55,001 bases of DNA, taken from the IMG/VR virus record IMGVR_UViG_3300037424_000895, positions 1 through 55,001 of that record; one strand, 5' to 3'. Shown here one piece after another: positions 1 to 55,001 of this stretch. The number at the start of each line of letters is the position of its first letter. The first letter of the stretch is position 1. A model generated the notes under the pieces. It was not told where the DNA came from. It saw only the letters and a program-made list of their open reading frames with translations, and did no database searches. A program made the position numbers and the translations under genes. Source of the DNA: a virus (Duplodnaviria; Caudoviricetes).

Positions 1-353
1 TAGATCTCTTCGGGCAGAACACAACCGACACAGGTCAAGATTCCACCTAGAGAGTACTCATCTTCATGAAAACATTCAAACGGCATCGGAAAGCTTAACT
101 TGTTAGAGATCAGTTCTAGCAGTGTGTACTTTTCGTTGAGATCTCCACATGCTCCACCACTAAGAACGATCATCGTCTTGTGATTTTGAGCCCAGTCAAA
201 CAGTTGCATCGCGGCAAGGTCATCCCATACGATCGCAGATTCTTCATGATATTTCAAGAAAAGCTCATGTACTAAGTGAGCAGATTGAATTCCAGCTTGG
301 ATGCTAGAAAGATAAATTCCATTGACAAACGTGTACAGACGCAGATCACTCAT
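1..353 (-). CDS. Hypothetical protein, possibly peptidyl-tRNA hydrolase (PTH2)-like; runs off the window
   Basis: Manual translation MSDLRLYTFVNGIYLSSIQAGIQSAHLVHELF...FDWAQNHKTMIVLSGG; the AQxAH-like and W-x4-K-x-IVL pattern recalls PTH2. Confidence 0.45.
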   Translation of the reverse strand, partial: MSDLRLYTFVNGIYLSSIQAGIQSAHLVHELFLKYHEESAIVWDDLAAMQLFDWAQNHKTMIVLSGGACGDLNEKYTLLELISNKLSFPMPFECFHEDEYSLGGILTCVGCVLPEEI

Positions 354-372
354 CTTATTTCCTTATGAAAGT

Positions 373-720
373 TTACAGTTTACTGATTGCTTGTTCGATC
401 AGCATAGAATTTGGTGTAAACGATACATCATGAATTCCAATGAAGCCGTAAGCATGGGTTTGATCAACATATTCAACGATAGGTTGACCGTGATACGTAA
501 CTCTAATGAGATCTCCTCTCACTTGTCGATCATGAGTAATCACGGTTCCATCTCTAAACCACCTTTTAGTGGTAAGACCGATGATCTTTTTCTTACTATC
601 AGGAATTGAATTCTCGATCAGATTCTTGACTTTTTTCATCATCACATTTTCAATTTGAAAAGTGTACTTACGTCTTACACGATCGTTGTACGCATTTGCA
701 ATTCTATCGATAAGTCTCAT
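373..720 (-). CDS. Hypothetical protein
   Basis: 115-aa ORF in a tightly overlapping minus-strand operon. Confidence 0.7.
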   Translation of the reverse strand: MRLIDRIANAYNDRVRRKYTFQIENVMMKKVKNLIENSIPDSKKKIIGLTTKRWFRDGTVITHDRQVRGDLIRVTYHGQPIVEYVDQTHAYGFIGIHDVSFTPNSMLIEQAISKL

Positions 721-956
721 GAAAGTTCTCTTACGAATTCCCAGTTTTCTGGATTTCCATCATACCGATGTGCAGGAATGTGTCCAACCCACTCATCGTC
801 TGACCAAATGACAGTTTTATCAGCTGATCCACTGTAAGTAATTCCAACGTCAGGGCCCCAAAAGCAAAGAATTCCAACTGGATCTAAGAGATAGATCTCA
901 ATTAGCTCATCACTATCAAGATTTCTCCACCAACCCGGACGGTCTGGTAAACTCAC
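717..956 (-). CDS. Hypothetical protein
   Basis: 79-aa ORF with 4-bp overlaps to neighbours. Confidence 0.65.
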   Translation of the reverse strand: MSLPDRPGWWRNLDSDELIEIYLLDPVGILCFWGPDVGITYSGSADKTVIWSDDEWVGHIPAHRYDGNPENWEFVRELS

Positions 957-1255
957 CCGATGATGCCACCGTTATAGGTTACGAAGATTCGATAAGAGAT
1001 TCTCTCACCGATCGCGATCGCTTGCGGTGTTATCTCGAAGATCTCACGCGGCTCTTCAGCTTGCCAGTTGACAAACTCATCGGTTGAATTAAAGACTTTC
1101 ATCGCGATCAGGTTACGTCGTAATTTGGGCTGTTCAAGCATCTTAGATACCTCATTCAAGTCAGTTGTCTCATCGATGGTAAGAACCGTCGGAGGATTGT
1201 GGTCAATGTCAGCTTCTACAAAAGCCATCGTTGGGAGAGGGAGAGTAGTACTCAT
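953..1255 (-). CDS. Hypothetical protein
   Basis: 100-aa ORF, coupled overlaps, GAGG RBS. Confidence 0.7.
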   Translation of the reverse strand: MSTTLPLPTMAFVEADIDHNPPTVLTIDETTDLNEVSKMLEQPKLRRNLIAMKVFNSTDEFVNWQAEEPREIFEITPQAIAIGERISYRIFVTYNGGIIG

Positions 1256-1785
1256 GTATTATCTACCTCAATGATCAAATCAAACCCCTCAGACTTTGAG
1301 GGTGCAACGTATGTGTTGAACATGCTCTTCAACACGAAGGCTGGAATCACTTTACCGGTAGTCGCAGCCCTTTCGTCAAGACGTTGCTGCAAAACCTTGT
1401 CATCAACGGTAAAGTTGAGACAAATCTTGTAGTACGACTCCGGAACAACTGAGAGAACCGATGAGCGCTTCTTGCTGCCCATGTTAGTTTGATCATGGAA
1501 GATTGATCGATGAGTTCGGATCGCGTTCTCAATGTTCTCATTCATTTCGCGATTGATCTTCTTCTGATTTACCTTGTGGAAGGCTTCAGAGTAAGTCAGG
1601 CCCATCTTTATGGCTTCAACCTCGATCAAGTCATCAGTTGAAGCAATGTAGAACTTCTCAGTTAACAGTGGGGTGAACTTCTTCAGAAAAGTGGACTTAC
1701 CTACACCGGGAACACCTACCATCACGACATAAGATGGAGATTGCCACTTTTGGAGCAGATGTTGGAGAGCAATAGAAGTTTTCAT
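1252..1785 (-). CDS. P-loop kinase, polynucleotide-kinase/AAA_33-like
   Basis: Walker A GVPGVGKST, STDD, DQTN and R-x3-R lid, typical of the PNK kinase domain. Confidence 0.8.
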   Translation of the reverse strand: MKTSIALQHLLQKWQSPSYVVMVGVPGVGKSTFLKKFTPLLTEKFYIASTDDLIEVEAIKMGLTYSEAFHKVNQKKINREMNENIENAIRTHRSIFHDQTNMGSKKRSSVLSVVPESYYKICLNFTVDDKVLQQRLDERAATTGKVIPAFVLKSMFNTYVAPSKSEGFDLIIEVDNT

Positions 1786-1811
1786 TTAGTTTCTCTAGTT
1801 TGAACATGACT

Positions 1812-1841
1812 ATTTTATCACAGAGAAACTAAAAAGTAAAC
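1812..1841 (-). promoter_or_regulatory. T4-type early promoter
   Basis: GTTTACTTTT...TGATAAAAT on the minus strand. Confidence 0.75.
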
Positions 1842-1845
1842 TACT

Positions 1846-2094
1846 TTATGCCTGTTGTTTGACTTTTAGATTGTGACTGAAGCCTGTGGCCTTCAGGCGC
1901 TTGTAGCTGTCGGTTGCATTCTTGACAGCTTCCTTGAACTTTCCACCGATGAGTTGTTCGAAGTTAGATCCCTCATCATAGAACTTCCACTTACCGACTG
2001 CATCAGGCTTAGGAAGTTCCAGACCTTGGAACTTGACCGAAGTGTTGGTGTTGAGCTTGTAGGTCAGCTCTTGTTTGATCTCACACAGTTTCAT
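1846..2094 (-). CDS. Late protein, possible internal head protein
   Basis: MKLCEI N-terminus; GATAAATA late promoter at 2101-2108. Confidence 0.65.
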   Translation of the reverse strand: MKLCEIKQELTYKLNTNTSVKFQGLELPKPDAVGKWKFYDEGSNFEQLIGGKFKEAVKNATDSYKRLKATGFSHNLKVKQQA

Positions 2095-2106
2095 GTGATC
2101 TATTTA

Positions 2107-2283
2107 TCACTCTTCTCTCTTGTATACATTACAGAGTACGAGAACCATGTAGACCAGAGAAACAACGGCTACAAGATAGACACCGAGCTTCAGTGACTGA
2201 TTTAAGACAGCTGCCTGAATAATCGCAAATCCACAGACAGTCCAGATCAAAAAAGCAGCTAAGAACATCAGCTTTGCTTTCAC
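2107..2283 (-). CDS. Small membrane protein
   Basis: Manual translation ...MFLAAFLIWTVCGFAIIQAAVLNQSLKLGVYLVAVVSLVYMVLVLC; two hydrophobic segments. Confidence 0.55.
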   Translation of the reverse strand: MKAKLMFLAAFLIWTVCGFAIIQAAVLNQSLKLGVYLVAVVSLVYMVLVLCNVYKREE

Positions 2284-2588
2284 TTGTAGTCACCGGTGTA
2301 GATGAATTGCCGAAAGACTACGCAGCTCTCGATGTAACCTTGGCGGTATACTGGATCACTGGCATAGTGTACTTTGGGTAAACGACCGTTTGCCAAGTTC
2401 TTGAACTGAACATTCATGAGAATGTTTGGTTCATTTTCTTTGAACACAATGCTGCCGCGTTTTCGGCTCGACAGCAAAGCATGACGATAGATCTTGTAGG
2501 TGCGCTTGGCAAATTCGAGTGCTTCCGCTTTACCTCCTCGAGTCTCGAAGAATGCGAGGCGATCACGTTCAGATTGCTTAGAATTCAT
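2280..2588 (-). CDS. Hypothetical protein
   Basis: 102-aa ORF in operon. Confidence 0.7.
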   Translation of the reverse strand: MNSKQSERDRLAFFETRGGKAEALEFAKRTYKIYRHALLSSRKRGSIVFKENEPNILMNVQFKNLANGRLPKVHYASDPVYRQGYIESCVVFRQFIYTGDYK

Positions 2589-2827
2589 ACCGACACCTTA
2601 TTCGTCAAAGCAGTAAGCTCTTGTTTCATTGACTTCAGCTGCAGACGAATCATCGGAGATCGATGAATGTTTCGTTCAATCAACTCAATTTGAGCTTTGA
2701 GTTGATTGATGCGGCTGTATTGGGCTTTCAACTGCCGTTCATAATTCATCAACGGTCGTATCGCTTCTACCATGCTACCGGATGCATCTGGGATGGCACA
2801 AATGTGAATCATGTAAGAATTGCGCAT
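2585..2827 (-). CDS. Hypothetical coiled-coil protein
   Basis: 80-aa ORF in operon. Confidence 0.65.
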   Translation of the reverse strand: MRNSYMIHICAIPDASGSMVEAIRPLMNYERQLKAQYSRINQLKAQIELIERNIHRSPMIRLQLKSMKQELTALTNKVSV

Positions 2828-2829
2828 GA

Positions 2830-3111
2830 TTAGATGTACAGTTCAGCAAATTGTTCACCGTCCTTAGACACCAGCTCCATGTGCTTTGCGATCTGACGAT
2901 CTTCGTAGAAGGTGCCAAAGGGATTGTTCGGGGTTTCCTGCAGAACCGAAATGCTCACCGGAACGTTTTTACCGGCTTCGCGACGCAGTACTTCCAGACG
3001 CATGATCAGTTCGTCGATCATGATGATGTCATTACCACATTCGTTGTCTTGCTTGTCGATGATGTGGTCAACGATTGCATTGATTGTCGGACGAGTAGAA
3101 TGTTGCAGCAT
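2830..3111 (-). CDS. Hypothetical early protein
   Basis: GGAGGT RBS, directly downstream of the early promoter. Confidence 0.75.
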   Translation of the reverse strand: MLQHSTRPTINAIVDHIIDKQDNECGNDIIMIDELIMRLEVLRREAGKNVPVSISVLQETPNNPFGTFYEDRQIAKHMELVSKDGEQFAELYI

Positions 3112-3145
3112 TTGATACCTCCAAGGTTTCGTTTACGATGGAGTA

Positions 3146-3174
3146 ATTATATCAAAGCACTCAAGAAAGTAAAC
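3146..3174 (-). promoter_or_regulatory. T4-type early promoter
   Basis: GTTTACTTTC...TGATATAAT. Confidence 0.8.
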
Positions 3175-3211
3175 ACAATTTTGCTACTTTCGCAACAAAA
3201 TTATGATTTGG

Positions 3212-3364
3212 TTAGATCAAGCCAGACTTCTGCATGAGAAGTTCAATGACTAGATACCAGGAGTAGAACGGCATAAAGATAGCAAGAAGTGTCCACCCAC
3301 CTTTAGCAATAACAACTCCAGCAATCCAACCGATGAAAAGAAATAATTGAACAATATCTTTCAT
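3212..3364 (-). CDS. Small membrane protein
   Basis: Manual translation MKDIVQLFLFIGWIAGVVIAKGGWTLLAIFMPFYSWYLVIELLMQKSGLI. Confidence 0.6.
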   Translation of the reverse strand: MKDIVQLFLFIGWIAGVVIAKGGWTLLAIFMPFYSWYLVIELLMQKSGLI

Positions 3365-3389
3365 GAAATTCTTTCATAGAATCTTAAAT

Positions 3390-3800
3390 TCCTTAGGAGA
3401 AACACACTACGACCCTGCTAGAGGGTCACGTTTAGAGGCTTCACCAAGGAATAAGAGTTCTCATTAGAAAGCGCTTATTCCTTGAGGAGTTTCCACACTT
3501 GGCTAGACTTTCGCAGTTATCGGCTCTACCATCAACGACACCGACTTTTCTCGTATTTCAACTGCATCCCACCGTTCGAGATTCTATCCATGCCCCGGCC
3601 GTAGGTTACCCGAATTGGCTGCATGGACGGAGAACATCGCTCTCAATCTCTTATGACACTTATCTTATTATGAATTGATGAGCTTTGCCCATCACGTACT
3701 TATCTTGTTATGATCTTATTTCAATTAACTTTTCACGGATATGTTGCCCAGCGACCTGATTCTCTAAATCAAAGAAGATACCACTCATGCGAGTGTAGAA
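3390..3800 (-). ncRNA. Candidate large structured ncRNA
   Basis: ~410-nt gap with no credible ORF and many hairpins (GACCCT/AGGGTC, CAAGGAATAAG/CTTATTCCTTG, TCCATGC/GCATGGA). Confidence 0.5.
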
Positions 3801-3808
3801 TCTTGAAT

Positions 3809-4903
3809 TCACCCGTGGATCTCCTTCAGCTTTTCAAACACGCAGTTGGGAATGTAGGATTTTGCTACTCTCTCCCACTCACGAAGCGCTAGCGACCCTT
3901 TGATGAGAGACGAGCTGATCTCGACCAGTTCACGTGGAGTGATCAGGAAGATCGTCTCGATGTCAGGAGCAATCTTCTTCTGGAGTAAATTAAGTTGGTT
4001 CTCATATTCAAAGTCAGGAGTTCCACGCAAGCCACGGAAGATGAACTTGGCATTTACCTGTTGAGCATAGCTGACTAACAGCTCTGAAGCTGGAAGCACA
4101 TTAATCGATACTCTGGTCAATTGTTCAGGAGTAAGGACTTCTGTTAGAGATTGTTGAACCAAGCTTTCTCGGTCCTCTTGAGAGAGGAGATACTTCTTAG
4201 TTGGGTTGTGTGCGACTGCCACAATAACGTGGTCAACGACGTCAAGTGCCTTCTGGATGACCCAAGTATGACCAAGTGTGATTGGGTCAAAGGAACCGGA
4301 CACGATGCCAATCTTCTTATCCTTCAGCATCTTTCGCTTGACAACGTCAACTGCTCTCTTGATTTCATGCTTCAGATAAGACTTATCTTCTGAAGCTCCA
4401 CCGCCGTTGTAAATGATCGCGTCACTGACTGAAACACGATCATCATCATTAGTTTGAGACTTCATGATTGCCAAAATGTGATCGCGATCTTTACCATCAC
4501 GTTCTGCAACACGTAGAATCTGCAGAGAGGGAGATGCAATCACGGTGATGATCGCGTCAAACATGTGGATGTAGTGTTTTCCCTTCTCAACTAGTAAGGG
4601 AAATTCAAAGATGAAGTCATCCATCGTCCAGAACAGCTGATCGATCTCTTGGTTGATGTAGGGAGCAAAGATATGTTCAAGCTGTTCTCGAGCAATTGCA
4701 TCTTGAAAGACGATCTTGCTGATCTCCTTCCGATCTACGGTGCCGAAGTTCTTCTTCAGTTCATCCATGAGCGATGTGGAGTGTGTATACAGCCAGTGAA
4801 CGAGAGAATCAAAACTGTAGTACTTGATCCCCAATTCGTTGGAAAGCATCTCACAGACAGTAGTCTTACCTGATCCGATTCCACCGGTAACGACAATCTT
4901 CAT
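3809..4903 (-). CDS. coaE-coaD: Dephospho-CoA kinase (CoaE) fused to phosphopantetheine adenylyltransferase (CoaD)
   Basis: N-terminal TGGIGSGKTTV, DRK-I-K-VF, RVAERDG, IMKSQ; C-terminal GSFDPITLGH, RGLRG-DFEYE, ISSSLIK. Confidence 0.92.
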   Translation of the reverse strand: MKIVVTGGIGSGKTTVCEMLSNELGIKYYSFDSLVHWLYTHSTSLMDELKKNFGTVDRKEISKIVFQDAIAREQLEHIFAPYINQEIDQLFWTMDDFIFEFPLLVEKGKHYIHMFDAIITVIASPSLQILRVAERDGKDRDHILAIMKSQTNDDDRVSVSDAIIYNGGGASEDKSYLKHEIKRAVDVVKRKMLKDKKIGIVSGSFDPITLGHTWVIQKALDVVDHVIVAVAHNPTKKYLLSQEDRESLVQQSLTEVLTPEQLTRVSINVLPASELLVSYAQQVNAKFIFRGLRGTPDFEYENQLNLLQKKIAPDIETIFLITPRELVEISSSLIKGSLALREWERVAKSYIPNCVFEKLKEIHG

Positions 4904-5088
4904 GATATCTCCACGCTTACGGTAGTCTTAATTAATGCAGGCAATACCTGCATTGCTTTGAACTGTTTGTCAGTTGTGTAGCTAGACGTCAGCCTTCGTT
5001 TGACCTCTGTTTCCCACTCAATGAATCCTTGAGTAGAGCAGGCCTTGACACAGGTCTCATTGCCGTAAGCATGGATCTGCTCTCTCAT
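4900..5088 (-). CDS. Hypothetical protein
   Basis: 62-aa ORF overlapping the coaE start. Confidence 0.4.
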   Translation of the reverse strand: MREQIHAYGNETCVKACSTQGFIEWETEVKRRLTSSYTTDKQFKAMQVLPALIKTTVSVEIS

Positions 5089-5145
5089 CGTGGAGGGGTC
5101 CCACCTCCACGACCTTACCCAATCAATCTTTCGACTTTACGTACA

Positions 5146-6732
5146 TTAGGTCTGAGCCCTTGTACGAACTTCATCCAAGTTCACCTTGTTGAAGATAGGT
5201 TGACCAGTGGTTGACGCAGTAGTCATGTTATGTTCGTACAAGGTTACCATCACATCTTCCCACTCGGAATCCAAGGGCTTGTCGATGTCAACGGTCATGA
5301 ACTCGGTAGGCATTATGCGGCTACGAACCAAGGTCAAGCGCCCTGCCTTGCTCTTCTTACCCGGATCGGTAATCGGATTCTTGAAGATCGCCTTCCAGAC
5401 CCCCATCAAGATTGCCGAGGCTTTCTGTGCAAACTTGTAGGTGTCACGATTGACCTTCTGCAACAATCCGCCCCCGGAGCCGAAGACAATGTTGGAAGAA
5501 GCATAACCCAGGCGAGTCACCATCTCCAAGATCTGAACCATTGCTTCGTAGTCAACTCCGTCGCCTTGCAAGAACCCGATGTGGTTGATCACTCGGTAAC
5601 CTTTGGTGTTCTTGGTAGAACCAAAGCCTGCTTCGATGATCTTGAACAGACGAGGCAACACCTCCATCGGATCGCCGGAATCTGGGCGTAGTACTACGCG
5701 CGCTCCCGAAGCGATGATCACGTCCTTCAGATCAACGATCTGTTGAGCTTCGCGGTAGACGTCATATCCGTCCAACACGATGGAGACGATCTTTCCTTCC
5801 TTCGCAAACGCGGTCAACATTGCCAACAGATACTCGCGCTGTTCCCAAGGCAAGGAACCGAAGGAACATTGTACTGTGTGTTCAGAGGCTGGGACGCTGT
5901 ACGCAGCCATTGGGTTGTCGTAGTAGAAGTTCGCGGCGCGAACGCCTTCAATGGTGTCAGAACCCATGAAGAACACCAAGTGCGCAGCTCCACCGATCTC
6001 AGCCTGTTCACCACAGGTTACACCGCGTCCGCCGAAGTCGTGCAATTGGAAGGGTACTAAGTTCAGATCATCACAGGTCTCTAAGGCGAAGCGACGGATC
6101 GCTCTCCAGCTCTTGTAGTCATTCGACGCGATGGTAGTTGGATACCAGATACCACGCTGCATGTTGGTTTCCAATTGCGAGGACTGCCAGTACACGCCAG
6201 GATCATCACACTCAACGGAAGCGATGATGTTCTGGCTGGGCACGCGCATACCTTCTGGAACGATGCGGATCTTAACCGGCAGATAACCGTTGTAGACGTT
6301 GACGACCTTTTCCCAGCCTGAACGTTGAAACGGTTCACCGTGAGCATTCGCGAATGCTTCTGCCTCGTCGATGTGTGCCATGGTAATGCGTTGCATCAGA
6401 TTTTTCTGTGCCCACATCTGAGCACCGAACGGAACGATGACTTCATCCTTGATGCGAGCTTCCAGGTAGGAGAACATCCCAGTGATACCCTTTCGGTAGA
6501 CGAAGGGGTGCGAAAACTTGTAGGAGTCAGCTCTCATGATTGGGTTGGGAGCCAAGATGGGACTGTTCGAAGTAACGTTGTTTGCTTCTTGAACGTAAGC
6601 CTCATAGTCTTGATTTTGAAAGGTTCCACCGAAATACTCGATATATTCTTCACGAGTTAACTTACGGACCCCACCAACCGCGGTGTTATCTGCGGCCATC
6701 ACGACGATGCCTGGTTTTTGTGTTTGTGACAT
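5146..6732 (-). CDS. nadV: Nicotinamide phosphoribosyltransferase (NAMPT)
   Basis: DSYKFSH, LHDFGGRG, SVPASEH, RPDSGDP, QGDGV, FGSGGGLLQKVNRDT, KNPITDPGKKSKAG motifs. Confidence 0.96.
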   Translation of the reverse strand: MSQTQKPGIVVMAADNTAVGGVRKLTREEYIEYFGGTFQNQDYEAYVQEANNVTSNSPILAPNPIMRADSYKFSHPFVYRKGITGMFSYLEARIKDEVIVPFGAQMWAQKNLMQRITMAHIDEAEAFANAHGEPFQRSGWEKVVNVYNGYLPVKIRIVPEGMRVPSQNIIASVECDDPGVYWQSSQLETNMQRGIWYPTTIASNDYKSWRAIRRFALETCDDLNLVPFQLHDFGGRGVTCGEQAEIGGAAHLVFFMGSDTIEGVRAANFYYDNPMAAYSVPASEHTVQCSFGSLPWEQREYLLAMLTAFAKEGKIVSIVLDGYDVYREAQQIVDLKDVIIASGARVVLRPDSGDPMEVLPRLFKIIEAGFGSTKNTKGYRVINHIGFLQGDGVDYEAMVQILEMVTRLGYASSNIVFGSGGGLLQKVNRDTYKFAQKASAILMGVWKAIFKNPITDPGKKSKAGRLTLVRSRIMPTEFMTVDIDKPLDSEWEDVMVTLYEHNMTTASTTGQPIFNKVNLDEVRTRAQT

Positions 6733-6777
6733 GTCAATCTCCTTGACGTTGGTTGAAAAGTAGAGTCTATCTCTACT
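6733..6777 (-). promoter_or_regulatory. G-ATAGA-C pentaloop hairpin plus RBS-sequestering hairpin upstream of nadV
   Basis: AGTAGAG-ATAGA-CTCTACT, then GTCAA-GGAGA-TTGAC-ATG. Confidence 0.6.
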
Positions 6778-6785
6778 GGTTGATA

Positions 6786-6980
6786 CTACATAAATTTTAA
6801 TGCATCCTGGATTTGATCCCCAACGATGTTTTTCCGAGCGATTGCAGCTGCTAAGATCTCTCTAAACGAGGTTCTTCGGTCCGGTGTTAAAGACTTGAAG
6901 TCATTTAATGCGCCTTGAATGCTACCTGCATTTTCACCCCACCCTACAAAGATCCGGTAATAATCTAGAGCTGTTCTCAC
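6786..6980 (-). CDS. Hypothetical protein
   Basis: 64-aa ORF. Confidence 0.5.
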   Translation of the reverse strand: MRTALDYYRIFVGWGENAGSIQGALNDFKSLTPDRRTSFREILAAAIARKNIVGDQIQDALKFM

Positions 6981-7121
6981 GGAGAATTTCTCTTTTGCAC
7001 CTTGATGTTTGGCGTCTTCAAGAGCTCTTGGAAGTACTTTTTAACCTCCGCAATCTTCTTTGGGTTTTCATAGTAGACGATGTCATAGTATCGTCCGTTT
7101 GCTTTTATTTCATAGAAAGGC

Positions 7122-7151
7122 ATTATATCATTTGTACTTTCAAAAGTAAAC
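7122..7151 (-). promoter_or_regulatory. T4-type early promoter
   Basis: GTTTACTTTT...TGATATAAT. Confidence 0.75.
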
Positions 7152-7378
7152 CTATACTGTCGGCAAGCTTGATTGCATCTTCCTCAGATTCACAAAACCT
7201 CCGATAGAGAGCCCATGAGGTATACCAACATCTTCTAGATTCATAAACCGGTACGAGTCTCACATAAGGAGCATGTTTACCGGTAGCTTCATTGAAGTTC
7301 CAGTAGATCGCGGTCCACTTGCTTGTTCTTCTTCGCAGAGTGACGCATTGAACAGATTTTCTTGCAAAATCCAGTACA

Positions 7379-7765
7379 CTATAATCTCACTTCTTCATTC
7401 CAATAAACCATGCCTGACGCTTCGTGTAAATTTTGCTTCTTTGCGCTGTCATACAATGTAGAAATCCATGAAGGCAACATCTTGTAGTCATAATCTCCAC
7501 GAAGTGCTTTATTAAGGAAGTGTTGTTCTGTTCCGCTAATACGTCTTGAATGTGTGATGACAGATGTCCAGCCTTTTACAACATCTTTATCAATTCTATA
7601 AAAAGTTCCATACTCAGGACCTGTGTATGCCGATGAACAGCATGAAGCTACTAGCTTTCCATGCAAATGCCAATCAACCCAATGATTATGTGTTTGCTTA
7701 GAAGCTCCAAGCTTAACTAAGACCAAAATGGCAGCACGGTAATAGAATTCATTGACATATATCAT
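7379..7765 (-). CDS. Hypothetical protein
   Basis: 128-aa ORF. Confidence 0.65.
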   Translation of the reverse strand: MIYVNEFYYRAAILVLVKLGASKQTHNHWVDWHLHGKLVASCCSSAYTGPEYGTFYRIDKDVVKGWTSVITHSRRISGTEQHFLNKALRGDYDYKMLPSWISTLYDSAKKQNLHEASGMVYWNEEVRL

Positions 7766-8052
7766 ATTGCGCGTGCCGAATCAGGACGACCGATACTTCT
7801 TACTGATATACAGTACCTTCCCTTATTGGTAGGATCAGCATAGAAGGCACGACATCTATCCTGTCGTGCCTTGAGTTCCTTAGCGAATCGTTCTGCCAAT
7901 GCTATTGCTTCTGGATGATTATTGATCTCGTCTCGCAGTGCCACTACACGACTGGTGGTAGTAGTTGCGCCCGGATCACCTACCGCCTCACCCTCGTATT
8001 CCTGTGCCATACGTAGCTCGTCAGTAAGATCCTTCAATGTCTTCGTGGTCAT
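7762..8052 (-). CDS. Hypothetical protein
   Basis: 96-aa ORF, GAGG RBS. Confidence 0.7.
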   Translation of the reverse strand: MTTKTLKDLTDELRMAQEYEGEAVGDPGATTTTSRVVALRDEINNHPEAIALAERFAKELKARQDRCRAFYADPTNKGRYCISVRSIGRPDSARAI

Positions 8053-8136
8053 ATCCTCACCGATTGATTTGTCATCCCATCTTCCTCAAGGTCTTGTTCC
8101 GTCATTGAGCTAAATCTTACTCGAGGAAGAATATAC

Positions 8137-9315
8137 TCAAGACGTAAGTCTTCCTAACATATACTCGAGGATCAGCTCATGATCCTCGAAAAATCTGTTT
8201 TTAAAATCAGAAGAGTTCAAGGCCTCATTCAGCGGTACCCACACTGCCTTCTCAGCGTCATCGTCTCCCTTGATCGGAGGCATCGTGATCTTACCATCCT
8301 GAATGAAGTCAGGTAGCTTGAACAGAAACGCTTTGGTCAAGGTACGACCGCGCAGCGAGCGATCTGGGTGGTCAAAATCTTCCTTGAAGATCATCGAGCT
8401 GCGTAAGATCGGATCTGGAACCTTGAGCCTTGTTTCTTCACGCAACTCGCGAATGCAACCATCAAACAGCCGTTCTCTTGGGTTCAAGAAACCACCGGGT
8501 AGTGCCCACAATCCCTTCCCAGGGAATGCTCTGCGCTTGATCAGAAGGATATGACCAGTTTGAATGACTACTGCATCAACCGTTTGAAACATCACCTCAT
8601 AGGGCAGTCCGGGATCATCGCCATTGGCCCTCCGCACCCGATACGGTTTGCGGTATGCAATGTTGAAGTTGTGCTCAAAGCGCAGATTGTTATACTCCTC
8701 AGTCTTCTCGAATTCACGCAGGAAGTTGATCGTTTCTGTTGGAACGAAAGACTTCAACAGCATCTCGGTTTGTTCTGGAGTGATGTCACCGCCGTTGAAG
8801 CTACGACCGAAGTAGATCTCTCGAACAGCAGTAGCAGTCAGGAACTTACTGACTTCCATGTTCTCATCCACCATGTCAGAAATCCACTCGGGAAAGAACT
8901 TCAGGTAGAAGGTAGACGAGTCACGATCCGCACCGGTGATGTGGATCTCGACGTCTTTGGGATCGACTCTTACCAGCTTATCACCATCCCAGCATGCAAA
9001 ATCTTCAAGATAGCTGCTGACGACGCTGCGTACGTTCGCGATCCACAGTTGGTCATTGTAGAGAAAGTCGCGAATGCCTTTGATCGTTACTGGCTTAAAT
9101 GTACCAGGTACCCAAGTACGATCGGCATACTTTCGAATGATTCCGGCGCGTTCTTCAAACGTCCAGGGATTCTTTGGGTTGCGAGCCCAGTTTGTGGAGC
9201 CAATCAGGACGAGAACTGCATCTGATTTTTCGCGAGCTCTACGCAGTACTTCTGCGTGTCCGTTGTGGAAGGGTGAGAAGCGACCGATGTAAATTGTAAG
9301 AATCTTTTTTGACAT
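8137..9315 (-). CDS. nadM: Bifunctional NMN adenylyltransferase / ADP-ribose pyrophosphatase (NadM-Nudix, NatV-like)
   Basis: IGRFSPFHNGH (HxGH), KNPWTFEER, Nudix box ALPGGF...RELREET, PDRSLRGRTLT, DDAEKA, FFEDH. Confidence 0.95.
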   Translation of the reverse strand: MSKKILTIYIGRFSPFHNGHAEVLRRAREKSDAVLVLIGSTNWARNPKNPWTFEERAGIIRKYADRTWVPGTFKPVTIKGIRDFLYNDQLWIANVRSVVSSYLEDFACWDGDKLVRVDPKDVEIHITGADRDSSTFYLKFFPEWISDMVDENMEVSKFLTATAVREIYFGRSFNGGDITPEQTEMLLKSFVPTETINFLREFEKTEEYNNLRFEHNFNIAYRKPYRVRRANGDDPGLPYEVMFQTVDAVVIQTGHILLIKRRAFPGKGLWALPGGFLNPRERLFDGCIRELREETRLKVPDPILRSSMIFKEDFDHPDRSLRGRTLTKAFLFKLPDFIQDGKITMPPIKGDDDAEKAVWVPLNEALNSSDFKNRFFEDHELILEYMLGRLTS

Positions 9316-9358
9316 AGAGAATCCCTCTGTGCTTTGACGGCTTGAATGTCTATCATTC
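9316..9358 (-). promoter_or_regulatory. G-ATAGA-C pentaloop hairpin plus RBS hairpin upstream of nadM
   Basis: GAATG-ATAGA-CATTC, then AGAG-GGATT-CTCT-ATG. Confidence 0.6.
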
Positions 9359-9380
9359 TTGCCTGATTAGTGTTAGAATA

Positions 9381-9410
9381 ATTGTATCACATAGTCTTAA
9401 AAAAGTAAAC
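9381..9410 (-). promoter_or_regulatory. T4-type early promoter
   Basis: GTTTACTTTT...TGATACAAT. Confidence 0.8.
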
Positions 9411-10252
9411 TACATTTTCAACTGTGCTAATGAGTCAGGAACCTTGAGTCCCTTGTTCTTGATGCCATCAGCTGTTTGCTTGATGATGTCTTCAAACTTT
9501 TCCTTGTGTAAGAACTCAGGTGACTTGATCGCGTTTAACGCTCCGTCAAACGTAGACACTTGCTTAGCAGTCACGTGCTTACCAAAGAACAGCTTGGTGA
9601 TCTTTTCTGGATCGTCAGAGATGACTTTCTTATCTTGAGTAGAGAAGTTCTTTCCTACTTTGCCACTCTTGCTGATGCGTGATTTCTTTCCTAACATTAT
9701 GCCCTTAGAAAGATCATAGAAGTACCGGTCATACTCAACTGGTTCTCCGTCATCGTCCCTCTTGGTGACCTTCTTGGGCATGTACTTGGCGATCGCAAAG
9801 AAGATCTCATTGCGGTGGGCACCCTTCAGACCTTGAGCTAGATCAGCTGTATTTGCTTGATAGGACCACTCTGCAAAGTTGATGTTGCTTACAGGAATCA
9901 TGTCAACCTGTACGAGCTTGTTTCCTACCTCGTAAGCAAACGAGTAGACGTTAATCCCCTTCATTACACGGTGAGCATGACCCTCAGCGAGCTCTTCCAA
10001 TTTCTTCTCGACGTCAGATGCTTCACACTCAACAGCAACGTCTAGGTCGCTTGACGTATCAGAATCATCAGGTTTCTTACCCCCAGATCCAATCAGCTTC
10101 ACCTTGCCGTTAGGTAGGCCTAGCGTTGTTTGAATCTTCTTCAGGAGAGCAGGTGTAGTTTCTCTCACCTCAGATTGAGTGATCGTTGATACTTCTTTGA
10201 TGGCTTTACCGCCCTCAAGTAGGTGTTGTTCGATGAACTCACGGAATCTCAT
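9410..10252 (-). CDS. Late, probably virion-packaged, pol-beta-type nucleotidyltransferase
   Basis: MRFREFIEQHLLEGG N-terminus, GS...SSDLDVAV and VQVD motifs; GATAAATA at 10258-10265. Confidence 0.65.
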   Translation of the reverse strand: MRFREFIEQHLLEGGKAIKEVSTITQSEVRETTPALLKKIQTTLGLPNGKVKLIGSGGKKPDDSDTSSDLDVAVECEASDVEKKLEELAEGHAHRVMKGINVYSFAYEVGNKLVQVDMIPVSNINFAEWSYQANTADLAQGLKGAHRNEIFFAIAKYMPKKVTKRDDDGEPVEYDRYFYDLSKGIMLGKKSRISKSGKVGKNFSTQDKKVISDDPEKITKLFFGKHVTAKQVSTFDGALNAIKSPEFLHKEKFEDIIKQTADGIKNKGLKVPDSLAQLKM

Positions 10253-10263
10253 GCGAGTATTTA

Positions 10264-10572
10264 TCACTTACTGATGTGTTTGCTTATGACCTTCATGGTC
10301 TTACCCAAATACCAAGTTCCACCTTGAGAATCCGGACGATCTATTATGTCTAGAAGTTCGAACTCTACTTTATACCATGCTCGATTTTTCATTGAGAGAT
10401 GAGGGGCTCGTGGTGTTCTGCAGATGTGCCAGCCGGGTCTAAATGCAAATCCCCTCGTACGATGCTCTTCCATCGGGTAAGATACACCGATTTGAATCTT
10501 AAGCTTTCGGTTGATAAAGAGAGGACCGAGTGACCCATCTTTTCTTTCTCTAAAGAGCTTGTAACCGATCAT
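10264..10572 (-). CDS. Hypothetical protein
   Basis: MIGYKLFRERKDGSLGPLFIN...RPGWH, a phage-type ORF; start chosen at the internal Met. Confidence 0.7.
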   Translation of the reverse strand: MIGYKLFRERKDGSLGPLFINRKLKIQIGVSYPMEEHRTRGFAFRPGWHICRTPRAPHLSMKNRAWYKVEFELLDIIDRPDSQGGTWYLGKTMKVISKHISK

Positions 10573-10573
10573 G

Positions 10574-11116
10574 TTATAGCTCGTCCGCACAAATATTGAA
10601 AGCTTGTCCGTAAGGAATCCTGTAAAGCTCACTGACGGTTTTCAGCGCATCTCTGGGAGACATTCCCTCTTCAACATACTCTTTGTAGTCCATGATGATC
10701 TTCTCGGTCGTATCGTGGAGCAGTTGACGATTGTCAGATTCTTCATCACTGACTTTGATAGTCTGATGACCTTCGATCGGCGCAAAGTACTTTCGAGGGC
10801 GTCCACGAGTCTTAGTAACCTTCACCGGATCACGGACGAACGGTACACCCAATATGGTGTCGTAGATCAGTGCTGAGACGTGAGACTTATCAGTGTCAGT
10901 AGCTTTCACGATCTCCACCGTGACTTTCTCTTCGGATGGCTTGTCCTTGAGAATCTCTACCTGATTGATTCCTGCTGCGATGATGGCTGCATGCTTCTGA
11001 TAAACGACGAGATAGTTTAAGTACCCCTTATCCTTTGATTGGACGAGGACTGCCCCATTGGCCATTAATTGATACTTTTGCTTCTCGTCACTCCAAATGA
11101 TGTGTGCTATAGTCAT
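10574..11116 (-). CDS. Hypothetical protein with an AT-hook-like RGRPRK motif
   Basis: ORF track; AAGGAG RBS before MTIAHI. Confidence 0.7.
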   Translation of the reverse strand: MTIAHIIWSDEKQKYQLMANGAVLVQSKDKGYLNYLVVYQKHAAIIAAGINQVEILKDKPSEEKVTVEIVKATDTDKSHVSALIYDTILGVPFVRDPVKVTKTRGRPRKYFAPIEGHQTIKVSDEESDNRQLLHDTTEKIIMDYKEYVEEGMSPRDALKTVSELYRIPYGQAFNICADEL

Positions 11117-11489
11117 TGCTCTCTCCTTGAGTGCAGAATTCTTTCCAAGCATCCCAAATATCAATCTTGGGAGTTTTAGGAACGTCTTCTTTGCTCTTGT
11201 TTATCAAAATGTTGTCTACTGCACAATCATGAATAAAGATAAAGTCATCGATTGAAGATTGTCTTTGGATTGCTGCATTCAACGGTGTGATTCCATAGAA
11301 AGTTTGAATCCCATCATCATGGTCAAATTTCTGACCGAGTGATAGATAAACATCTGACTCAATCGTGCAACTAAAAGATTTTCTACCGACGACTTCATGC
11401 GTGCCGCGCATACCCTGGCGGGCGGCAAATGAACTAAAGCCTAAGTCAATCTTCTCAATCTGAAACTTATAATCGATTATTCTGATCAT
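11088..11489 (-). CDS. Hypothetical protein
   Basis: 133-aa ORF. Confidence 0.6.
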   Translation of the reverse strand: MIRIIDYKFQIEKIDLGFSSFAARQGMRGTHEVVGRKSFSCTIESDVYLSLGQKFDHDDGIQTFYGITPLNAAIQRQSSIDDFIFIHDCAVDNILINKSKEDVPKTPKIDIWDAWKEFCTQGESNDYSTHHLE

Positions 11490-11630
11490 GCTTGGGACAA
11501 TCGAAACTCAGCCGAAGAGAAATGAGGTGCTGCCTGGTGAGTGTACTGCGATGTTGCTACTTAACGTTGAGGCTGTTGAATAACTGCCAACGGTGGTTGA
11601 TGTACGAGTACTACCTGTGCAGTTTCCATC

Positions 11631-12224
11631 TTATTCCTCATCGTAAAGAGTGGTAGGTTTACCGAGTCGTGCAAGCTTCTTACGTGAGCGTTCAACCAGC
11701 TTCTCAGGAGTCGTCTCATCAGTAACGTCAGCTAGCGTGATGTTAGGAATGACCAGCTTTTCATCGACTCGCGCAAGAACATGTCCCCCATCATGACACA
11801 GCATTGTCTCGAAGCCGTCTTGACGTAGCTTGGTAACTACACGTTGTTGTTTCGTCTTCAGTATCTTGACCTGACGTGATCTGCGAGTAATGCTCTTTAA
11901 CTCACCGATGAGAACGTTGGTCATGAGGTTAACGGAAAGTAAATCAGGCATCGGGTGATTACCGCTACCCACATATTGCTCACAATCTAGGAAGTTACTT
12001 CTGACAGTGTTAATCTTTTGGCGCATAAACGCTACAAAGAAGTTTAGAGTCTGAAGTCTGATATGACCATTTTCATGAGCTGACACAATGTCTGAAATCG
12101 CAGCTTGGACTTCATGAATCCTCGAAGAGATTCTTTGTGTATATCTCGGATCATTAAGAACGTTGAGTCGATCTGCGAGGTAGATTGCGGCGGGAGTCTT
12201 ACCAAATGTGTATTTGTCTATCAT
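11631..12224 (-). CDS. Hypothetical protein
   Basis: 197-aa ORF. Confidence 0.75.
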   Translation of the reverse strand: MIDKYTFGKTPAAIYLADRLNVLNDPRYTQRISSRIHEVQAAISDIVSAHENGHIRLQTLNFFVAFMRQKINTVRSNFLDCEQYVGSGNHPMPDLLSVNLMTNVLIGELKSITRRSRQVKILKTKQQRVVTKLRQDGFETMLCHDGGHVLARVDEKLVIPNITLADVTDETTPEKLVERSRKKLARLGKPTTLYDEE

Positions 12225-12544
12225 TTCTCAGCCTTTGGAGGGGTGCGAACAACTCTAAATTCTGCAGTTCGATTCATGAACTCTTGAATCATTGCATCTT
12301 GATTGATGGATACCGTCTCGATCTGCAAGCTACAAACTTCACCAGACTCAGCATCTAACACCGTGTCAACCTTCTTGACGAGACCGCCTTGGGCTTCAAC
12401 AAATTTGAGATATTCGATTAAGACGGTTGAGAATCGAACTCGTTGATCTTCATAGACATCAAAGATGACTACTGGATTTCGATCTGCTCTGGGGTTGAGA
12501 AAAGTAAGTTTAACCTTTCTCACTTCATTTACTTTCCAAGACAT
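12221..12544 (-). CDS. Hypothetical early protein
   Basis: AAGGA RBS before MSWKV; early promoter at 12558-12587. Confidence 0.7.
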   Translation of the reverse strand: MSWKVNEVRKVKLTFLNPRADRNPVVIFDVYEDQRVRFSTVLIEYLKFVEAQGGLVKKVDTVLDAESGEVCSLQIETVSINQDAMIQEFMNRTAEFRVVRTPPKAEK

Positions 12545-12586
12545 TGCATTCCTTTCAATTGTAACATAGTTTACCAAAAAAGTAAA

Positions 12587-13453
12587 CTACTTCTTTGCTT
12601 TTGGGATAGAAACTCGCCGAATTGGACGTGTATTGAACTCTGGTTTGTAGGTACCGAGCCTGATCTCTTCAACTGTAGGATCATCTACACCGAATTGTTC
12701 ACCGGTCTCAAGATCAACCAAAACGTACTTCAGAGGACAATTCGTTACCACCTGAATAGCCACGAAGTGATCGAGAGAATTGACTGTATGACCAGTTAAG
12801 AGGGTACGAACTTTTCCTTCTGACTTCTCTGAAAGATCTGGAAACTTGTAGTTGATGTAGTCGATCGCGTGTTGCACTGTGAAGAGACGCTCGGCGTCTT
12901 CGTCTGGGATGTCATAACCAAAATTTTCCTCGACCTCCATCACAATCTCTATCAGATCAAGAGAGTCTGCACCCAGTTCTTCAAACGTTGATTCATTCTT
13001 AACATCGACTACATTTAGACCGAGCATCTCAGCAACGATCTTCTTGACACGGACTTCAGTAGAATTTTCGCGTATTTTTATGTTGCGCTGCGCAGTTAAG
13101 ATTGTACGAGCAAGACTGTCACTTCCGACTAGCTTGACAGGCTGTGCAATCTTGTCAAGGATCATTCGGGCTTTTGCTTGAGCAACTTCTGGACTTAGAA
13201 CTACCTCAACCTCTTTAGGTTTCTTGAGACAGTCATTGAAGTGTTGTGCGACACGCTTCTTCAGCTCTGTCATCAACTTTTGGTTGGGATTATTGATCGA
13301 GTACTTGTAGATTGGATTCACTAGCGACTGTGCAAGTTTGAATGCCGGCCAATGTTCAAGTACCGAGGATCTTCCGCTTGTCATCAGCCTGAACATCTCT
13401 TTTGAGACACGATTCAGTTCATCTTCGGTCCACTTAAATTTTGGGGTCATCAA
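12587..13453 (-). CDS. Protein with an embedded acyl carrier protein domain
   Basis: [15 protein letters not shown]...[22 protein letters not shown]...IPDEDAE...TVQHAIDYI is an AcpP-like domain with the phosphopantetheine Ser. Confidence 0.88.
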
Positions 13454-13734
13454 TCTTCCTTCAACTCAAATTTGATGATCTCATTTGTCTTAAGATCAAT
13501 TCGATCGAATGAGATGCCGAACAACATTGCAACTTTTACTGGAATTGGGCTGTCAAAGATCCCGTTGTGTTCAGGGATGAAGTCAATCTTGCACTTCTCA
13601 CACCAGACACGGCCCTTAAACTCTGACCATTGTGTATCATGGTTGCCGCACTTACATGGAGCAACATCATAGCGTGATGGGGGTTGAACATAACACCATT
13701 CACGCTTCTCAAGGTTTAAAAGATCTTCAGTCAT
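13450..13734 (-). CDS. Small Zn-ribbon-like protein
   Basis: CKC and CEKC motifs. Confidence 0.65.
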
Positions 13735-13964
13735 CTTGATATAGAAGTACGAGGTGTCAGAGTAACCTTGCCACTCTTTACACAGATCTCACAATGAACG
13801 TTAAACCCCTTCACTGCTACCGGAGAATGAAATCGATAGATCAATCCGCCTGGTGTAGAGTTCAGATCAACCGAATACCCAGACCACAGCGCTGGATATT
13901 CTCCGTCAGGTAATACTGGAAAGTTCAGGTCTTTAGGCTCAAGAGCAATGTCTGGAATACTCAC
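13731..13964 (-). CDS. Hypothetical protein
   Basis: 77-aa ORF in operon. Confidence 0.6.
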   Translation of the reverse strand: MSIPDIALEPKDLNFPVLPDGEYPALWSGYSVDLNSTPGGLIYRFHSPVAVKGFNVHCEICVKSGKVTLTPRTSISR

Positions 13965-14407
13965 GCAACGATCTCCTTTGCGATCTTAGCAGCCGTTCCG
14001 CCGTCGTAAGAACCTTCAAACTTGATCTTGAATGCCTTGAGCAATTCACCCATTCCCTTCGGGCCGGAGATATTCAGCTCGTTTTTCAGCGCCATCAGCT
14101 CAGCCCGGATCTGAGCTTCATCTAGCTGTTTCGGTAAGAAAGAGTTGTAAAGTGACTTCTCGTTGATAAGCTTAACAGCCGTTGGATCCCCATGTGCAAA
14201 TACACGAGCTCCCAAGAATTCGTCGATGTTCTTGATGAACTTCTTGATGACAGCAATCGTCTCAACATCAGTGGTCTCGCGATTGCCGTCATTCTTGCCG
14301 ATCATCGTGACTTCAGAGAGCAGAGTGGTGAGTGATGCTGCGTTATCAGCATCACGCAACTTTCGAGCGGCGAGCGCAGCTTCTTTGATGTTTTGCAAGA
14401 TAGTCAT
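13961..14407 (-). CDS. yqeY: GatB/YqeY domain protein
   Basis: IKEAALAARK, FLPKQLDEAQI, MGELLK, YDGG pattern of YqeY. Confidence 0.85.
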   Translation of the reverse strand: MTILQNIKEAALAARKLRDADNAASLTTLLSEVTMIGKNDGNRETTDVETIAVIKKFIKNIDEFLGARVFAHGDPTAVKLINEKSLYNSFLPKQLDEAQIRAELMALKNELNISGPKGMGELLKAFKIKFEGSYDGGTAAKIAKEIVA

Positions 14408-14446
14408 GGTATTCTTTCAGGTTATTGAAGTTCTTACTGATAGATC

Positions 14447-14476
14447 ATTATAACACATAGAATTCAAAAAGTAAAC
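14447..14476 (-). promoter_or_regulatory. T4-type early promoter
   Basis: GTTTACTTTT...TGTTATAAT. Confidence 0.8.
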
Positions 14477-14492
14477 CCCTTTGCCAGGCTCT

Positions 14493-14500
14493 TATAAATA
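14493..14500 (+). promoter_or_regulatory. T4-type late promoter
   Basis: TATAAATA followed by AAGGAG RBS. Confidence 0.8.
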
Positions 14501-14520
14501 TCATTAAGGAGATACTTACT

Positions 14521-14778
14521 ATGAAATTAGAAGAACTTTATGAACTGAAGTGGTCTGGTTCAGTTAAGACCAAGAAACATCCACCAGAAGATCTATTTGC
14601 AGAAGGATCTGCCGAAGACATCGTCTCTTGGCTAAAAGATTCTCACAAAGATCTAAGAAGTGCAATGTCTGCACTCAATTACTACATCAACCGCGCAGGA
14701 AAGAATCTATCTGCAAAGCGCAGAGCAACTCTCGATTCTGCCAAAGAGAAGTTGAGTAAAGCTTTCGGTAAGAAGTAA
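14521..14778 (+). CDS. DUF3175-like protein with an MKLEEL head-protein-type N-terminus
   Basis: RSAMSALNYYINRAGKNL motif. Confidence 0.75.
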   Translation: MKLEELYELKWSGSVKTKKHPPEDLFAEGSAEDIVSWLKDSHKDLRSAMSALNYYINRAGKNLSAKRRATLDSAKEKLSKAFGKK

Positions 14779-14791
14779 GTTTTAAGAATTA

Positions 14792-14820
14792 GACTAAAGC
14801 GCCTCAAAGGCGCTTTAGTC
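14792..14820. terminator. Hairpin between convergent genes
   Basis: GACTAAAGCGCCT-CAA-AGGCGCTTTAGTC. Confidence 0.7.
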
Positions 14821-15046
14821 ATTTGGGCAGTTGCATACGAAAGAACTTGACATCGGTGATGATCTGACCGTTGAAGGTACTGAAGAGACTTCCGTAACCC
14901 TCATAACGACAGTCACTGAGAATCGTACGACCGCTAGTGATCACGGTGTAGCGAGTATTGCTGTGTGGCCCGTGCTTCTCAAAATCGATCGGGGTACCTG
15001 CTGGATATTCTCGATTGATCTCTAACTCGATGCTCATGTCGTTCAC
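14819..15046 (-). CDS. Hypothetical protein
   Basis: 75-aa ORF. Confidence 0.6.
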   Translation of the reverse strand: MNDMSIELEINREYPAGTPIDFEKHGPHSNTRYTVITSGRTILSDCRYEGYGSLFSTFNGQIITDVKFFRMQLPK

Positions 15047-15309
15047 TTGCTGCAGCTTTGTGCAGCTGCTTCCAATTCAGACTCATAACCCTTGCGCAAA
15101 TCATTTTCTGCAAGAGCCTTTTGAGATTTCACGTAAATGTTGTCCGTGACTTTCCCAGATTCTGTAAGCGGCATCACCGGCTTTTGCGGAACTTGAACCG
15201 TACAAGGTACTGTAACCATCACTTCTCGGTCTACGTAGACAGTTCTTGTAAACCAGTGACACCCTGACAGAAGAGATACCATCACTGCGATGCTGATGAG
15301 CTTAAACAT
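15043..15309 (-). CDS. Outer-membrane spanin (Rz1-like lipoprotein)
   Basis: MFKLISIAVMVSLLSG-C lipobox, Pro-rich, directly after the i-spanin. Confidence 0.8.
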   Translation of the reverse strand: MFKLISIAVMVSLLSGCHWFTRTVYVDREVMVTVPCTVQVPQKPVMPLTESGKVTDNIYVKSQKALAENDLRKGYESELEAAAQSCSK

Positions 15310-15677
15310 TATTTGTCTCCTATGATGTAAGAGTTGAACAGAGCATCTGCTGCTTTGCATGCATCCGGGTCGGTAGGTGGAGCATTGAGAATCTCTTGTG
15401 CTCTCTTTTCATATTCACGTTTTGCTTTTTGAGCAGCTGCGATCGCAGCAGCTGCTGCGGCCTGGCGAGCATCAGAATCTGCTTTGTATTTCTTCACCAA
15501 CTCAGCATCTTGCTTAAGTTTAGCGTCAAGAGAATCGATCTGGTCTTGCAGAACTTTATTTTCTGCTACTTCGGAGTAGTATGACTTGTGGTAGTGATAT
15601 GTACCGTATGCAAGCAGGGCGATCAAGAGAAGCAGAGCTCCAGCTAGATACAGCTTGATGTTATCGATGACTGGCAT
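15309..15677 (-). CDS. Inner-membrane spanin (Rz-like)
   Basis: N-terminal TM helix, Ala-rich coiled coil, C-terminal Cys; late promoter GATAAATA at 15708-15715. Confidence 0.8.
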   Translation of the reverse strand: MPVIDNIKLYLAGALLLLIALLAYGTYHYHKSYYSEVAENKVLQDQIDSLDAKLKQDAELVKKYKADSDARQAAAAAAIAAAQKAKREYEKRAQEILNAPPTDPDACKAADALFNSYIIGDK

Positions 15678-15710
15678 TTTGAATAATCTCCTATGATGTG
15701 ATGGAGATAT

Positions 15711-15947
15711 TTATCTCTTACTTTTTAGACGTTCTACTTGTTCAGCCAGAGTAGGCTTGGGTATCGCGGTGTACTTGATCTCGTCAACGTCACAGCGAAC
15801 GTTGCCAGCTTCTGTTGAACTGTTGGAGTAACTTTCTCTCTTGATCATTTGCATTGAGCACAAATTGTCCAACTTCACCTTCCTTGTAAGGACGGTTTGG
15901 TCTAGAATCACATCTGGTAAAACGCCAGGTGATTGCTCAATAGACAA
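15711..15947 (-). CDS. Hypothetical protein
   Basis: 78-aa ORF. Confidence 0.5.
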   Translation of the reverse strand: MSIEQSPGVLPDVILDQTVLTRKVKLDNLCSMQMIKRESYSNSSTEAGNVRCDVDEIKYTAIPKPTLAEQVERLKSKR

Positions 15948-15976
15948 GACGGTGCAGAACGTCCATCGGTTTAGAG

Positions 15977-16354
15977 TTAGTCTTCACTTGGGCACTTCCC
16001 TTCGCAATACATTCCTCCAGTAGGTTCATGATAGACTAAAACTTCGTTTCTACAGGGGTATGGACATAGCGATTGGACAGAAGCATTAGGGTTGTCAAAT
16101 ATCGACTTGAAGTTTTCAGCTGCTTTTCTACCAGCTTCTTTAAAATTTTCAAGCGCTTTTAAGTCTTTGTAGTTTTTGACTTTAACCGAGATAGGGTTAC
16201 CAGTCTTAGAGTCAATGAGATTGCTAAACGTGATCTTGAGATCGCTTGCAACCTTTTCATCTACAGATGTTACTTGCTTCTTTTTGGAAACTACTTGTGA
16301 AATCTTGGCGATTCCGATCAACGGTTCATCGAACTTTGATTGTTTTAGTGTCAT
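15977..16354 (-). CDS. Hypothetical protein
   Basis: 125-aa ORF. Confidence 0.6.
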   Translation of the reverse strand: MTLKQSKFDEPLIGIAKISQVVSKKKQVTSVDEKVASDLKITFSNLIDSKTGNPISVKVKNYKDLKALENFKEAGRKAAENFKSIFDNPNASVQSLCPYPCRNEVLVYHEPTGGMYCEGKCPSED

Positions 16355-16709
16355 GAGAATCTTTACTTTCCGTTTTACCGTGCACGGTAATCTTACATTG
16401 ACCGATGATCGTGGTTAACAGCTCTTGCCGATGATTGTCAGCATAGAGAAATACAGTACCTCGATAGACGTTGTAATCCTCAACAGTACCGTCATATAAC
16501 TTTGTGCCACTGCCAGTTTCACAGTAAACGTTGAATGTTTTTGATCGTTGTACTTTATCAAAAGCTTCGTTTTGATCAACCAACTTTCGTGTTAAATTTA
16601 AGCCAGATAATACGATGAAGAGTCCAAGAATTATAAGCGAGCCTACGATTAGGTATACGCTGTACTTTTGAAAGAACGCCTTTATAGGTTTCAATTCAGT
16701 TTCTTTCAT
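16326..16709 (-). CDS. Membrane-anchored hypothetical protein
   Basis: N-terminal TM segment. Confidence 0.65.
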   Translation of the reverse strand: MKETELKPIKAFFQKYSVYLIVGSLIILGLFIVLSGLNLTRKLVDQNEAFDKVQRSKTFNVYCETGSGTKLYDGTVEDYNVYRGTVFLYADNHRQELLTTIIGQCKITVHGKTESKDSHDTKTIKVR

Positions 16710-16721
16710 TGAACACTTTCC

Positions 16722-16994
16722 TTAAAGGATTGTCTGTTGAGCATGAGCGATCAGCTCTTCTTGTACGACAAAAGCTTCTTGTTGGGCCTTGAGTGCATAA
16801 CTTCGTTCTACAAGAAGCTTTTTCCTCTTTTCGGTAGTTTCTTGGGTATCTCCCTCGACTTCGCTGGTGAGCTTGCCAAAGTCAGAGAAGATCTTGTTGA
16901 TCGCTTTTGCCTGATATCCCCAGCGGGATTCCTCAAGATCTCGAGGTTTAATACCCGGTACCCAGTTTTTGGGTAGATAAGGGAGATTAATCAT
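16722..16994 (-). CDS. Hypothetical protein
   Basis: 90-aa ORF. Confidence 0.65.
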   Translation of the reverse strand: MINLPYLPKNWVPGIKPRDLEESRWGYQAKAINKIFSDFGKLTSEVEGDTQETTEKRKKLLVERSYALKAQQEAFVVQEELIAHAQQTIL

Positions 16995-17215
16995 GCTTGC
17001 TCTGCTTTTGCTTTATTGATGGCCTCTAGATGCTTGCGGATGTACCTCATGAATAGCATCGCTTTGTCTTCATTTGCGAAGATCCCGTCACCGGTATCTT
17101 CAATGGGTACCGGGAATGAAAAACCACACTCAGTCATGTACCATAGTTCACCCTTTTGATAAAACTGGAAGCGAACTTTCTTGCCGTCTTTCACCATCTC
17201 TTTAATGTTCTTCAT
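16991..17215 (-). CDS. Hypothetical phage protein
   Basis: LWY.TECGF.FPVPIEDTGDG.F...DKA..FMRYIRK, a phage-type ORF. Confidence 0.75.
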   Translation of the reverse strand: MKNIKEMVKDGKKVRFQFYQKGELWYMTECGFSFPVPIEDTGDGIFANEDKAMLFMRYIRKHLEAINKAKAEQA

Positions 17216-17230
17216 CTTTCTCTTTCATTG

Positions 17231-17315
17231 TGGTGCGTCTGGGGAGACTCGAACTCCCAACCCTTTCGGGACATGGACCTCAACCATGCGCGTATACCAA
17301 TTCCGCCACAAACGC
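17231..17315 (-). tRNA. tRNA-Leu(GAG)
   Basis: Type II cloverleaf, CATGG-TTGAGGT-CCATG, encoded CCA. Confidence 0.92.
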
Positions 17316-17323
17316 GTTACGCA

Positions 17324-17521
17324 CTACTCTACCTTCAAGCATTGAGCGGTATAGAAGACGGTTGTCTCAGACTCATAAGAACCGCTGTACTTTACCGATC
17401 GATTGTGAACACCTGAGCTATACTGCTTCTCATAGTGTCTACAATCAACTTCACTCATCGGGATCTGTTGAGAAGAAACCCCGTTACTTACAATGATCGT
17501 CAAGATCAATATCCACTTCAT
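17324..17521 (-). CDS. Small protein with a signal peptide
   Basis: MKWILILTIIV N-terminus. Confidence 0.6.
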   Translation of the reverse strand: MKWILILTIIVSNGVSSQQIPMSEVDCRHYEKQYSSGVHNRSVKYSGSYESETTVFYTAQCLKVE

Positions 17522-17544
17522 GATATGCTTTCATGTATTATCCA

Positions 17545-17670
17545 GGATGACGCGGGTGGAATCGAACCACCGTACCCTCCATAGTCACCGATCTCTCAGC
17601 TAAGTCGGAATCGAACCGACAGTCTCCGAACCTCTTCAGGTCGTGCCTACCCCAACGTAGGACCGCGTCA
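17545..17670 (-). ncRNA. tRNA-like RNA with two T-arms
   Basis: Acceptor TGACGCG/CGCGTCA; GTCGG-TTCGATT-CCGAC and GGTGG-TTCGATT-CCACC. Confidence 0.7.
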
Positions 17671-17678
17671 AAGCAACT

Positions 17679-17918
17679 TCAAAATATTGCTACTGCTAAC
17701 AGCGTAATTCCTATTCCAAAGAGAAAAGATATCACTGCGACGATCAGGTTCACCAACAATAGCTTCGTGTAGAAGAAGTTGCTGATGATTCCAACCGCTT
17801 CTTCACGAATGATGGGAGCTGCTTCCTTAGCTAGCTTAACGGCCGTGTCTTTCATGCTGTCACTCGTATTGGTCAAGAATCGTTTACGGAAGTCGTTGGT
17901 AAGGACTTTGTTAGTCAT
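17679..17918 (-). CDS. Membrane protein
   Basis: C-terminal TM segment. Confidence 0.65.
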   Translation of the reverse strand: MTNKVLTNDFRKRFLTNTSDSMKDTAVKLAKEAAPIIREEAVGIISNFFYTKLLLVNLIVAVISFLFGIGITLLAVAIF

Positions 17919-17929
17919 GATCTTTCTTT

Positions 17930-18367
17930 CTATCTATGCTGCGGTTCCGGCTGGTTTCCATCCAAATGGATGGGACAATTTGCTGCGTGAATTTTGTACG
18001 GTGTTCCGAGACGTTCGGCGTTGTCCATTTTTGGACATGTACAGCCTGGAAAGTCAAAGAACCTGTGATGATTTGGATCTACCGGGAAGTTCCACAGTCG
18101 TTGTTGCTCATTCTCTAGAGCATCGAAAGTCGAAGCAAGCAACTTTAGCTTCAGAGGTTCATCGAGAACTTTCTTTGCAGCTTCGAACAGTTCCCATCGC
18201 AGTTGGTGGGACAGTTTTAGTGCCTCAAGTTGGTCGTCGGTAACTTTCTGCCTAGCCGCCAAAGCTGAATTTAGCACGGTGATGATCGTCTTGCCATCAG
18301 GGGCATACACGATGTATTTTCCCAATCCCATCTTTAGCAGATTTTGCTCGATGTTGTTCTCAGACAT
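17930..18367 (-). CDS. Hypothetical phage protein
   Basis: QQRLWNFP...GCTCPKMDN...CPIH Cys/His motif. Confidence 0.75.
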   Translation of the reverse strand: MSENNIEQNLLKMGLGKYIVYAPDGKTIITVLNSALAARQKVTDDQLEALKLSHQLRWELFEAAKKVLDEPLKLKLLASTFDALENEQQRLWNFPVDPNHHRFFDFPGCTCPKMDNAERLGTPYKIHAANCPIHLDGNQPEPQHR

Positions 18368-18389
18368 TTTGGAGTACCAGATAAAGAAA

Positions 18390-18463
18390 GGAGGGCTAGC
18401 AGGGAATCGAACCCCGGTTCATGGTCTTGGATGACCATCATTCTGCCATTGAATTACCAGCCC
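18390..18463 (-). tRNA. Atypical tRNA with an 8-nt anticodon loop (CATCCAAG; Trp/Gly-like)
   Basis: GGGCTGG/CTAGCCC acceptor, normal D- and T-arms, ATGGT-CATCCAAG-ACCAT. Confidence 0.65.
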
Positions 18464-18465
18464 AT

Positions 18466-18818
18466 GCTGAGGGGAGTCACCCCTCAGGTGATTCAATCCC
18501 TCGCGAATCCACAGGTGGAACGTTGGATTCGTGTATCGTCGCCGTGATAAGTAACATGAACTTGATCGCCCATGTAACCTCTACGAAGGCGCTGCTTTCT
18601 CGGCTCCTCGTGTGTACCTAGTAGTATTGCCAAGCGTTCCCGCTGTACCACAAGAGAAGTTGCGCGTTACAACTTCTCAAGGACCTTGGCTAGGTAGCCT
18701 ATAGCTCAACTGTCGCGTACTTTCAGTAGCACGAACTACTACAACATTCTAGGGTCCGAGCCTAGCGATGGACGCGTCAAGAATGAACCGGCCGATTCAT
18801 CCTCTATAACCGTCATGT
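18466..18818 (-). ncRNA. Candidate structured ncRNA between tRNAs
   Basis: ~350 nt, no credible ORF, several hairpins (CTGAGGGG/CCCCTCAG, GAGAAGTTG/CAACTTCTC, GAATCCA/TGGATTC). Confidence 0.55.
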
Positions 18819-18820
18819 TG

Positions 18821-18904
18821 GGTGCGAGATGAGGGACTCGAACCCTCACACCTTTCGGCGCTGGCTTCTAAGGCCAGTGCGTCTACCAATTCCGCCAACC
18901 TCGC
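18821..18904 (-). tRNA. tRNA-Leu(TAG)
   Basis: CTGGC-CTTAGAA-GCCAG, type II cloverleaf. Confidence 0.92.
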
Positions 18905-18907
18905 ATA

Positions 18908-19298
18908 CTTTGATACACCCCATTGCGCTCTCTTTCAAGTTCACACAATCAAAAGTTAACCTTGACTCAGGCTCTTGAACACTTCCGCGGTTCAAATTAC
19001 GTCCTATCCCTAGCAGTGACGTTATCTCTGCATTACCCGCCGGTACGGAATATCCACCGGAATCAATAGGCTGTGAACTAAGTTCCAGCTGTCACCTGAA
19101 GTGACCCGCGAATCTCAAGGACAGTCCTCGGTTATTTGTTCCCGAGGCACTGCCATGAGCCAGATCCTTCGCAGTAGGACCGGGTTTGTCTAACGATACG
19201 GCGATGCTCTTTACCTCGGCTTCGTATTACTTCCTAGGGAGCAACAGAGGATCGTTCAGGCTCTACCGTCTCAGCTAAGTCCCTTTCAGGCATCGTTA
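18908..19298 (-). ncRNA. Candidate structured ncRNA between tRNAs
   Basis: ~390 nt; closed domain TAACGAT...ATCGTTA, CCTCGG/CCGAGG, GTCAC/GTGAC, TTTGAT/ATCAAA. Confidence 0.55.
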
Positions 19299-19299
19299 C

Positions 19300-19385
19300 G
19301 GCAGAGGGTAACAGAATCGAACTGTCAACCATCGCTGGTTGGGACGGTTTTCAAGACCGTGTCCGCGCCATGCAGCCTACCCTCT
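19300..19385 (-). tRNA. tRNA-Ser(TGA)
   Basis: ACGGT-CTTGAAA-ACCGT, long variable arm, G73. Confidence 0.85.
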
Positions 19386-19389
19386 ATAT

Positions 19390-19615
19390 TCGGTTTCGTA
19401 TTCATCGCATGCGTTTAGCACTTTCCGTAAATCGGAGTTTAGGTTTTCACCATGCTACGATTCCTTGTAGGACTCAAGCTAACGAATACCGCTAGATCTA
19501 AAGTTTGCTAAGCAAGTAATCCACCGAAAGCTTCCTTGCTTTAAATCTCATGAGGCGACAAGATTAACGACCTTTGCTCTTATCTCTGGGACGGTCAAGC
19601 AGAGACCTCATGCTA
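19390..19615 (-). ncRNA. Candidate structured ncRNA
   Basis: No ORF; CATGAGG/CCTCATG, GTATTC/GAATAC and AGCAAG/CTTGCT stems. Confidence 0.45.
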
Positions 19616-19619
19616 GTGT

Positions 19620-19910
19620 TTAGTAATTCTCGCGAGTGATGCTAAACATCTCACGGAACTGTGTCGGTGTCAGATCAATATCCGTACCGAAGTATGTTTG
19701 CCGCAGTGTCTCGATAGACTTTCCCGGAGCAAGCTGTTCGATCAGCTTGGTCAGTTCAGCAGATTCACCAGCAATCAGCAACTTGATCATCTTCAGGAGA
19801 TCATTTGCTTCACCTACGGTCAAACAGCGTTTTGGACCGAATACATTTTTTGTGCAACGCTTGCCTTCAGGTGTGTACAGTTGCAGAACAGAAATGTACC
19901 AGAATTTCAA
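19620..19910 (-). CDS. Hypothetical early protein
   Basis: AAGGAG RBS; early promoter at 19964-19992. Confidence 0.7.
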   Translation of the reverse strand: MKFWYISVLQLYTPEGKRCTKNVFGPKRCLTVGEANDLLKMIKLLIAGESAELTKLIEQLAPGKSIETLRQTYFGTDIDLTPTQFREMFSITRENY

Positions 19911-19992
19911 CTTGTTCTCCTTTGCTTATAAATATCTGACGGATTCAAATATTTGATAAAGTCATTATATCACAGTACTTAAGAAAGTAAAC

Positions 19993-20649
19993 ATGAAAGT
20001 TAATTCTTTTTTCTACACTCACAATAACTTCACAGCTACCGATAGAACTCCGTTTACATATGTCATTCGTTGGAAAAAGACCAACGACATCTACTACGGC
20101 GTCAAGTTTGCAAAAGGCTGTCTTCCATCAGACCTTGGAACAACTTACTTTTCAAGCTCTAGCAGAATTAGAAATTTAATTAAGCAACACGGGGCTGAGA
20201 ACTTTGACTTTGAAGTTCGAAAAGTATTTCAAACTGTTGAAAAGGCAAGAGACTGGGAAACCAAAATTCTTACAAAGTTTCTTGAAAAGCCAAAATTTCT
20301 TAATAAGCACAAGAACGACGGATTCTGCAAGATAGACAACGCTGGAATTCGAAACCCTAGATATGGTACAATTTCAAATAAAGGCAGCCGTTGGTCTCTT
20401 TCAGAAGAAACAAAGCAAAAGATGAGAAAACCAAAGACCAAAGAACATGCTCAGAATGCAGCAAGAGCTAAGATCGGCAAAAGTGTATACCCTTCAGAAG
20501 AGACGAAGAAGAAAATGTCAATCTCTGGGAAAGCTAGAGTCAAAAATATAGTAACTTGTCCTCACTGTGGAAAAATAGGATTTGACAGAGGAATGACAAG
20601 ATATCACTTTGACAACTGCAAGACATTGAAACAACCTAAGATAGACTAG
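19993..20649 (+). mobile_element. GIY-YIG (Seg-like) homing endonuclease, antisense to the tRNA array
   Basis: FTYVI...IYYG, YFSSS, conserved E and N, SEETK.KM NUMOD3 repeats, CPHC; TATAAATA at 19927-19934. Confidence 0.85.
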
Positions 20650-20718
20650 AGTAGGACTTGAACCTACTTTCGCTTACCGAGATGTTTCACTCTGCGTTTT
20701 CCATTACGGGTCTAGTCT
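20642..20718 (-). ncRNA. tRNA-like RNA lacking a canonical anticodon arm
   Basis: AGACTAGA/TCTAGTCT stem, GTAGG-TTCAAGT-CCTAC T-arm, GTGAAAC-capped middle arm. Confidence 0.55.
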
Positions 20719-20719
20719 C

Positions 20720-20809
20720 GGTGGGTGCTGTAGGATTCGAACCTACGTTAGCTCCGCAGAGCCCTGGGGTTAATGCCCCAGTCGGAATCTCCAACTCCAT
20801 CGTACACCC
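20720..20809 (-). tRNA. Atypical type II (Tyr-like body) tRNA with a 6/8-nt anticodon loop (CATTAA)
   Basis: CTGGGG-CATTAA-CCCCAG, variable arm GGCTC/GAGCT, A73. Confidence 0.6.
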
Positions 20810-20895
20810 GGTGCGCGATGTCGGACTCGAACCGACACGCCCCTGAGGACCCGGACTTCTAAGGACCGGAAGACTACCAATTCCATCAATCGCGC
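20810..20895 (-). tRNA. tRNA-Leu(TAG), slightly degenerate
   Basis: CGGTC-CTTAGAA-GTCCG. Confidence 0.8.
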
Positions 20896-20986
20896 GGCGG
20901 AAGAATACGGAATCGAACCGTAAGCAGGTGTTATCCTGCTCGAGCTGCTTTCCAAGCAGACCTCAGCCCAGCTGAGTTAATCTTCC
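20896..20986 (-). tRNA. tRNA-Ser(GGA)
   Basis: CTGC-TTGGAAA-GCAG, long variable arm, G73. Confidence 0.88.
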
Positions 20987-21116
20987 ATGTGTTACTTGAT
21001 TACTTTTTCGTAGATCCTAACCGGAAGAACGATCGGGAACAGACATCCCAAGATAAAGTATGCCCACATCGTGTACAACCAGTTTGGCCATCCGTGCATG
21101 TTGATCTCCTTTAAAT

Positions 21117-21190
21117 TGGTGGACGTGACCGGAATCGAACCGACCAGGCTGCGTGGGTTTCACACAGAGCCTCCTGCCAGGCAGACGCCC
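21117..21190 (-). ncRNA. tRNA-like RNA ending in ACCA with no anticodon loop
   Basis: GGGCGT/ACGTCC acceptor, TTCGATT T-loop, long AGGCT...AGCCT arm capped by TGAAAC. Confidence 0.6.
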
Positions 21191-21193
21191 ATT

Positions 21194-21278
21194 TGGTGCC
21201 TCGAGAGGGACTCGAACCCTCAAGCCCTACGGGCGACGGATTTTAAGTCCGTTGCGTATACCATTCCACCACCGAGGC
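21194..21278 (-). tRNA. tRNA-Leu(TAA)
   Basis: ACGGA-CTTAAAA-TCCGT, type II, CCA. Confidence 0.93.
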
Positions 21279-21289
21279 ATTGTACTACC

Positions 21290-21343
21290 GGTGCGCATGG
21301 AGAGACTCGAACTCCCACGCCCTTTCGGACCCGAGATTCTTAG
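21290..21343 (-). pseudogene. 3' half of tRNA-Leu (apparent AAG anticodon); 5' half missing
   Basis: CTAAGAA-TCTCG, variable arm, T-arm and CATGCGC-ACC present; no D-arm or 5' acceptor strand. Confidence 0.7.
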
Positions 21344-21357
21344 AACTACCACAAATT

Positions 21358-21440
21358 TGGTACCAGCGGAGGGATTCGAACCCTCAATGGACTGAGCTCT
21401 CGACCCAGTAACTTTACCAATTCGTACTATCCACGCTGGC
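21358..21440 (-). tRNA. Atypical tRNA-Leu(GAG)-like with an extended acceptor-D connector
   Basis: GCCAGCG-TGGATAG...CTGGG-TCGAGAG-CTCAG-TCCATT; ACCA. Confidence 0.65.
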
Positions 21441-21450
21441 ATTTCTCTTG

Positions 21451-22020
21451 TTACTTATTGCTTCTGATATCTCTCATTTGCTCTGCTAGCGCCTTAAGTC
21501 GTTTGAACGACGTCGGTAAGCAGTTGTCAGGAACATCTGCAGCCTGTTCGACGACCAATGCAGCAAGTTCTCCAAACATCAAAACTGGGAGGTGTGTCTT
21601 CCGCATCATCTCGTCATGCTTTACATCAGTGATCTTGACACCGTCGATCTCAGTCACGATCTCATTGCAGATTTTCTGAAACATCTCGATGACTTCTTCA
21701 CTACCGGTAGAAGTATGTAAGACCTTCAGTGATAAGGTGACTGGGATACATCCAATGTTTGGACCCAACAGCCCAAAGGAAGGCAGAACCTGTATCGTGA
21801 CTCATACTGTGTTCGCGAATCTCTGAACTGAACAGATGTTCACGAGATGCTGTCCTACATGTTTTGCTGCTACTTCATCAAATGCAGAAACAGGAACCGA
21901 GAGAATCACCACGTCTGCTTCGTCTGAGTTCATTTCTGGAAGAATCTCAACATGAGGGGCAAGCTCTCTTGTTAGAAATGTACCGAAGACTCCTGAGCTG
22001 CCGATGATTGCAACTTTCAT
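21451..22020 (-). pseudogene. tyrA: Prephenate-dehydrogenase (TyrA)-like gene interrupted by an in-frame TGA
   Basis: MKVAIIGSSGVFG Rossmann start, DVVILSVP, CSVQ, xxGP, HDEMM; both ORFs in the same frame, separated by TGA at 21802-21804. Confidence 0.65.
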
Positions 22021-22045
22021 GTTAAGCTCCTGTTTAGTATAAAGA

Positions 22046-22122
22046 TGGTACCCCCGGAGGGACTCGAACCCTCAAAATCTACCTTCTGAAGATAGCATGT
22101 ATACCAATTCCATCACAAGGGC
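22046..22122 (-). tRNA. tRNA-Leu(CAG), short variable loop
   Basis: CTATC-TTCAGAA-GGTAG, ACCA. Confidence 0.88.
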
Positions 22123-22135
22123 ATTTACAAACTAC

Positions 22136-22237
22136 TGGCGGGCCTGCAGGGAATCGAACCCCGCTCAACGGTTTTCCGATGTACCCTCTTTGGAAGGCAC
22201 ATTGGAGACCGCTATATTACCGATATACGACAGACCC
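22136..22237 (-). tRNA. tRNA-Trp(CCA) with a 28-nt insertion after position 37
   Basis: GCGGT-CTCCAA-[28 nt]-A-ACCGT; otherwise canonical, G73-CCA. Confidence 0.8.
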
Positions 22238-22356
22238 GTTGTTACTTTGGGTGACGCAACGAATTGCGTCAATTCTTAGCAGCATAAGTATCTTGCTGCG
22301 TGTGACAATTTGGACATAAGAATCGCAGATTTTCCAATCGATGGTAGGAGTTCAAT

Positions 22357-22440
22357 TGGTGCCCTCGGTCGGATTCGAACCAACAAGAACTGCAGATTTT
22401 AAATCTGCTGGCTGTACCAATTTACCTTAGTCACGAGGGC
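22357..22440 (-). tRNA. Atypical tRNA-Leu(TAA) with an extended connector
   Basis: GCCCTCG-TGACTAA-GGT...GCAGA-TTTAAAA-TCTGC-AGTTCTT; ACCA. Confidence 0.8.
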
Positions 22441-22514
22441 GGCAGTTCATAGAGGAATCGAACCCCTGAGTGGAGATTTGGAGGCTCCCATGTTACCAAC
22501 TACATCAATGACCC
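22441..22514 (-). tRNA. tRNA-Trp(CCA) with some mismatches
   Basis: GGAGC-CTCCAAA-TCTCC, G73. Confidence 0.75.
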
Positions 22515-22587
22515 GGAGGGAAACTACGGAATCGAACCGCAATTTTGGAGGTTGGAGCTCCACGTCTTACCACTAGACCAGTAACCC
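22515..22587 (-). tRNA. CCA-anticodon tRNA with U73 and a mismatched acceptor stem
   Basis: TGGAG-CTCCAAC-CTCCA. Confidence 0.65.
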
Positions 22588-22593
22588 ATTTGA

Positions 22594-22684
22594 TGGCGGA
22601 AGATGGCGGATTTGAACCCCCTAACCCCTTTCAGGATCAAACAGCTTTCAAGGCTGTGCTGCTCTCCAAGACAGTAGATCTTCC
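22594..22684 (-). tRNA. tRNA-Ser(TGA)
   Basis: ACAGC-CTTGAAA-GCTGT, long variable arm, GCCA. Confidence 0.88.
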
Positions 22685-22771
22685 GGCTGAAGTTAAGAGA
22701 ATCGAACTCTCGTCCCTTTCGGGACGGCAACGGTTTTCGAGGCCGTTTGTACTCCATGTACGCTAACTTCC
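22685..22771 (-). tRNA. tRNA-Ser(CGA)
   Basis: ACGGC-CTCGAAA-ACCGT, long variable arm. Confidence 0.82.
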
Positions 22772-22773
22772 AA

Positions 22774-22859
22774 TGGTGGATGCCGAAAGATTCGAACTTT
22801 CTCAGCCAGTGGCAGAAGATTTACAGTCTTCCGAGACTCTCCAACGTCCCCGCGCATCC
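22774..22859 (-). tRNA. tRNA-Tyr(GTA)
   Basis: GAAGA-CTGTAAA-TCTTC, ACCA. Confidence 0.88.
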
Positions 22860-22860
22860 G

Positions 22861-23412
22861 TTACTTGTTGTAAAAGTCCTTCCAATTTGGAAGTTGAATC
22901 AATAAACTTTTACTCGAGAGAGTTTCTCTCTCATATTTCTTTTCACTGTGAATAATTCTATGATGATTTGGGCAAACATAGATCAAATTTGAAATTTCAT
23001 TTGTACCGCCGTTGCTCTTTTCAACAATGTGATGAACATCACCAATAGATTCATTCCATCCACAAATTGCACATCCAATTTTAGCTCTCTTAAAGATTTT
23101 AGAAATTGTTCTTGATGATAAATCCATCAACGAAACAGAACCTTCTTTAAAATGAACTACTTTTCTTTTGCAGTTATCACATACTATTTTTCTACCATTT
23201 TTAATTTTCTTCTTTTGAAAAGAAGTATTGCAATTTACACAAACATAATTAAAAATGACTTCTCTCTCAGGATATTGTCTCCCAGAAAGTTTCTTACTTA
23301 TTTTGTCTAAGGTTTCTTTGCTATGAACTCTTTGGTTTGCGCAAAATCTAGAACAAAATTTACCGCTTCCAAAACTTCCATCATTCTCTTTTCCACATCT
23401 TAAACAAATCAT
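22861..23412 (-). mobile_element. HNH homing endonuclease between two tRNA-Tyr genes
   Basis: CAICGW...DVHHI...GGTNEISNLIYVCPNHH; AT-rich; TATAAATA at 23437-23444. Confidence 0.88.
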
Positions 23413-23461
23413 TTGAGTCCTCTTTGACTAAAAATTTATTTATAGTCTAAGTGAATTCGAT

Positions 23462-23552
23462 TGGTGGATCTCGGGTCGAGTTGAACGCCAGGCCGCGAGG
23501 GAGATGGTTTACAGCCATCCGAGAAGACCGCTTCTCCTTATTGACAAGATCC
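23462..23552 (-). tRNA. Degenerate or atypical tRNA-Tyr(GTA)
   Basis: GATGG-CTGTAAA-CCATC; 8-bp acceptor, long connector, weak T-arm; ACCA. Confidence 0.65.
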
Positions 23553-23563
23553 AATGTTACTTC

Positions 23564-23647
23564 TGGTACCCTCGACCGGATTCGAACCGGTAAGAACTCT
23601 AGTTTTTGAAACTAGTGGCTGTGCCAATTTACCTAAGTCACGAGGGC
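23564..23647 (-). tRNA. Atypical tRNA-Leu(CAA) with an extended connector
   Basis: GCCCTCG-TGACTTA-GGT...CTAGT-TTCAAAA-ACTAG-AGTTCTT; ACCA. Confidence 0.8.
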
Positions 23648-23733
23648 GGCGGAAGATTGAGGGCACGATCCCCAGACCTTTCGGTCCCAACTGTTTAGCA
23701 AACAGCGCCGTCAACCTTGACGGGTAATCTTCC
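23648..23733 (-). tRNA. tRNA-Ser(GCT)
   Basis: GCTGT-TTGCTAA-ACAGT, long variable arm, G73. Confidence 0.85.
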
Positions 23734-23747
23734 AAAGATACTACTCC

Positions 23748-23762
23748 AAATTGTCAAAGATC
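23748..23762 (-). promoter_or_regulatory. boxA-like antitermination site at the head of the tRNA array
   Basis: GATCTTTGACAATTT versus rrn boxA TGCTCTTTAACAATTT. Confidence 0.6.
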
Positions 23763-23772
23763 GTTTACTTCT

Positions 23773-23809
23773 AAAGTAACTAGGGCGATTCCTTAGAATC
23801 GCCCTAGCT
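23773..23809 (-). terminator. Attenuator terminator hairpin
   Basis: AGCTAGGGCGATTC-TAAG-GAATCGCCCTAG followed by TTACTTT. Confidence 0.75.
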
Positions 23810-23836
23810 TAAATTCTTGAACTGAAAACTTGGTAC

Positions 23837-23935
23837 TTACACCTTGTTTATTCCTTCCAAGCAGCTAGGGCTCATCGTCAGCCAATATGACGATGAGAGT
23901 AGCAAACTGAGATAAGATAACAAAGTCGTTTTCAT
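23837..23935 (-). CDS. Leader peptide MKTTLLSYLSLLLSSSYWLTMSPSCLEGINKV (putative attenuator)
   Basis: Codons 5-19 are all Leu/Ser/Tyr/Trp; contains GCCCTAGCT, complementary to the terminator 5' arm; TATAAATA at 23944-23951. Confidence 0.8.
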   Translation of the reverse strand: MKTTLLSYLSLLLSSSYWLTMSPSCLEGINKV

Positions 23936-24016
23936 GATAAAAGTATTTATAGTTGAGCAACAATTTTCAAAACCGCTGGGGAGACTTTCGTCAACAAGAT
24001 CAGCAGGTGTTCCACG

Positions 24017-24071
24017 AGGAAACATTGACGATGATTGTCAGTGTTACGTACAATCATCGTCAATGTTTCCT
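24017..24071. repeat. Perfect 22-bp inverted repeat
   Basis: AGGAAACATTGACGATGATTGT-11 nt-ACAATCATCGTCAATGTTTCCT. Confidence 0.9.
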
Positions 24072-24084
24072 TTACTGTAAGAGA

Positions 24085-24114
24085 ATTGTATCACAAACTC
24101 TTACAAAAGTAAAC
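24085..24114 (-). promoter_or_regulatory. T4-type early promoter upstream of the leader and tRNA array
   Basis: GTTTACTTTT...TGATACAAT. Confidence 0.8.
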
Positions 24115-24128
24115 ATATTTGTTGAGTT

Positions 24129-24260
24129 AGGTGACTGGGCTTGATACCAGCTATAGTTCACGGCTCTCTCGATGTCCGAGCAGGCTACCCTGTGTGCTGT
24201 CATCACACTCGAATACGTGACTACATTTACTTGACGAACCGTGTCCATCCACGGCGCACC
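24129..24260 (-). ncRNA. tRNA-like ncRNA with an expanded central domain
   Basis: GGTG/CACC ends, CCGTG-GATGGA-CACGG D-like arm, GCTGG-TATCAAGC-CCAGT T-like arm. Confidence 0.55.
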
Positions 24261-24261
24261 T

Positions 24262-24336
24262 TGGATTGTCAGGACGGACTTGAACCGTCAGCTTTCACCC
24301 TCTCGGTGGACGTGCTATCATTACACTATCTGACAA
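24262..24336 (-). ncRNA. tRNA-like RNA with a non-canonical anticodon arm
   Basis: TTGTCAG/CTGACAA-T-CCA, GACGG-TTCAAGT-CCGTC, middle loop CGAGAGG. Confidence 0.65.
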
Positions 24337-24479
24337 TGTCGCAGCTGATAATCGACTACATTGACAAACTTTATTGAGATTTACTGTCTGAGCAACTTGG
24401 AACGATCCATTCTGATACTATGGGTACTTTCAAGTTACTACTCGTTGTCTCCATCGACGATTACGATACTAACAGAAGC

Positions 24480-24508
24480 ATTATATCACAGTAGTACAAA
24501 AAGTAAAC
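24480..24508 (-). promoter_or_regulatory. T4-type early promoter
   Basis: GTTTACTTTT...TGATATAAT. Confidence 0.8.
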
Positions 24509-24515
24509 TACTTTG

Positions 24516-24791
24516 TTACGGAATACATCCTGTGACAATCACGAACGCACCCTCACGAATTGCGTCAAGAGCTTTATCAGAGGGAAACTCAGGAAGCTCA
24601 TGTACGTACCATTCATCGACTTCACCCTCAACACAGATCCTCTTGGCCAGCGCATCGATCTCGTCGGTTTCTTTCTCTGTCGTTTCTACGAGGTTGATGT
24701 ACTTGTAGTTCAAGTGACGAAGATCGCCTTCTACGATTCCGTACGTCATGCGGTTTTCACCGAACCCATCAAAGATTACTAGTGTTTTCAT
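24516..24791 (-). CDS. Hypothetical protein
   Basis: 91-aa ORF. Confidence 0.7.
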   Translation of the reverse strand: MKTLVIFDGFGENRMTYGIVEGDLRHLNYKYINLVETTEKETDEIDALAKRICVEGEVDEWYVHELPEFPSDKALDAIREGAFVIVTGCIP

Positions 24792-25018
24792 GGGCGATTA
24801 CCGATAGTCAGTGCATCATCTGCTTTTCCGCCTAACCTACAGATGATCATGCGTGTAGACACGTCAAAATCTTTCAGCATTACGGCAGCTTCACAGGTCT
24901 TTGCTTCAGCAATCAACTTATTTTGATTGCTATAGTATGAAGAAATGATAGATACGATTGATACGATTCCTGCGACGGCTACGACCACGATAAATCCAGT
25001 TAAGAGTTTGTCACTCAT
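24788..25018 (-). CDS. Membrane-anchored protein
   Basis: N-terminal TM segment. Confidence 0.7.
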   Translation of the reverse strand: MSDKLLTGFIVVVAVAGIVSIVSIISSYYSNQNKLIAEAKTCEAAVMLKDFDVSTRMIICRLGGKADDALTIGNRP

Positions 25019-25210
25019 AAATTCCCTTTCAAAAAACTTTTGTCCCAGACTTAGAACTCTTCTCCTATTACCTTACGGACTCCATCAGCGTGATCTCCAA
25101 ACAAATCTAGGTTATGTGAATGATTAAAAATCGCATACAAAGCCTGAGCGTCCTCCCGCGTCTCACAGGTAAGTTTCACACCATTGGTGTGAAACTAAGT
25201 TCTGTAACGT

Positions 25211-25579
25211 TCATTTCAGTTTCTCCTTACTAACAACATATCCAGAGTTTTCAAGCAATTCCTTAGCGGCTTTTAATTCTTCAGATTCGAAATGGCACTT
25301 ATTGTACCACTCCTTGATTATTTCTATGTGGCTATCCGCTGTATCTGGAGTGAATACAACTTTACCATTCATAAATATCACATACTCCTTGAACATTGTT
25401 TCGAAGTCTGTTTTAAAGGCATGTTCGAGATATTGGTTTTTGATATTTACCCATGCATCATAACCAGAACTCCACTTAGCCCAAACTTTATCTCCCTCGA
25501 TACGAGTGACAACCCCAGAATCGGGACAGTCTGGATTGGTGTACACAACTTTATCACCAACTTTAAATTCTTTGCTCAT
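25211..25579 (-). CDS. Hypothetical protein with a KOW/SH3-like N-terminus
   Basis: FKVGDKVVY; AGGAG RBS. Confidence 0.7.
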   Translation of the reverse strand: MSKEFKVGDKVVYTNPDCPDSGVVTRIEGDKVWAKWSSGYDAWVNIKNQYLEHAFKTDFETMFKEYVIFMNGKVVFTPDTADSHIEIIKEWYNKCHFESEELKAAKELLENSGYVVSKEKLK

Positions 25580-25597
25580 TTCCGTTTCTCCTGAAGG

Positions 25598-25852
25598 TTA
25601 GGTGTCTGCATGTGGTACAAGCCGCCTAATCCCACTCAAGCAGTGAGTTATAGCGTTCTCGTATGCTTGGTCACTGTTTTCTATAATTTCCCCAAGCCTC
25701 TCATCTTCGCAGGCACGTAAAGCAGCGTTTAAACCCCAAGCCACCCCAAACCGGAAGGCGTCAGATAGCTGGCTTGGGTTTCTGGTGTCAAGACCGTGAG
25801 CGCGTAACCCAACATCTTCTGTTGGTGTGAGAGGTACTTTATGCATACTCAT
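25598..25852 (-). CDS. Hypothetical protein
   Basis: AGGAG RBS block identical to that of the neighbouring gene. Confidence 0.7.
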   Translation of the reverse strand: MSMHKVPLTPTEDVGLRAHGLDTRNPSQLSDAFRFGVAWGLNAALRACEDERLGEIIENSDQAYENAITHCLSGIRRLVPHADT

Positions 25853-25942
25853 TTCCGTTTCTCCTGAATTTTATCCAATACCCAACCATTCTTTGACTCG
25901 GTTCTGAGCCAGTTTACAGATTCCTCCCACTTCTTTTGGAGG

Positions 25943-26125
25943 CTAGTGCCTCACGTAAGGCATATAGACCCCTACTCCATTGAATGTAGCAGCTGCATGC
26001 GCTGTGATCTGTTTCTCAGTCTTTTCAACTCCGCACTTGGGACATGCTGGAGCTTCAGCGCTGAAGCTCTGTAGCTTCTCAAACTCATGATCACATTTTG
26101 AACACTTGAATACATATAGTGGCAT
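25943..26125 (-). CDS. FmdB-family zinc-ribbon protein
   Basis: MPLYVFKCSKCDHEFE.LQ...CPKCG. Confidence 0.85.
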   Translation of the reverse strand: MPLYVFKCSKCDHEFEKLQSFSAEAPACPKCGVEKTEKQITAHAAATFNGVGVYMPYVRH

Positions 26126-26139
26126 ATTTAAACTCTCCT

Positions 26140-26180
26140 CGATGTACTTGAAGACTCTTTTGAAGTCTTCAAGTACATCG
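26140..26180. repeat. 16-bp perfect inverted repeat downstream of the early promoter at 26231-26260
   Basis: CGATGTACTTGAAGAC...GTCTTCAAGTACATCG. Confidence 0.85.
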
Positions 26181-26262
26181 GCTCACTGAAGAACCGAGTA
26201 CGATAGCCCATTGCAAGCTATGTCAAAGACATTGTATCACAATGTCTCCGGGAAGTAAACAC

Positions 26263-26478
26263 TTACTTGAAACTGCGAACTAACTTGTCGAATTCTAGCT
26301 GAGCCTTATAGGCTGGGCTGCCGACGGTATAAACTTGACCGCTGGCCTTCAGTAGGTCACGTTCGGCTTTTAGTTTACTGCCAGCACGGATGATGGCAGA
26401 TGCGTGCGCCAGTCGTGTATCGATCGTAACACGAGGCTTACGCTTGGTGGTGCGAGTACGGGAAGTAGATGTATTCAT
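26263..26478 (-). CDS. Small basic early protein
   Basis: AAGGAG RBS; promoter at 26532-26561. Confidence 0.7.
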   Translation of the reverse strand: MNTSTSRTRTTKRKPRVTIDTRLAHASAIIRAGSKLKAERDLLKASGQVYTVGSPAYKAQLEFDKLVRSFK

Positions 26479-26574
26479 GTGGGCTCCTTTGATAGTTGAC
26501 TCAAGACGAGATCATTAAACTAGGAAGTTATATTTTAACTTAAGTTGCTAGAAAAGTAAACAATTTTGTTGTAA

Positions 26575-26877
26575 TTAGAAGATGAGGTACACTGAAGATT
26601 CTGCTAATTTAACAAGAACGTCACCATGACAATTGTCAGGATAACACCAGCAACCCAAGCTCTTTCCGCGCAATGTATGAATCTGCGCCATCAGTTCTTG
26701 GTTGCCGAGTAGATAATCACGGTATCTTTTGATCACTTCGGTTCTTGTACCATCTCTCCCGATCTTGTACGGATTCTGCCAGATCGAACCGTGGAATACC
26801 TTATCCCAATAGACCATCTTTCGCCCGATGTAGACGTCATACTCGGTCCTAAGAACGTGGACGACACGAGTCTTCAT
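26575..26877 (-). CDS. DUF4326-family protein
   Basis: YDVYIGR, S.W.NPY.IG.DGTR.EVI, L.GK.LGCWC.P..CHGDVL. Confidence 0.88.
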   Translation of the reverse strand: MKTRVVHVLRTEYDVYIGRKMVYWDKVFHGSIWQNPYKIGRDGTRTEVIKRYRDYLLGNQELMAQIHTLRGKSLGCWCYPDNCHGDVLVKLAESSVYLIF

Positions 26878-28097
26878 CGGTAGAGATAAGACATGTAGAG
26901 TCCGTTCTTAGAAGCCCAAGATGAGAGAAGAGTAAGCTCGCCGTTGGTAGCTGGTCGGTTCGCAACCCCACGAGCTTGGACGATCACGCCATCTTTCGTA
27001 ACTTCAATGGTAAGCTTGCGACGTTCCATTGGAACGCCGTACTCATCCTCGACTTGTAAGAGAGACCAGATCGAAACATCTCCTCGAATGCAGCGATCTT
27101 TATATCCGTACACACAGTGACGTTGAGCATTACCCTCTTGTTGCAGAGCTTTAGCCGTCTTGATCTGACGGAATGACCAGCGAGTGTCTTTGTTGTTCGG
27201 TGTCTTGAGAGTGAAGAACGAGTCTTCCAGATCTCTTCCTTCCCAAGAAGCTTCACCCATCTCCTTAAATCGACGAAGATCATAGTGCCAATCCTTCATC
27301 TTCTTGAAGAGAGAAGCTACAGTGTACCCAGATCCTGCTAGCTCAAACTTTGGGCGAGGAATGAGAGTATACTGTCCCTTGGGTCCTTCTATTCTTTGCA
27401 CTTCATTTTCACGACGTCGGTTGTCGAGATAGTCTACGAGATCATTGATCTCACTGATCGTGATCTTTTCTTCCTTGGCGAAGAAGCGCATCGCGTGCTT
27501 CCAGAACTCGTTAAGCTTCTTTTCAACTAGCTTAGTGCGAGCTACACGAAGAGCTGACCCTTCAGATGCGCCGTCGGCTTTACAGACTGCATACACCAGG
27601 GCTTCAGGGATCGTCAGGTCATGCTTGCAGTTCAGGAAGGTGTGAGTTTCTCTCTTGGTGAAGAATTCTTTGAAGTACTCTTTGTGGAGAGATCCACCAG
27701 TGGCGACGCAGACGAACCAGAGCTCATGCTCAAAGTTACGTCTGAACGGGCGAGTGGTAACTTGCTGTCGATTTCTATTGTAATGACCACCGCCATTCTG
27801 GAACTTTGTTTCAGTGTTCCAGATGTAATTCATGAAGCTTGGTGTCTGATACTTTTGAAAGACGTGTCTAACGAGTTCAAGAGTCTGCTTGAAACGATCA
27901 GACGATTTAGTTTTCAGGATAAAGCTCTTCTCATCGCGAATGAAGAATTCACGAAAGTACAAGATACGATTGATGAGCGGTTCTTCAGGAATCTCTGCCT
28001 TTTGTTTCGCTTGCTGGTTTATTTGAGTCAGCTGATTTTGCCAAGCAGCCTTCTCAGCTTCTGCTTTAGCAACTTTTGTTTTAGTAGATCTTCCCAT
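26874..28097 (-). CDS. PcfJ-like domain protein
   Basis: L..EG..Q.HCV..Y, I.SL, LTIEV, IVQARG..NR; early promoter at 28125-28153. Confidence 0.82.
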   Translation of the reverse strand: MGRSTKTKVAKAEAEKAAWQNQLTQINQQAKQKAEIPEEPLINRILYFREFFIRDEKSFILKTKSSDRFKQTLELVRHVFQKYQTPSFMNYIWNTETKFQNGGGHYNRNRQQVTTRPFRRNFEHELWFVCVATGGSLHKEYFKEFFTKRETHTFLNCKHDLTIPEALVYAVCKADGASEGSALRVARTKLVEKKLNEFWKHAMRFFAKEEKITISEINDLVDYLDNRRRENEVQRIEGPKGQYTLIPRPKFELAGSGYTVASLFKKMKDWHYDLRRFKEMGEASWEGRDLEDSFFTLKTPNNKDTRWSFRQIKTAKALQQEGNAQRHCVYGYKDRCIRGDVSIWSLLQVEDEYGVPMERRKLTIEVTKDGVIVQARGVANRPATNGELTLLSSWASKNGLYMSYLYR

Positions 28098-28213
28098 TAT
28101 GCTCTCTCCCGTTGAAGTAGAGTAATTATATCATGAGCCTCAAGAAAGTAAACAACAATGAACAAAGCCGGAGATCACTCCCCGGCTTGTGCTAAGTACT
28201 GCTGAAGCCAAAC

Positions 28214-28858
28214 CTAATGTTGCTTGAACATCCTTGACTCATGGTTGGTAATGCGGCTCAACAGAAAGGCCATCTGGTCAGCCTTGATGTTGCGGCCCTT
28301 CATGATCAGGTGCTCTGCCTTACATGGTACATAAGGTAGATATAGCGGTTCCATTTTCCCGGTACCTTGTGGGCCCAAGATCTGGTGACCGTTCACCTTC
28401 GGTAACATCTGACCTGGAAGGATGTTGCCCTTCAGGGAGTTGCAGCTCTCACACGACGTGACCACATTCATCCAAACGTCTCTACCCCTAGCAACCTTTG
28501 GGTCTTCTGGGTTCTGTGGATGAACGTGGTCACGAGTCAACTCATGAGTTTTGTACGTCTGGCCACAGTATGCACAGAGGTTCAAGTCACGCTTGAACAG
28601 ATGTTCGTTCGTCAGTGCAGGATCTTTGTACCGACGAGGGTTTGGCTGACCGGTCACTACGATGATAGAGCTCGTCTCGACAACCGACTGTTCACCGGTA
28701 AAGCGATTCTTACCACCATGGTAAACGAAGATGCTCTCCCCAAGATGATCTATGACTTCATCGGTAGCTTCGTGTTGGATCGCTTTCTCAAGGTCAATCC
28801 ACTCTTGGGGTTGCCAGTTGTGGTCTAGCTTCAATATTCTGGTTTCTGCCATGCTCAT
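28214..28858 (-). CDS. HNH endonuclease (McrA-like), late
   Basis: LF.RD..LCAYCG, LTRDHV.P, W.NVVTSC..CN..KG; TATAAATA at 28944-28951. Confidence 0.88.
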   Translation of the reverse strand: MSMAETRILKLDHNWQPQEWIDLEKAIQHEATDEVIDHLGESIFVYHGGKNRFTGEQSVVETSSIIVVTGQPNPRRYKDPALTNEHLFKRDLNLCAYCGQTYKTHELTRDHVHPQNPEDPKVARGRDVWMNVVTSCESCNSLKGNILPGQMLPKVNGHQILGPQGTGKMEPLYLPYVPCKAEHLIMKGRNIKADQMAFLLSRITNHESRMFKQH

Positions 28859-29058
28859 ATAGTTCTCCTTCTTACCCGTTGTTTTCTCACCGGTGTCTGA
28901 GCGGCGGTTTCTAGAGGGTGGGCAATTCCCCTCTTAGATTCTATATTTATAGTTGCAAATGTGACAAAACGCCTTGAGTTTCTCAAGGACGAGCTTGTCC
29001 AAGTTACATCTCAACAAGAATATTGTATCACATTCTTACTGAGATGTAAACAAGAATG

Positions 29059-29286
29059 TTAGGAAGCGAATCCCAGATCAAGCACGATCTGCGTTAGAAC
29101 TTCTTGAGAATTCACGATCGTGTAGTTCTTGTCTTTGCAAGCTTGAAGGATTTGTGCAACAGACCCATCCATGACGCGTACGTTGGGATCGGATGCTTTG
29201 AGCAATTGAGCTTGGAGAACAGGACGTCTGAATTGGTAAGATCCGCGGATGTGGCGGATAACGACGTCGTTAGTAGTTGTAGTCAT
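29059..29286 (-). CDS. Hypothetical protein
   Basis: 75-aa ORF with RBS. Confidence 0.65.
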   Translation of the reverse strand: MTTTTNDVVIRHIRGSYQFRRPVLQAQLLKASDPNVRVMDGSVAQILQACKDKNYTIVNSQEVLTQIVLDLGFAS

Positions 29287-29296
29287 GTATTTTCCT

Positions 29297-29692
29297 TTAG
29301 TACCAAATCGTTGACGAAATGGAAAGTTTTGTTATGTTATTACGACTAAGATCTTTGGTCTTAATCGTGCTGTCTACCGAGAGACAGTTTCTCGGAGAAT
29401 CCGAAGAACCGTCAGGAAGTGATAGATTGCTCTTTGGGTTAACCATGAGAAACAATCTATCACTTCCCATAGATCTATTTAATCGGTAGCGCAAGAGATC
29501 AGTGTAGAAGTCTCGATTTATCTTTGTGATTGGTTCTTGCTTTCTCTTCTTACCTTTTAATCTTTTGATTGGAGGAGCTGAGCAGAAGAGAGCTTGCTCA
29601 ACGTTAATGACTTTTGCTGAATTGGCTGTGAACTTTGCTGCATGAACTGGAAGAGAGACGATTAAAGTTACTACGATTAAAAATCTTTTCAT
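29297..29692 (-). CDS. Secreted or periplasmic hypothetical protein
   Basis: Signal peptide MKRFLIVVTLIVSLPVHA. Confidence 0.7.
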   Translation of the reverse strand: MKRFLIVVTLIVSLPVHAAKFTANSAKVINVEQALFCSAPPIKRLKGKKRKQEPITKINRDFYTDLLRYRLNRSMGSDRLFLMVNPKSNLSLPDGSSDSPRNCLSVDSTIKTKDLSRNNITKLSISSTIWY

Positions 29693-30453
29693 ATTTCTTT
29701 CAATAAACTATTGAGATGATGCTTACACAATTCCCAATTTCTAACTTTTGCTTTCTCAAGCGCCCATTCAGTAAACCACTCTGTTTCAGAATCTTGGAAT
29801 TTCTTGACACCTTCTGCAAACTGTGCATATGTATACTTTGTGTTCCTTTGAACTTCAATCTCATGCTTTAAGCCCACATATTGCTTTGTGAGCTTATAAG
29901 AAGACATCTCATAGGGTTGCATCATGTCCGCGTCTCGAATGATGCGTTCAGTCAGAGTTAGTGGAACGTGCTTGAATGGGTATTCAGTGACCTTGATTGC
30001 GTTTCGAGCGATTTCAAACGCAGAGTGACTTAAAGGTACTAGCCGGGATCTTGCAAAAGCCTGCGCAGTTACCAAACCGCTAAGAGCTTCTTGAACATTC
30101 ACCGTATCACTTTTGCTACCACCTGAGTGATTGAAGTCATGCATCAATGCTCCGACGATTAGGCCTCGAAGGTCATCTTCTGGAAGATTTGAGTACCAAG
30201 CTCCCTCATAGCAGTTCAGGATCATGCACTGTGCATGATAGAAGTTGTGGTAAGGCAAATCGCTGCCGCCGTTGAAGTTACTGTAGAACTCGTAGAATGG
30301 TTCCAGATTTAGCCGATCAATGATAGATTCTACTCCGCTATTTCCGAGCATCTGGAGAGAGTAAGTTTTGATCATACTGAAGATCTCCATATCGATCGCA
30401 AGCGCATCATCAGATGAGAGATCCTTTTTGCACTCAGGAGAAGTGAAGTTCAT
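29689..30453 (-). CDS. HD-domain phosphohydrolase
   Basis: PYHNFYHA, ALMHDFNH, IIRDAD. Confidence 0.88.
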   Translation of the reverse strand: MNFTSPECKKDLSSDDALAIDMEIFSMIKTYSLQMLGNSGVESIIDRLNLEPFYEFYSNFNGGSDLPYHNFYHAQCMILNCYEGAWYSNLPEDDLRGLIVGALMHDFNHSGGSKSDTVNVQEALSGLVTAQAFARSRLVPLSHSAFEIARNAIKVTEYPFKHVPLTLTERIIRDADMMQPYEMSSYKLTKQYVGLKHEIEVQRNTKYTYAQFAEGVKKFQDSETEWFTEWALEKAKVRNWELCKHHLNSLLKEI

Positions 30454-31101
30454 TTAAATCCTTTCTTTCGTCTTGTTAAAACGTCCAAACACGTTTCTGC
30501 GATTGATCACAGACCAGAACGTCATCCACAGAATCTTGATGTCTAGCACGGTAGACATGTTCTCAATATATCTGATGTCTAGCCGGACGGCCTGTTCCTT
30601 TGTTAGTCGGTCGCGACCCGAAATCTTGGACAGGCAGGTGACGCCGGGCTTCACCGACAAATACTGCTGGCGGTATTTGCCGTAGAGCGCGGACACCTCC
30701 GGGATCTCGGGACGCGGGCCAACCAGCGTCATGCTGCCGAGCACGACATTCAGGAAATTGGGCAACTCGTCGATGCTGGTCTTGCGGATGAAACTGCCGA
30801 CGCCAGTGATGCGCGGATCGGTCTCGTAGTGAAAGTGAAAATCCAGGCTCCCATGCTTGCTGTAATCGTAAAGCTCGGGGAAGCGTTCGCGCGCATCGGC
30901 ATACATACCGCGCAGCTTGAATATCCTGAAGGGCTTGCCGTTCAGGCCGACGCGGGTTTGGATGAAGAGGGGCGATCCCTTGCTCTCCAGTCTGATGGCG
31001 ATAGCGGCCGCAATGATGACAGGCAGCGAACAGCACAGCAGTATCGAACCCAGCACGAGGTCCAGCAGTCTCTTCAAGAATCGGTACCGCGCATTCTTCA
31101 T
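30454..31101 (-). CDS. Bacterial sugar transferase (polyprenyl-phosphate phosphoglycosyltransferase, WcaJ/PglC family)
   Basis: [49 protein letters not shown]-rich core. Confidence 0.93.
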
Positions 31102-31664
31102 CTCCAGGTATCCTTGTAGCGTTTCCATTCACCATCTTCAACAAAGTGAGTGTACCCTAACATTGTAAAGAGACTGTGACAAACTTTGAAGGTGAACTCA
31201 AAAACCCGAGCAGAGTTGTTCGTAGAATTGCCTGCAACATTGAGAACAAACGGAGTTCCAAGTTGCTGATTCAGTCTAATTTGGTTACACAATCTAATAA
31301 AATCAGGAGATCTCTCGACTTCTTGGACGCTCAAATTCAAATTTTCTGGATCGAGCATGAAAACTTTATGAGGGATGCAATTCTTTTTGCATTGATTGAT
31401 CGTCAGCTTCGTTCCCGCCGACATCTTCTCGGAACAGATGAGGGTGAAATCAGACTCGGTGAGGTTTTGGGCCGTCCGAGGGGGATATGAAGGAGAATCG
31501 TGCGCCTTGATCCCAAAGGTTTCTGCCATCTCCGGATGAAAACCGTCAAGTGTGCGAAAACCCTTGGGAGCCCAGCCGCCTGTTGGAATTTTGTGCAGCT
31601 TGGCAGCCCACAGACCAGCGACATCTGCGCCGGTCTGAGCTCCAGAGATCACGCGAAGAGTCAT
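31098..31664 (-). CDS. SLOG-family protein (cpYpsA / putative MoCo carrier type)
   Basis: ISGAQTGAD.AGL, TGGWAPKG, Y..RT..N...SD.TL, LNVAGN. Confidence 0.82.
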   Translation of the reverse strand: MTLRVISGAQTGADVAGLWAAKLHKIPTGGWAPKGFRTLDGFHPEMAETFGIKAHDSPSYPPRTAQNLTESDFTLICSEKMSAGTKLTINQCKKNCIPHKVFMLDPENLNLSVQEVERSPDFIRLCNQIRLNQQLGTPFVLNVAGNSTNNSARVFEFTFKVCHSLFTMLGYTHFVEDGEWKRYKDTWR

Positions 31665-31801
31665 TTGCGACGAGATGCCTTCTGACGCAGCTTCTCAAGA
31701 CGCTCTTGATTGTGTTTCAGTTGCATGAAATGCGTATCACGGTATTCTTTCACGTAGTAAGGAATGTGCATGTCATCTTCTCTATTCGTTTAAGATGAGA
31801 C

Positions 31802-31831
31802 ATTATATCACAGTCACCGAAAAAAGTAAAA
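31802..31831 (-). promoter_or_regulatory. T4-type early promoter
   Basis: TTTTACTTTT...TGATATAAT. Confidence 0.7.
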
Positions 31832-31880
31832 TCTTTGTGTGTGTAGAATGGCTGGTGTAAATACTTTGACAACAAATGAG

Positions 31881-32210
31881 ATGAAATATTGGATCAACTC
31901 TCTAAGGGACCTCGTAATGGAAGAAATAGTAACCCAGCTTTTTAATCTCATCTTGACAGAACCGACAAAGATCGGAATGGTAGGGATCTTGATTGCATTT
32001 GCGATCTGGGCTCTTTGGGTCATTGATCGTAAGGATCGTGAGCACAAAGCAGACATCAAAGAGATGATCGAACAAGCTACCAAGGCAAACGAACAAAATC
32101 GCCAAGATCTGATGAACATCATCGAGAAGTATCAGGAAGGGCAGATCAGCGTCATACAGGCGATCAACGAGATCAAAGTATTGCTAGCAACAATCGGGGC
32201 GAAACTCTGA
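31881..32210 (+). CDS. Single-TM coiled-coil protein, possibly holin-like, late
   Basis: One TM helix plus coiled coil; TGTAAATA at 31856-31863; start uncertain. Confidence 0.55.
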   Translation: MKYWINSLRDLVMEEIVTQLFNLILTEPTKIGMVGILIAFAIWALWVIDRKDREHKADIKEMIEQATKANEQNRQDLMNIIEKYQEGQISVIQAINEIKVLLATIGAKL

Positions 32211-32223
32211 TAAGGAGATTGCT

Positions 32224-32946
32224 ATGCTGTCACAATTCATTCCGTCGCTTAAGAACAAAAAGCAGCGCCAACAACGGTTGAAAGAACTTGAAGATAGCGC
32301 GAAGCTGATTCGCGCGGAGATTGACAAGAAACTTGCAGAAGTAAAGGCTGTCGACAAACAGCTTGCTGACGTTTTGACCGATACCCAACACCTCACTCAT
32401 AGCATTCAACAGAAGCTGAACATGAGGTTGAAGATCACCCGAAACTCTCTAAAGACGATCATGCACAGTCTGCGTGATGGAATCGTCATTCTTGACTATT
32501 CTGGAAATGTCGTCGAGATGAATCTTGCTTCTTTCAAGATTACAGATAAAGATCACTTCATCGGAAAGAGCTTCAATGAACTAGCTCAAGAGCTAGAGAT
32601 CACTCTTCCTGGAGATGTGCCGTTTCAGGTCGATCCTAAATTCTTTGAAGAATTTTCAACATATATCTTCGAAAAGACGTGCCCGTCTTTAAGTTGCGAT
32701 GAAGATTGTGCTAACTGCGTCTATCCATTAAGTGAGCTTGAAGCTTATCTTAAGGCCAAGATCCGTCTTCCAAATAGTACAAAGATCAAGATTAGGCATG
32801 ATTCTACTACTAACTGTAATGTCAACTTCAAGATCTTTGATAATTCTCCTGAAGACATTAGAGACGTATCCTACGTGCTCTTCTTCAAGAGAATGCAGAG
32901 AATTGGTGATTCAACACAACGGCAAAGAGCAGTTACGTCTTCGTGA
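32224..32946 (+). CDS. Coiled-coil plus PAS-domain protein
   Basis: LKTIMHSLRDGIVILDYSGNVVEMN...IGKSF PAS signature; AAGGAG RBS. Confidence 0.75.
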   Translation: MLSQFIPSLKNKKQRQQRLKELEDSAKLIRAEIDKKLAEVKAVDKQLADVLTDTQHLTHSIQQKLNMRLKITRNSLKTIMHSLRDGIVILDYSGNVVEMNLASFKITDKDHFIGKSFNELAQELEITLPGDVPFQVDPKFFEEFSTYIFEKTCPSLSCDEDCANCVYPLSELEAYLKAKIRLPNSTKIKIRHDSTTNCNVNFKIFDNSPEDIRDVSYVLFFKRMQRIGDSTQRQRAVTSS

Positions 32947-32957
32947 TCTCCTAAAAG

Positions 32958-32986
32958 AAAAGGGCAGACTTATTAAGTCTGCCCTT
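32958..32986. terminator. Bidirectional terminator
   Basis: AAGGGCAGACTT-ATT-AAGTCTGCCCTT between convergent genes. Confidence 0.8.
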
Positions 32987-33004
32987 ACTTCTTCTTATCT
33001 CTTC

Positions 33005-34042
33005 TTACTTGCTTGCTTTGAACAGCTGTCTTACGATGCTGTCACCCTCACGGCTGAAACGTACGAAGCTGAAGATGCGTTCAGACCATCCAGACAGTTG
33101 AGTCCAACCGCGGATCTCAGAGATCGGTGTAGTACCTCCACCGTTCAAGTTCAACGCGATCTTCACACAGTCCTTCGTGAAGATCTTGGATGGGTCATTG
33201 AACCGCAGAGAGTTCACCTCCATGTCAGAGATCACAATGACGGTGTCTGGTTCGTAGCCCAGGCTTGATTTCATGTTAAGAGCTGCCTGCATGTCAGTAC
33301 CGCCTCCGAAGTTACGCTTCATGATCTGCTGATACATCGTGAAGATGGAGTCAGCCGGATTCAGCGGAACCGATACAGCATAGTCACTGAACATCGTGAA
33401 CGTCATGTTGAACGACTTTGACTTTGCCGAAGCCTTAACCAATGCTGCTCCGAAGATGGAACCCAACTTCATCGGAGAATTGTTGGTAGTGTCTTCACGA
33501 CCACCGCGGTAGCCGCCGTAACCTGAGAAGTTCATCATAGAGCCGGAGCAGTCCAGGATGATCCACACGTTCTTGCTCAGTTCTGGCATGTTCTTGAACG
33601 AGTGCTCGAGAGCATCATTCAGCGCTGTCAGGATGACTTGCGGTACGCTGTTTGCACGAGCCACCTCATATGCGTTCACGAAACCAAACGGCAACTGCTT
33701 GGACTTCTCCACAGCCTTTGGATTGCTGATGCGGTCAGCAACCTTCTGCCAAGTCTCGTTCGAGATGCCGGCTTCCTTCATGTTTCGCAGGTTTCGGATC
33801 AGCGCCATGTAACCCAGAGAGCCAGAACCCTCGCGGTTGATGAGCTCGGTCCACAGTGCAGCCTTTGACTTCTGTTCTTCCTTCGGAAGCTGACCGTTCT
33901 TGGACAGCTCAACTTCCCAAGTGTACGGAGATTCCAGTGTTTCGTCCATGATCTTCTTGAAGATCTCGGTGTGGACTTCATCGATCGGCTTCGGGTGAAC
34001 GATGCGCAGCAGTTGTTTAAACGTTAACTGAGGTGTTGACAT
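33005..34042 (-). CDS. rsr: Ro60/TROVE protein, C-terminal part (TROVE C-half plus vWA domain)
   Basis: LLRIVHPKP, TWEVELS, LGYMALIRNLRNM, SKQLPF, DCSGSM MIDAS, GGT, ISDME; own AAGGA RBS and ATG. Confidence 0.9.
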   Translation of the reverse strand: MSTPQLTFKQLLRIVHPKPIDEVHTEIFKKIMDETLESPYTWEVELSKNGQLPKEEQKSKAALWTELINREGSGSLGYMALIRNLRNMKEAGISNETWQKVADRISNPKAVEKSKQLPFGFVNAYEVARANSVPQVILTALNDALEHSFKNMPELSKNVWIILDCSGSMMNFSGYGGYRGGREDTTNNSPMKLGSIFGAALVKASAKSKSFNMTFTMFSDYAVSVPLNPADSIFTMYQQIMKRNFGGGTDMQAALNMKSSLGYEPDTVIVISDMEVNSLRFNDPSKIFTKDCVKIALNLNGGGTTPISEIRGWTQLSGWSERIFSFVRFSREGDSIVRQLFKASK

Positions 34043-34682
34043 TATTTTCTTCCTTATGAAGGTTCTTATGACATTTGACACAGAGTGTCAACCCATTTTC
34101 CAGATCAAAGATAAGATCTGGAAATTCACTTACTTTCTTGATATGATGAGCTTCTATATATTGCCTACCACGCTTTAAACATTTTTGACAAGTCCAATCG
34201 TCTCTCTTGAAAACTTCAGTTCTCCATTCTTTGTACTCTGGAGAATTTCGAATAAGAGTGTTCTTAGAACTTGTACCACCCTTCCAATTCCAATGAGATT
34301 CTTTACTCTTACCGTATTTGATCCTATCAGGATGTGTTAACTTTGTTAAACCTTTATTCCAAGTTTTTCTTCCCCTTGTGGCAGTAGAAATGTTTTGTTT
34401 TCGTTCTTCTGAAAATTTCATCCCGCTAAGAGAATTAGCAATTTTATACTTATGCTCTACGGTTAGAATTCTATTGCTTGCAGCTTTACTTAAAAGTTCA
34501 AATGTCTGATATCGTTCACGTTCTTTATCTCTTTCAATTCCAAACTTTTTGAATTTATTAGCAATCGCGGTAAAAGAACATTTAAAACGTAATGAAATTT
34601 CATAGATAGAAAGTTTTTGACCCCAATAAAGATCAATTAGTTCTTCTTTACTAACCTTAACTCTCGCATATTTTTCTTTCAT
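34017..34682 (-). mobile_element. Free-standing HNH homing endonuclease inserted in the Ro60 gene
   Basis: WNKG, HWNWKGG, YKEWR..VFKRD..TCQKC, AHHI, NGLTLC..CH; AT-rich; CATAAATA at 34704-34711 plus RBS hairpin. Confidence 0.92.
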
Positions 34683-34718
34683 ACTAGCACCTTTCGATAC
34701 TAGTATTTATGAGAAAGC

Positions 34719-35261
34719 TTAAGTTCTATTCCATTTCGCCATTTGGTATGCGTCAAACTTGTTGAACGCAGTTGCTACACCCTTCTTGATCGACAGCGGA
34801 ACCTTCTGCTTGGAACCGAACACAGTCAACGCATAAGCGTACAGGTCGGTCAGCTCATCCGCGCGCTGGATGAGGTAAGCTACTGCATCCTTGAAACCTT
34901 CCAGGACCAAGTTTCGATCACGGAGGATCTTTGCTAGCTCAACGGTCATCACGATCGGCATCGTGCGGATGAACATCTCCTCACGAGCAAAACGAGCTAC
35001 GTTCAGAGCGTAGCGAGCTCCCTGGAGTCCATGAGATGCAACCACGGTATCAAGAGCCTTGCGCATGCGCACGACCTTGTCATTCGTGGATTCGTAGAAA
35101 GCGTCATTGCCGTAAAGAGTACCGACGACGATTTCAAACAGTTGGTGTTCTGGACCCTTGACGTCTTGTAGGTTACCGTTAGCCGAATAAGCGCGACCGA
35201 ACGGAGCCAGGTGAGTCGGGGAGGTAGATGCAACAACCTTCTTGGCGTTTAACTTTGACAT
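34719..35261 (-). CDS. rsr: Ro60/TROVE protein, N-terminal part
   Basis: FYES, FAREEMFIRTMP, IQRADEL, KKGVA.AFNKFDAYQMAKW; RBS before MSKLN. Confidence 0.9.
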   Translation of the reverse strand: MSKLNAKKVVASTSPTHLAPFGRAYSANGNLQDVKGPEHQLFEIVVGTLYGNDAFYESTNDKVVRMRKALDTVVASHGLQGARYALNVARFAREEMFIRTMPIVMTVELAKILRDRNLVLEGFKDAVAYLIQRADELTDLYAYALTVFGSKQKVPLSIKKGVATAFNKFDAYQMAKWNRT

Positions 35262-35287
35262 AATGTCTTTCCTTTGTGATGATAATC

Positions 35288-35363
35288 TGGTTGAGATGTT
35301 TGTCAGACAGGTTCGAATCGAACCTTTCTCGTTAGGCTTTTCGGCTTTCCTATCGCATCTCAA
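35288..35363 (-). ncRNA. Candidate Y-like / tRNA-mimic RNA immediately upstream of Ro60
   Basis: TGAGATG/CATCTCA stem plus ACCA end, GCCGAA loop, AGGTTCG-ATT-CGAACCT hairpin. Confidence 0.5.
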
Positions 35364-35371
35364 AATTTTTA

Positions 35372-36283
35372 CTAATCTGCGTTGTCACGTGGTGACGGTT
35401 CGCAAAAGATCCAACGGCACTGAGGCATGCGAGTTCTAACTTCTTTCTCGAAGTCAATGATCGCTTGTATTGCCTCAGAGAGGGTCATCTCGACGTTCAG
35501 AGGCTCCAACTTGATCGAAGCCATGATCTCATGACCGTGTTGGATTAAGATCAAATGGTGCGCATAGAAACCGTGCTCATCAGCAATTCCTCGGATAGTG
35601 ATACCGACGTTGTTATCAGCTGCTTCGCCGATGATCAGGTTGTGTATCTCACGAGTGACCATCACCGCAACTATTGCTAGCAGAGTACCAACCATGATAC
35701 CACCGATCGCATCATACAGAGGATTGCCAGTAATCCATGCCAAAAACAGAGCAACAAAAGCAATTGCTAATCCACTCAAGGCAGCAACATCTTCAACGAC
35801 CAACACTAGCATCTCACTGCTTCGTGTATCTCGAAACCACTTCCAGTAAGATCGATTCCCTCGATCGTTCTGGATTGCATCTAACGCGCCTCTTAGTGCC
35901 CAGCCCTCAATCACTGCTGCGATGAATAAGATGCAAACGGCTAAACCGACATGCTTCAACGGTTCTGGATGTAGGATGTGTTCAATTCCTTCATAGATAG
36001 AGAACACACCACCCAGAAAGAACATCAACACTCCGACGAGCAAAGACCAAAAATACGTCTCTCTTGCATATCCCATCGGATTCTTCCGGCTGGGCTCCAA
36101 CTCTGATCGTTTCAGTCCGATCATGAGCAACAGTTGGTTACCACAGTCAGCAAACGAGTGAATCGCTTCTGCCATCAACGTCCCAGATCCGGTAAACACC
36201 GAAGAGACGAGTTTAGTGACGCCGATAGAAAAGTTGGCGATCAGAGACTTCTTGATTGCAGCCGTTGAATTGTGTGATTCCAT
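35372..36283 (-). CDS. Cation diffusion facilitator (CDF) transporter
   Basis: AEAIHSFADCGNQ, GY.RE.Y.W, EDVAAL, DAIG; six TM segments. Confidence 0.92.
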   Translation of the reverse strand: MESHNSTAAIKKSLIANFSIGVTKLVSSVFTGSGTLMAEAIHSFADCGNQLLLMIGLKRSELEPSRKNPMGYARETYFWSLLVGVLMFFLGGVFSIYEGIEHILHPEPLKHVGLAVCILFIAAVIEGWALRGALDAIQNDRGNRSYWKWFRDTRSSEMLVLVVEDVAALSGLAIAFVALFLAWITGNPLYDAIGGIMVGTLLAIVAVMVTREIHNLIIGEAADNNVGITIRGIADEHGFYAHHLILIQHGHEIMASIKLEPLNVEMTLSEAIQAIIDFEKEVRTRMPQCRWIFCEPSPRDNAD

Positions 36284-36297
36284 ATCTGTTTGTTAAT

Positions 36298-36681
36298 TCA
36301 CCTTTTGAAGTTAGTAATGTCTAATAGCTTATCAGCTTCATCCGCCATCCCAGCACTCTTGTTGATCAACGCAATCGCTTTGAGCAGCTCTGAAGCTTCT
36401 TGTAGTTTCTTTTGCAGCTGTGTAACTTGGCTGCTGAGCAAAAGATTGCGTTGAACTTTCTCAGCAAGCTGCTTTCGAAGAGTTTCATTACACTCAACGT
36501 AGTTAGCAGCTTCTTCCATGCTACCATCGAGACATTCGCGCGGATCAAAGACGATCGGTTTGATCGTGACACCGCTCGCGGTCATGTTCAATTGATCATA
36601 GATGAACTCATTACAGGCAGCTTCCATCTCAGCTTCGGAGTTATAACCATCAAGCCAGAGATCAACGAGAAAAATTGTCAT
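36298..36681 (-). CDS. Hypothetical early coiled-coil protein
   Basis: Downstream of the early promoter at 36699-36728. Confidence 0.7.
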   Translation of the reverse strand: MTIFLVDLWLDGYNSEAEMEAACNEFIYDQLNMTASGVTIKPIVFDPRECLDGSMEEAANYVECNETLRKQLAEKVQRNLLLSSQVTQLQKKLQEASELLKAIALINKSAGMADEADKLLDITNFKR

Positions 36682-36884
36682 ATTTCACCAGAAGAGATAT
36701 TGTATCACAAGTTGATATGAAAGTAAACTAATTAAGCGCTGAGTAAGTCCGACAACGAGAATCAGAATCCACAGACCAGATCAAAAACGCAATGTAGATC
36801 TAAAGCATGCTGATCTAACCAAAGCAGAGCGTTTAGCCTTTGCCATGTTTAGCTCGGTTATGATGTTTAGGATGATTTGTTCTT

Positions 36885-37169
36885 TCAAACTTCGCACGGT
36901 AAATCTTTCTTGGTTTCTATTGTGTCTAGTTCTGATAGTGGTTGTATTTTCTTAAGTCTAGTTATCAAAGGATGAAAATTCCTACCATTATTAACTTTGA
37001 TATCGCTAATAACTCTAATTTCACTTCCAGAATTTCCACATATTGGGCACCTTGTAAACGACGATTTAATTTCCTTAACAACGAATATCAACCCAACTGT
37101 GGAAGCATCTCCACAGCATTCTCTTGGCTTAACCACCATCACCAAATCACCGACTTTAATGTTTTCCAT
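36885..37169 (-). CDS. Hypothetical protein
   Basis: IKVGDLV, CC and CxxC motifs; AGGAG RBS. Confidence 0.65.
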   Translation of the reverse strand: MENIKVGDLVMVVKPRECCGDASTVGLIFVVKEIKSSFTRCPICGNSGSEIRVISDIKVNNGRNFHPLITRLKKIQPLSELDTIETKKDLPCEV

Positions 37170-37435
37170 GTTAGCTCCTATGCCAGCCAATACGACCATT
37201 TATTACCAGAACGCTCGCAATCAATCGCAAAACCATTTGCACGAAGCTCTGCAACAGATTGTTAAGAAATCTCATGCTTTGTCTTTCCAGTGCAGGTGAT
37301 AAGTGAGGAAGAGATCTGTCAGCAGTATTGCCAGTGTTGCATAGAGACCGTTTGTACCGAATGAAACGTATAAAACAAAGGCCGTAAAGCAATACATCAC
37401 AAAGATTATGGCAAAGCGGAGAATTTTTTGAATGT

Positions 37436-37690
37436 TCATATGTTCACCAATCCAGTAGACAACAGCTCTTTTTGAGCATTTGTAAAGATCTTGAATCGAC
37501 GGTTGACTTCAGCTTTCTTCAGCTCACCATCACACGTCAGAACTTCGGGAAAGAGATTGCTTTCAAGACGTTGCCAAAGTTTCTTAGCTTGGTCTTCGGT
37601 CAGCTTGTTGATGTCATACTTGTCTTGAGGACGGTTGAAAAGATCACACAGTGCATTTTCTTGATCAATCACGATTTGCAGATTCTTCAT
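37436..37690 (-). CDS. Hypothetical early protein
   Basis: GGAGG RBS before MKNLQ; promoter at 37734-37762. Confidence 0.7.
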   Translation of the reverse strand: MKNLQIVIDQENALCDLFNRPQDKYDINKLTEDQAKKLWQRLESNLFPEVLTCDGELKKAEVNRRFKIFTNAQKELLSTGLVNI

Positions 37691-37799
37691 AACACCTCCA
37701 TTCATTGAAGCCGCGCGATTCGATGACAGAGACATTATATCATGAACTACAAGAAAGTAAACAGGTTTGTTACGATTTTTCTCGTAGAGCTTGCTCAAG

Positions 37800-38196
37800 A
37801 TCAGAACACCCAATCCAATAAAGGGAGAATTCAGTCTTCTGACACCCGCAAAAAGATTTCATTTTCTAATCTCGGTAAACATCAATGGCCTTCAACCAGA
37901 TCAAGAACTCTCTCCAAGGAACAACGTGAGAAGATTAGTGAGTCCCTTATATCACTCACTCTGAAGAAACTAAGCGAAAAATTCACGAAGGTAATCTAAA
38001 GATGAGAGGCGAACAAAATGGATTCTTCGGTAAACACCACTCTCACGAAACTAGAGCAAAGTTTCGTGAGAGAAACCGTGTATATGTTCACAACTCTACG
38101 TCATTCATTTGTGTTAAGAAAGAAGAAGTTGACGCTTATATTGCTCAAGGCTGGATGCGAGGTCGCGGTCAACTTAAAAGACAAGACGTTTCTTAA
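37800..38196 (+). pseudogene. Remnant of a NUMOD3-type homing endonuclease
   Basis: SSDTRKKIS, SKEQREKIS, GEQNGFFGKHHSHETRAK, GWMRGR fragments in broken frames; no nuclease domain. Confidence 0.65.
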
Positions 38197-39880
38197 ACCA
38201 GTCTGGAAGATTATGCTTCCATTCATCGTAAAAATATTTGAAGTTCTGGTCTAAAATATATGTCACTGAGGTATCAGTTTCATGTCTAGTTGATCTGCCG
38301 CTTGCTTGTAAGATATTAAGCCACATTTTGTTTTTGTACCAACTTCCATCAAGCTGAGACTTCTTCTTGACACGTACATCGCCGAGATTTGCCCATGGAA
38401 GTTTGATGATCACCTGGAACTGTGAGAGATCATCGTGTAAGTCAACGCCTTCCATCATGGAGGGAGACAAAAGAACACTCCCATACATCGAACCGTCACG
38501 CTCATGCATCTCGAGCAGTTCGTCGTTCTTGTACTTTTTCGGGTACATGTTCTTCCCGGCATTAGCGTTCTTCAGAACGTCCATATCACGGCAGAGCAGA
38601 CGATTCTGGTTCTTCGGTGAAACTCCGGTGAAGATGTGTTTCTGGATGTCATACGTCACACTGTGAATTATGCCACGTTCATCAGGGTGCATCTTAAGGA
38701 TCTCGTCGATCAAACCTCCGACCTTCTTTACGTTCTGGTCATAGACTTCCTTGCTCAACTTAATCGTTGGCATCACGATCACCGGTGACAGCTCAGGCTT
38801 GAACGGAGAATCGGTCTCCATGAAGAAACACTCACTCTCCTTGATACCTAGTTCTTTGCAAAACTCTTTCTTCGTTCCGAGGGTAGCTGAGAGGAAGACG
38901 AACTTCTTTCCTAGCTTACCAAAGTACTCATGGAATAAGAAATCACCGTAGATGGGTGACAACTTCAGAACGTTCGCGTCAGGTTGTTTAGAGATGATCC
39001 AGCGTCTTGACAGTTCTTCAGGAGTTCCGTGAGTGTTGAAAAAGATCTTCAAGGGTTGGATTGCTTTATCAAGCTGATAGATCTTAGCATTTAGCTTTCT
39101 TACCTTCTCAGCTGTCTTATCTGTGAACCCCTTCGCCCATTCACGAGCACTAGCTCCGAACAGTCGAGCTTGAGGAAACTCCGTCTCCAACTTTACAGCG
39201 AGCTCTTGAGCTTTTCTCTCGAGGATCTCCTTGATCTCGATAACCTTGAAGTAATCTTCTTCTGCCCGTCCGGTGAAGATGATTCCACGCGTCTGCACCC
39301 CGAAGTCTTCATGGTACTTCTCTGGATCAATGTTTGACTCTGCGAAAGAGACAAGGTGATTTTCAATGTTGTGAGCTTCGTCAAAGATCACTGCTGTACG
39401 CTCGACCCAAGGGTTGTCCTCATCCTTCGCGAAACCACAGTGAGTGCTGTAGAGCATGTACACTGGGTTGGTGATCATAGCTTTCGCGGCAAGCGCGGCC
39501 TTCTTTTGATTGATGTAGGGACAAGTACTGTTGCGAACACAGTCTTGGTAGAGATCAGCATTCGCAGAACAGGGTGCTGCATCTACCGTAAAATTGGTAT
39601 TCAGAGCACAGGTGTAGTTTCCTCTACCCTTGAGGTTGATCAACTCGTCCCAAGACTTCATGTACTGATCTTGGAGCTGCAGTGTTGACGTCAACATGTA
39701 AGCGTTGAAGATGCTGTCGGCGATCGATGTTGCGATGTAGGTCTTACCTACACCGGTTGGCAGAGACAGAGCGAAGTACTTATAGTTGTCCCACTCGCGG
39801 TGGATGGCTTCAACTACGTCGATCTGTTGTGGACGAGCCTTGATCTGGTGTGTTTCGAAGAACTTTAAGGGTTGAATCAT
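38174..39880 (-). CDS. DinG/Rad3 (YoaA-like) SF2 helicase
   Basis: PTGVGKT, LKGRGNY.C, Fe-S cysteines, DEAH, SAT, EGVD, QASGR..R. Confidence 0.93.
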   Translation of the reverse strand: MIQPLKFFETHQIKARPQQIDVVEAIHREWDNYKYFALSLPTGVGKTYIATSIADSIFNAYMLTSTLQLQDQYMKSWDELINLKGRGNYTCALNTNFTVDAAPCSANADLYQDCVRNSTCPYINQKKAALAAKAMITNPVYMLYSTHCGFAKDEDNPWVERTAVIFDEAHNIENHLVSFAESNIDPEKYHEDFGVQTRGIIFTGRAEEDYFKVIEIKEILERKAQELAVKLETEFPQARLFGASAREWAKGFTDKTAEKVRKLNAKIYQLDKAIQPLKIFFNTHGTPEELSRRWIISKQPDANVLKLSPIYGDFLFHEYFGKLGKKFVFLSATLGTKKEFCKELGIKESECFFMETDSPFKPELSPVIVMPTIKLSKEVYDQNVKKVGGLIDEILKMHPDERGIIHSVTYDIQKHIFTGVSPKNQNRLLCRDMDVLKNANAGKNMYPKKYKNDELLEMHERDGSMYGSVLLSPSMMEGVDLHDDLSQFQVIIKLPWANLGDVRVKKKSQLDGSWYKNKMWLNILQASGRSTRHETDTSVTYILDQNFKYFYDEWKHNLPDWFKKRLVF

Positions 39881-40069
39881 TTGTGGGTCTCCGTTGAAGA
39901 GACATTATAATCTTCTGCTCTTTAATAGTACATTTGGCTTTCTCAAGCTCAACTTCGATGGAGTTACGGAAGTAACATGAGTCAGAATCTGGGAGCAGCT
40001 CCGGTGGACATAGAGAACTTCTTACTAGATACTGAAGCGCCGGAGAAAAGTCAATTTGATTCTCTCCGC

Positions 40070-40600
40070 TCATAGCTTCAGATCGTACTTGATTGTCTCG
40101 ATCATCTCCATCAGTTCATACATCACCGACCGGAGCATCATGCTCTGATTAGAGAAAAGATTGATGTGGTCTTTTGACGGATCTTGACTCATGATAAATG
40201 CATCAAACGCGAGACGCATACCTTGTGTCAACTCATTAAGAGCAGTTCCCGTTCGAATAATCTTCTTGTTGGGAGGAAAGGCTAACATCGCTTCAGACAG
40301 ATCATGCGAAGTCTTTTCAAGTGTCTCGACGATCTTTGCCAGAGTCTCACTGCTGTATGAGAACTTTTCGCACTCAGCAATGGTATCGATCAGATCACCA
40401 CTAACCTCAATGATCTCCTGTCGAATGCACTTTCCGATCACGAAGCTCCTCAAAGAGACGCCCGGATTCTGGTACATAGCATCTCTTCCCTTGAGACCGT
40501 TCACCAGAGCGTAAAAGTGATCTGGTAGTCGAGAGATTGCCAATAGATAGTTGACGTTATAAGATTTTGATGGTGGTTTCTGTATAGTCCATTCAGACAT
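40070..40600 (-). CDS. Hypothetical protein
   Basis: 176-aa ORF. Confidence 0.7.
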   Translation of the reverse strand: MSEWTIQKPPSKSYNVNYLLAISRLPDHFYALVNGLKGRDAMYQNPGVSLRSFVIGKCIRQEIIEVSGDLIDTIAECEKFSYSSETLAKIVETLEKTSHDLSEAMLAFPPNKKIIRTGTALNELTQGMRLAFDAFIMSQDPSKDHINLFSNQSMMLRSVMYELMEMIETIKYDLKL

Positions 40601-40617
40601 GTATTATCCCTATCTAA

Positions 40618-40650
40618 GATTGAGGGCTTCAAATTGAAGCCCTCAGATTC
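40618..40650 (-). terminator. Hairpin after the AAA ATPase gene
   Basis: TGAGGGCTTCAA/TTGAAGCCCTCA. Confidence 0.6.
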
Positions 40651-40651
40651 A

Positions 40652-43093
40652 TCACTCGTCGTTCCGACGTTCGGCGATCTCTCCACCACCGATGAAGCCC
40701 ATGCCGTTGCGTTCCAGACCGGCCAACTTCGCCTTGGATTCCATCGCGAGACGTTCCAACCAAGTGTCAACTGATAGCTCTTCTTCACACAGCAGATTTG
40801 CCTGGCGACGAACGACGGCAAAATCACCAGGTGTCAAGTGAGGGATCCCATTCAGCGTAGACACCACACGATCATGTTCAGTAGTATCCATTGCGAGGAT
40901 GTCAACCCCTGTCTCATTGATCAGCATCTTCAAGCGTTGCTCGCGAGTCAGAGGCTTGAATTCAAGTTTGAAAGCGAAACGCCGTAGAGCAGCTGCATCT
41001 AGTGAGTTGAACAGGTTGGTAGCGCAGATGAAGATACCATTGAAGTTTTCCATACGCTGCAGCAGCTCGTTGACTTGAGATACTTCCCAGCTCTTGGAGG
41101 CCATTGCACGATCACGGAGGAAGCTGTCGGCTTCATCCAACAGAAGTATCGCACCTTCAGCCTTCGCTTCATCAAACATCGCTGCGATGTTCTTCTCAGA
41201 CTCTCCCACATACTTATCGAGTAGATCAGAAGCACGTTTCTTGATCAGCGGCATGTCCAAAACCATAGCCATGTACTCGACCAGTTGTGTCTTACCGGTT
41301 CCAGGAGGACCGTAGAGACACATCGTACCAGACGGACGCTTTTTCAGGGCCTGGATGATCTTGTCAACCGGGACGTTTCCACTGAGGTTCAACAGATCAA
41401 GGCTGTACTTGGTCACGCTGTCGCGCAGTTCTTCCATCTTCTCACGATTCAACGCGCGTTGGCTGTTAGCGATCACGTGGAACAAGTTGGCTTCGCCCTC
41501 TGGGCCCTTCAGGCCGAGCAGTTGAACAGCACGAGCAGCAGATTTGATCTGCTCGACGTTTAGTTCGACATACTTCGAGAGCTTCATCGCGATCTCAGGA
41601 GAGAAGCCGAGCTCATCGACTACCTTCTGAACTTCTTCACGACGATCAGCACGAGAACCGCCCTTCATCTCGACGTGGAGCAAGAACCTTCCCACATTAT
41701 CGGTCGACACCGAAGATGGTGAGTCTACCAACCAGATCGATGGAACTGGATTCTTGATCATCAGCAGCTCATCGCTTGTTAGATCGTCGTCCTTGTTGCT
41801 ACTGCTGGTACCGTCATTACCGAACATGTCGAGGAACCAAGATGGGCTACTGCTACCGCGAGTCAAAGCCTGGTCAGCTTTCTCGATGATCAGAATGACA
41901 GGCATATCCTTGACGGTAATGTGCTTGGCGCGTTGCTGGGCAACGTAGCAGATCGCCGGGATGTCACTTGATTTAGCATCCTTGGTGCGGATCTTCATCG
42001 GCTTGAAGCCGTGGTGTTCCTTTAGCATGTTGACCACGTAGCTCATCTTATCAAGACGACGACTACCGTAGAACATAACGTTCAGGCCGAGAGATTTCTC
42101 GATCATGTCTGTGACGCGCTCAACGCTGGAATCTGACTTGCTAACGTAAGAAGCATCCTCAGCTGCATCATAGGCTTGCTTCAAGAAGTTGCTGAGCAAG
42201 AGCTCATCAGCGACAGAAGCCTTCGCGATCGACCCGGAAGAAGATTTCTTCTTCTCCCTCAACGGCTCCAGGAAGCGCTCGAAGAATTTATCTTCATTGT
42301 CAGTGTAATGGGACAGAGCATAGACCCAGAAATCAGACATGTTTGGCAGTCGCTTAGACTTCGCGTCATAGTTGACGATACCCAAAGCGATCGGCTTGCT
42401 GCGGTCGCTCAAACAATCATTAATACCGTCTACCGACTGGTTTATGCCGAGCATCACCTTGTAGAAGTGCTCGAGCAGAGAAGAGTTACGGTTGATCGCG
42501 AACAAGAAGTCACGGAAGATCGCAGCACGAATGTCGACTGAGAACAGAAGATTCATCTCCATCAGTTTTCCCTCGGCGACAGATAGCTTGATTGCGTCGG
42601 TCAATCGTTGGATGTTGATCGTGATCGAGGAGATACGACCAGCAAAGTTGTCACGCATCACGTCAAACATCGCGTTCACGATCTTCTTCAATGCTTCACT
42701 TGACTCATTGTTCGTCTTGTATGTGGACAGCAGGGTGCGGTAGATCTCCGATGACAATACGAAGTCACGCACGTAGGTTGTGGTGATGTTCTCAGAGAAT
42801 TGATGGCGCAGGTTGTTTACGATCTGCATCAGCTTCTCTTGCTTCTCGAGGTTATTGATAGAGTCAAGAGTCTCGAAGGCCTCTAGATCGAAACCTGGAA
42901 TGATGTCGGCGAGGATCTTTGACAGAGCTTCATTGCTGCTGTCAACAGGCAGACCTTGTAGCAACGCGGTGAAGTAGGTTGAGAAAACGTACTCGTCCAT
43001 CAAGATGAACGGGGTGCAGAGGGGGTCTTCCGACAGGTTGACCAAGTATTCCAGCAATTGTACTGGATATTCATTGGCAGTGTTTTGAGTCAT
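40652..43093 (-). CDS. AAA+ ATPase (degenerate first and intact second AAA domain)
   Basis: GPPGTGKT, KYVGESEKN, LLLDEADS, ATN, LDAAALRRF. Confidence 0.92.
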   Translation of the reverse strand: MTQNTANEYPVQLLEYLVNLSEDPLCTPFILMDEYVFSTYFTALLQGLPVDSSNEALSKILADIIPGFDLEAFETLDSINNLEKQEKLMQIVNNLRHQFSENITTTYVRDFVLSSEIYRTLLSTYKTNNESSEALKKIVNAMFDVMRDNFAGRISSITINIQRLTDAIKLSVAEGKLMEMNLLFSVDIRAAIFRDFLFAINRNSSLLEHFYKVMLGINQSVDGINDCLSDRSKPIALGIVNYDAKSKRLPNMSDFWVYALSHYTDNEDKFFERFLEPLREKKKSSSGSIAKASVADELLLSNFLKQAYDAAEDASYVSKSDSSVERVTDMIEKSLGLNVMFYGSRRLDKMSYVVNMLKEHHGFKPMKIRTKDAKSSDIPAICYVAQQRAKHITVKDMPVILIIEKADQALTRGSSSPSWFLDMFGNDGTSSSNKDDDLTSDELLMIKNPVPSIWLVDSPSSVSTDNVGRFLLHVEMKGGSRADRREEVQKVVDELGFSPEIAMKLSKYVELNVEQIKSAARAVQLLGLKGPEGEANLFHVIANSQRALNREKMEELRDSVTKYSLDLLNLSGNVPVDKIIQALKKRPSGTMCLYGPPGTGKTQLVEYMAMVLDMPLIKKRASDLLDKYVGESEKNIAAMFDEAKAEGAILLLDEADSFLRDRAMASKSWEVSQVNELLQRMENFNGIFICATNLFNSLDAAALRRFAFKLEFKPLTREQRLKMLINETGVDILAMDTTEHDRVVSTLNGIPHLTPGDFAVVRRQANLLCEEELSVDTWLERLAMESKAKLAGLERNGMGFIGGGEIAERRNDE

Positions 43094-43110
43094 CTCTTTT
43101 CCTCAGCTAG

Positions 43111-43323
43111 TTAGATAAAAATTTGTGATACACATGATGCTTCGATCTTCACCTTCCCCTTCACTTCTGGATGAGTCTTGATGAAGGTTTTGATCAATCT
43201 TTCGCGATCGTCCAGCGCGATCATACATGCTGTGATCGTGGGAAATGACTGTACATTAACTCGCTCAGGGAATTGTCCTGGAGTTGAGAATGACATGACT
43301 AGAACCCATGTTGTCAAAAGCAT
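43111..43323 (-). CDS. Small hypothetical protein
   Basis: 70-aa ORF. Confidence 0.55.
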   Translation of the reverse strand: MLLTTWVLVMSFSTPGQFPERVNVQSFPTITACMIALDDRERLIKTFIKTHPEVKGKVKIEASCVSQIFI

Positions 43324-43326
43324 AGG

Positions 43327-43830
43327 CTAGACCTTGTATGAACGACGCAGTTCTTCTACCAACTCGATCGTCTCCCAGACGTTACCTTTGTGGAAGATGC
43401 TATGACCACCTTTGGCTGCCCACTCATTGACGTTAGAGTGAGTATCGTCGATCAGGACCTTATTTGGTCCCGAGTGCAGTTGCTTGTCCTTCTTTGGCAG
43501 CACGATGGTTGTGTGCTCAGGACCAAACTTCTTGGCAACCCACTCAACCTTTTGCATGCGAGAGCGCTCTCCGGGAGGAGCTCCTGTCAAGAAGATTGGG
43601 TTGAATTGTTTAGTGTATGTCCAGAGATGCTCGGCGTCAGGCATGAATTCCAGCGAACCGAAGAACTGCTTGTCGGCCATGACGATCTTCCAGAGGCCTT
43701 TGCCCAGTTCATGTGGGTGCTTCCCGGAAAGTTTGAAGACGCGTCCTTCAAAGTCAGCAAAGACTCCGTCAAGGTCAAGGTAGAATCCCTCGAAGGGGTT
43801 GAAGTCGATTGTGGGAACTTTCTTTGCCAT
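43327..43830 (-). CDS. 5'(3')-deoxyribonucleotidase-like HAD hydrolase
   Basis: DLDGVFADF, LT, K..W, LIDD, W...GG. Confidence 0.88.
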   Translation of the reverse strand: MAKKVPTIDFNPFEGFYLDLDGVFADFEGRVFKLSGKHPHELGKGLWKIVMADKQFFGSLEFMPDAEHLWTYTKQFNPIFLTGAPPGERSRMQKVEWVAKKFGPEHTTIVLPKKDKQLHSGPNKVLIDDTHSNVNEWAAKGGHSIFHKGNVWETIELVEELRRSYKV

Positions 43831-43873
43831 CTTTTTCTTTCTATCACAGATACTACTTGTTAAATTACCAGGT

Positions 43874-44075
43874 TGGCTGATCTGGGTTGGATTCGAACCA
43901 ACCTACCTCTAGCTTAGAAAGCTAGCGCTCTACGATGTGCTCTAAAATTGCTTACCTTCAAGGAGATGGCCTATCTCGTTCCGGTTTGGTCCTAGAAGTA
44001 CACGCCACTAACGTACCGGATGCTAGAGCTTAAGTTAGATCCGGGTTGCTCGTGAGTCCAATGAGCTACAGACCA
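43874..44075 (-). tRNA. tRNA-Arg(TCT) with a 124-nt insertion in the D-loop
   Basis: TGGTCTG-TA-GCTC-ATTGGA-[43933-44056]-TA-GAGC-G-CTAGC-TTTCTAA-GCTAG...TTCGAAT...CAGATCA-G-CCA. Confidence 0.82.
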
Positions 44076-44079
44076 ATTG

Positions 44080-44490
44080 TTACTTTTTCAACAGCTTGAA
44101 TGCACCTTCTAATTTAACGATACCGCGGATCAATTCAACCTTATCTTGAAGGTTGTTTGATTCGACCGGTTTATGAGGCGGTTCAACTGACAGTGTGATG
44201 TGGTAGAAACTTCCGTCAGAACGAACCGCATCCTTACCGATCGTGATCGCAATGCACTCTACCCCGTCACCGCGAGCGATGCCTCTCGCGAAGACCGGCG
44301 GAGCAGAATCAAGCAATGTTACGAAGTTTTTCAGCTTTTCTGGAGTCAGGTTGAACTCGATTGTGACGTGGTGACAGATCACCTTAGAGAACTGAGGCCG
44401 AAACAACCGCAGAAGGTGTGCACGACTCTTTTCCGAGATTTCATACGCGAGATAGTGACCGGGCTGAAAATTCATAACATTCCTCATCAA
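44080..44490 (-). CDS. 2H phosphoesterase (tRNA-ligase CPDase-like)
   Basis: Two HxT motifs (HHVTI and YHITL), KPVESN; early promoter at 44499-44528. Confidence 0.75.
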   Translation of the reverse strand: MMRNVMNFQPGHYLAYEISEKSRAHLLRLFRPQFSKVICHHVTIEFNLTPEKLKNFVTLLDSAPPVFARGIARGDGVECIAITIGKDAVRSDGSFYHITLSVEPPHKPVESNNLQDKVELIRGIVKLEGAFKLLKK

Positions 44491-44538
44491 GATGATGCAT
44501 TATATCACGGTAGTCATCAAAAGTAAACTGTTACTTGA

Positions 44539-44949
44539 TCATTCACTTTCGCTTACTGGATTGCCACTGACAGTGACAGCAGCAGCAACTGCATGTTGAC
44601 GCTGACCTGACAGGAGCAGGTCAGCGATGTTTTCAGGCAGACGCTCACGTTTGATCTTCTTGAGTGAGCGGTGAGCAGCTTTTGCCGCATCGTCGACAGA
44701 GCCAGACTTTTCCACCAAACCCTGCAACAGTTCATTGCGAGATTGTTTCGAGAGGAACCTGAACAGATTGTCATCACGTAGACGCGCGATGCGTTCTACA
44801 ATGAAGACCAGATCTTCGATCTGGATGATTAGATCCTGCAGTACGACGTCATTAATGAAGACCAGATCTTCGATCTGGATGATTAGATCCTGCAGTACGA
44901 CGTCATTGTCGATCACTTGAGTTGGGACGGTTGCTGTTACATCGGTCAT
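44539..44949 (-). CDS. Hypothetical protein with an 18-aa tandem duplication
   Basis: NDVVLQDLIIQIEDLVFI occurs twice. Confidence 0.7.
   Translation of the reverse strand: MTDVTATVPTQVIDNDVVLQDLIIQIEDLVFINDVVLQDLIIQIEDLVFIVERIARLRDDNLFRFLSKQSRNELLQGLVEKSGSVDDAAKAAHRSLKKIKRERLPENIADLLLSGQRQHAVAAAVTVSGNPVSESE
44800..44907. repeat. Perfect 54-bp tandem duplication
   Basis: 44800-44853 is identical to 44854-44907. Confidence 0.95.
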
Positions 44950-45458
44950 TTTGATTCTCCTTTGAGGCCGGGTAGATCTTCTACTGCCAATGGTCCCTCT
45001 CCGTAGAGAGAAGTTCCATAGACTCGCAGAAGGGTTGAAAATACATGTCGATTGTACACGTCATAACTTGGAGGAAAGTCCAAGTTATAGATACGTGCGA
45101 TGAACTTTGCCACCGCAGCAGATCTTGAGATGCCAGCTTCACAGTGACAGATTGCGTGTAGAGTATCATCTTGATGTTGTTTCAAGAACTTCAAGATCTT
45201 GACCGCGTCATCTTCGTTAAAGAGTCGGTAATGTTTAACATCTGCAGCGTTCATGAGACCAGGATCGCGATCATCATACTCGAGTCTCAGGACTGCCTTC
45301 CAAGTATCATCATGCAACTTTGCTGGCGAGCAGTTCCACGAGACGGTGTCAGGAATCGCGGGTGTCGTCATGGAGATCAAGACACGCGTGTCTTGTCCGC
45401 TGGGTTCCCAGAAGATTTCAGCTCGTTGTTTTGAGACGAAGTTAGTGATCGTGAACAT
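44946..45458 (-). CDS. Cys-based (PTP/dual-specificity) phosphatase
   Basis: HCEAGISRSAA (CX5R). Confidence 0.9.
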   Translation of the reverse strand: MFTITNFVSKQRAEIFWEPSGQDTRVLISMTTPAIPDTVSWNCSPAKLHDDTWKAVLRLEYDDRDPGLMNAADVKHYRLFNEDDAVKILKFLKQHQDDTLHAICHCEAGISRSAAVAKFIARIYNLDFPPSYDVYNRHVFSTLLRVYGTSLYGEGPLAVEDLPGLKGESK

Positions 45459-46285
45459 CAGCAGCTTTCAGTTCGAGTTGAAAACTCTTTTGAGATCTTG
45501 GTGAAGTTGGAATGGTACCCAGGAATCTTGTAATAACCTTCACCCAAACATCCCCAATACAACTCTTGCACAGCATTATCTGTCATCTTAGGCAAGATCT
45601 CCTTGATCACTTCTGGGGTCTGTCCGAGAATGTACTTGATCGGTCTGATGATCGTGTGATGGCCAGGCTCTTGAGCGAGTTTCAGGTAGTCCTCGATCGA
45701 GGAGATCGCGGCAAAATTCAGCTTAGCCTCGATGTCAGGAGAGTCTCCTACGTAGTTTGCGTAATATAGGAAGAACACATCGTTATCGATGTTGTCACGA
45801 TCGAGGATGTCTACGAGTTTTTCTTCGTGTGTACCGGTGATGCGAACATCGTCTATGAAGATGAGAGTCTTCCCCTCGATGAAGTCGCGGTTGAGATAGA
45901 ATGAGTCATTGTCGATGAGACTCTTACGTTTGTCTTTTGACAAGAATCCGTAGTCATTCGTGTAGCTGACCTTGCGGTGGATGATCGAGTAGTCCAAGTG
46001 ACTGCCGTTTGAACTGACCAGCAATTCATTGAGCTTGTTCGCGAAGTGCATCGTCAGCACAGTAGCAGCATTCTTGATGAAGTTGTACGGCGACGGAATG
46101 ACGACACAGTTGTTAGCGAGAAGATGATCAGAGTGTGCCTCAAAGAACTTGATCGCTAGCTCTCGTCCTAACTTCTTTGCTGCAGAATCACTACCGAACT
46201 TTAGCCTGGAGTACTCATGGGCAGAAAACCCAGAAGATTGCAGATCACAAAAGGAGTGAACGAAAAAGCGTTGATGGTTACCCAT
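45458..46285 (-). CDS. Phosphoribosyltransferase-like protein (PRTase_2 type)
   Basis: YSRLKFGS, IFIDDVRITGTHE PRPP loop. Confidence 0.85.
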   Translation of the reverse strand: MGNHQRFFVHSFCDLQSSGFSAHEYSRLKFGSDSAAKKLGRELAIKFFEAHSDHLLANNCVVIPSPYNFIKNAATVLTMHFANKLNELLVSSNGSHLDYSIIHRKVSYTNDYGFLSKDKRKSLIDNDSFYLNRDFIEGKTLIFIDDVRITGTHEEKLVDILDRDNIDNDVFFLYYANYVGDSPDIEAKLNFAAISSIEDYLKLAQEPGHHTIIRPIKYILGQTPEVIKEILPKMTDNAVQELYWGCLGEGYYKIPGYHSNFTKISKEFSTRTESC

Positions 46286-46928
46286 GATAAATTTCCTTGA
46301 CGACGTTGAACAAAGTTTCTGGATTCTTGATCAGCTCGAACTTGAAACCAACTGCTTCAGCACCACCGTCACAGACTTCATGATCGCCGATATGAGTTAC
46401 ATTGATCGTGTTAGCTTGCTTCAAGATGTTCTTGAAGAACTCAGGATTCGGTTTAGCTGTACCGCAGAGATCAGAGTATACTCCAAAGTCAAACTTGACT
46501 CCTAGAGTTTTCTCCAAGAACGGATGCATGATCTTTCCAGAGATGAAGTTAGAATTGCTTCCAATTCCGATCAAAAAGCCATTTTCCTGTGCAAAGTTGA
46601 CAGCTTTGATCACTTGCAATGGGACTTTTGGAGAATATACAAGAAACAACTCGTTGACTTTATGTATCAAGTCAAAAAGATCACTCTCATCAAGCTGTAC
46701 TTGTAGCTCACTTAAGAGAGTACGATATACAGCAGGGGTATTAAAGCCAATGCCGTATATTTCGGCCTTAGTATCAACTTGACGTTTCACCTTGGTGTAA
46801 GCTTTGCTTGCCGATTCTTCATCAACTCCAAGCGTTGATGCGATCAGCTGTTTACGATGAGCAGCAAACACAGGATTTGGAATGATGAGCGTGTTCCAAA
46901 CATCAAATGAGATAGCTTTCATCATCAA
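46278..46928 (-). CDS. HAD hydrolase
   Basis: FDVWNTL, SNS, KPNP, HIGD...DGG. Confidence 0.88.
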   Translation of the reverse strand: MMMKAISFDVWNTLIIPNPVFAAHRKQLIASTLGVDEESASKAYTKVKRQVDTKAEIYGIGFNTPAVYRTLLSELQVQLDESDLFDLIHKVNELFLVYSPKVPLQVIKAVNFAQENGFLIGIGSNSNFISGKIMHPFLEKTLGVKFDFGVYSDLCGTAKPNPEFFKNILKQANTINVTHIGDHEVCDGGAEAVGFKFELIKNPETLFNVVKEIYHG

Positions 46929-47194
46929 TCCAGAATAGATCCTGCAACTTCGGCGATTCCAGATACAATCCCTCCGACTGCTTCGGCAGTGCCTGATGCA
47001 ACTTCACCGATCAAGTTACATGCGGGTTTGATCAAGTCGATTGGGCTTGGAGTAAGAGCTTCTTCAGCTACTTCTTTGAGAGCCGAAACGGTTCTGGAAT
47101 CAGAGTTACTATTATCCCCTCTGCGTCGTTGATATTCGTCGCAGGTTCCAGCGCAGCAAAATTCTGGATTACTGTGAATGGGGCATTTGCTCAT
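46925..47194 (-). CDS. Hypothetical protein
   Basis: 89-aa ORF. Confidence 0.6.
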   Translation of the reverse strand: MSKCPIHSNPEFCCAGTCDEYQRRRGDNSNSDSRTVSALKEVAEEALTPSPIDLIKPACNLIGEVASGTAEAVGGIVSGIAEVAGSILD

Positions 47195-47373
47195 CGGTAG
47201 CTCCCCACTTTTGCAAATTTATCAGGCATGTTCCATTCAGTAGGAAATTCGCCTTCTTCAAGAGTAGTGACATCAATACCTGTCACTCCATAATGGTCTT
47301 CGTCGAAGACTGTCAGATCACCATGTTCTGCTATCGCAGCTTCTATCGCTAACTTCAACTCAGATAGTTTCAT
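47191..47373 (-). CDS. Hypothetical early protein
   Basis: Downstream of the early promoter at 47400-47428. Confidence 0.65.
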   Translation of the reverse strand: MKLSELKLAIEAAIAEHGDLTVFDEDHYGVTGIDVTTLEEGEFPTEWNMPDKFAKVGSYR

Positions 47374-47476
47374 CTCAATTCCCTCATATTTGAGGATACA
47401 TTATATCATGTACATCAAGAAAGTAAACACGTTATTGTAGAGATCAATAAATACTTAACACATAGAGGAGATTGTC

Positions 47477-48043
47477 ATGCGCTTGAAAGAATTTCTCATC
47501 GAATCTTCGATAAACAAAGCTTCAAATTTCATCAGTCAGAACTTGAACGAGAGCGTAGTAGACTACCTTCAATTAGTCTATGCTAAGCTGAAGAACAAGA
47601 AGCCTGAAGAACTCTTCAAGCAAGGATCTCGTGATGCTCTTGACCTTGATCACCTAGCGATGATCATCACAGGTCTGAAAATCATCGCCGAACCTGACTA
47701 TCGTGCGAGCATTACAAAGCAAGACGTAGGGGTAAACATCAATGATGCAAAAGAGCTCTTTAACCTGTTGAATCAAGTAAACAAGCTAGGCGATGATCCA
47801 GCAAGCATCGTAAATGTTTTCAAGGCTCTCACCAAGCTAGCAATGCCATCTCTCAAGAGACAGCGACAGGAGCTAGAGATTCTGAAGGTGGGAGACGATG
47901 CTGAGCGTGATCACATGGCTCAAAACATCCAAAAACTGACGCTCAAGACTACACAACTATTCAACAAAGTCCGGGCAGCTTCAACAGGGACTCGAGGAGT
48001 AGACGTCCCCACTCTCGGTGACGTGGGACGTCTAACACCTTAA
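47477..48043 (+). CDS. Late protein, possible internal head protein
   Basis: MRLKEFLIE N-terminus; AATAAATA at 47446-47453; GAGGAG RBS. Confidence 0.7.
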   Translation: MRLKEFLIESSINKASNFISQNLNESVVDYLQLVYAKLKNKKPEELFKQGSRDALDLDHLAMIITGLKIIAEPDYRASITKQDVGVNINDAKELFNLLNQVNKLGDDPASIVNVFKALTKLAMPSLKRQRQELEILKVGDDAERDHMAQNIQKLTLKTTQLFNKVRAASTGTRGVDVPTLGDVGRLTP

Positions 48044-48280
48044 TACTCTAAAGGCTTTTGCGAAAGTCCTCCGGCTGCTGCCTGGGCATCATTGATTGTT
48101 AGATCAACTCCACAGTCCATGCGCCAGGGACAGTGAGACAACATCCAGGACGAGCAGTCATCTTCTCCGAAGCAACAGGGTGACTCAGGATTCCGCAACT
48201 CACGAATGAGCTTCTCGACGTGAACTGCGTCTTTTCCTGAGTTCTTCAAGTTAGCTTCTTCATCAAGAAGCCGTTGTATG

Positions 48281-48541
48281 TCAGTCATCAAACTCTCCAC
48301 CACAGTCCTTGCACACTTGAGAATCGTCAAGCTCGCAAGGTTCAAACCACCAGTTGCAGGCAACACACTCCATCGTGATTTCGTCAAGCTCATGTAGCAG
48401 TTCGATTGGAACTTCCTCGAGCGTTAAGTCTTCAACTTCGAAGACCTGAGAAAGAATTGTATCGACTGACTGGCATGTGCCTAGAAGGTCTTCACCTACC
48501 CTGCGGATCTTATCGTATCCGTCGGTGTCAGCACTGATCAT
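48281..48541 (-). CDS. Small Zn-finger protein
   Basis: CVACNWW...CKDC. Confidence 0.65.
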
Positions 48542-49143
48542 GACTTATCCCTTGAAAGAACCTTGTCGATCAGCCCATAGTTGACTGCCCCCTCAGCGTT
48601 CAGGAAGTTGTCACGATCGGTGTCGCGCTCAAGCTCTTCCACCGTACGACCGCAGTGCTTTGCCATGATCTCATTCAGCATCCGCTTCATGGACAGAATT
48701 TCCTTCGCGTGGATCTCGATATCCGAAGCTTGACCGCGGAATCCACCCAGAGGTTGGTGAATCATCACGCGAGAGTGCGGTAGTGCAAACCGGCTACCCT
48801 TGGCACCCGCGGCCAACAGCAGTGCACCCATACTTGCGGCTTGACCGATGCACAGTGTGATGATCTTAGGCCTGATGTACTGCATCGTGTCATAGATCGC
48901 CATTCCAGCGGTGACTGAACCGCCGGGTGAGTTGATGTAGAGATTGATGGGTTTGTCAGGGTCTTCAGACTCCAGAAACAACATCTGGGCAACCACCACG
49001 TTGGCTGTGTAGTCATCGATCTCCCCGACAAGAAAGATTACGCGCTCTTTCAACAGTCGTGAGTAGATGTCATAAGCACGCTCGCCGTGCTGCCCAGAAT
49101 CCACGACCATCGGAACTAGATTCATCGCTTTTGCTTCTTTCAT
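48538..49143 (-). CDS. clpP: ATP-dependent Clp protease proteolytic subunit
   Basis: [45 protein letters not shown] before MKEAKAM. Confidence 0.97.
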
Positions 49144-49363
49144 TCTTCTCTCCTGTTTATGCACTGCCAAATTTGTAAGACTTGAATCTCGGTTCACCTT
49201 CATCTTTGTGAACGAAGAACCCAAGGTCATCTAGTTCTTTCTTGTCTTCCTCAGACACATCTTCTGGGTTGATCCCTACGATGTACATGACGTCATGCTC
49301 ACAGTGTGGGCCATGACGGATTTCCATACTTTAGGAAGATCGTGAGAGCTTTGATCAGATCTT

Positions 49364-49888
49364 TCATTCTTCTCCTATTGTAATCAGTTTGTGTGTTGTC
49401 TCATCAAAGTAGACGATCATGTAGTCAGGCAGATCTTTCTTGATCGCCTCTGATACTTGTAAACCTTGTTCAGAGAAGGTCTTGATGTCGAAGGTCGGTT
49501 GCTTCCGTTGATTAGGATCTAGATAGTCATCGTTGTACTCGTAGAGATCACACCAAGCCATCAAGAGCTTCAACGTTTCAGCTGAGAGATTGTAGTTCTC
49601 TGGATCAACGTTGCAACCGTCAGCTCTCCACAGACCTGTAGAGCTGTAGTCTGCCATCACCTTCAGGTATTTGGGTTTGAATAGCCGATTGAATTCTTGC
49701 TTGCAAGTTTCCTGATCATTCAACAGGTGATCATCGTCCCAGTCGCCAATCTCTTTGACTTCAGCCGACATCACTTGAGGTGAGATGCAATGGTTTGGGT
49801 ATCTTGTGTTCTCGATGACACTCTTGATTTCTTCAAGATCTAACCCGTCGAAGTTGACGATCAACAGCTCTATCTTAATTGCCTGCAT
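49364..49888 (-). CDS. Hypothetical protein
   Basis: 174-aa ORF. Confidence 0.7.
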   Translation of the reverse strand: MQAIKIELLIVNFDGLDLEEIKSVIENTRYPNHCISPQVMSAEVKEIGDWDDDHLLNDQETCKQEFNRLFKPKYLKVMADYSSTGLWRADGCNVDPENYNLSAETLKLLMAWCDLYEYNDDYLDPNQRKQPTFDIKTFSEQGLQVSEAIKKDLPDYMIVYFDETTHKLITIGEE

Positions 49889-50007
49889 TCTTTTTCTCCA
49901 GAGTTAGATGTACAGTTTTGCCAGTCCTTTCGCAGTAGGACTTGATCCATTGCTTGTCACTGATGCGCAATACAACTTGCTTACAATGCTTGCATACATA
50001 GCGTCTC

Positions 50008-50268
50008 TTACGAATTTTCACTATCACTTTCTTCTCCGGTGAAAGCAAGATAATCTTCCTTGCACTTGAACTCATTCCACCCAGTGATCACAACAATGAC
50101 GTCGCTGTCGTGAATTTGACTCCGTGCAGATTCTTTCAAGAATTTATATGACGGGAAATTATCACTTGAAATCCAAAGGTTCCCATCACCGACTCGGTAT
50201 CGATTCTGCCACGTGTAAGTGAATAGAAAGTATCTCATCTTCTTCATTGTGTAGGATCCTTTGCCCAC
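50008..50268 (-). CDS. Hypothetical protein
   Basis: 86-aa ORF. Confidence 0.55.
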   Translation of the reverse strand: MGKGSYTMKKMRYFLFTYTWQNRYRVGDGNLWISSDNFPSYKFLKESARSQIHDSDVIVVITGWNEFKCKEDYLAFTGEESDSENS

Positions 50269-50690
50269 TCATAGTAATCACGAACACCTATCGAGCAAGG
50301 ACGATCAGAATCACTACCAAGCTCAAAGAAAACGTGGTAGATCTTGCCTTGATAGTGATATTGCCGTTCTCCGACGTGAAAAGAACAAGTTTCATGGAAA
50401 GGCTTTAGACCCTTCAAGTTTGCCCATACACCGTCGGCTTCAGATTCCAAGAGATCAACGACTCGATAGTCTCCGAGAACTTCTTTCAAGATGTTGAAGT
50501 TTCGATCTTCTGCTGCTTTCTTCTTGTCCGCAGGGCAGCCGCAGCGTGAACGTGGCTTGTCATGGTCTGTGCACCAACCGCAAAACTGATGACTTGGTTT
50601 CCCAGCATCCGGACAGTTGCAGCGCTCCAGATCATCGTGGATCGGATCTTCACCGGTCTTCTGCTTGAAGATTTCCGCGGTGATCTTCAT
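50244..50690 (-). CDS. Cys-rich hypothetical protein
   Basis: DDLERCNC...H..CGWC..H.KPR..CGC. Confidence 0.7.
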   Translation of the reverse strand: MKITAEIFKQKTGEDPIHDDLERCNCPDAGKPSHQFCGWCTDHDKPRSRCGCPADKKKAAEDRNFNILKEVLGDYRVVDLLESEADGVWANLKGLKPFHETCSFHVGERQYHYQGKIYHVFFELGSDSDRPCSIGVRDYYEWAKDPTQ

Positions 50691-51319
50691 GTATTCTCCT
50701 TCAATTTGTTCGGAATGACTGCTCTAGACATCCAGTGTTCATCTGTCTGTACATGACCCTTGCGAACCCACTTGGCTACCTTCATCCCAAAGTCATCAAA
50801 CGGAATAGCATCAGTGACCCGAACAACAAAACCTTCTACCTTATGAGGGTCGAGGTTCACAGCAAGATCATGAAGTACTTTCTCGTCAAAGATGCCGCGA
50901 TAGAAACGTTTTGGCTGAACGATACCTAGCTCTTTGAACAGTTCATCTTGAGCACGTACACTGATAGCCACGTTTCGCTCTGTCCAAATCGAGAAGCCGT
51001 AGAAGTAGCTCTCGAGGTCATCATAGGCAATCGAGTGTTGGGCGTACATGTTCTCACCGCAGATTCTCCAACCATCAGGAATCTGATACGCGATATTGCC
51101 GTGAAAGCGCTTTAGCCAATCACGCGACGGGTGATGTCTTGAGTCGAGGCTTCGAGCATGAAAACCATCACGGTAGAGGCTTGAGTTCTCTCCGTCCATC
51201 TTCTCGGTGACGATGACTTCATGGCCTAGAAGGCCAGAAAGAGACTCGATGAGACGATCATCGTTCTGAAGCCCAGGTGAAAAATCAAGATGCATCGTGC
51301 GAGGATATTTGATCTTCAT
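50687..51319 (-). CDS. ATP-dependent RNA ligase (Rnl-type adenylyltransferase domain)
   Basis: KYPRT.HL..SPG...DD, TEKMDGEN (motif I), CGEN, EGFVVR, AKWVR. Confidence 0.88.
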   Translation of the reverse strand: MKIKYPRTMHLDFSPGLQNDDRLIESLSGLLGHEVIVTEKMDGENSSLYRDGFHARSLDSRHHPSRDWLKRFHGNIAYQIPDGWRICGENMYAQHSIAYDDLESYFYGFSIWTERNVAISVRAQDELFKELGIVQPKRFYRGIFDEKVLHDLAVNLDPHKVEGFVVRVTDAIPFDDFGMKVAKWVRKGHVQTDEHWMSRAVIPNKLKENT

Positions 51320-51906
51320 ATTGCTTCTTCTAAGAATGGTATAAAATATTTACAGCTCACATTTAGCTGGCTGTTCCAGTATTCAAATCCACTTTTTAAC
51401 CAATCGGAGTAGTCGAGAACCTTCTTGTTGCTGCCCGAACGAGCGAGGTAATCCGCTCTCATGTTATCGATTATGAAGCTATGCCCCTTTACCTTATGAA
51501 GAGACATGTTCATCAGCCAGTAGATCATCTTCTCCACCAGATAATCATCTTCATTAAAGAAGAACTTCTTGAACCTCTTGATTCGGTCGATAGTGTCTCC
51601 GCGCAGCTTACTAAAGTTCTCAGGAGTGACGTTGAATCCACTGTTAGCAACCCACTGACAGTCTGTGAAAATCGTCACTTCACTTGGCTTGAATCCATGC
51701 ATCTCAGCATATTCGATCGCACGGTGCAAAGCTGTCATCTCATGATAGCCGGTTTGGCCATGTTCTACTTCAAAAGACCCAGCAAACTCTTGCCGACCGT
51801 GTACTGGATGAAGAGCGACTACTCCCCAGCCTAGAAGCGTCTTCTTCAATTTAGTATGTTTTGTGAAGAATTCGCTACCGTCGATGTACATGACGAGGTT
51901 GCTCAT
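51316..51906 (-). CDS. rnhA: RNase H-like protein
   Basis: YIDGS, GWGVV, E..AL..AI, IFTD, VKGHS...N.RAD.LA. Confidence 0.85.
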   Translation of the reverse strand: MSNLVMYIDGSEFFTKHTKLKKTLLGWGVVALHPVHGRQEFAGSFEVEHGQTGYHEMTALHRAIEYAEMHGFKPSEVTIFTDCQWVANSGFNVTPENFSKLRGDTIDRIKRFKKFFFNEDDYLVEKMIYWLMNMSLHKVKGHSFIIDNMRADYLARSGSNKKVLDYSDWLKSGFEYWNSQLNVSCKYFIPFLEEAI

Positions 51907-52190
51907 CAGAACTTCTCCGCGGCTAGCAATGCGCGGCGCATCGTTCCGTTCATGTAACCTTCCCCAGGCTCTCTGAGCAAAGCAACGTGATCAATGTCCT
52001 TGTCCAGACACTCAATAACTAGTTGACTGAACTCCATCCCCGCAAGTTGCGTTGCTCGCGAATGATGTTTGATTAGACGAGTGAAGGCATGGAGATTGAT
52101 CGCTCCAGTCTTAGTCCACTCATAGATCAACTTCAGCTGATCTTCGAGAGCCCTTCCTGTGAGTTTTTCTTGTGCTTCGTCGAATTTCAT
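51906..52190 (-). CDS. Hypothetical early protein
   Basis: GGAGGT RBS within the promoter cassette. Confidence 0.7.
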   Translation of the reverse strand: MKFDEAQEKLTGRALEDQLKLIYEWTKTGAINLHAFTRLIKHHSRATQLAGMEFSQLVIECLDKDIDHVALLREPGEGYMNGTMRRALLAAEKF

Positions 52191-52272
52191 GAATTACCTC
52201 CATTTGTTTGATGGAGTAATTATATCATGAGCATCAAAAAAGTAAACTCTTATTTGAGTCTTAGTGAAGCTT
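52187..52272 (-). repeat. 86-bp early-promoter/stem-loop/RBS cassette, copy 1
   Basis: Identical to 54311-54396. Confidence 0.95.
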
Positions 52273-52564
52273 TCACTGCGTTCTCATGTGAGCTGAAGAT
52301 CTTCTTGTAGAGATCAGCCGGTAAGAATCCCTCCGGGCAGTTCTTACCTCCAGAAGAATGCCACTCTTCAGCATCGGCATGGTGCTTTTCGCATAGAGTG
52401 ATGCCGTTTTCCTTCACGTAACCACCGTTCGGCATCTCATTCCTGTCGGTGATGTGGTGCGCATCAAGATTTTCAGTACGTTCACAAAATTTACACTTGT
52501 AGCCGTCTCGCTTGAATACCGCGTCACGAAAGTTCTCACGAACCTGCTTTTTCTTTGTGCTCAT
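52250..52564 (-). CDS. Small HNH-family protein
   Basis: VFKRDGYKC.FC, LDAHHI, NGITLC..HH. Confidence 0.82.
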   Translation of the reverse strand: MSTKKKQVRENFRDAVFKRDGYKCKFCERTENLDAHHITDRNEMPNGGYVKENGITLCEKHHADAEEWHSSGGKNCPEGFLPADLYKKIFSSHENAVKASLRLK

Positions 52565-52874
52565 AAGTTAACGTTCCATGCTTATCTTTGGCTTGAATGA
52601 CTCGACCATAGATGATTCTTGTCCAGCCATTGTCATGACCGTGATTGTTGCTGATCAAGTACCGTTCTCCATCTTTCTTCGTGATCTTGTGAGCATCGAT
52701 GTAACGCCCGTTTACCTTGCAGAACACGATGTCACCAATCTTGTACTCGACTGATCTCTCATAGTCACAAGTAGACGGGTTTGGTAAGATCGGAAGCATG
52801 GAGCTTCCGAAACACTTCATTGTCCCGACACCTGTCTCAGTAAGAGACTTCTTCAGCATCTCATACTTGTTCAC
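52536..52874 (-). CDS. Peptidase S24/S26-like protein
   Basis: GSSM.P.L, IGDIVFC, AHKI. Confidence 0.6.
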   Translation of the reverse strand: MNKYEMLKKSLTETGVGTMKCFGSSMLPILPNPSTCDYERSVEYKIGDIVFCKVNGRYIDAHKITKKDGERYLISNNHGHDNGWTRIIYGRVIQAKDKHGTLTYEHKEKAGS

Positions 52875-53188
52875 TCGATCACTCCTGACTCCAATATACT
52901 CTTCACTTTATAGTACAGTTCTGGTTGGAATCTGGCTAGGATTGGGCGACCCATAAGCTTTGTCAGGTACCCAACCTTAGCTCTCTTTGCTGAGGGTAAA
53001 GTGTAGAACGCAGTTGCTCCCAGTAAGTAACGGTGCCCCTTGAATTGAGCCCAGGTAAACTTTCGTTGGATGACGTGAGCCTGTACTACCTTGATCTTTC
53101 GCCAAGGATGTTTAGCTGACACGAGGTAGACTGTAGCTACCATCACGTTCTTCTTAGGCTCTGGCCAGAAAGAATACTGGTAGTTCAT
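52871..53188 (-). CDS. Hypothetical protein
   Basis: 105-aa ORF. Confidence 0.65.
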   Translation of the reverse strand: MNYQYSFWPEPKKNVMVATVYLVSAKHPWRKIKVVQAHVIQRKFTWAQFKGHRYLLGATAFYTLPSAKRAKVGYLTKLMGRPILARFQPELYYKVKSILESGVIE

Positions 53189-53402
53189 ATCTTCTTTGCA
53201 ACTGCTTCGCCAGAGGGAGGCATCGGTTTAGGAAAGATACTCGATGTCGACGTTGTCTCCCTGTACTTGAAAGATCATTCCACCGTTGCCGTAGACCCGC
53301 ACGGTACCGTCAGCATGCATGTTCACTTCAACCCACGTATACTTTTCCATGATAATGGTATCCTATAAGACTTTTGTTTTAAGGAAGCTCAGGACCTTGT
53401 GG

Positions 53403-54314
53403 TTAATCTTTCACCACGATAGGCACATGACTGACTTTCTTTTGTTGTTCAAAGAACTGATTCTTGTACCCTACACAGTTGTTGATCAGCGTCGTCTCGC
53501 CTACTGTTGTCACGTTCTGGTAATGCGTGTGGCCGTAGAACCAGTATTTGACATGAGGGTTGTCCAAGATCAATTCACTTAGGTCGCTCGCATAGTAACC
53601 GCTGATGAAAGATGGGGGAAATTCAGGATTTCCTAGAGTTAACAGCGGGACGTGGTGGGTCATCACGACGATCTTCTTGTCACGATTCTGTTCAAAGATC
53701 AGCTTCAAGTAAGCTTTATGACGATTATGAGTCTCCAACCAACGTTCGGGAGTGAACCTCGAGAACCCGCTCGCATGCGGAATTTCAGATGGCCACATCA
53801 CGTCAACCCCCGGTCCATCTTCATAGACCGCAGACATGTCAGCATCTTTCATGAAAGTTGGTAGATTGAACACGGTCAAAGTCTCGCGCTTGTTCAGATC
53901 TGTCCACAGAGTGCACCCAACGAACAGATACTCTCCGTCCTCGTAGGTATCACAGTCAAGAACCTTGACGTTGTAGATTCCCATCTGAGTCAAGCGATCA
54001 TTGCACTTGCGAGCTCCATCCTTGATGGTCAGATACTCTTTACAAGCCCAGTAGTCATGGTTACCCAGCACGATCAAGACCATCTTAAAGCGATTTGCGA
54101 TCCCCTGAATCCATGACATACCGTTGCTGAAGATGAAGTGACTTCCGATCCACAGATCACCTGTCAGGAGTAAGGTTGTCTCCTTGTCATCTGCGCGGAA
54201 GGGTGGATACCAGAGCTCACCCCAGTGACCTTCTTCAAAGAAGGTACCGTTGTACTTTCCTGGGATCCAGTAACTGTCCAGATGGAGATCAGAGTATTGG
54301 CGAAGCTTAATCAT
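53403..54314 (-). CDS. Calcineurin-like metallophosphoesterase
   Basis: SDLH, GD, GNHD, THH.P, GHTH. Confidence 0.92.
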   Translation of the reverse strand: MIKLRQYSDLHLDSYWIPGKYNGTFFEEGHWGELWYPPFRADDKETTLLLTGDLWIGSHFIFSNGMSWIQGIANRFKMVLIVLGNHDYWACKEYLTIKDGARKCNDRLTQMGIYNVKVLDCDTYEDGEYLFVGCTLWTDLNKRETLTVFNLPTFMKDADMSAVYEDGPGVDVMWPSEIPHASGFSRFTPERWLETHNRHKAYLKLIFEQNRDKKIVVMTHHVPLLTLGNPEFPPSFISGYYASDLSELILDNPHVKYWFYGHTHYQNVTTVGETTLINNCVGYKNQFFEQQKKVSHVPIVVKD

Positions 54315-54396
54315 GAATTACCTCCATTTGTTTGATGGAGTAATTATATCATGAGCATCAAAAAAGTAAACTCTTATTTGAGTCTTAGTGAAGCTT
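54311..54396 (-). repeat. 86-bp early-promoter cassette, copy 2 (inserted copy)
   Basis: Identical to 52187-52272; bracketed by the 13-bp repeat GAAGCTTAATCAT. Confidence 0.95.
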
Positions 54397-54646
54397 AATC
54401 ATATTCGTTAGTGGAGTTGACAGGTTGAAATCTCGGTCGATTTGGGTTACAGGCATGGATCTTACCTTCTAGGCTTCCGTGAGAGTACACTAATCTCCAG
54501 CCGAACTTGGTCATCTTCCACGCGACGCCGGAACAGCAACAGATGCTGCAGTGAGTTCTCTTTTCTCTGTAAGAACTAGGCTCTTCATCATGATCCATCG
54601 AGTCAAACGCCTGAGCTGCATGAAATGGGCTACCGAAGATGTACAT
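54395..54646 (-). CDS. Small Cys-rich protein
   Basis: 83-aa ORF. Confidence 0.6.
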   Translation of the reverse strand: MYIFGSPFHAAQAFDSMDHDEEPSSYREKRTHCSICCCSGVAWKMTKFGWRLVYSHGSLEGKIHACNPNRPRFQPVNSTNEYD

Positions 54647-55001
54647 TACAGTGCAAACCCTTCTTTTACAGTGTCACGGGTAGGGCCCCAGCTTTCTAGG
54701 AAGCAAGGCATTCCAACTTCTCGAGCGATCGAAGCAGCTAGGTTTTCACGTTTGACACTTACAACGGTTCCACCAACGCGATACTTTGAAAGATCATCGG
54801 CTTGATCTAAGCAGGTAATTGCCAGATTTGGGAAGACCTTGACCTTCGAGTCAAAGCTCTCCAGGTCAGTCTTGATGCGTTCACGAACCTTGCTGACGTT
54901 AAGCTGTCCCATGCGGAACTTGCCTTGGAACTCGTTTTCTTTGTTAGACAGTTCCACTGCATTCTTGAACGGCTTGTCTCTTTCGTTCTCCATCGGTCCC
55001 A
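54646..55001 (-). CDS. C-terminal part of an adenylosuccinate-synthetase (PurA)-like protein; runs off the window
   Basis: Frame is open to the window edge: GPMENE (cf. GPFPTE), FQG.FR.G.L, LAITCLDQ, SWGPT. Confidence 0.65.
   Translation of the reverse strand, partial: GPMENERDKPFKNAVELSNKENEFQGKFRMGQLNVSKVRERIKTDLESFDSKVKVFPNLAITCLDQADDLSKYRVGGTVVSVKRENLAASIAREVGMPCFLESWGPTRDTVKEGFAL

Follow-up and report, generated by a model that had tools for sequence, protein, structure and literature searches.

Can a tRNA gene in a phage of bacteria hold a structured element in its D-loop and, if so, is that element removed from the transcript or kept? The question is raised by a 55,001-nt stretch of a tailed phage (Caudoviricetes; positions 1 to 55,001 of IMG/VR record IMGVR_UViG_3300037424_000895), here called the window, in which a first-pass annotation made from the letters had placed a tRNA-Arg(TCT) whose D-loop is split by 124 nt, directly after a 2H phosphodiesterase gene. 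We know of no tRNA splicing in bacteria or their phages other than that of group I introns, and in our literature search no phage tRNA with an insert in its D-loop came up. The 'introns' of megaphage tRNAs lack an explanation, and this locus is a well-defined test case: a covarying RNA of ~200 nt whose insert occupies a new site, the D-loop's variable pocket, and which lies beside a block of end-healing genes and has a relative in a complete 345-kb phage.

A tRNA-Arg gene split within its D-loop

Reading of the minus strand bears out the split layout. From 44075, the 5' piece runs through a 7-nt acceptor strand, UA, the D-stem strand GCUC and AUUGGA (ending at 44057), and it supplies the missing acceptor and D-stem strands. 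The insert is followed by UA and the second D-stem strand, GAGC. The anticodon arm has 5 bp and the loop UUUCUAA, the variable loop 5 nt, and the T arm 6 bp and the loop UUCGAAU; the 7-nt 3' acceptor strand, G73 and CCA then complete the gene at 43874. The parts are as follows:

43874..44075, minus strand: RNA gene in full, 202 nt; its tRNA-Arg(UCU)-like body holds a D-loop module (sequence reading; covariance model R1)
44057..44075, minus strand: tRNA 5' part, with acceptor 5' strand 44075-44069, U8 A9, D-stem 5' strand 44066-44063 and D-loop A14..G18 G19 A20 (sequence reading)
43933..44056, minus strand: insert, 124 nt, in the D-loop between G19/A20 and U-A21 (sequence reading)
43874..43932, minus strand: tRNA 3' part, with U-A21, D-stem 3' strand 43930-43927, anticodon arm 43925-43909 (anticodon UCU 43918-43916), variable loop 43908-43904, 6-bp T arm 43903-43885, acceptor 3' strand 43884-43878, G73 43877 and CCA 43876-43874

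The rest of the tRNA, CCA included, is intact save for the 6-bp T stem, as had been annotated, and all 51 of the modelled pairs in the window's copy are standard. Measured against a canonical tRNA, the gene has the 7-bp acceptor, 4-bp D and 5-bp anticodon stems, but a 124-nt interruption in place of a contiguous 72-95 nt cloverleaf and, in each of the five family members described below, a T stem of 6 bp in place of the 5 bp that make a 12-bp acceptor/T stack. Taken alone, the 204-nt stretch has an unexceptional folding energy (z = -1.51; 18 of 200 shuffles fold equally well). Two DNA runs, X1 and X2, of which X1 may be the source sample itself, contain no difference, no joint and no insert-less form over 43300-44700; the phage occurs at sediment sites.

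Standard tRNA finders overlook the gene, as the first-pass annotation had anticipated: ARAGORN reports 13 tRNAs in the window, none of them at 43874-44075, and the Rfam tRNA model (RF00005) mis-calls the 3' part, matching the 3' 72 nt only (43878-43949; 31.1 bits, gathering score 29) in an alignment that mispairs the acceptor and D stems. When the insert is removed by script, ARAGORN finds a tRNA in 45 of 45 variants across the five members; for the window's copy, all nine boundary variants are called tRNA-Arg(tct), in keeping with the normal Arg D-arm that deletion had been said to give. As this locus shows, tRNA-like genes of phages are under-counted by tRNA finders. Elsewhere in the window, another tRNA gene (22139-22237) has an insert at position 37/38, the classical intron position, and Agrobacterium phage Atu_ph07, which infects A. 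tumefaciens C58, likewise has an insert at 37/38; an unannotated tRNA gene of that phage, at 323906-324024, has 47 extra nt in its anticodon loop.

Four relatives in other phage sequences

In Rfam, against which a search had been proposed, the insert matches no family at E <= 10, and four relatives were found in phage or metagenome contigs. Covariance model R1 was run over 32 sources (the window plus 31 loci) and gave 13 matches at E <= 1, five with the full split layout and eight to uninterrupted tRNA-like sequences. The five are the window's copy (255.2 bits) and four further members in contigs of uncultured phages or metagenomes: L010 (252.6), L013 (94.9), L002 (78.8) and L005 (48.6). L002 lies in G001, the complete 345-kb phage; the window's own record, G000, is a fragment. 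These are not near-clonal copies, since the 2H proteins of related loci are 55-66% identical. Common to all five are an insert of 120-125 nt between G19 and A21, the 7-bp acceptor, the 6-bp T stem and G73; CCA is encoded in four, and L002 has CC only. Because four related phage sequences keep the module at the same spot, it is a new conserved RNA element, and together the five form an undescribed family of phage RNAs that combine a tRNA-Arg(UCU)-derived body with a ~120-125 nt module of two hairpin domains.

Other searches covered several further collections. With blastn, 43300-45500 had no match among GenBank phages; in viral contigs, single-protein locus searches (2H, NT5C) confirmed no further member, and exact 25- and 23-nt patterns had 0 matches each. 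Degenerate patterns in viral contigs found G001 only, together with the stretches L036 and L037, which on reading look like chance and have no R1 match. A junction pattern occurs in genome contigs at 120 loci or more, and among the matches listed none has tRNA context; loci L119-L158 of this set offer little flanking sequence to inspect, and the sole R1 match in the set is an ordinary 75-nt tRNA elsewhere in L092. Over the complete cultured jumbo phages Atu_ph07, Phosso and SCTP-2, chosen as carriers of distant 2H homologues, R1 gave 33 matches, none with a D-loop module.

The insert folds into two covarying hairpin domains

Folded singly, all five inserts give the same two hairpin domains, the first of them a stack of three helices. 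In the window's copy, these are:

44005..44055, minus strand: insert domain 1, with P1 44055-44052/44008-44005, P2 44050-44048/44012-44010 and P3 hairpin 44044-44039/44021-44016
43937..44003, minus strand: insert domain 2, with P4 44003-44000/43940-43937, P5 43996-43990/43947-43941 and P6 hairpin 43977-43973/43967-43963

The P3 loop has 17 nt and holds the palindrome CUUAAG (44034-44029), and the P6 loop is AGGCC (43972-43968).

The family comprises five sequences in about three lineages and its counting alignment was fitted to its own model, which favours that model; in this five-sequence alignment, 94.3% of cells pair, a share that falls to 75.4% in shuffles and to 32-41% once partners are slid. 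Both sides change in 31 of the 51 pairs, a count reached by none of 500 shuffles. Five of the seven acceptor pairs, which span the 124-nt insert, change on both sides (97.1% of cells paired), as do three of the five anticodon-stem pairs (100%); the D stem is invariant and, like the T stem, has 100% of its cells paired. Covariation cannot prove the sixth T-stem pair because this outermost pair is an invariant G-C. Within the insert, changes on both sides affect three of seven pairs in P1 and P2 together (91.4% paired), all six in P3 (100%), six of seven in P5 (85.7%) and four of five in P6 (96%), P4 being weaker (80% paired). Structural conservation of the insert, on which the first-pass annotation had in part staked its reading, is thus found in all five members, with compensatory changes, and the split layout is more than chance: it recurs in four other sequences with such changes.

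Not every helix drawn from the single sequence survives the comparison. Four stems had been proposed, all of them complementary in this copy: GAGAT/ATCTC (P6) and CCGGAT/ATCCGG (P3) are kept in the relatives, but the long-range stems GCTCTAG/TTAGAGC and TCCGGT/ACCGGA are paired only in the window's copy and L010 (64.7% of cells, against 58.2% when shuffled). A CUUCUAGG/CCUUGAAG stem was likewise dropped because a change in L010 breaks it while fitting P5.

Constraint on the insert and peculiarities of the tRNA body

Between the window's copy and L010, the insert is 92.0% identical, the exons 97.4% and the 2H gene 78.3%; between L013 and L002, the insert is 82.8% identical and the gene 74.8%. 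Judged by these identities, conservation is higher in the insert than in the neighbouring gene, and the insert bears the mark of purifying selection. It is present as a single copy in both G000 and G001 and is therefore not a spreading repeat. The GGCC of the P6 loop is invariant in all five members, as is the 3' GCC(A) end, and that the two might pair in T-box fashion is only an idea. Every lineage has a palindrome of 6 nt or longer in the P3 loop (CUUAAG, CUCGAG/ACUCGAGU or UCUAGA), an argument made post hoc, with single-loop shuffle frequencies of 0.006 to 0.19.

The body has oddities of its own. Its anticodon loop is UUUCUAA in three of the five (the window's copy, L010 and L013), UAUCUAA in L005, with A33, and CUAAUAA in L002, where ARAGORN reads aat. 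A switch of the 15-48 tertiary pair from U-A to G-C is consistent with a variable loop of 5 nt that leads into a T stem of 6 bp. Such a T stem would be expected to make the RNA a poor substrate for EF-Tu. The main tRNA cluster of G001 also has an ordinary tRNA-Arg(tct), and at L028 an uninterrupted tRNA-Arg(UCU) with a normal 5-bp T stem adjoins a distant 2H homologue. As far as its sequence tells, the tRNA body is not that of a normal decoder.

A 2H phosphoesterase gene and other end-healing functions lie nearby

Upstream of the RNA, the window holds these features:

44080..44490, minus strand: 2H phosphoesterase gene, longest ORF 136 aa, with a 131-aa form from 44475 (motifs and predicted fold)
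44499..44527, minus strand: sigma-70-like promoter match, TTTACT-17-TATAAT with upstream TG, 10 of 12 (consensus match only)
44539-44949, minus strand: small protein gene of unassigned function, kept together with the 2H gene
44946-45458, minus strand: Cys-phosphatase-like protein with an HCxxGxxRS loop (weak Pfam DSPc match, E 4.7e-4, below cut-off)

The 2H-like ORF ends with TAA at 44082-44080 and the RNA starts 4 nt on, at 44075, the spacing that had been annotated. No Pfam family matches the protein, and its profile drew a chance match only (E 0.51) from PDB sequences; its HxT motifs (H41/T43 and H97/T99) are invariant in 26 aligned sequences. Its AlphaFold2 model (pLDDT 94.3) aligns in VIA-align with the CNPase catalytic domain (Z 11.5, rmsd 2.8 Å, 129 of 136 residues) and with the CPDase domain of fungal Trl1 (6u05; Z 9.5), and Foldseek gives 2H-type proteins throughout among the matches listed (ranks 1-50, with gaps; best E 6.7e-3). 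By motifs and predicted fold, the upstream gene is a member of the 2H phosphoesterase superfamily of the CNPase/Trl1-CPDase kind, in agreement with its first assignment. It and the RNA share a strand in every one of the five members, with the 2H gene 4 nt to about 1.2 kb upstream, and the promoter match (1 site, with 1.8 expected in shuffles) is a possible start of a 2H-RNA co-transcript. The same gene order of phosphatase, unknown and 2H is found at L005, with protein identities of 60% and 55%.

An RNA ligase (PF09414) is encoded in G000 and G001, an AAA_33/PNK-like kinase in the window, and a Ro/TROVE protein in G000 (33005-34081) and G001, on the same strand as the RNA and ~10 kb and ~9.5 kb from it, respectively. 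The genes present (ClpP, NAMPT, HNH, SegE-like) are those of a bacterial phage, and distant relatives infect Proteobacteria.

Signatures of introns, ribozymes and Y RNAs

The first-pass annotation had offered a new small intron or ribozyme class, or a tRNA-scaffolded noncoding RNA; a conserved structured element outside Rfam is indeed present, but no self-splicing or self-cleaving feature came to light. Searched with 4227 Rfam families, curated introns and ribozymes included, under permissive filters, 43700-44300 matched tRNA only at E <= 10. The hammerhead, twister, pistol, hatchet, hairpin and HDV-like models, which cover described, non-permuted forms, gave no match at E <= 10, and no Rfam match to a group I core (P3-P9) was found in the insert, which has 124 nt in two separate hairpin domains. 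Exon ends are GGA or GGU and the last insert base is G in four members and U in L005, so the ends are not those of a group I intron; a group I cut after U would remove G18/G19. Group II ends (GUGYG...AY) are absent, there is no Rfam domain V match, and no nucleotide is conserved at either junction across the five members.

Searched with our own script, a strict BHB (hBHBh', two 3-nt bulges, 4-bp helix) occurs in none of the five; relaxed forms occur in four, against 43-61% of shuffled inserts, and the one common to the window's copy and L013 is broken in L010. The EndA endonuclease (PF01974) is absent from both phage records, the fragment G000 and the complete G001, with the control positive in four archaeal genomes; Tpt1 (PF01885) is absent from the same two. 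A Y RNA reading was rejected: a regex for the YrlA motif GNCGAAN0-1G matched none of the five members, RF02553 is unmatched, the TROVE gene is ~10 kb off as against ~4 kb, and no Y RNA-like Rfam family was found beside the TROVE gene at E <= 5.

A retained module or an intron

What we tentatively prefer, at somewhat less than even odds, is a tRNA-based RNA in which the module stays in place as two additional arms and which acts together with the RNA end-healing genes beside it. The RNA would be transcribed with, or just behind, the 2H gene and trimmed like a tRNA, through its 7-bp acceptor stem, G73 and, in four of five members, encoded CCA. It would function as one ~200-nt molecule, in which the tRNA body provides folding, processing and stability and the two extra arms leave the tRNA elbow. 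The arms would carry the function via their conserved loops, the 6-nt palindrome in domain 1 and GGCC in domain 2, and these may serve to contact a partner, be it a protein or, through loop-loop pairing, a second copy; the RNA could then be a decoy or scaffold in tRNA damage and repair during infection. We infer retention, partner binding and the link to repair, the last of these from context: a Cys-phosphatase, a small protein and a cyclic phosphodiesterase alongside, and an RNA ligase, a PNK-like kinase and Ro/TROVE elsewhere in the window. Retention is favoured because neither splicing machinery nor splicing signals were seen (Rfam, strict BHB, PF01974), and we lean to a tRNA-scaffolded RNA because of the non-canonical body (the T stem in all five, odd anticodon loops in two) together with the strong conservation of the insert. 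Positions 20-20b of tRNA are solvent-exposed and the natural site of D-loop length variation, so the L shape could survive the addition of a module at this point.

Several observations pull against retention and make a protein-dependent intron a serious rival, if on balance a rather unlikely one. A host or phage nuclease would cut both junctions by structure, and phage enzymes (the 2H cyclic phosphodiesterase, Cys-phosphatase, PNK-like kinase and RNA ligase) would rejoin tRNA-Arg(UCU). The intact cloverleaf, the canonical UUUCUAA loop in three of five, CCA in four and the 45 of 45 ARAGORN calls after removal are as expected of an intron-containing tRNA gene; the enzyme encoded upstream in every member has its closest folds in CNPase and the CPDase of a tRNA-splicing ligase (Z 11.5 and 9.5), ligase PF09414 is present in both records and the kinase in the window, and in other tRNAs of the phage group the classical intron position is occupied by an insert (22139-22237; Atu_ph07), to which may be added the 'enigmatic' tRNA introns that the part of the Lak megaphage report available to us describes (PMC6784885). 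However, the PF01974 endonuclease is lacking even from the complete G001, relaxed BHB forms are no more frequent than in shuffled inserts, the junctions show no conservation, and Tpt1, which would deal with a junction 2'-phosphate, is absent from both records (a host could supply it). The spliced product would also keep its 6-bp T stem and, in two of five, a non-canonical anticodon loop; the insert is under more constraint than a passive intron requires; and 2H enzymes and ligases belong, as far as the consulted part of PMC7824862 goes, to a common jumbo-phage tRNA-repair kit, introns or not. A broader proposal, and an unlikely one, is that jumbo phages of bacteria have their own protein-based tRNA splicing, with the D-loop module and the small anticodon-loop inserts of other tRNAs in this phage group as shape-recognised introns that a CNPase/Trl1-like phosphodiesterase, Cys-phosphatase, PNK-like kinase and Rnl-type ligase would heal and seal; if true, the bacterial world would have a tRNA splicing pathway in the fungal or plant style, and an endonuclease would be needed besides.

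The remaining explanations are less probable still. Excision without re-ligation, as when RNase III removes intervening sequences from rRNA, would leave a two-piece tRNA held by its acceptor and D stems, or else make the tRNA a processing handle and the released module the functional RNA. Domain 2 makes up one long helix that is almost continuous, the 7 + 4 bp by which the two tRNA pieces are joined are either strictly kept or compensated, and no other non-tRNA sequence of the locus is as well conserved as the insert; yet its stems, segments of 4-10 bp interrupted by internal loops, are short by the standards of RNase III substrates, and a 5' fragment of 18-19 nt would be of doubtful stability, so that we think this scenario quite improbable. 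We hold out slightly less hope for a small ribozyme of a new kind that would excise itself from the D-loop by self-cleavage or self-splicing. The conserved two-domain structure, the invariant loop nucleotides and the final G in four of five inserts suit such an element, and the adjoining cyclic phosphodiesterase would suit the 2',3'-cyclic phosphate ends left by self-cleavage, but none of the 4227 Rfam families matches at E <= 10, and known group I introns have about 200 nt and up, with a P3-P9 core, well above the 124 nt found here. Moreover, the junctions lie at the bases of separate hairpin domains that no conserved pairing joins, the 5' junction base varies (C, U, A), the exon lacks the terminal U of a group I P1, and the phage group I introns seen to 2014 were, in the portion of PMC3984707 at hand, all in protein genes. 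A dead tRNA gene with a small, functionless insertion would explain why standard finders reject the gene and why its folding energy is not unusual, and is hardly credible: covariation between copies that are not near-clonal contradicts it, as both tRNA halves persist in five diverged copies and compensatory changes span the insert, which is single-copy in both records, more conserved than the flanking gene and present in identical form in two DNA runs (one of which may be the source sample). Between retention of the module, which we prefer, and its splicing, either outcome would be new: a tRNA with two functional extra arms, and hence a natural tRNA scaffold, or a phage tRNA splicing route.

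Comparison with known systems

Lak megaphages likewise have phage tRNA genes with conserved inserts outside Rfam, identified, according to the available part of that report, with tRNAscan in eukaryotic mode (Devoto et al., 2019; PMC6784885). No machinery is known for removing either these or the D-loop insert, the host being bacterial in both cases, and the Lak inserts probably sit at the anticodon-loop position; within what that source describes, the phage RNA differs from them in its D-loop site, its 124-nt two-domain fold and its non-canonical tRNA body. The non-canonical, BHB-type tRNA introns of archaea, which lie in the D-loop and elsewhere (those of Aeropyrum pernix, for example, in the portion of PMC3241643 consulted), share a site outside the anticodon loop and invisibility to standard finders, but need a BHB and EndA, whereas the phage locus has a strict BHB in none of five members, no PF01974 and the gene content of a bacterial phage. 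Bacterial group I tRNA introns resemble the phage element as inserts in tRNAs of bacterial type that could be removed without proteins, and differ in matching Rfam and, in the same part of PMC3984707, in lying in the anticodon loop, where the phage insert is in the D-loop, has 124 nt and matches no Rfam family. YrlA and other Y RNAs of bacteria and phages also fuse a tRNA-like module to a structured part in genomes that encode Ro/TROVE; as described in the section of Chen et al. (2014; PMC4201824) available to us, YrlA has no anticodon arm, ends at a Ro-binding stem, carries the GNCGAAN0-1G motif and is encoded no more than 4 kb from Ro, whereas the phage RNA has a complete cloverleaf, the motif in none of five members, a distance of ~10 kb to TROVE and no match to RF02553.

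The helices that leave the tRNA core, and an acceptor plus T stack of 13 bp, also recall class II tRNAs and tRNA-Sec. The former have a long variable arm and the latter a 13-bp acceptor/T helix. Here the additions are two D-loop arms of about 120 nt, and the 13 bp divide as 7 + 6 rather than as 8 + 5 or 9 + 4.

An interrupted tRNA-Arg gene downstream of a 2H phosphodiesterase

The window is a 55-kb piece of an uncultured virus record (completeness estimate, 15%) with the gene content of a jumbo phage of bacteria: it encodes NAMPT, NMNAT-Nudix, CoaE, ClpP, HNH and SegE-like endonucleases, RNase H, RNA ligase and a Ro/TROVE protein, and more than 13 tRNA genes lie clustered at 17-24 kb. On its minus strand, a 2H-like phosphodiesterase ORF ends at 44080, and an RNA gene begins four bases later:

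44075-44057, minus strand: 5' tRNA piece (acceptor 5' strand, U8 A9, D-stem 5' strand, D-loop to G18 G19 A20)
44056-43933, minus strand: insert, 124 nt
within 43932-43874, minus strand: 3' tRNA piece (U-A21, D-stem 3' strand, anticodon arm with UCU, 5-nt variable loop, 6-bp T arm)
within 43932-43874, minus strand: end of the 3' piece (acceptor 3' strand, G73, CCA)

The minus-strand sequence agrees with the coordinates and description of an interrupted tRNA in the first-pass annotation, which had also expected standard tRNA finders to miss it: the gene is absent from the ARAGORN output for the window, and the Rfam tRNA model aligns just 43878-43949 (31.1 bits), taking insert bases as a poor acceptor and D stem. 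The Rfam comparison proposed at that stage returned nothing but tRNA in 43700-44300 at E <= 10, with no match to group I, group II or ribozyme families. The insert is present once in the window's record, and its folding energy by itself is ordinary (z = -1.51). After scripted removal of the insert, ARAGORN called a tRNA in 45 of 45 boundary variants; this approach therefore cannot fix the exact boundaries.

Relatives of the RNA

Exact-word and single-protein searches of GenBank phages and viral contigs found no relatives of the RNA. Of 56 candidate homologues of the 2H protein, 48 passed E <= 0.001, and a profile of the window protein plus 25 homologues, picked for diversity and size of contig, fetched three viral and 30 metagenome loci, corresponding to 31 distinct contigs. 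A covariance model (R1) that spans both tRNA pieces and the insert, built from the window copy and locus L010 with the structure described here and run over the window and the 31 loci, matched the full layout in L010 (252.6 bits), L013 (94.9), L002 (78.8) and L005 (48.6). L002 sits in a second phage record, G001 (345 kb, terminal repeats, rated complete). Among the distinct loci with a 2H protein of 50% identity or more, 4 of 12 carry the RNA; several of the others are short contigs (about 1.2 kb) that leave little flanking sequence. Pattern and R1 searches found no more members in viral contigs, in three cultured jumbo phages or among the matches listed from GTDB genomes. Distant 2H homologues (32-36% identity) occur in the cultured Proteobacteria jumbo phages Atu_ph07, Phosso, SCTP-2 and RsoM2USA.

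R1 also matched an uninterrupted, ordinary tRNA-Arg(UCU) with a normal 5-bp T stem (L028:2667-2742); a distant 2H homologue (35%) lies about 385 nt upstream of it, so the association of 2H gene and tRNA-Arg(UCU) may predate the insert.

Structure and constraint of the insert

The RNA constitutes a family with conserved structure and selection on the insert. Folded alone, each of the five inserts adopts one common architecture, in which domain 1 is a stack of helices P1-P2-P3 with a terminal loop of 7-17 nt, and domain 2 comprises a short closing helix P4, a P5 of 7-10 bp, an internal loop and a P6 hairpin with an (A/U)GGCC loop. Two stems listed in the first-pass annotation (GCTCTAG/TTAGAGC and TCCGGT/ACCGGA) are not kept in the relatives. 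In the five-sequence alignment, 94.3% of cells are paired, versus 75.4% when shuffled and 32-41% with partners slid. Both sides have changed in 31 of 51 pairs over the whole structure, matched by 0 of 500 shuffles (P3, 6/6; P5, 6/7; P6, 4/5), counts that come from five sequences of about three lineages in an alignment fitted to, and leaning towards, R1. The insert's sequence is itself under constraint besides its structure: the window copy and L010 share 92.0% of the insert versus 78.3% of the 2H gene, and L013 and L002 share 82.8% versus 74.8%. The P3 loop holds a palindrome of at least 6 nt in every lineage, with differing sequences, and the P6 loop holds GGCC or UGGCCA, which suggests self-complementary contacts between such loops, a post hoc reading with single-loop chance frequencies of 0.006-0.19.

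A hexamer, UCUAAC, that has its UCUAA core in common with the UCU anticodon loop is found again within inserts: in the P3 loop of the window copy (44039-44034, P3 strand/loop) and L010, and in domain 2 of L013 and L002, on the 3' side of the internal loop. Chance could account for it, or the hexamer may be a second copy of an anticodon-loop-like site.

The tRNA body

The 5' piece pairs with the distant 3' strand in every one of the five sequences, and five of seven acceptor pairs have changed on both sides; this covariation across the insert rules out a decayed gene, and we consider a dead gene scarcely credible. All members share a 6-bp T stem, G73, G18 G19 directly before the insert and U-A21 directly after it; four encode CCA, and L002 has only CC. 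Position 15 and the final variable-loop base switch jointly (U/A in four members, G/C in L005), consistent with a variable loop of 5 nt and six pairs after it. Three members have a canonical anticodon loop; that of L005 has A33, and that of L002 reads AAU. The main tRNA cluster of G001 also holds an ordinary tRNA-Arg(tct).

The 2H gene and its neighbourhood

The upstream gene had been called a 2H (CPDase-like) enzyme, and its protein indeed has two invariant HxT motifs and a confident structure model, which among the structural matches listed comes closest to the CNPase catalytic domain (Z 11.5) and to the fungal tRNA ligase CPDase (Z 9.5); Acb1 scored 6.5. A promoter-like site lies upstream of the gene. 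L005 shares the arrangement Cys-phosphatase, small unknown protein, 2H, and G001 keeps the order 2H, RNA, NT5C with small ORFs inserted. Both phages carry RNA ligase genes; according to PMC7824862, jumbo phages commonly have such sets of end-healing and sealing genes for the repair of tRNA.

In the small gene between phosphatase and 2H (44539-44949, minus strand), a stretch of about 18 codons is exactly repeated in tandem (NDVVLQDLIIQIEDLVFI is present twice), and two identical hairpins 54 nt apart (44878, 44824) mark the repeat; the homologue in L005, for which the alignment begins only at residue 33, is without the duplication. Directly upstream of 2H in G001, on the opposite strand to it, is a GIY-YIG-like gene with repeated basic modules (L160:2452-3132, plus strand) that is missing from that place in the window.

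Fate of the insert

We rate the RNA among interrupted or extended tRNA-like RNAs; our literature searches found no phage tRNA described with an insert in its D-loop. Our tentative preference is that the insert would be kept in the RNA as part of a tRNA-like molecule, because the body is non-canonical in every member, because two members have drifted in their decoding features with all else kept, because the insert is the most constrained non-tRNA sequence of the locus, and because it occupies the one place in the D-loop where tRNA structure tolerates extra bases. Protein-dependent splicing is a serious rival, if itself rather doubtful: three members have an intact cloverleaf and UCU loop, the adjacent CPDase is of splicing-ligase type, inserts occupy the classical intron site in other tRNA genes of the phage group, and unexplained tRNA introns are reported for Lak megaphages (PMC6784885). 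None of the five members has a strict bulge-helix-bulge, relaxed forms are no commoner than in shuffled inserts, and neither phage record encodes an EndA-type endonuclease or Tpt1. That the insert marks a new phage tRNA splicing route is unlikely.

Excision of the insert without ligation, or release of the module, appears improbable, and a new ribozyme still less probable; no conserved bases were found at the insert junctions of the five members, and phage group I introns all lie in protein genes according to a 2014 review (PMC3984707).

A Ro/TROVE-domain gene is kept in both phages (window 33005-34081, minus strand; G001 332372-332893, minus strand), on the same strand as the interrupted tRNA and about 10 kb from it. 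A YrlA reading was rejected: the Ro-binding motif is missing in all five members, and the TROVE gene is ~10 kb off in both phages. No Y RNA-like Rfam match was found beside the TROVE gene at E <= 5, the 640-nt gap 34082-34718 included.

Other unusual tRNA genes

The tRNA genes at 17230-24400 are densely packed and lie on the minus strand throughout. Several are duplicated (Leu x5, Ser x4, Trp x2), and endonuclease genes are scattered among them (HNH, 22861-23412; SegE-like GIY-YIG, 19993-20649). Odd members include an ARAGORN "tRNA-???" with a 2-nt anticodon (18390-18463) and partial Rfam matches at 23575-23635 and 22368-22427. At 22139-22237 (minus strand), adjoining two ordinary tRNA-Trp genes (22441-22587), a 99-nt Rfam match over the whole tRNA model (41.8 bits) was missed by ARAGORN; by eye it is tRNA-Trp(CCA)-like with an insert of ~27 nt just 3' of the anticodon, pairing with the anticodon region into a long arm. 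Annotated tRNA-Ile(tat) of Sinorhizobium phage Phosso (L168:6202-6294), about 3 kb downstream of a distant 2H homologue, is unusually long at 93 nt. In the cultured Agrobacterium phage Atu_ph07 (MF403008.1, about 323906-324024; L186:106-224, minus strand), a tRNA gene missing from the annotation (Rfam, 57.2 bits) is interrupted after A37 of its GUA (Tyr) anticodon loop by 47 nt that include a T-arm-like hairpin.
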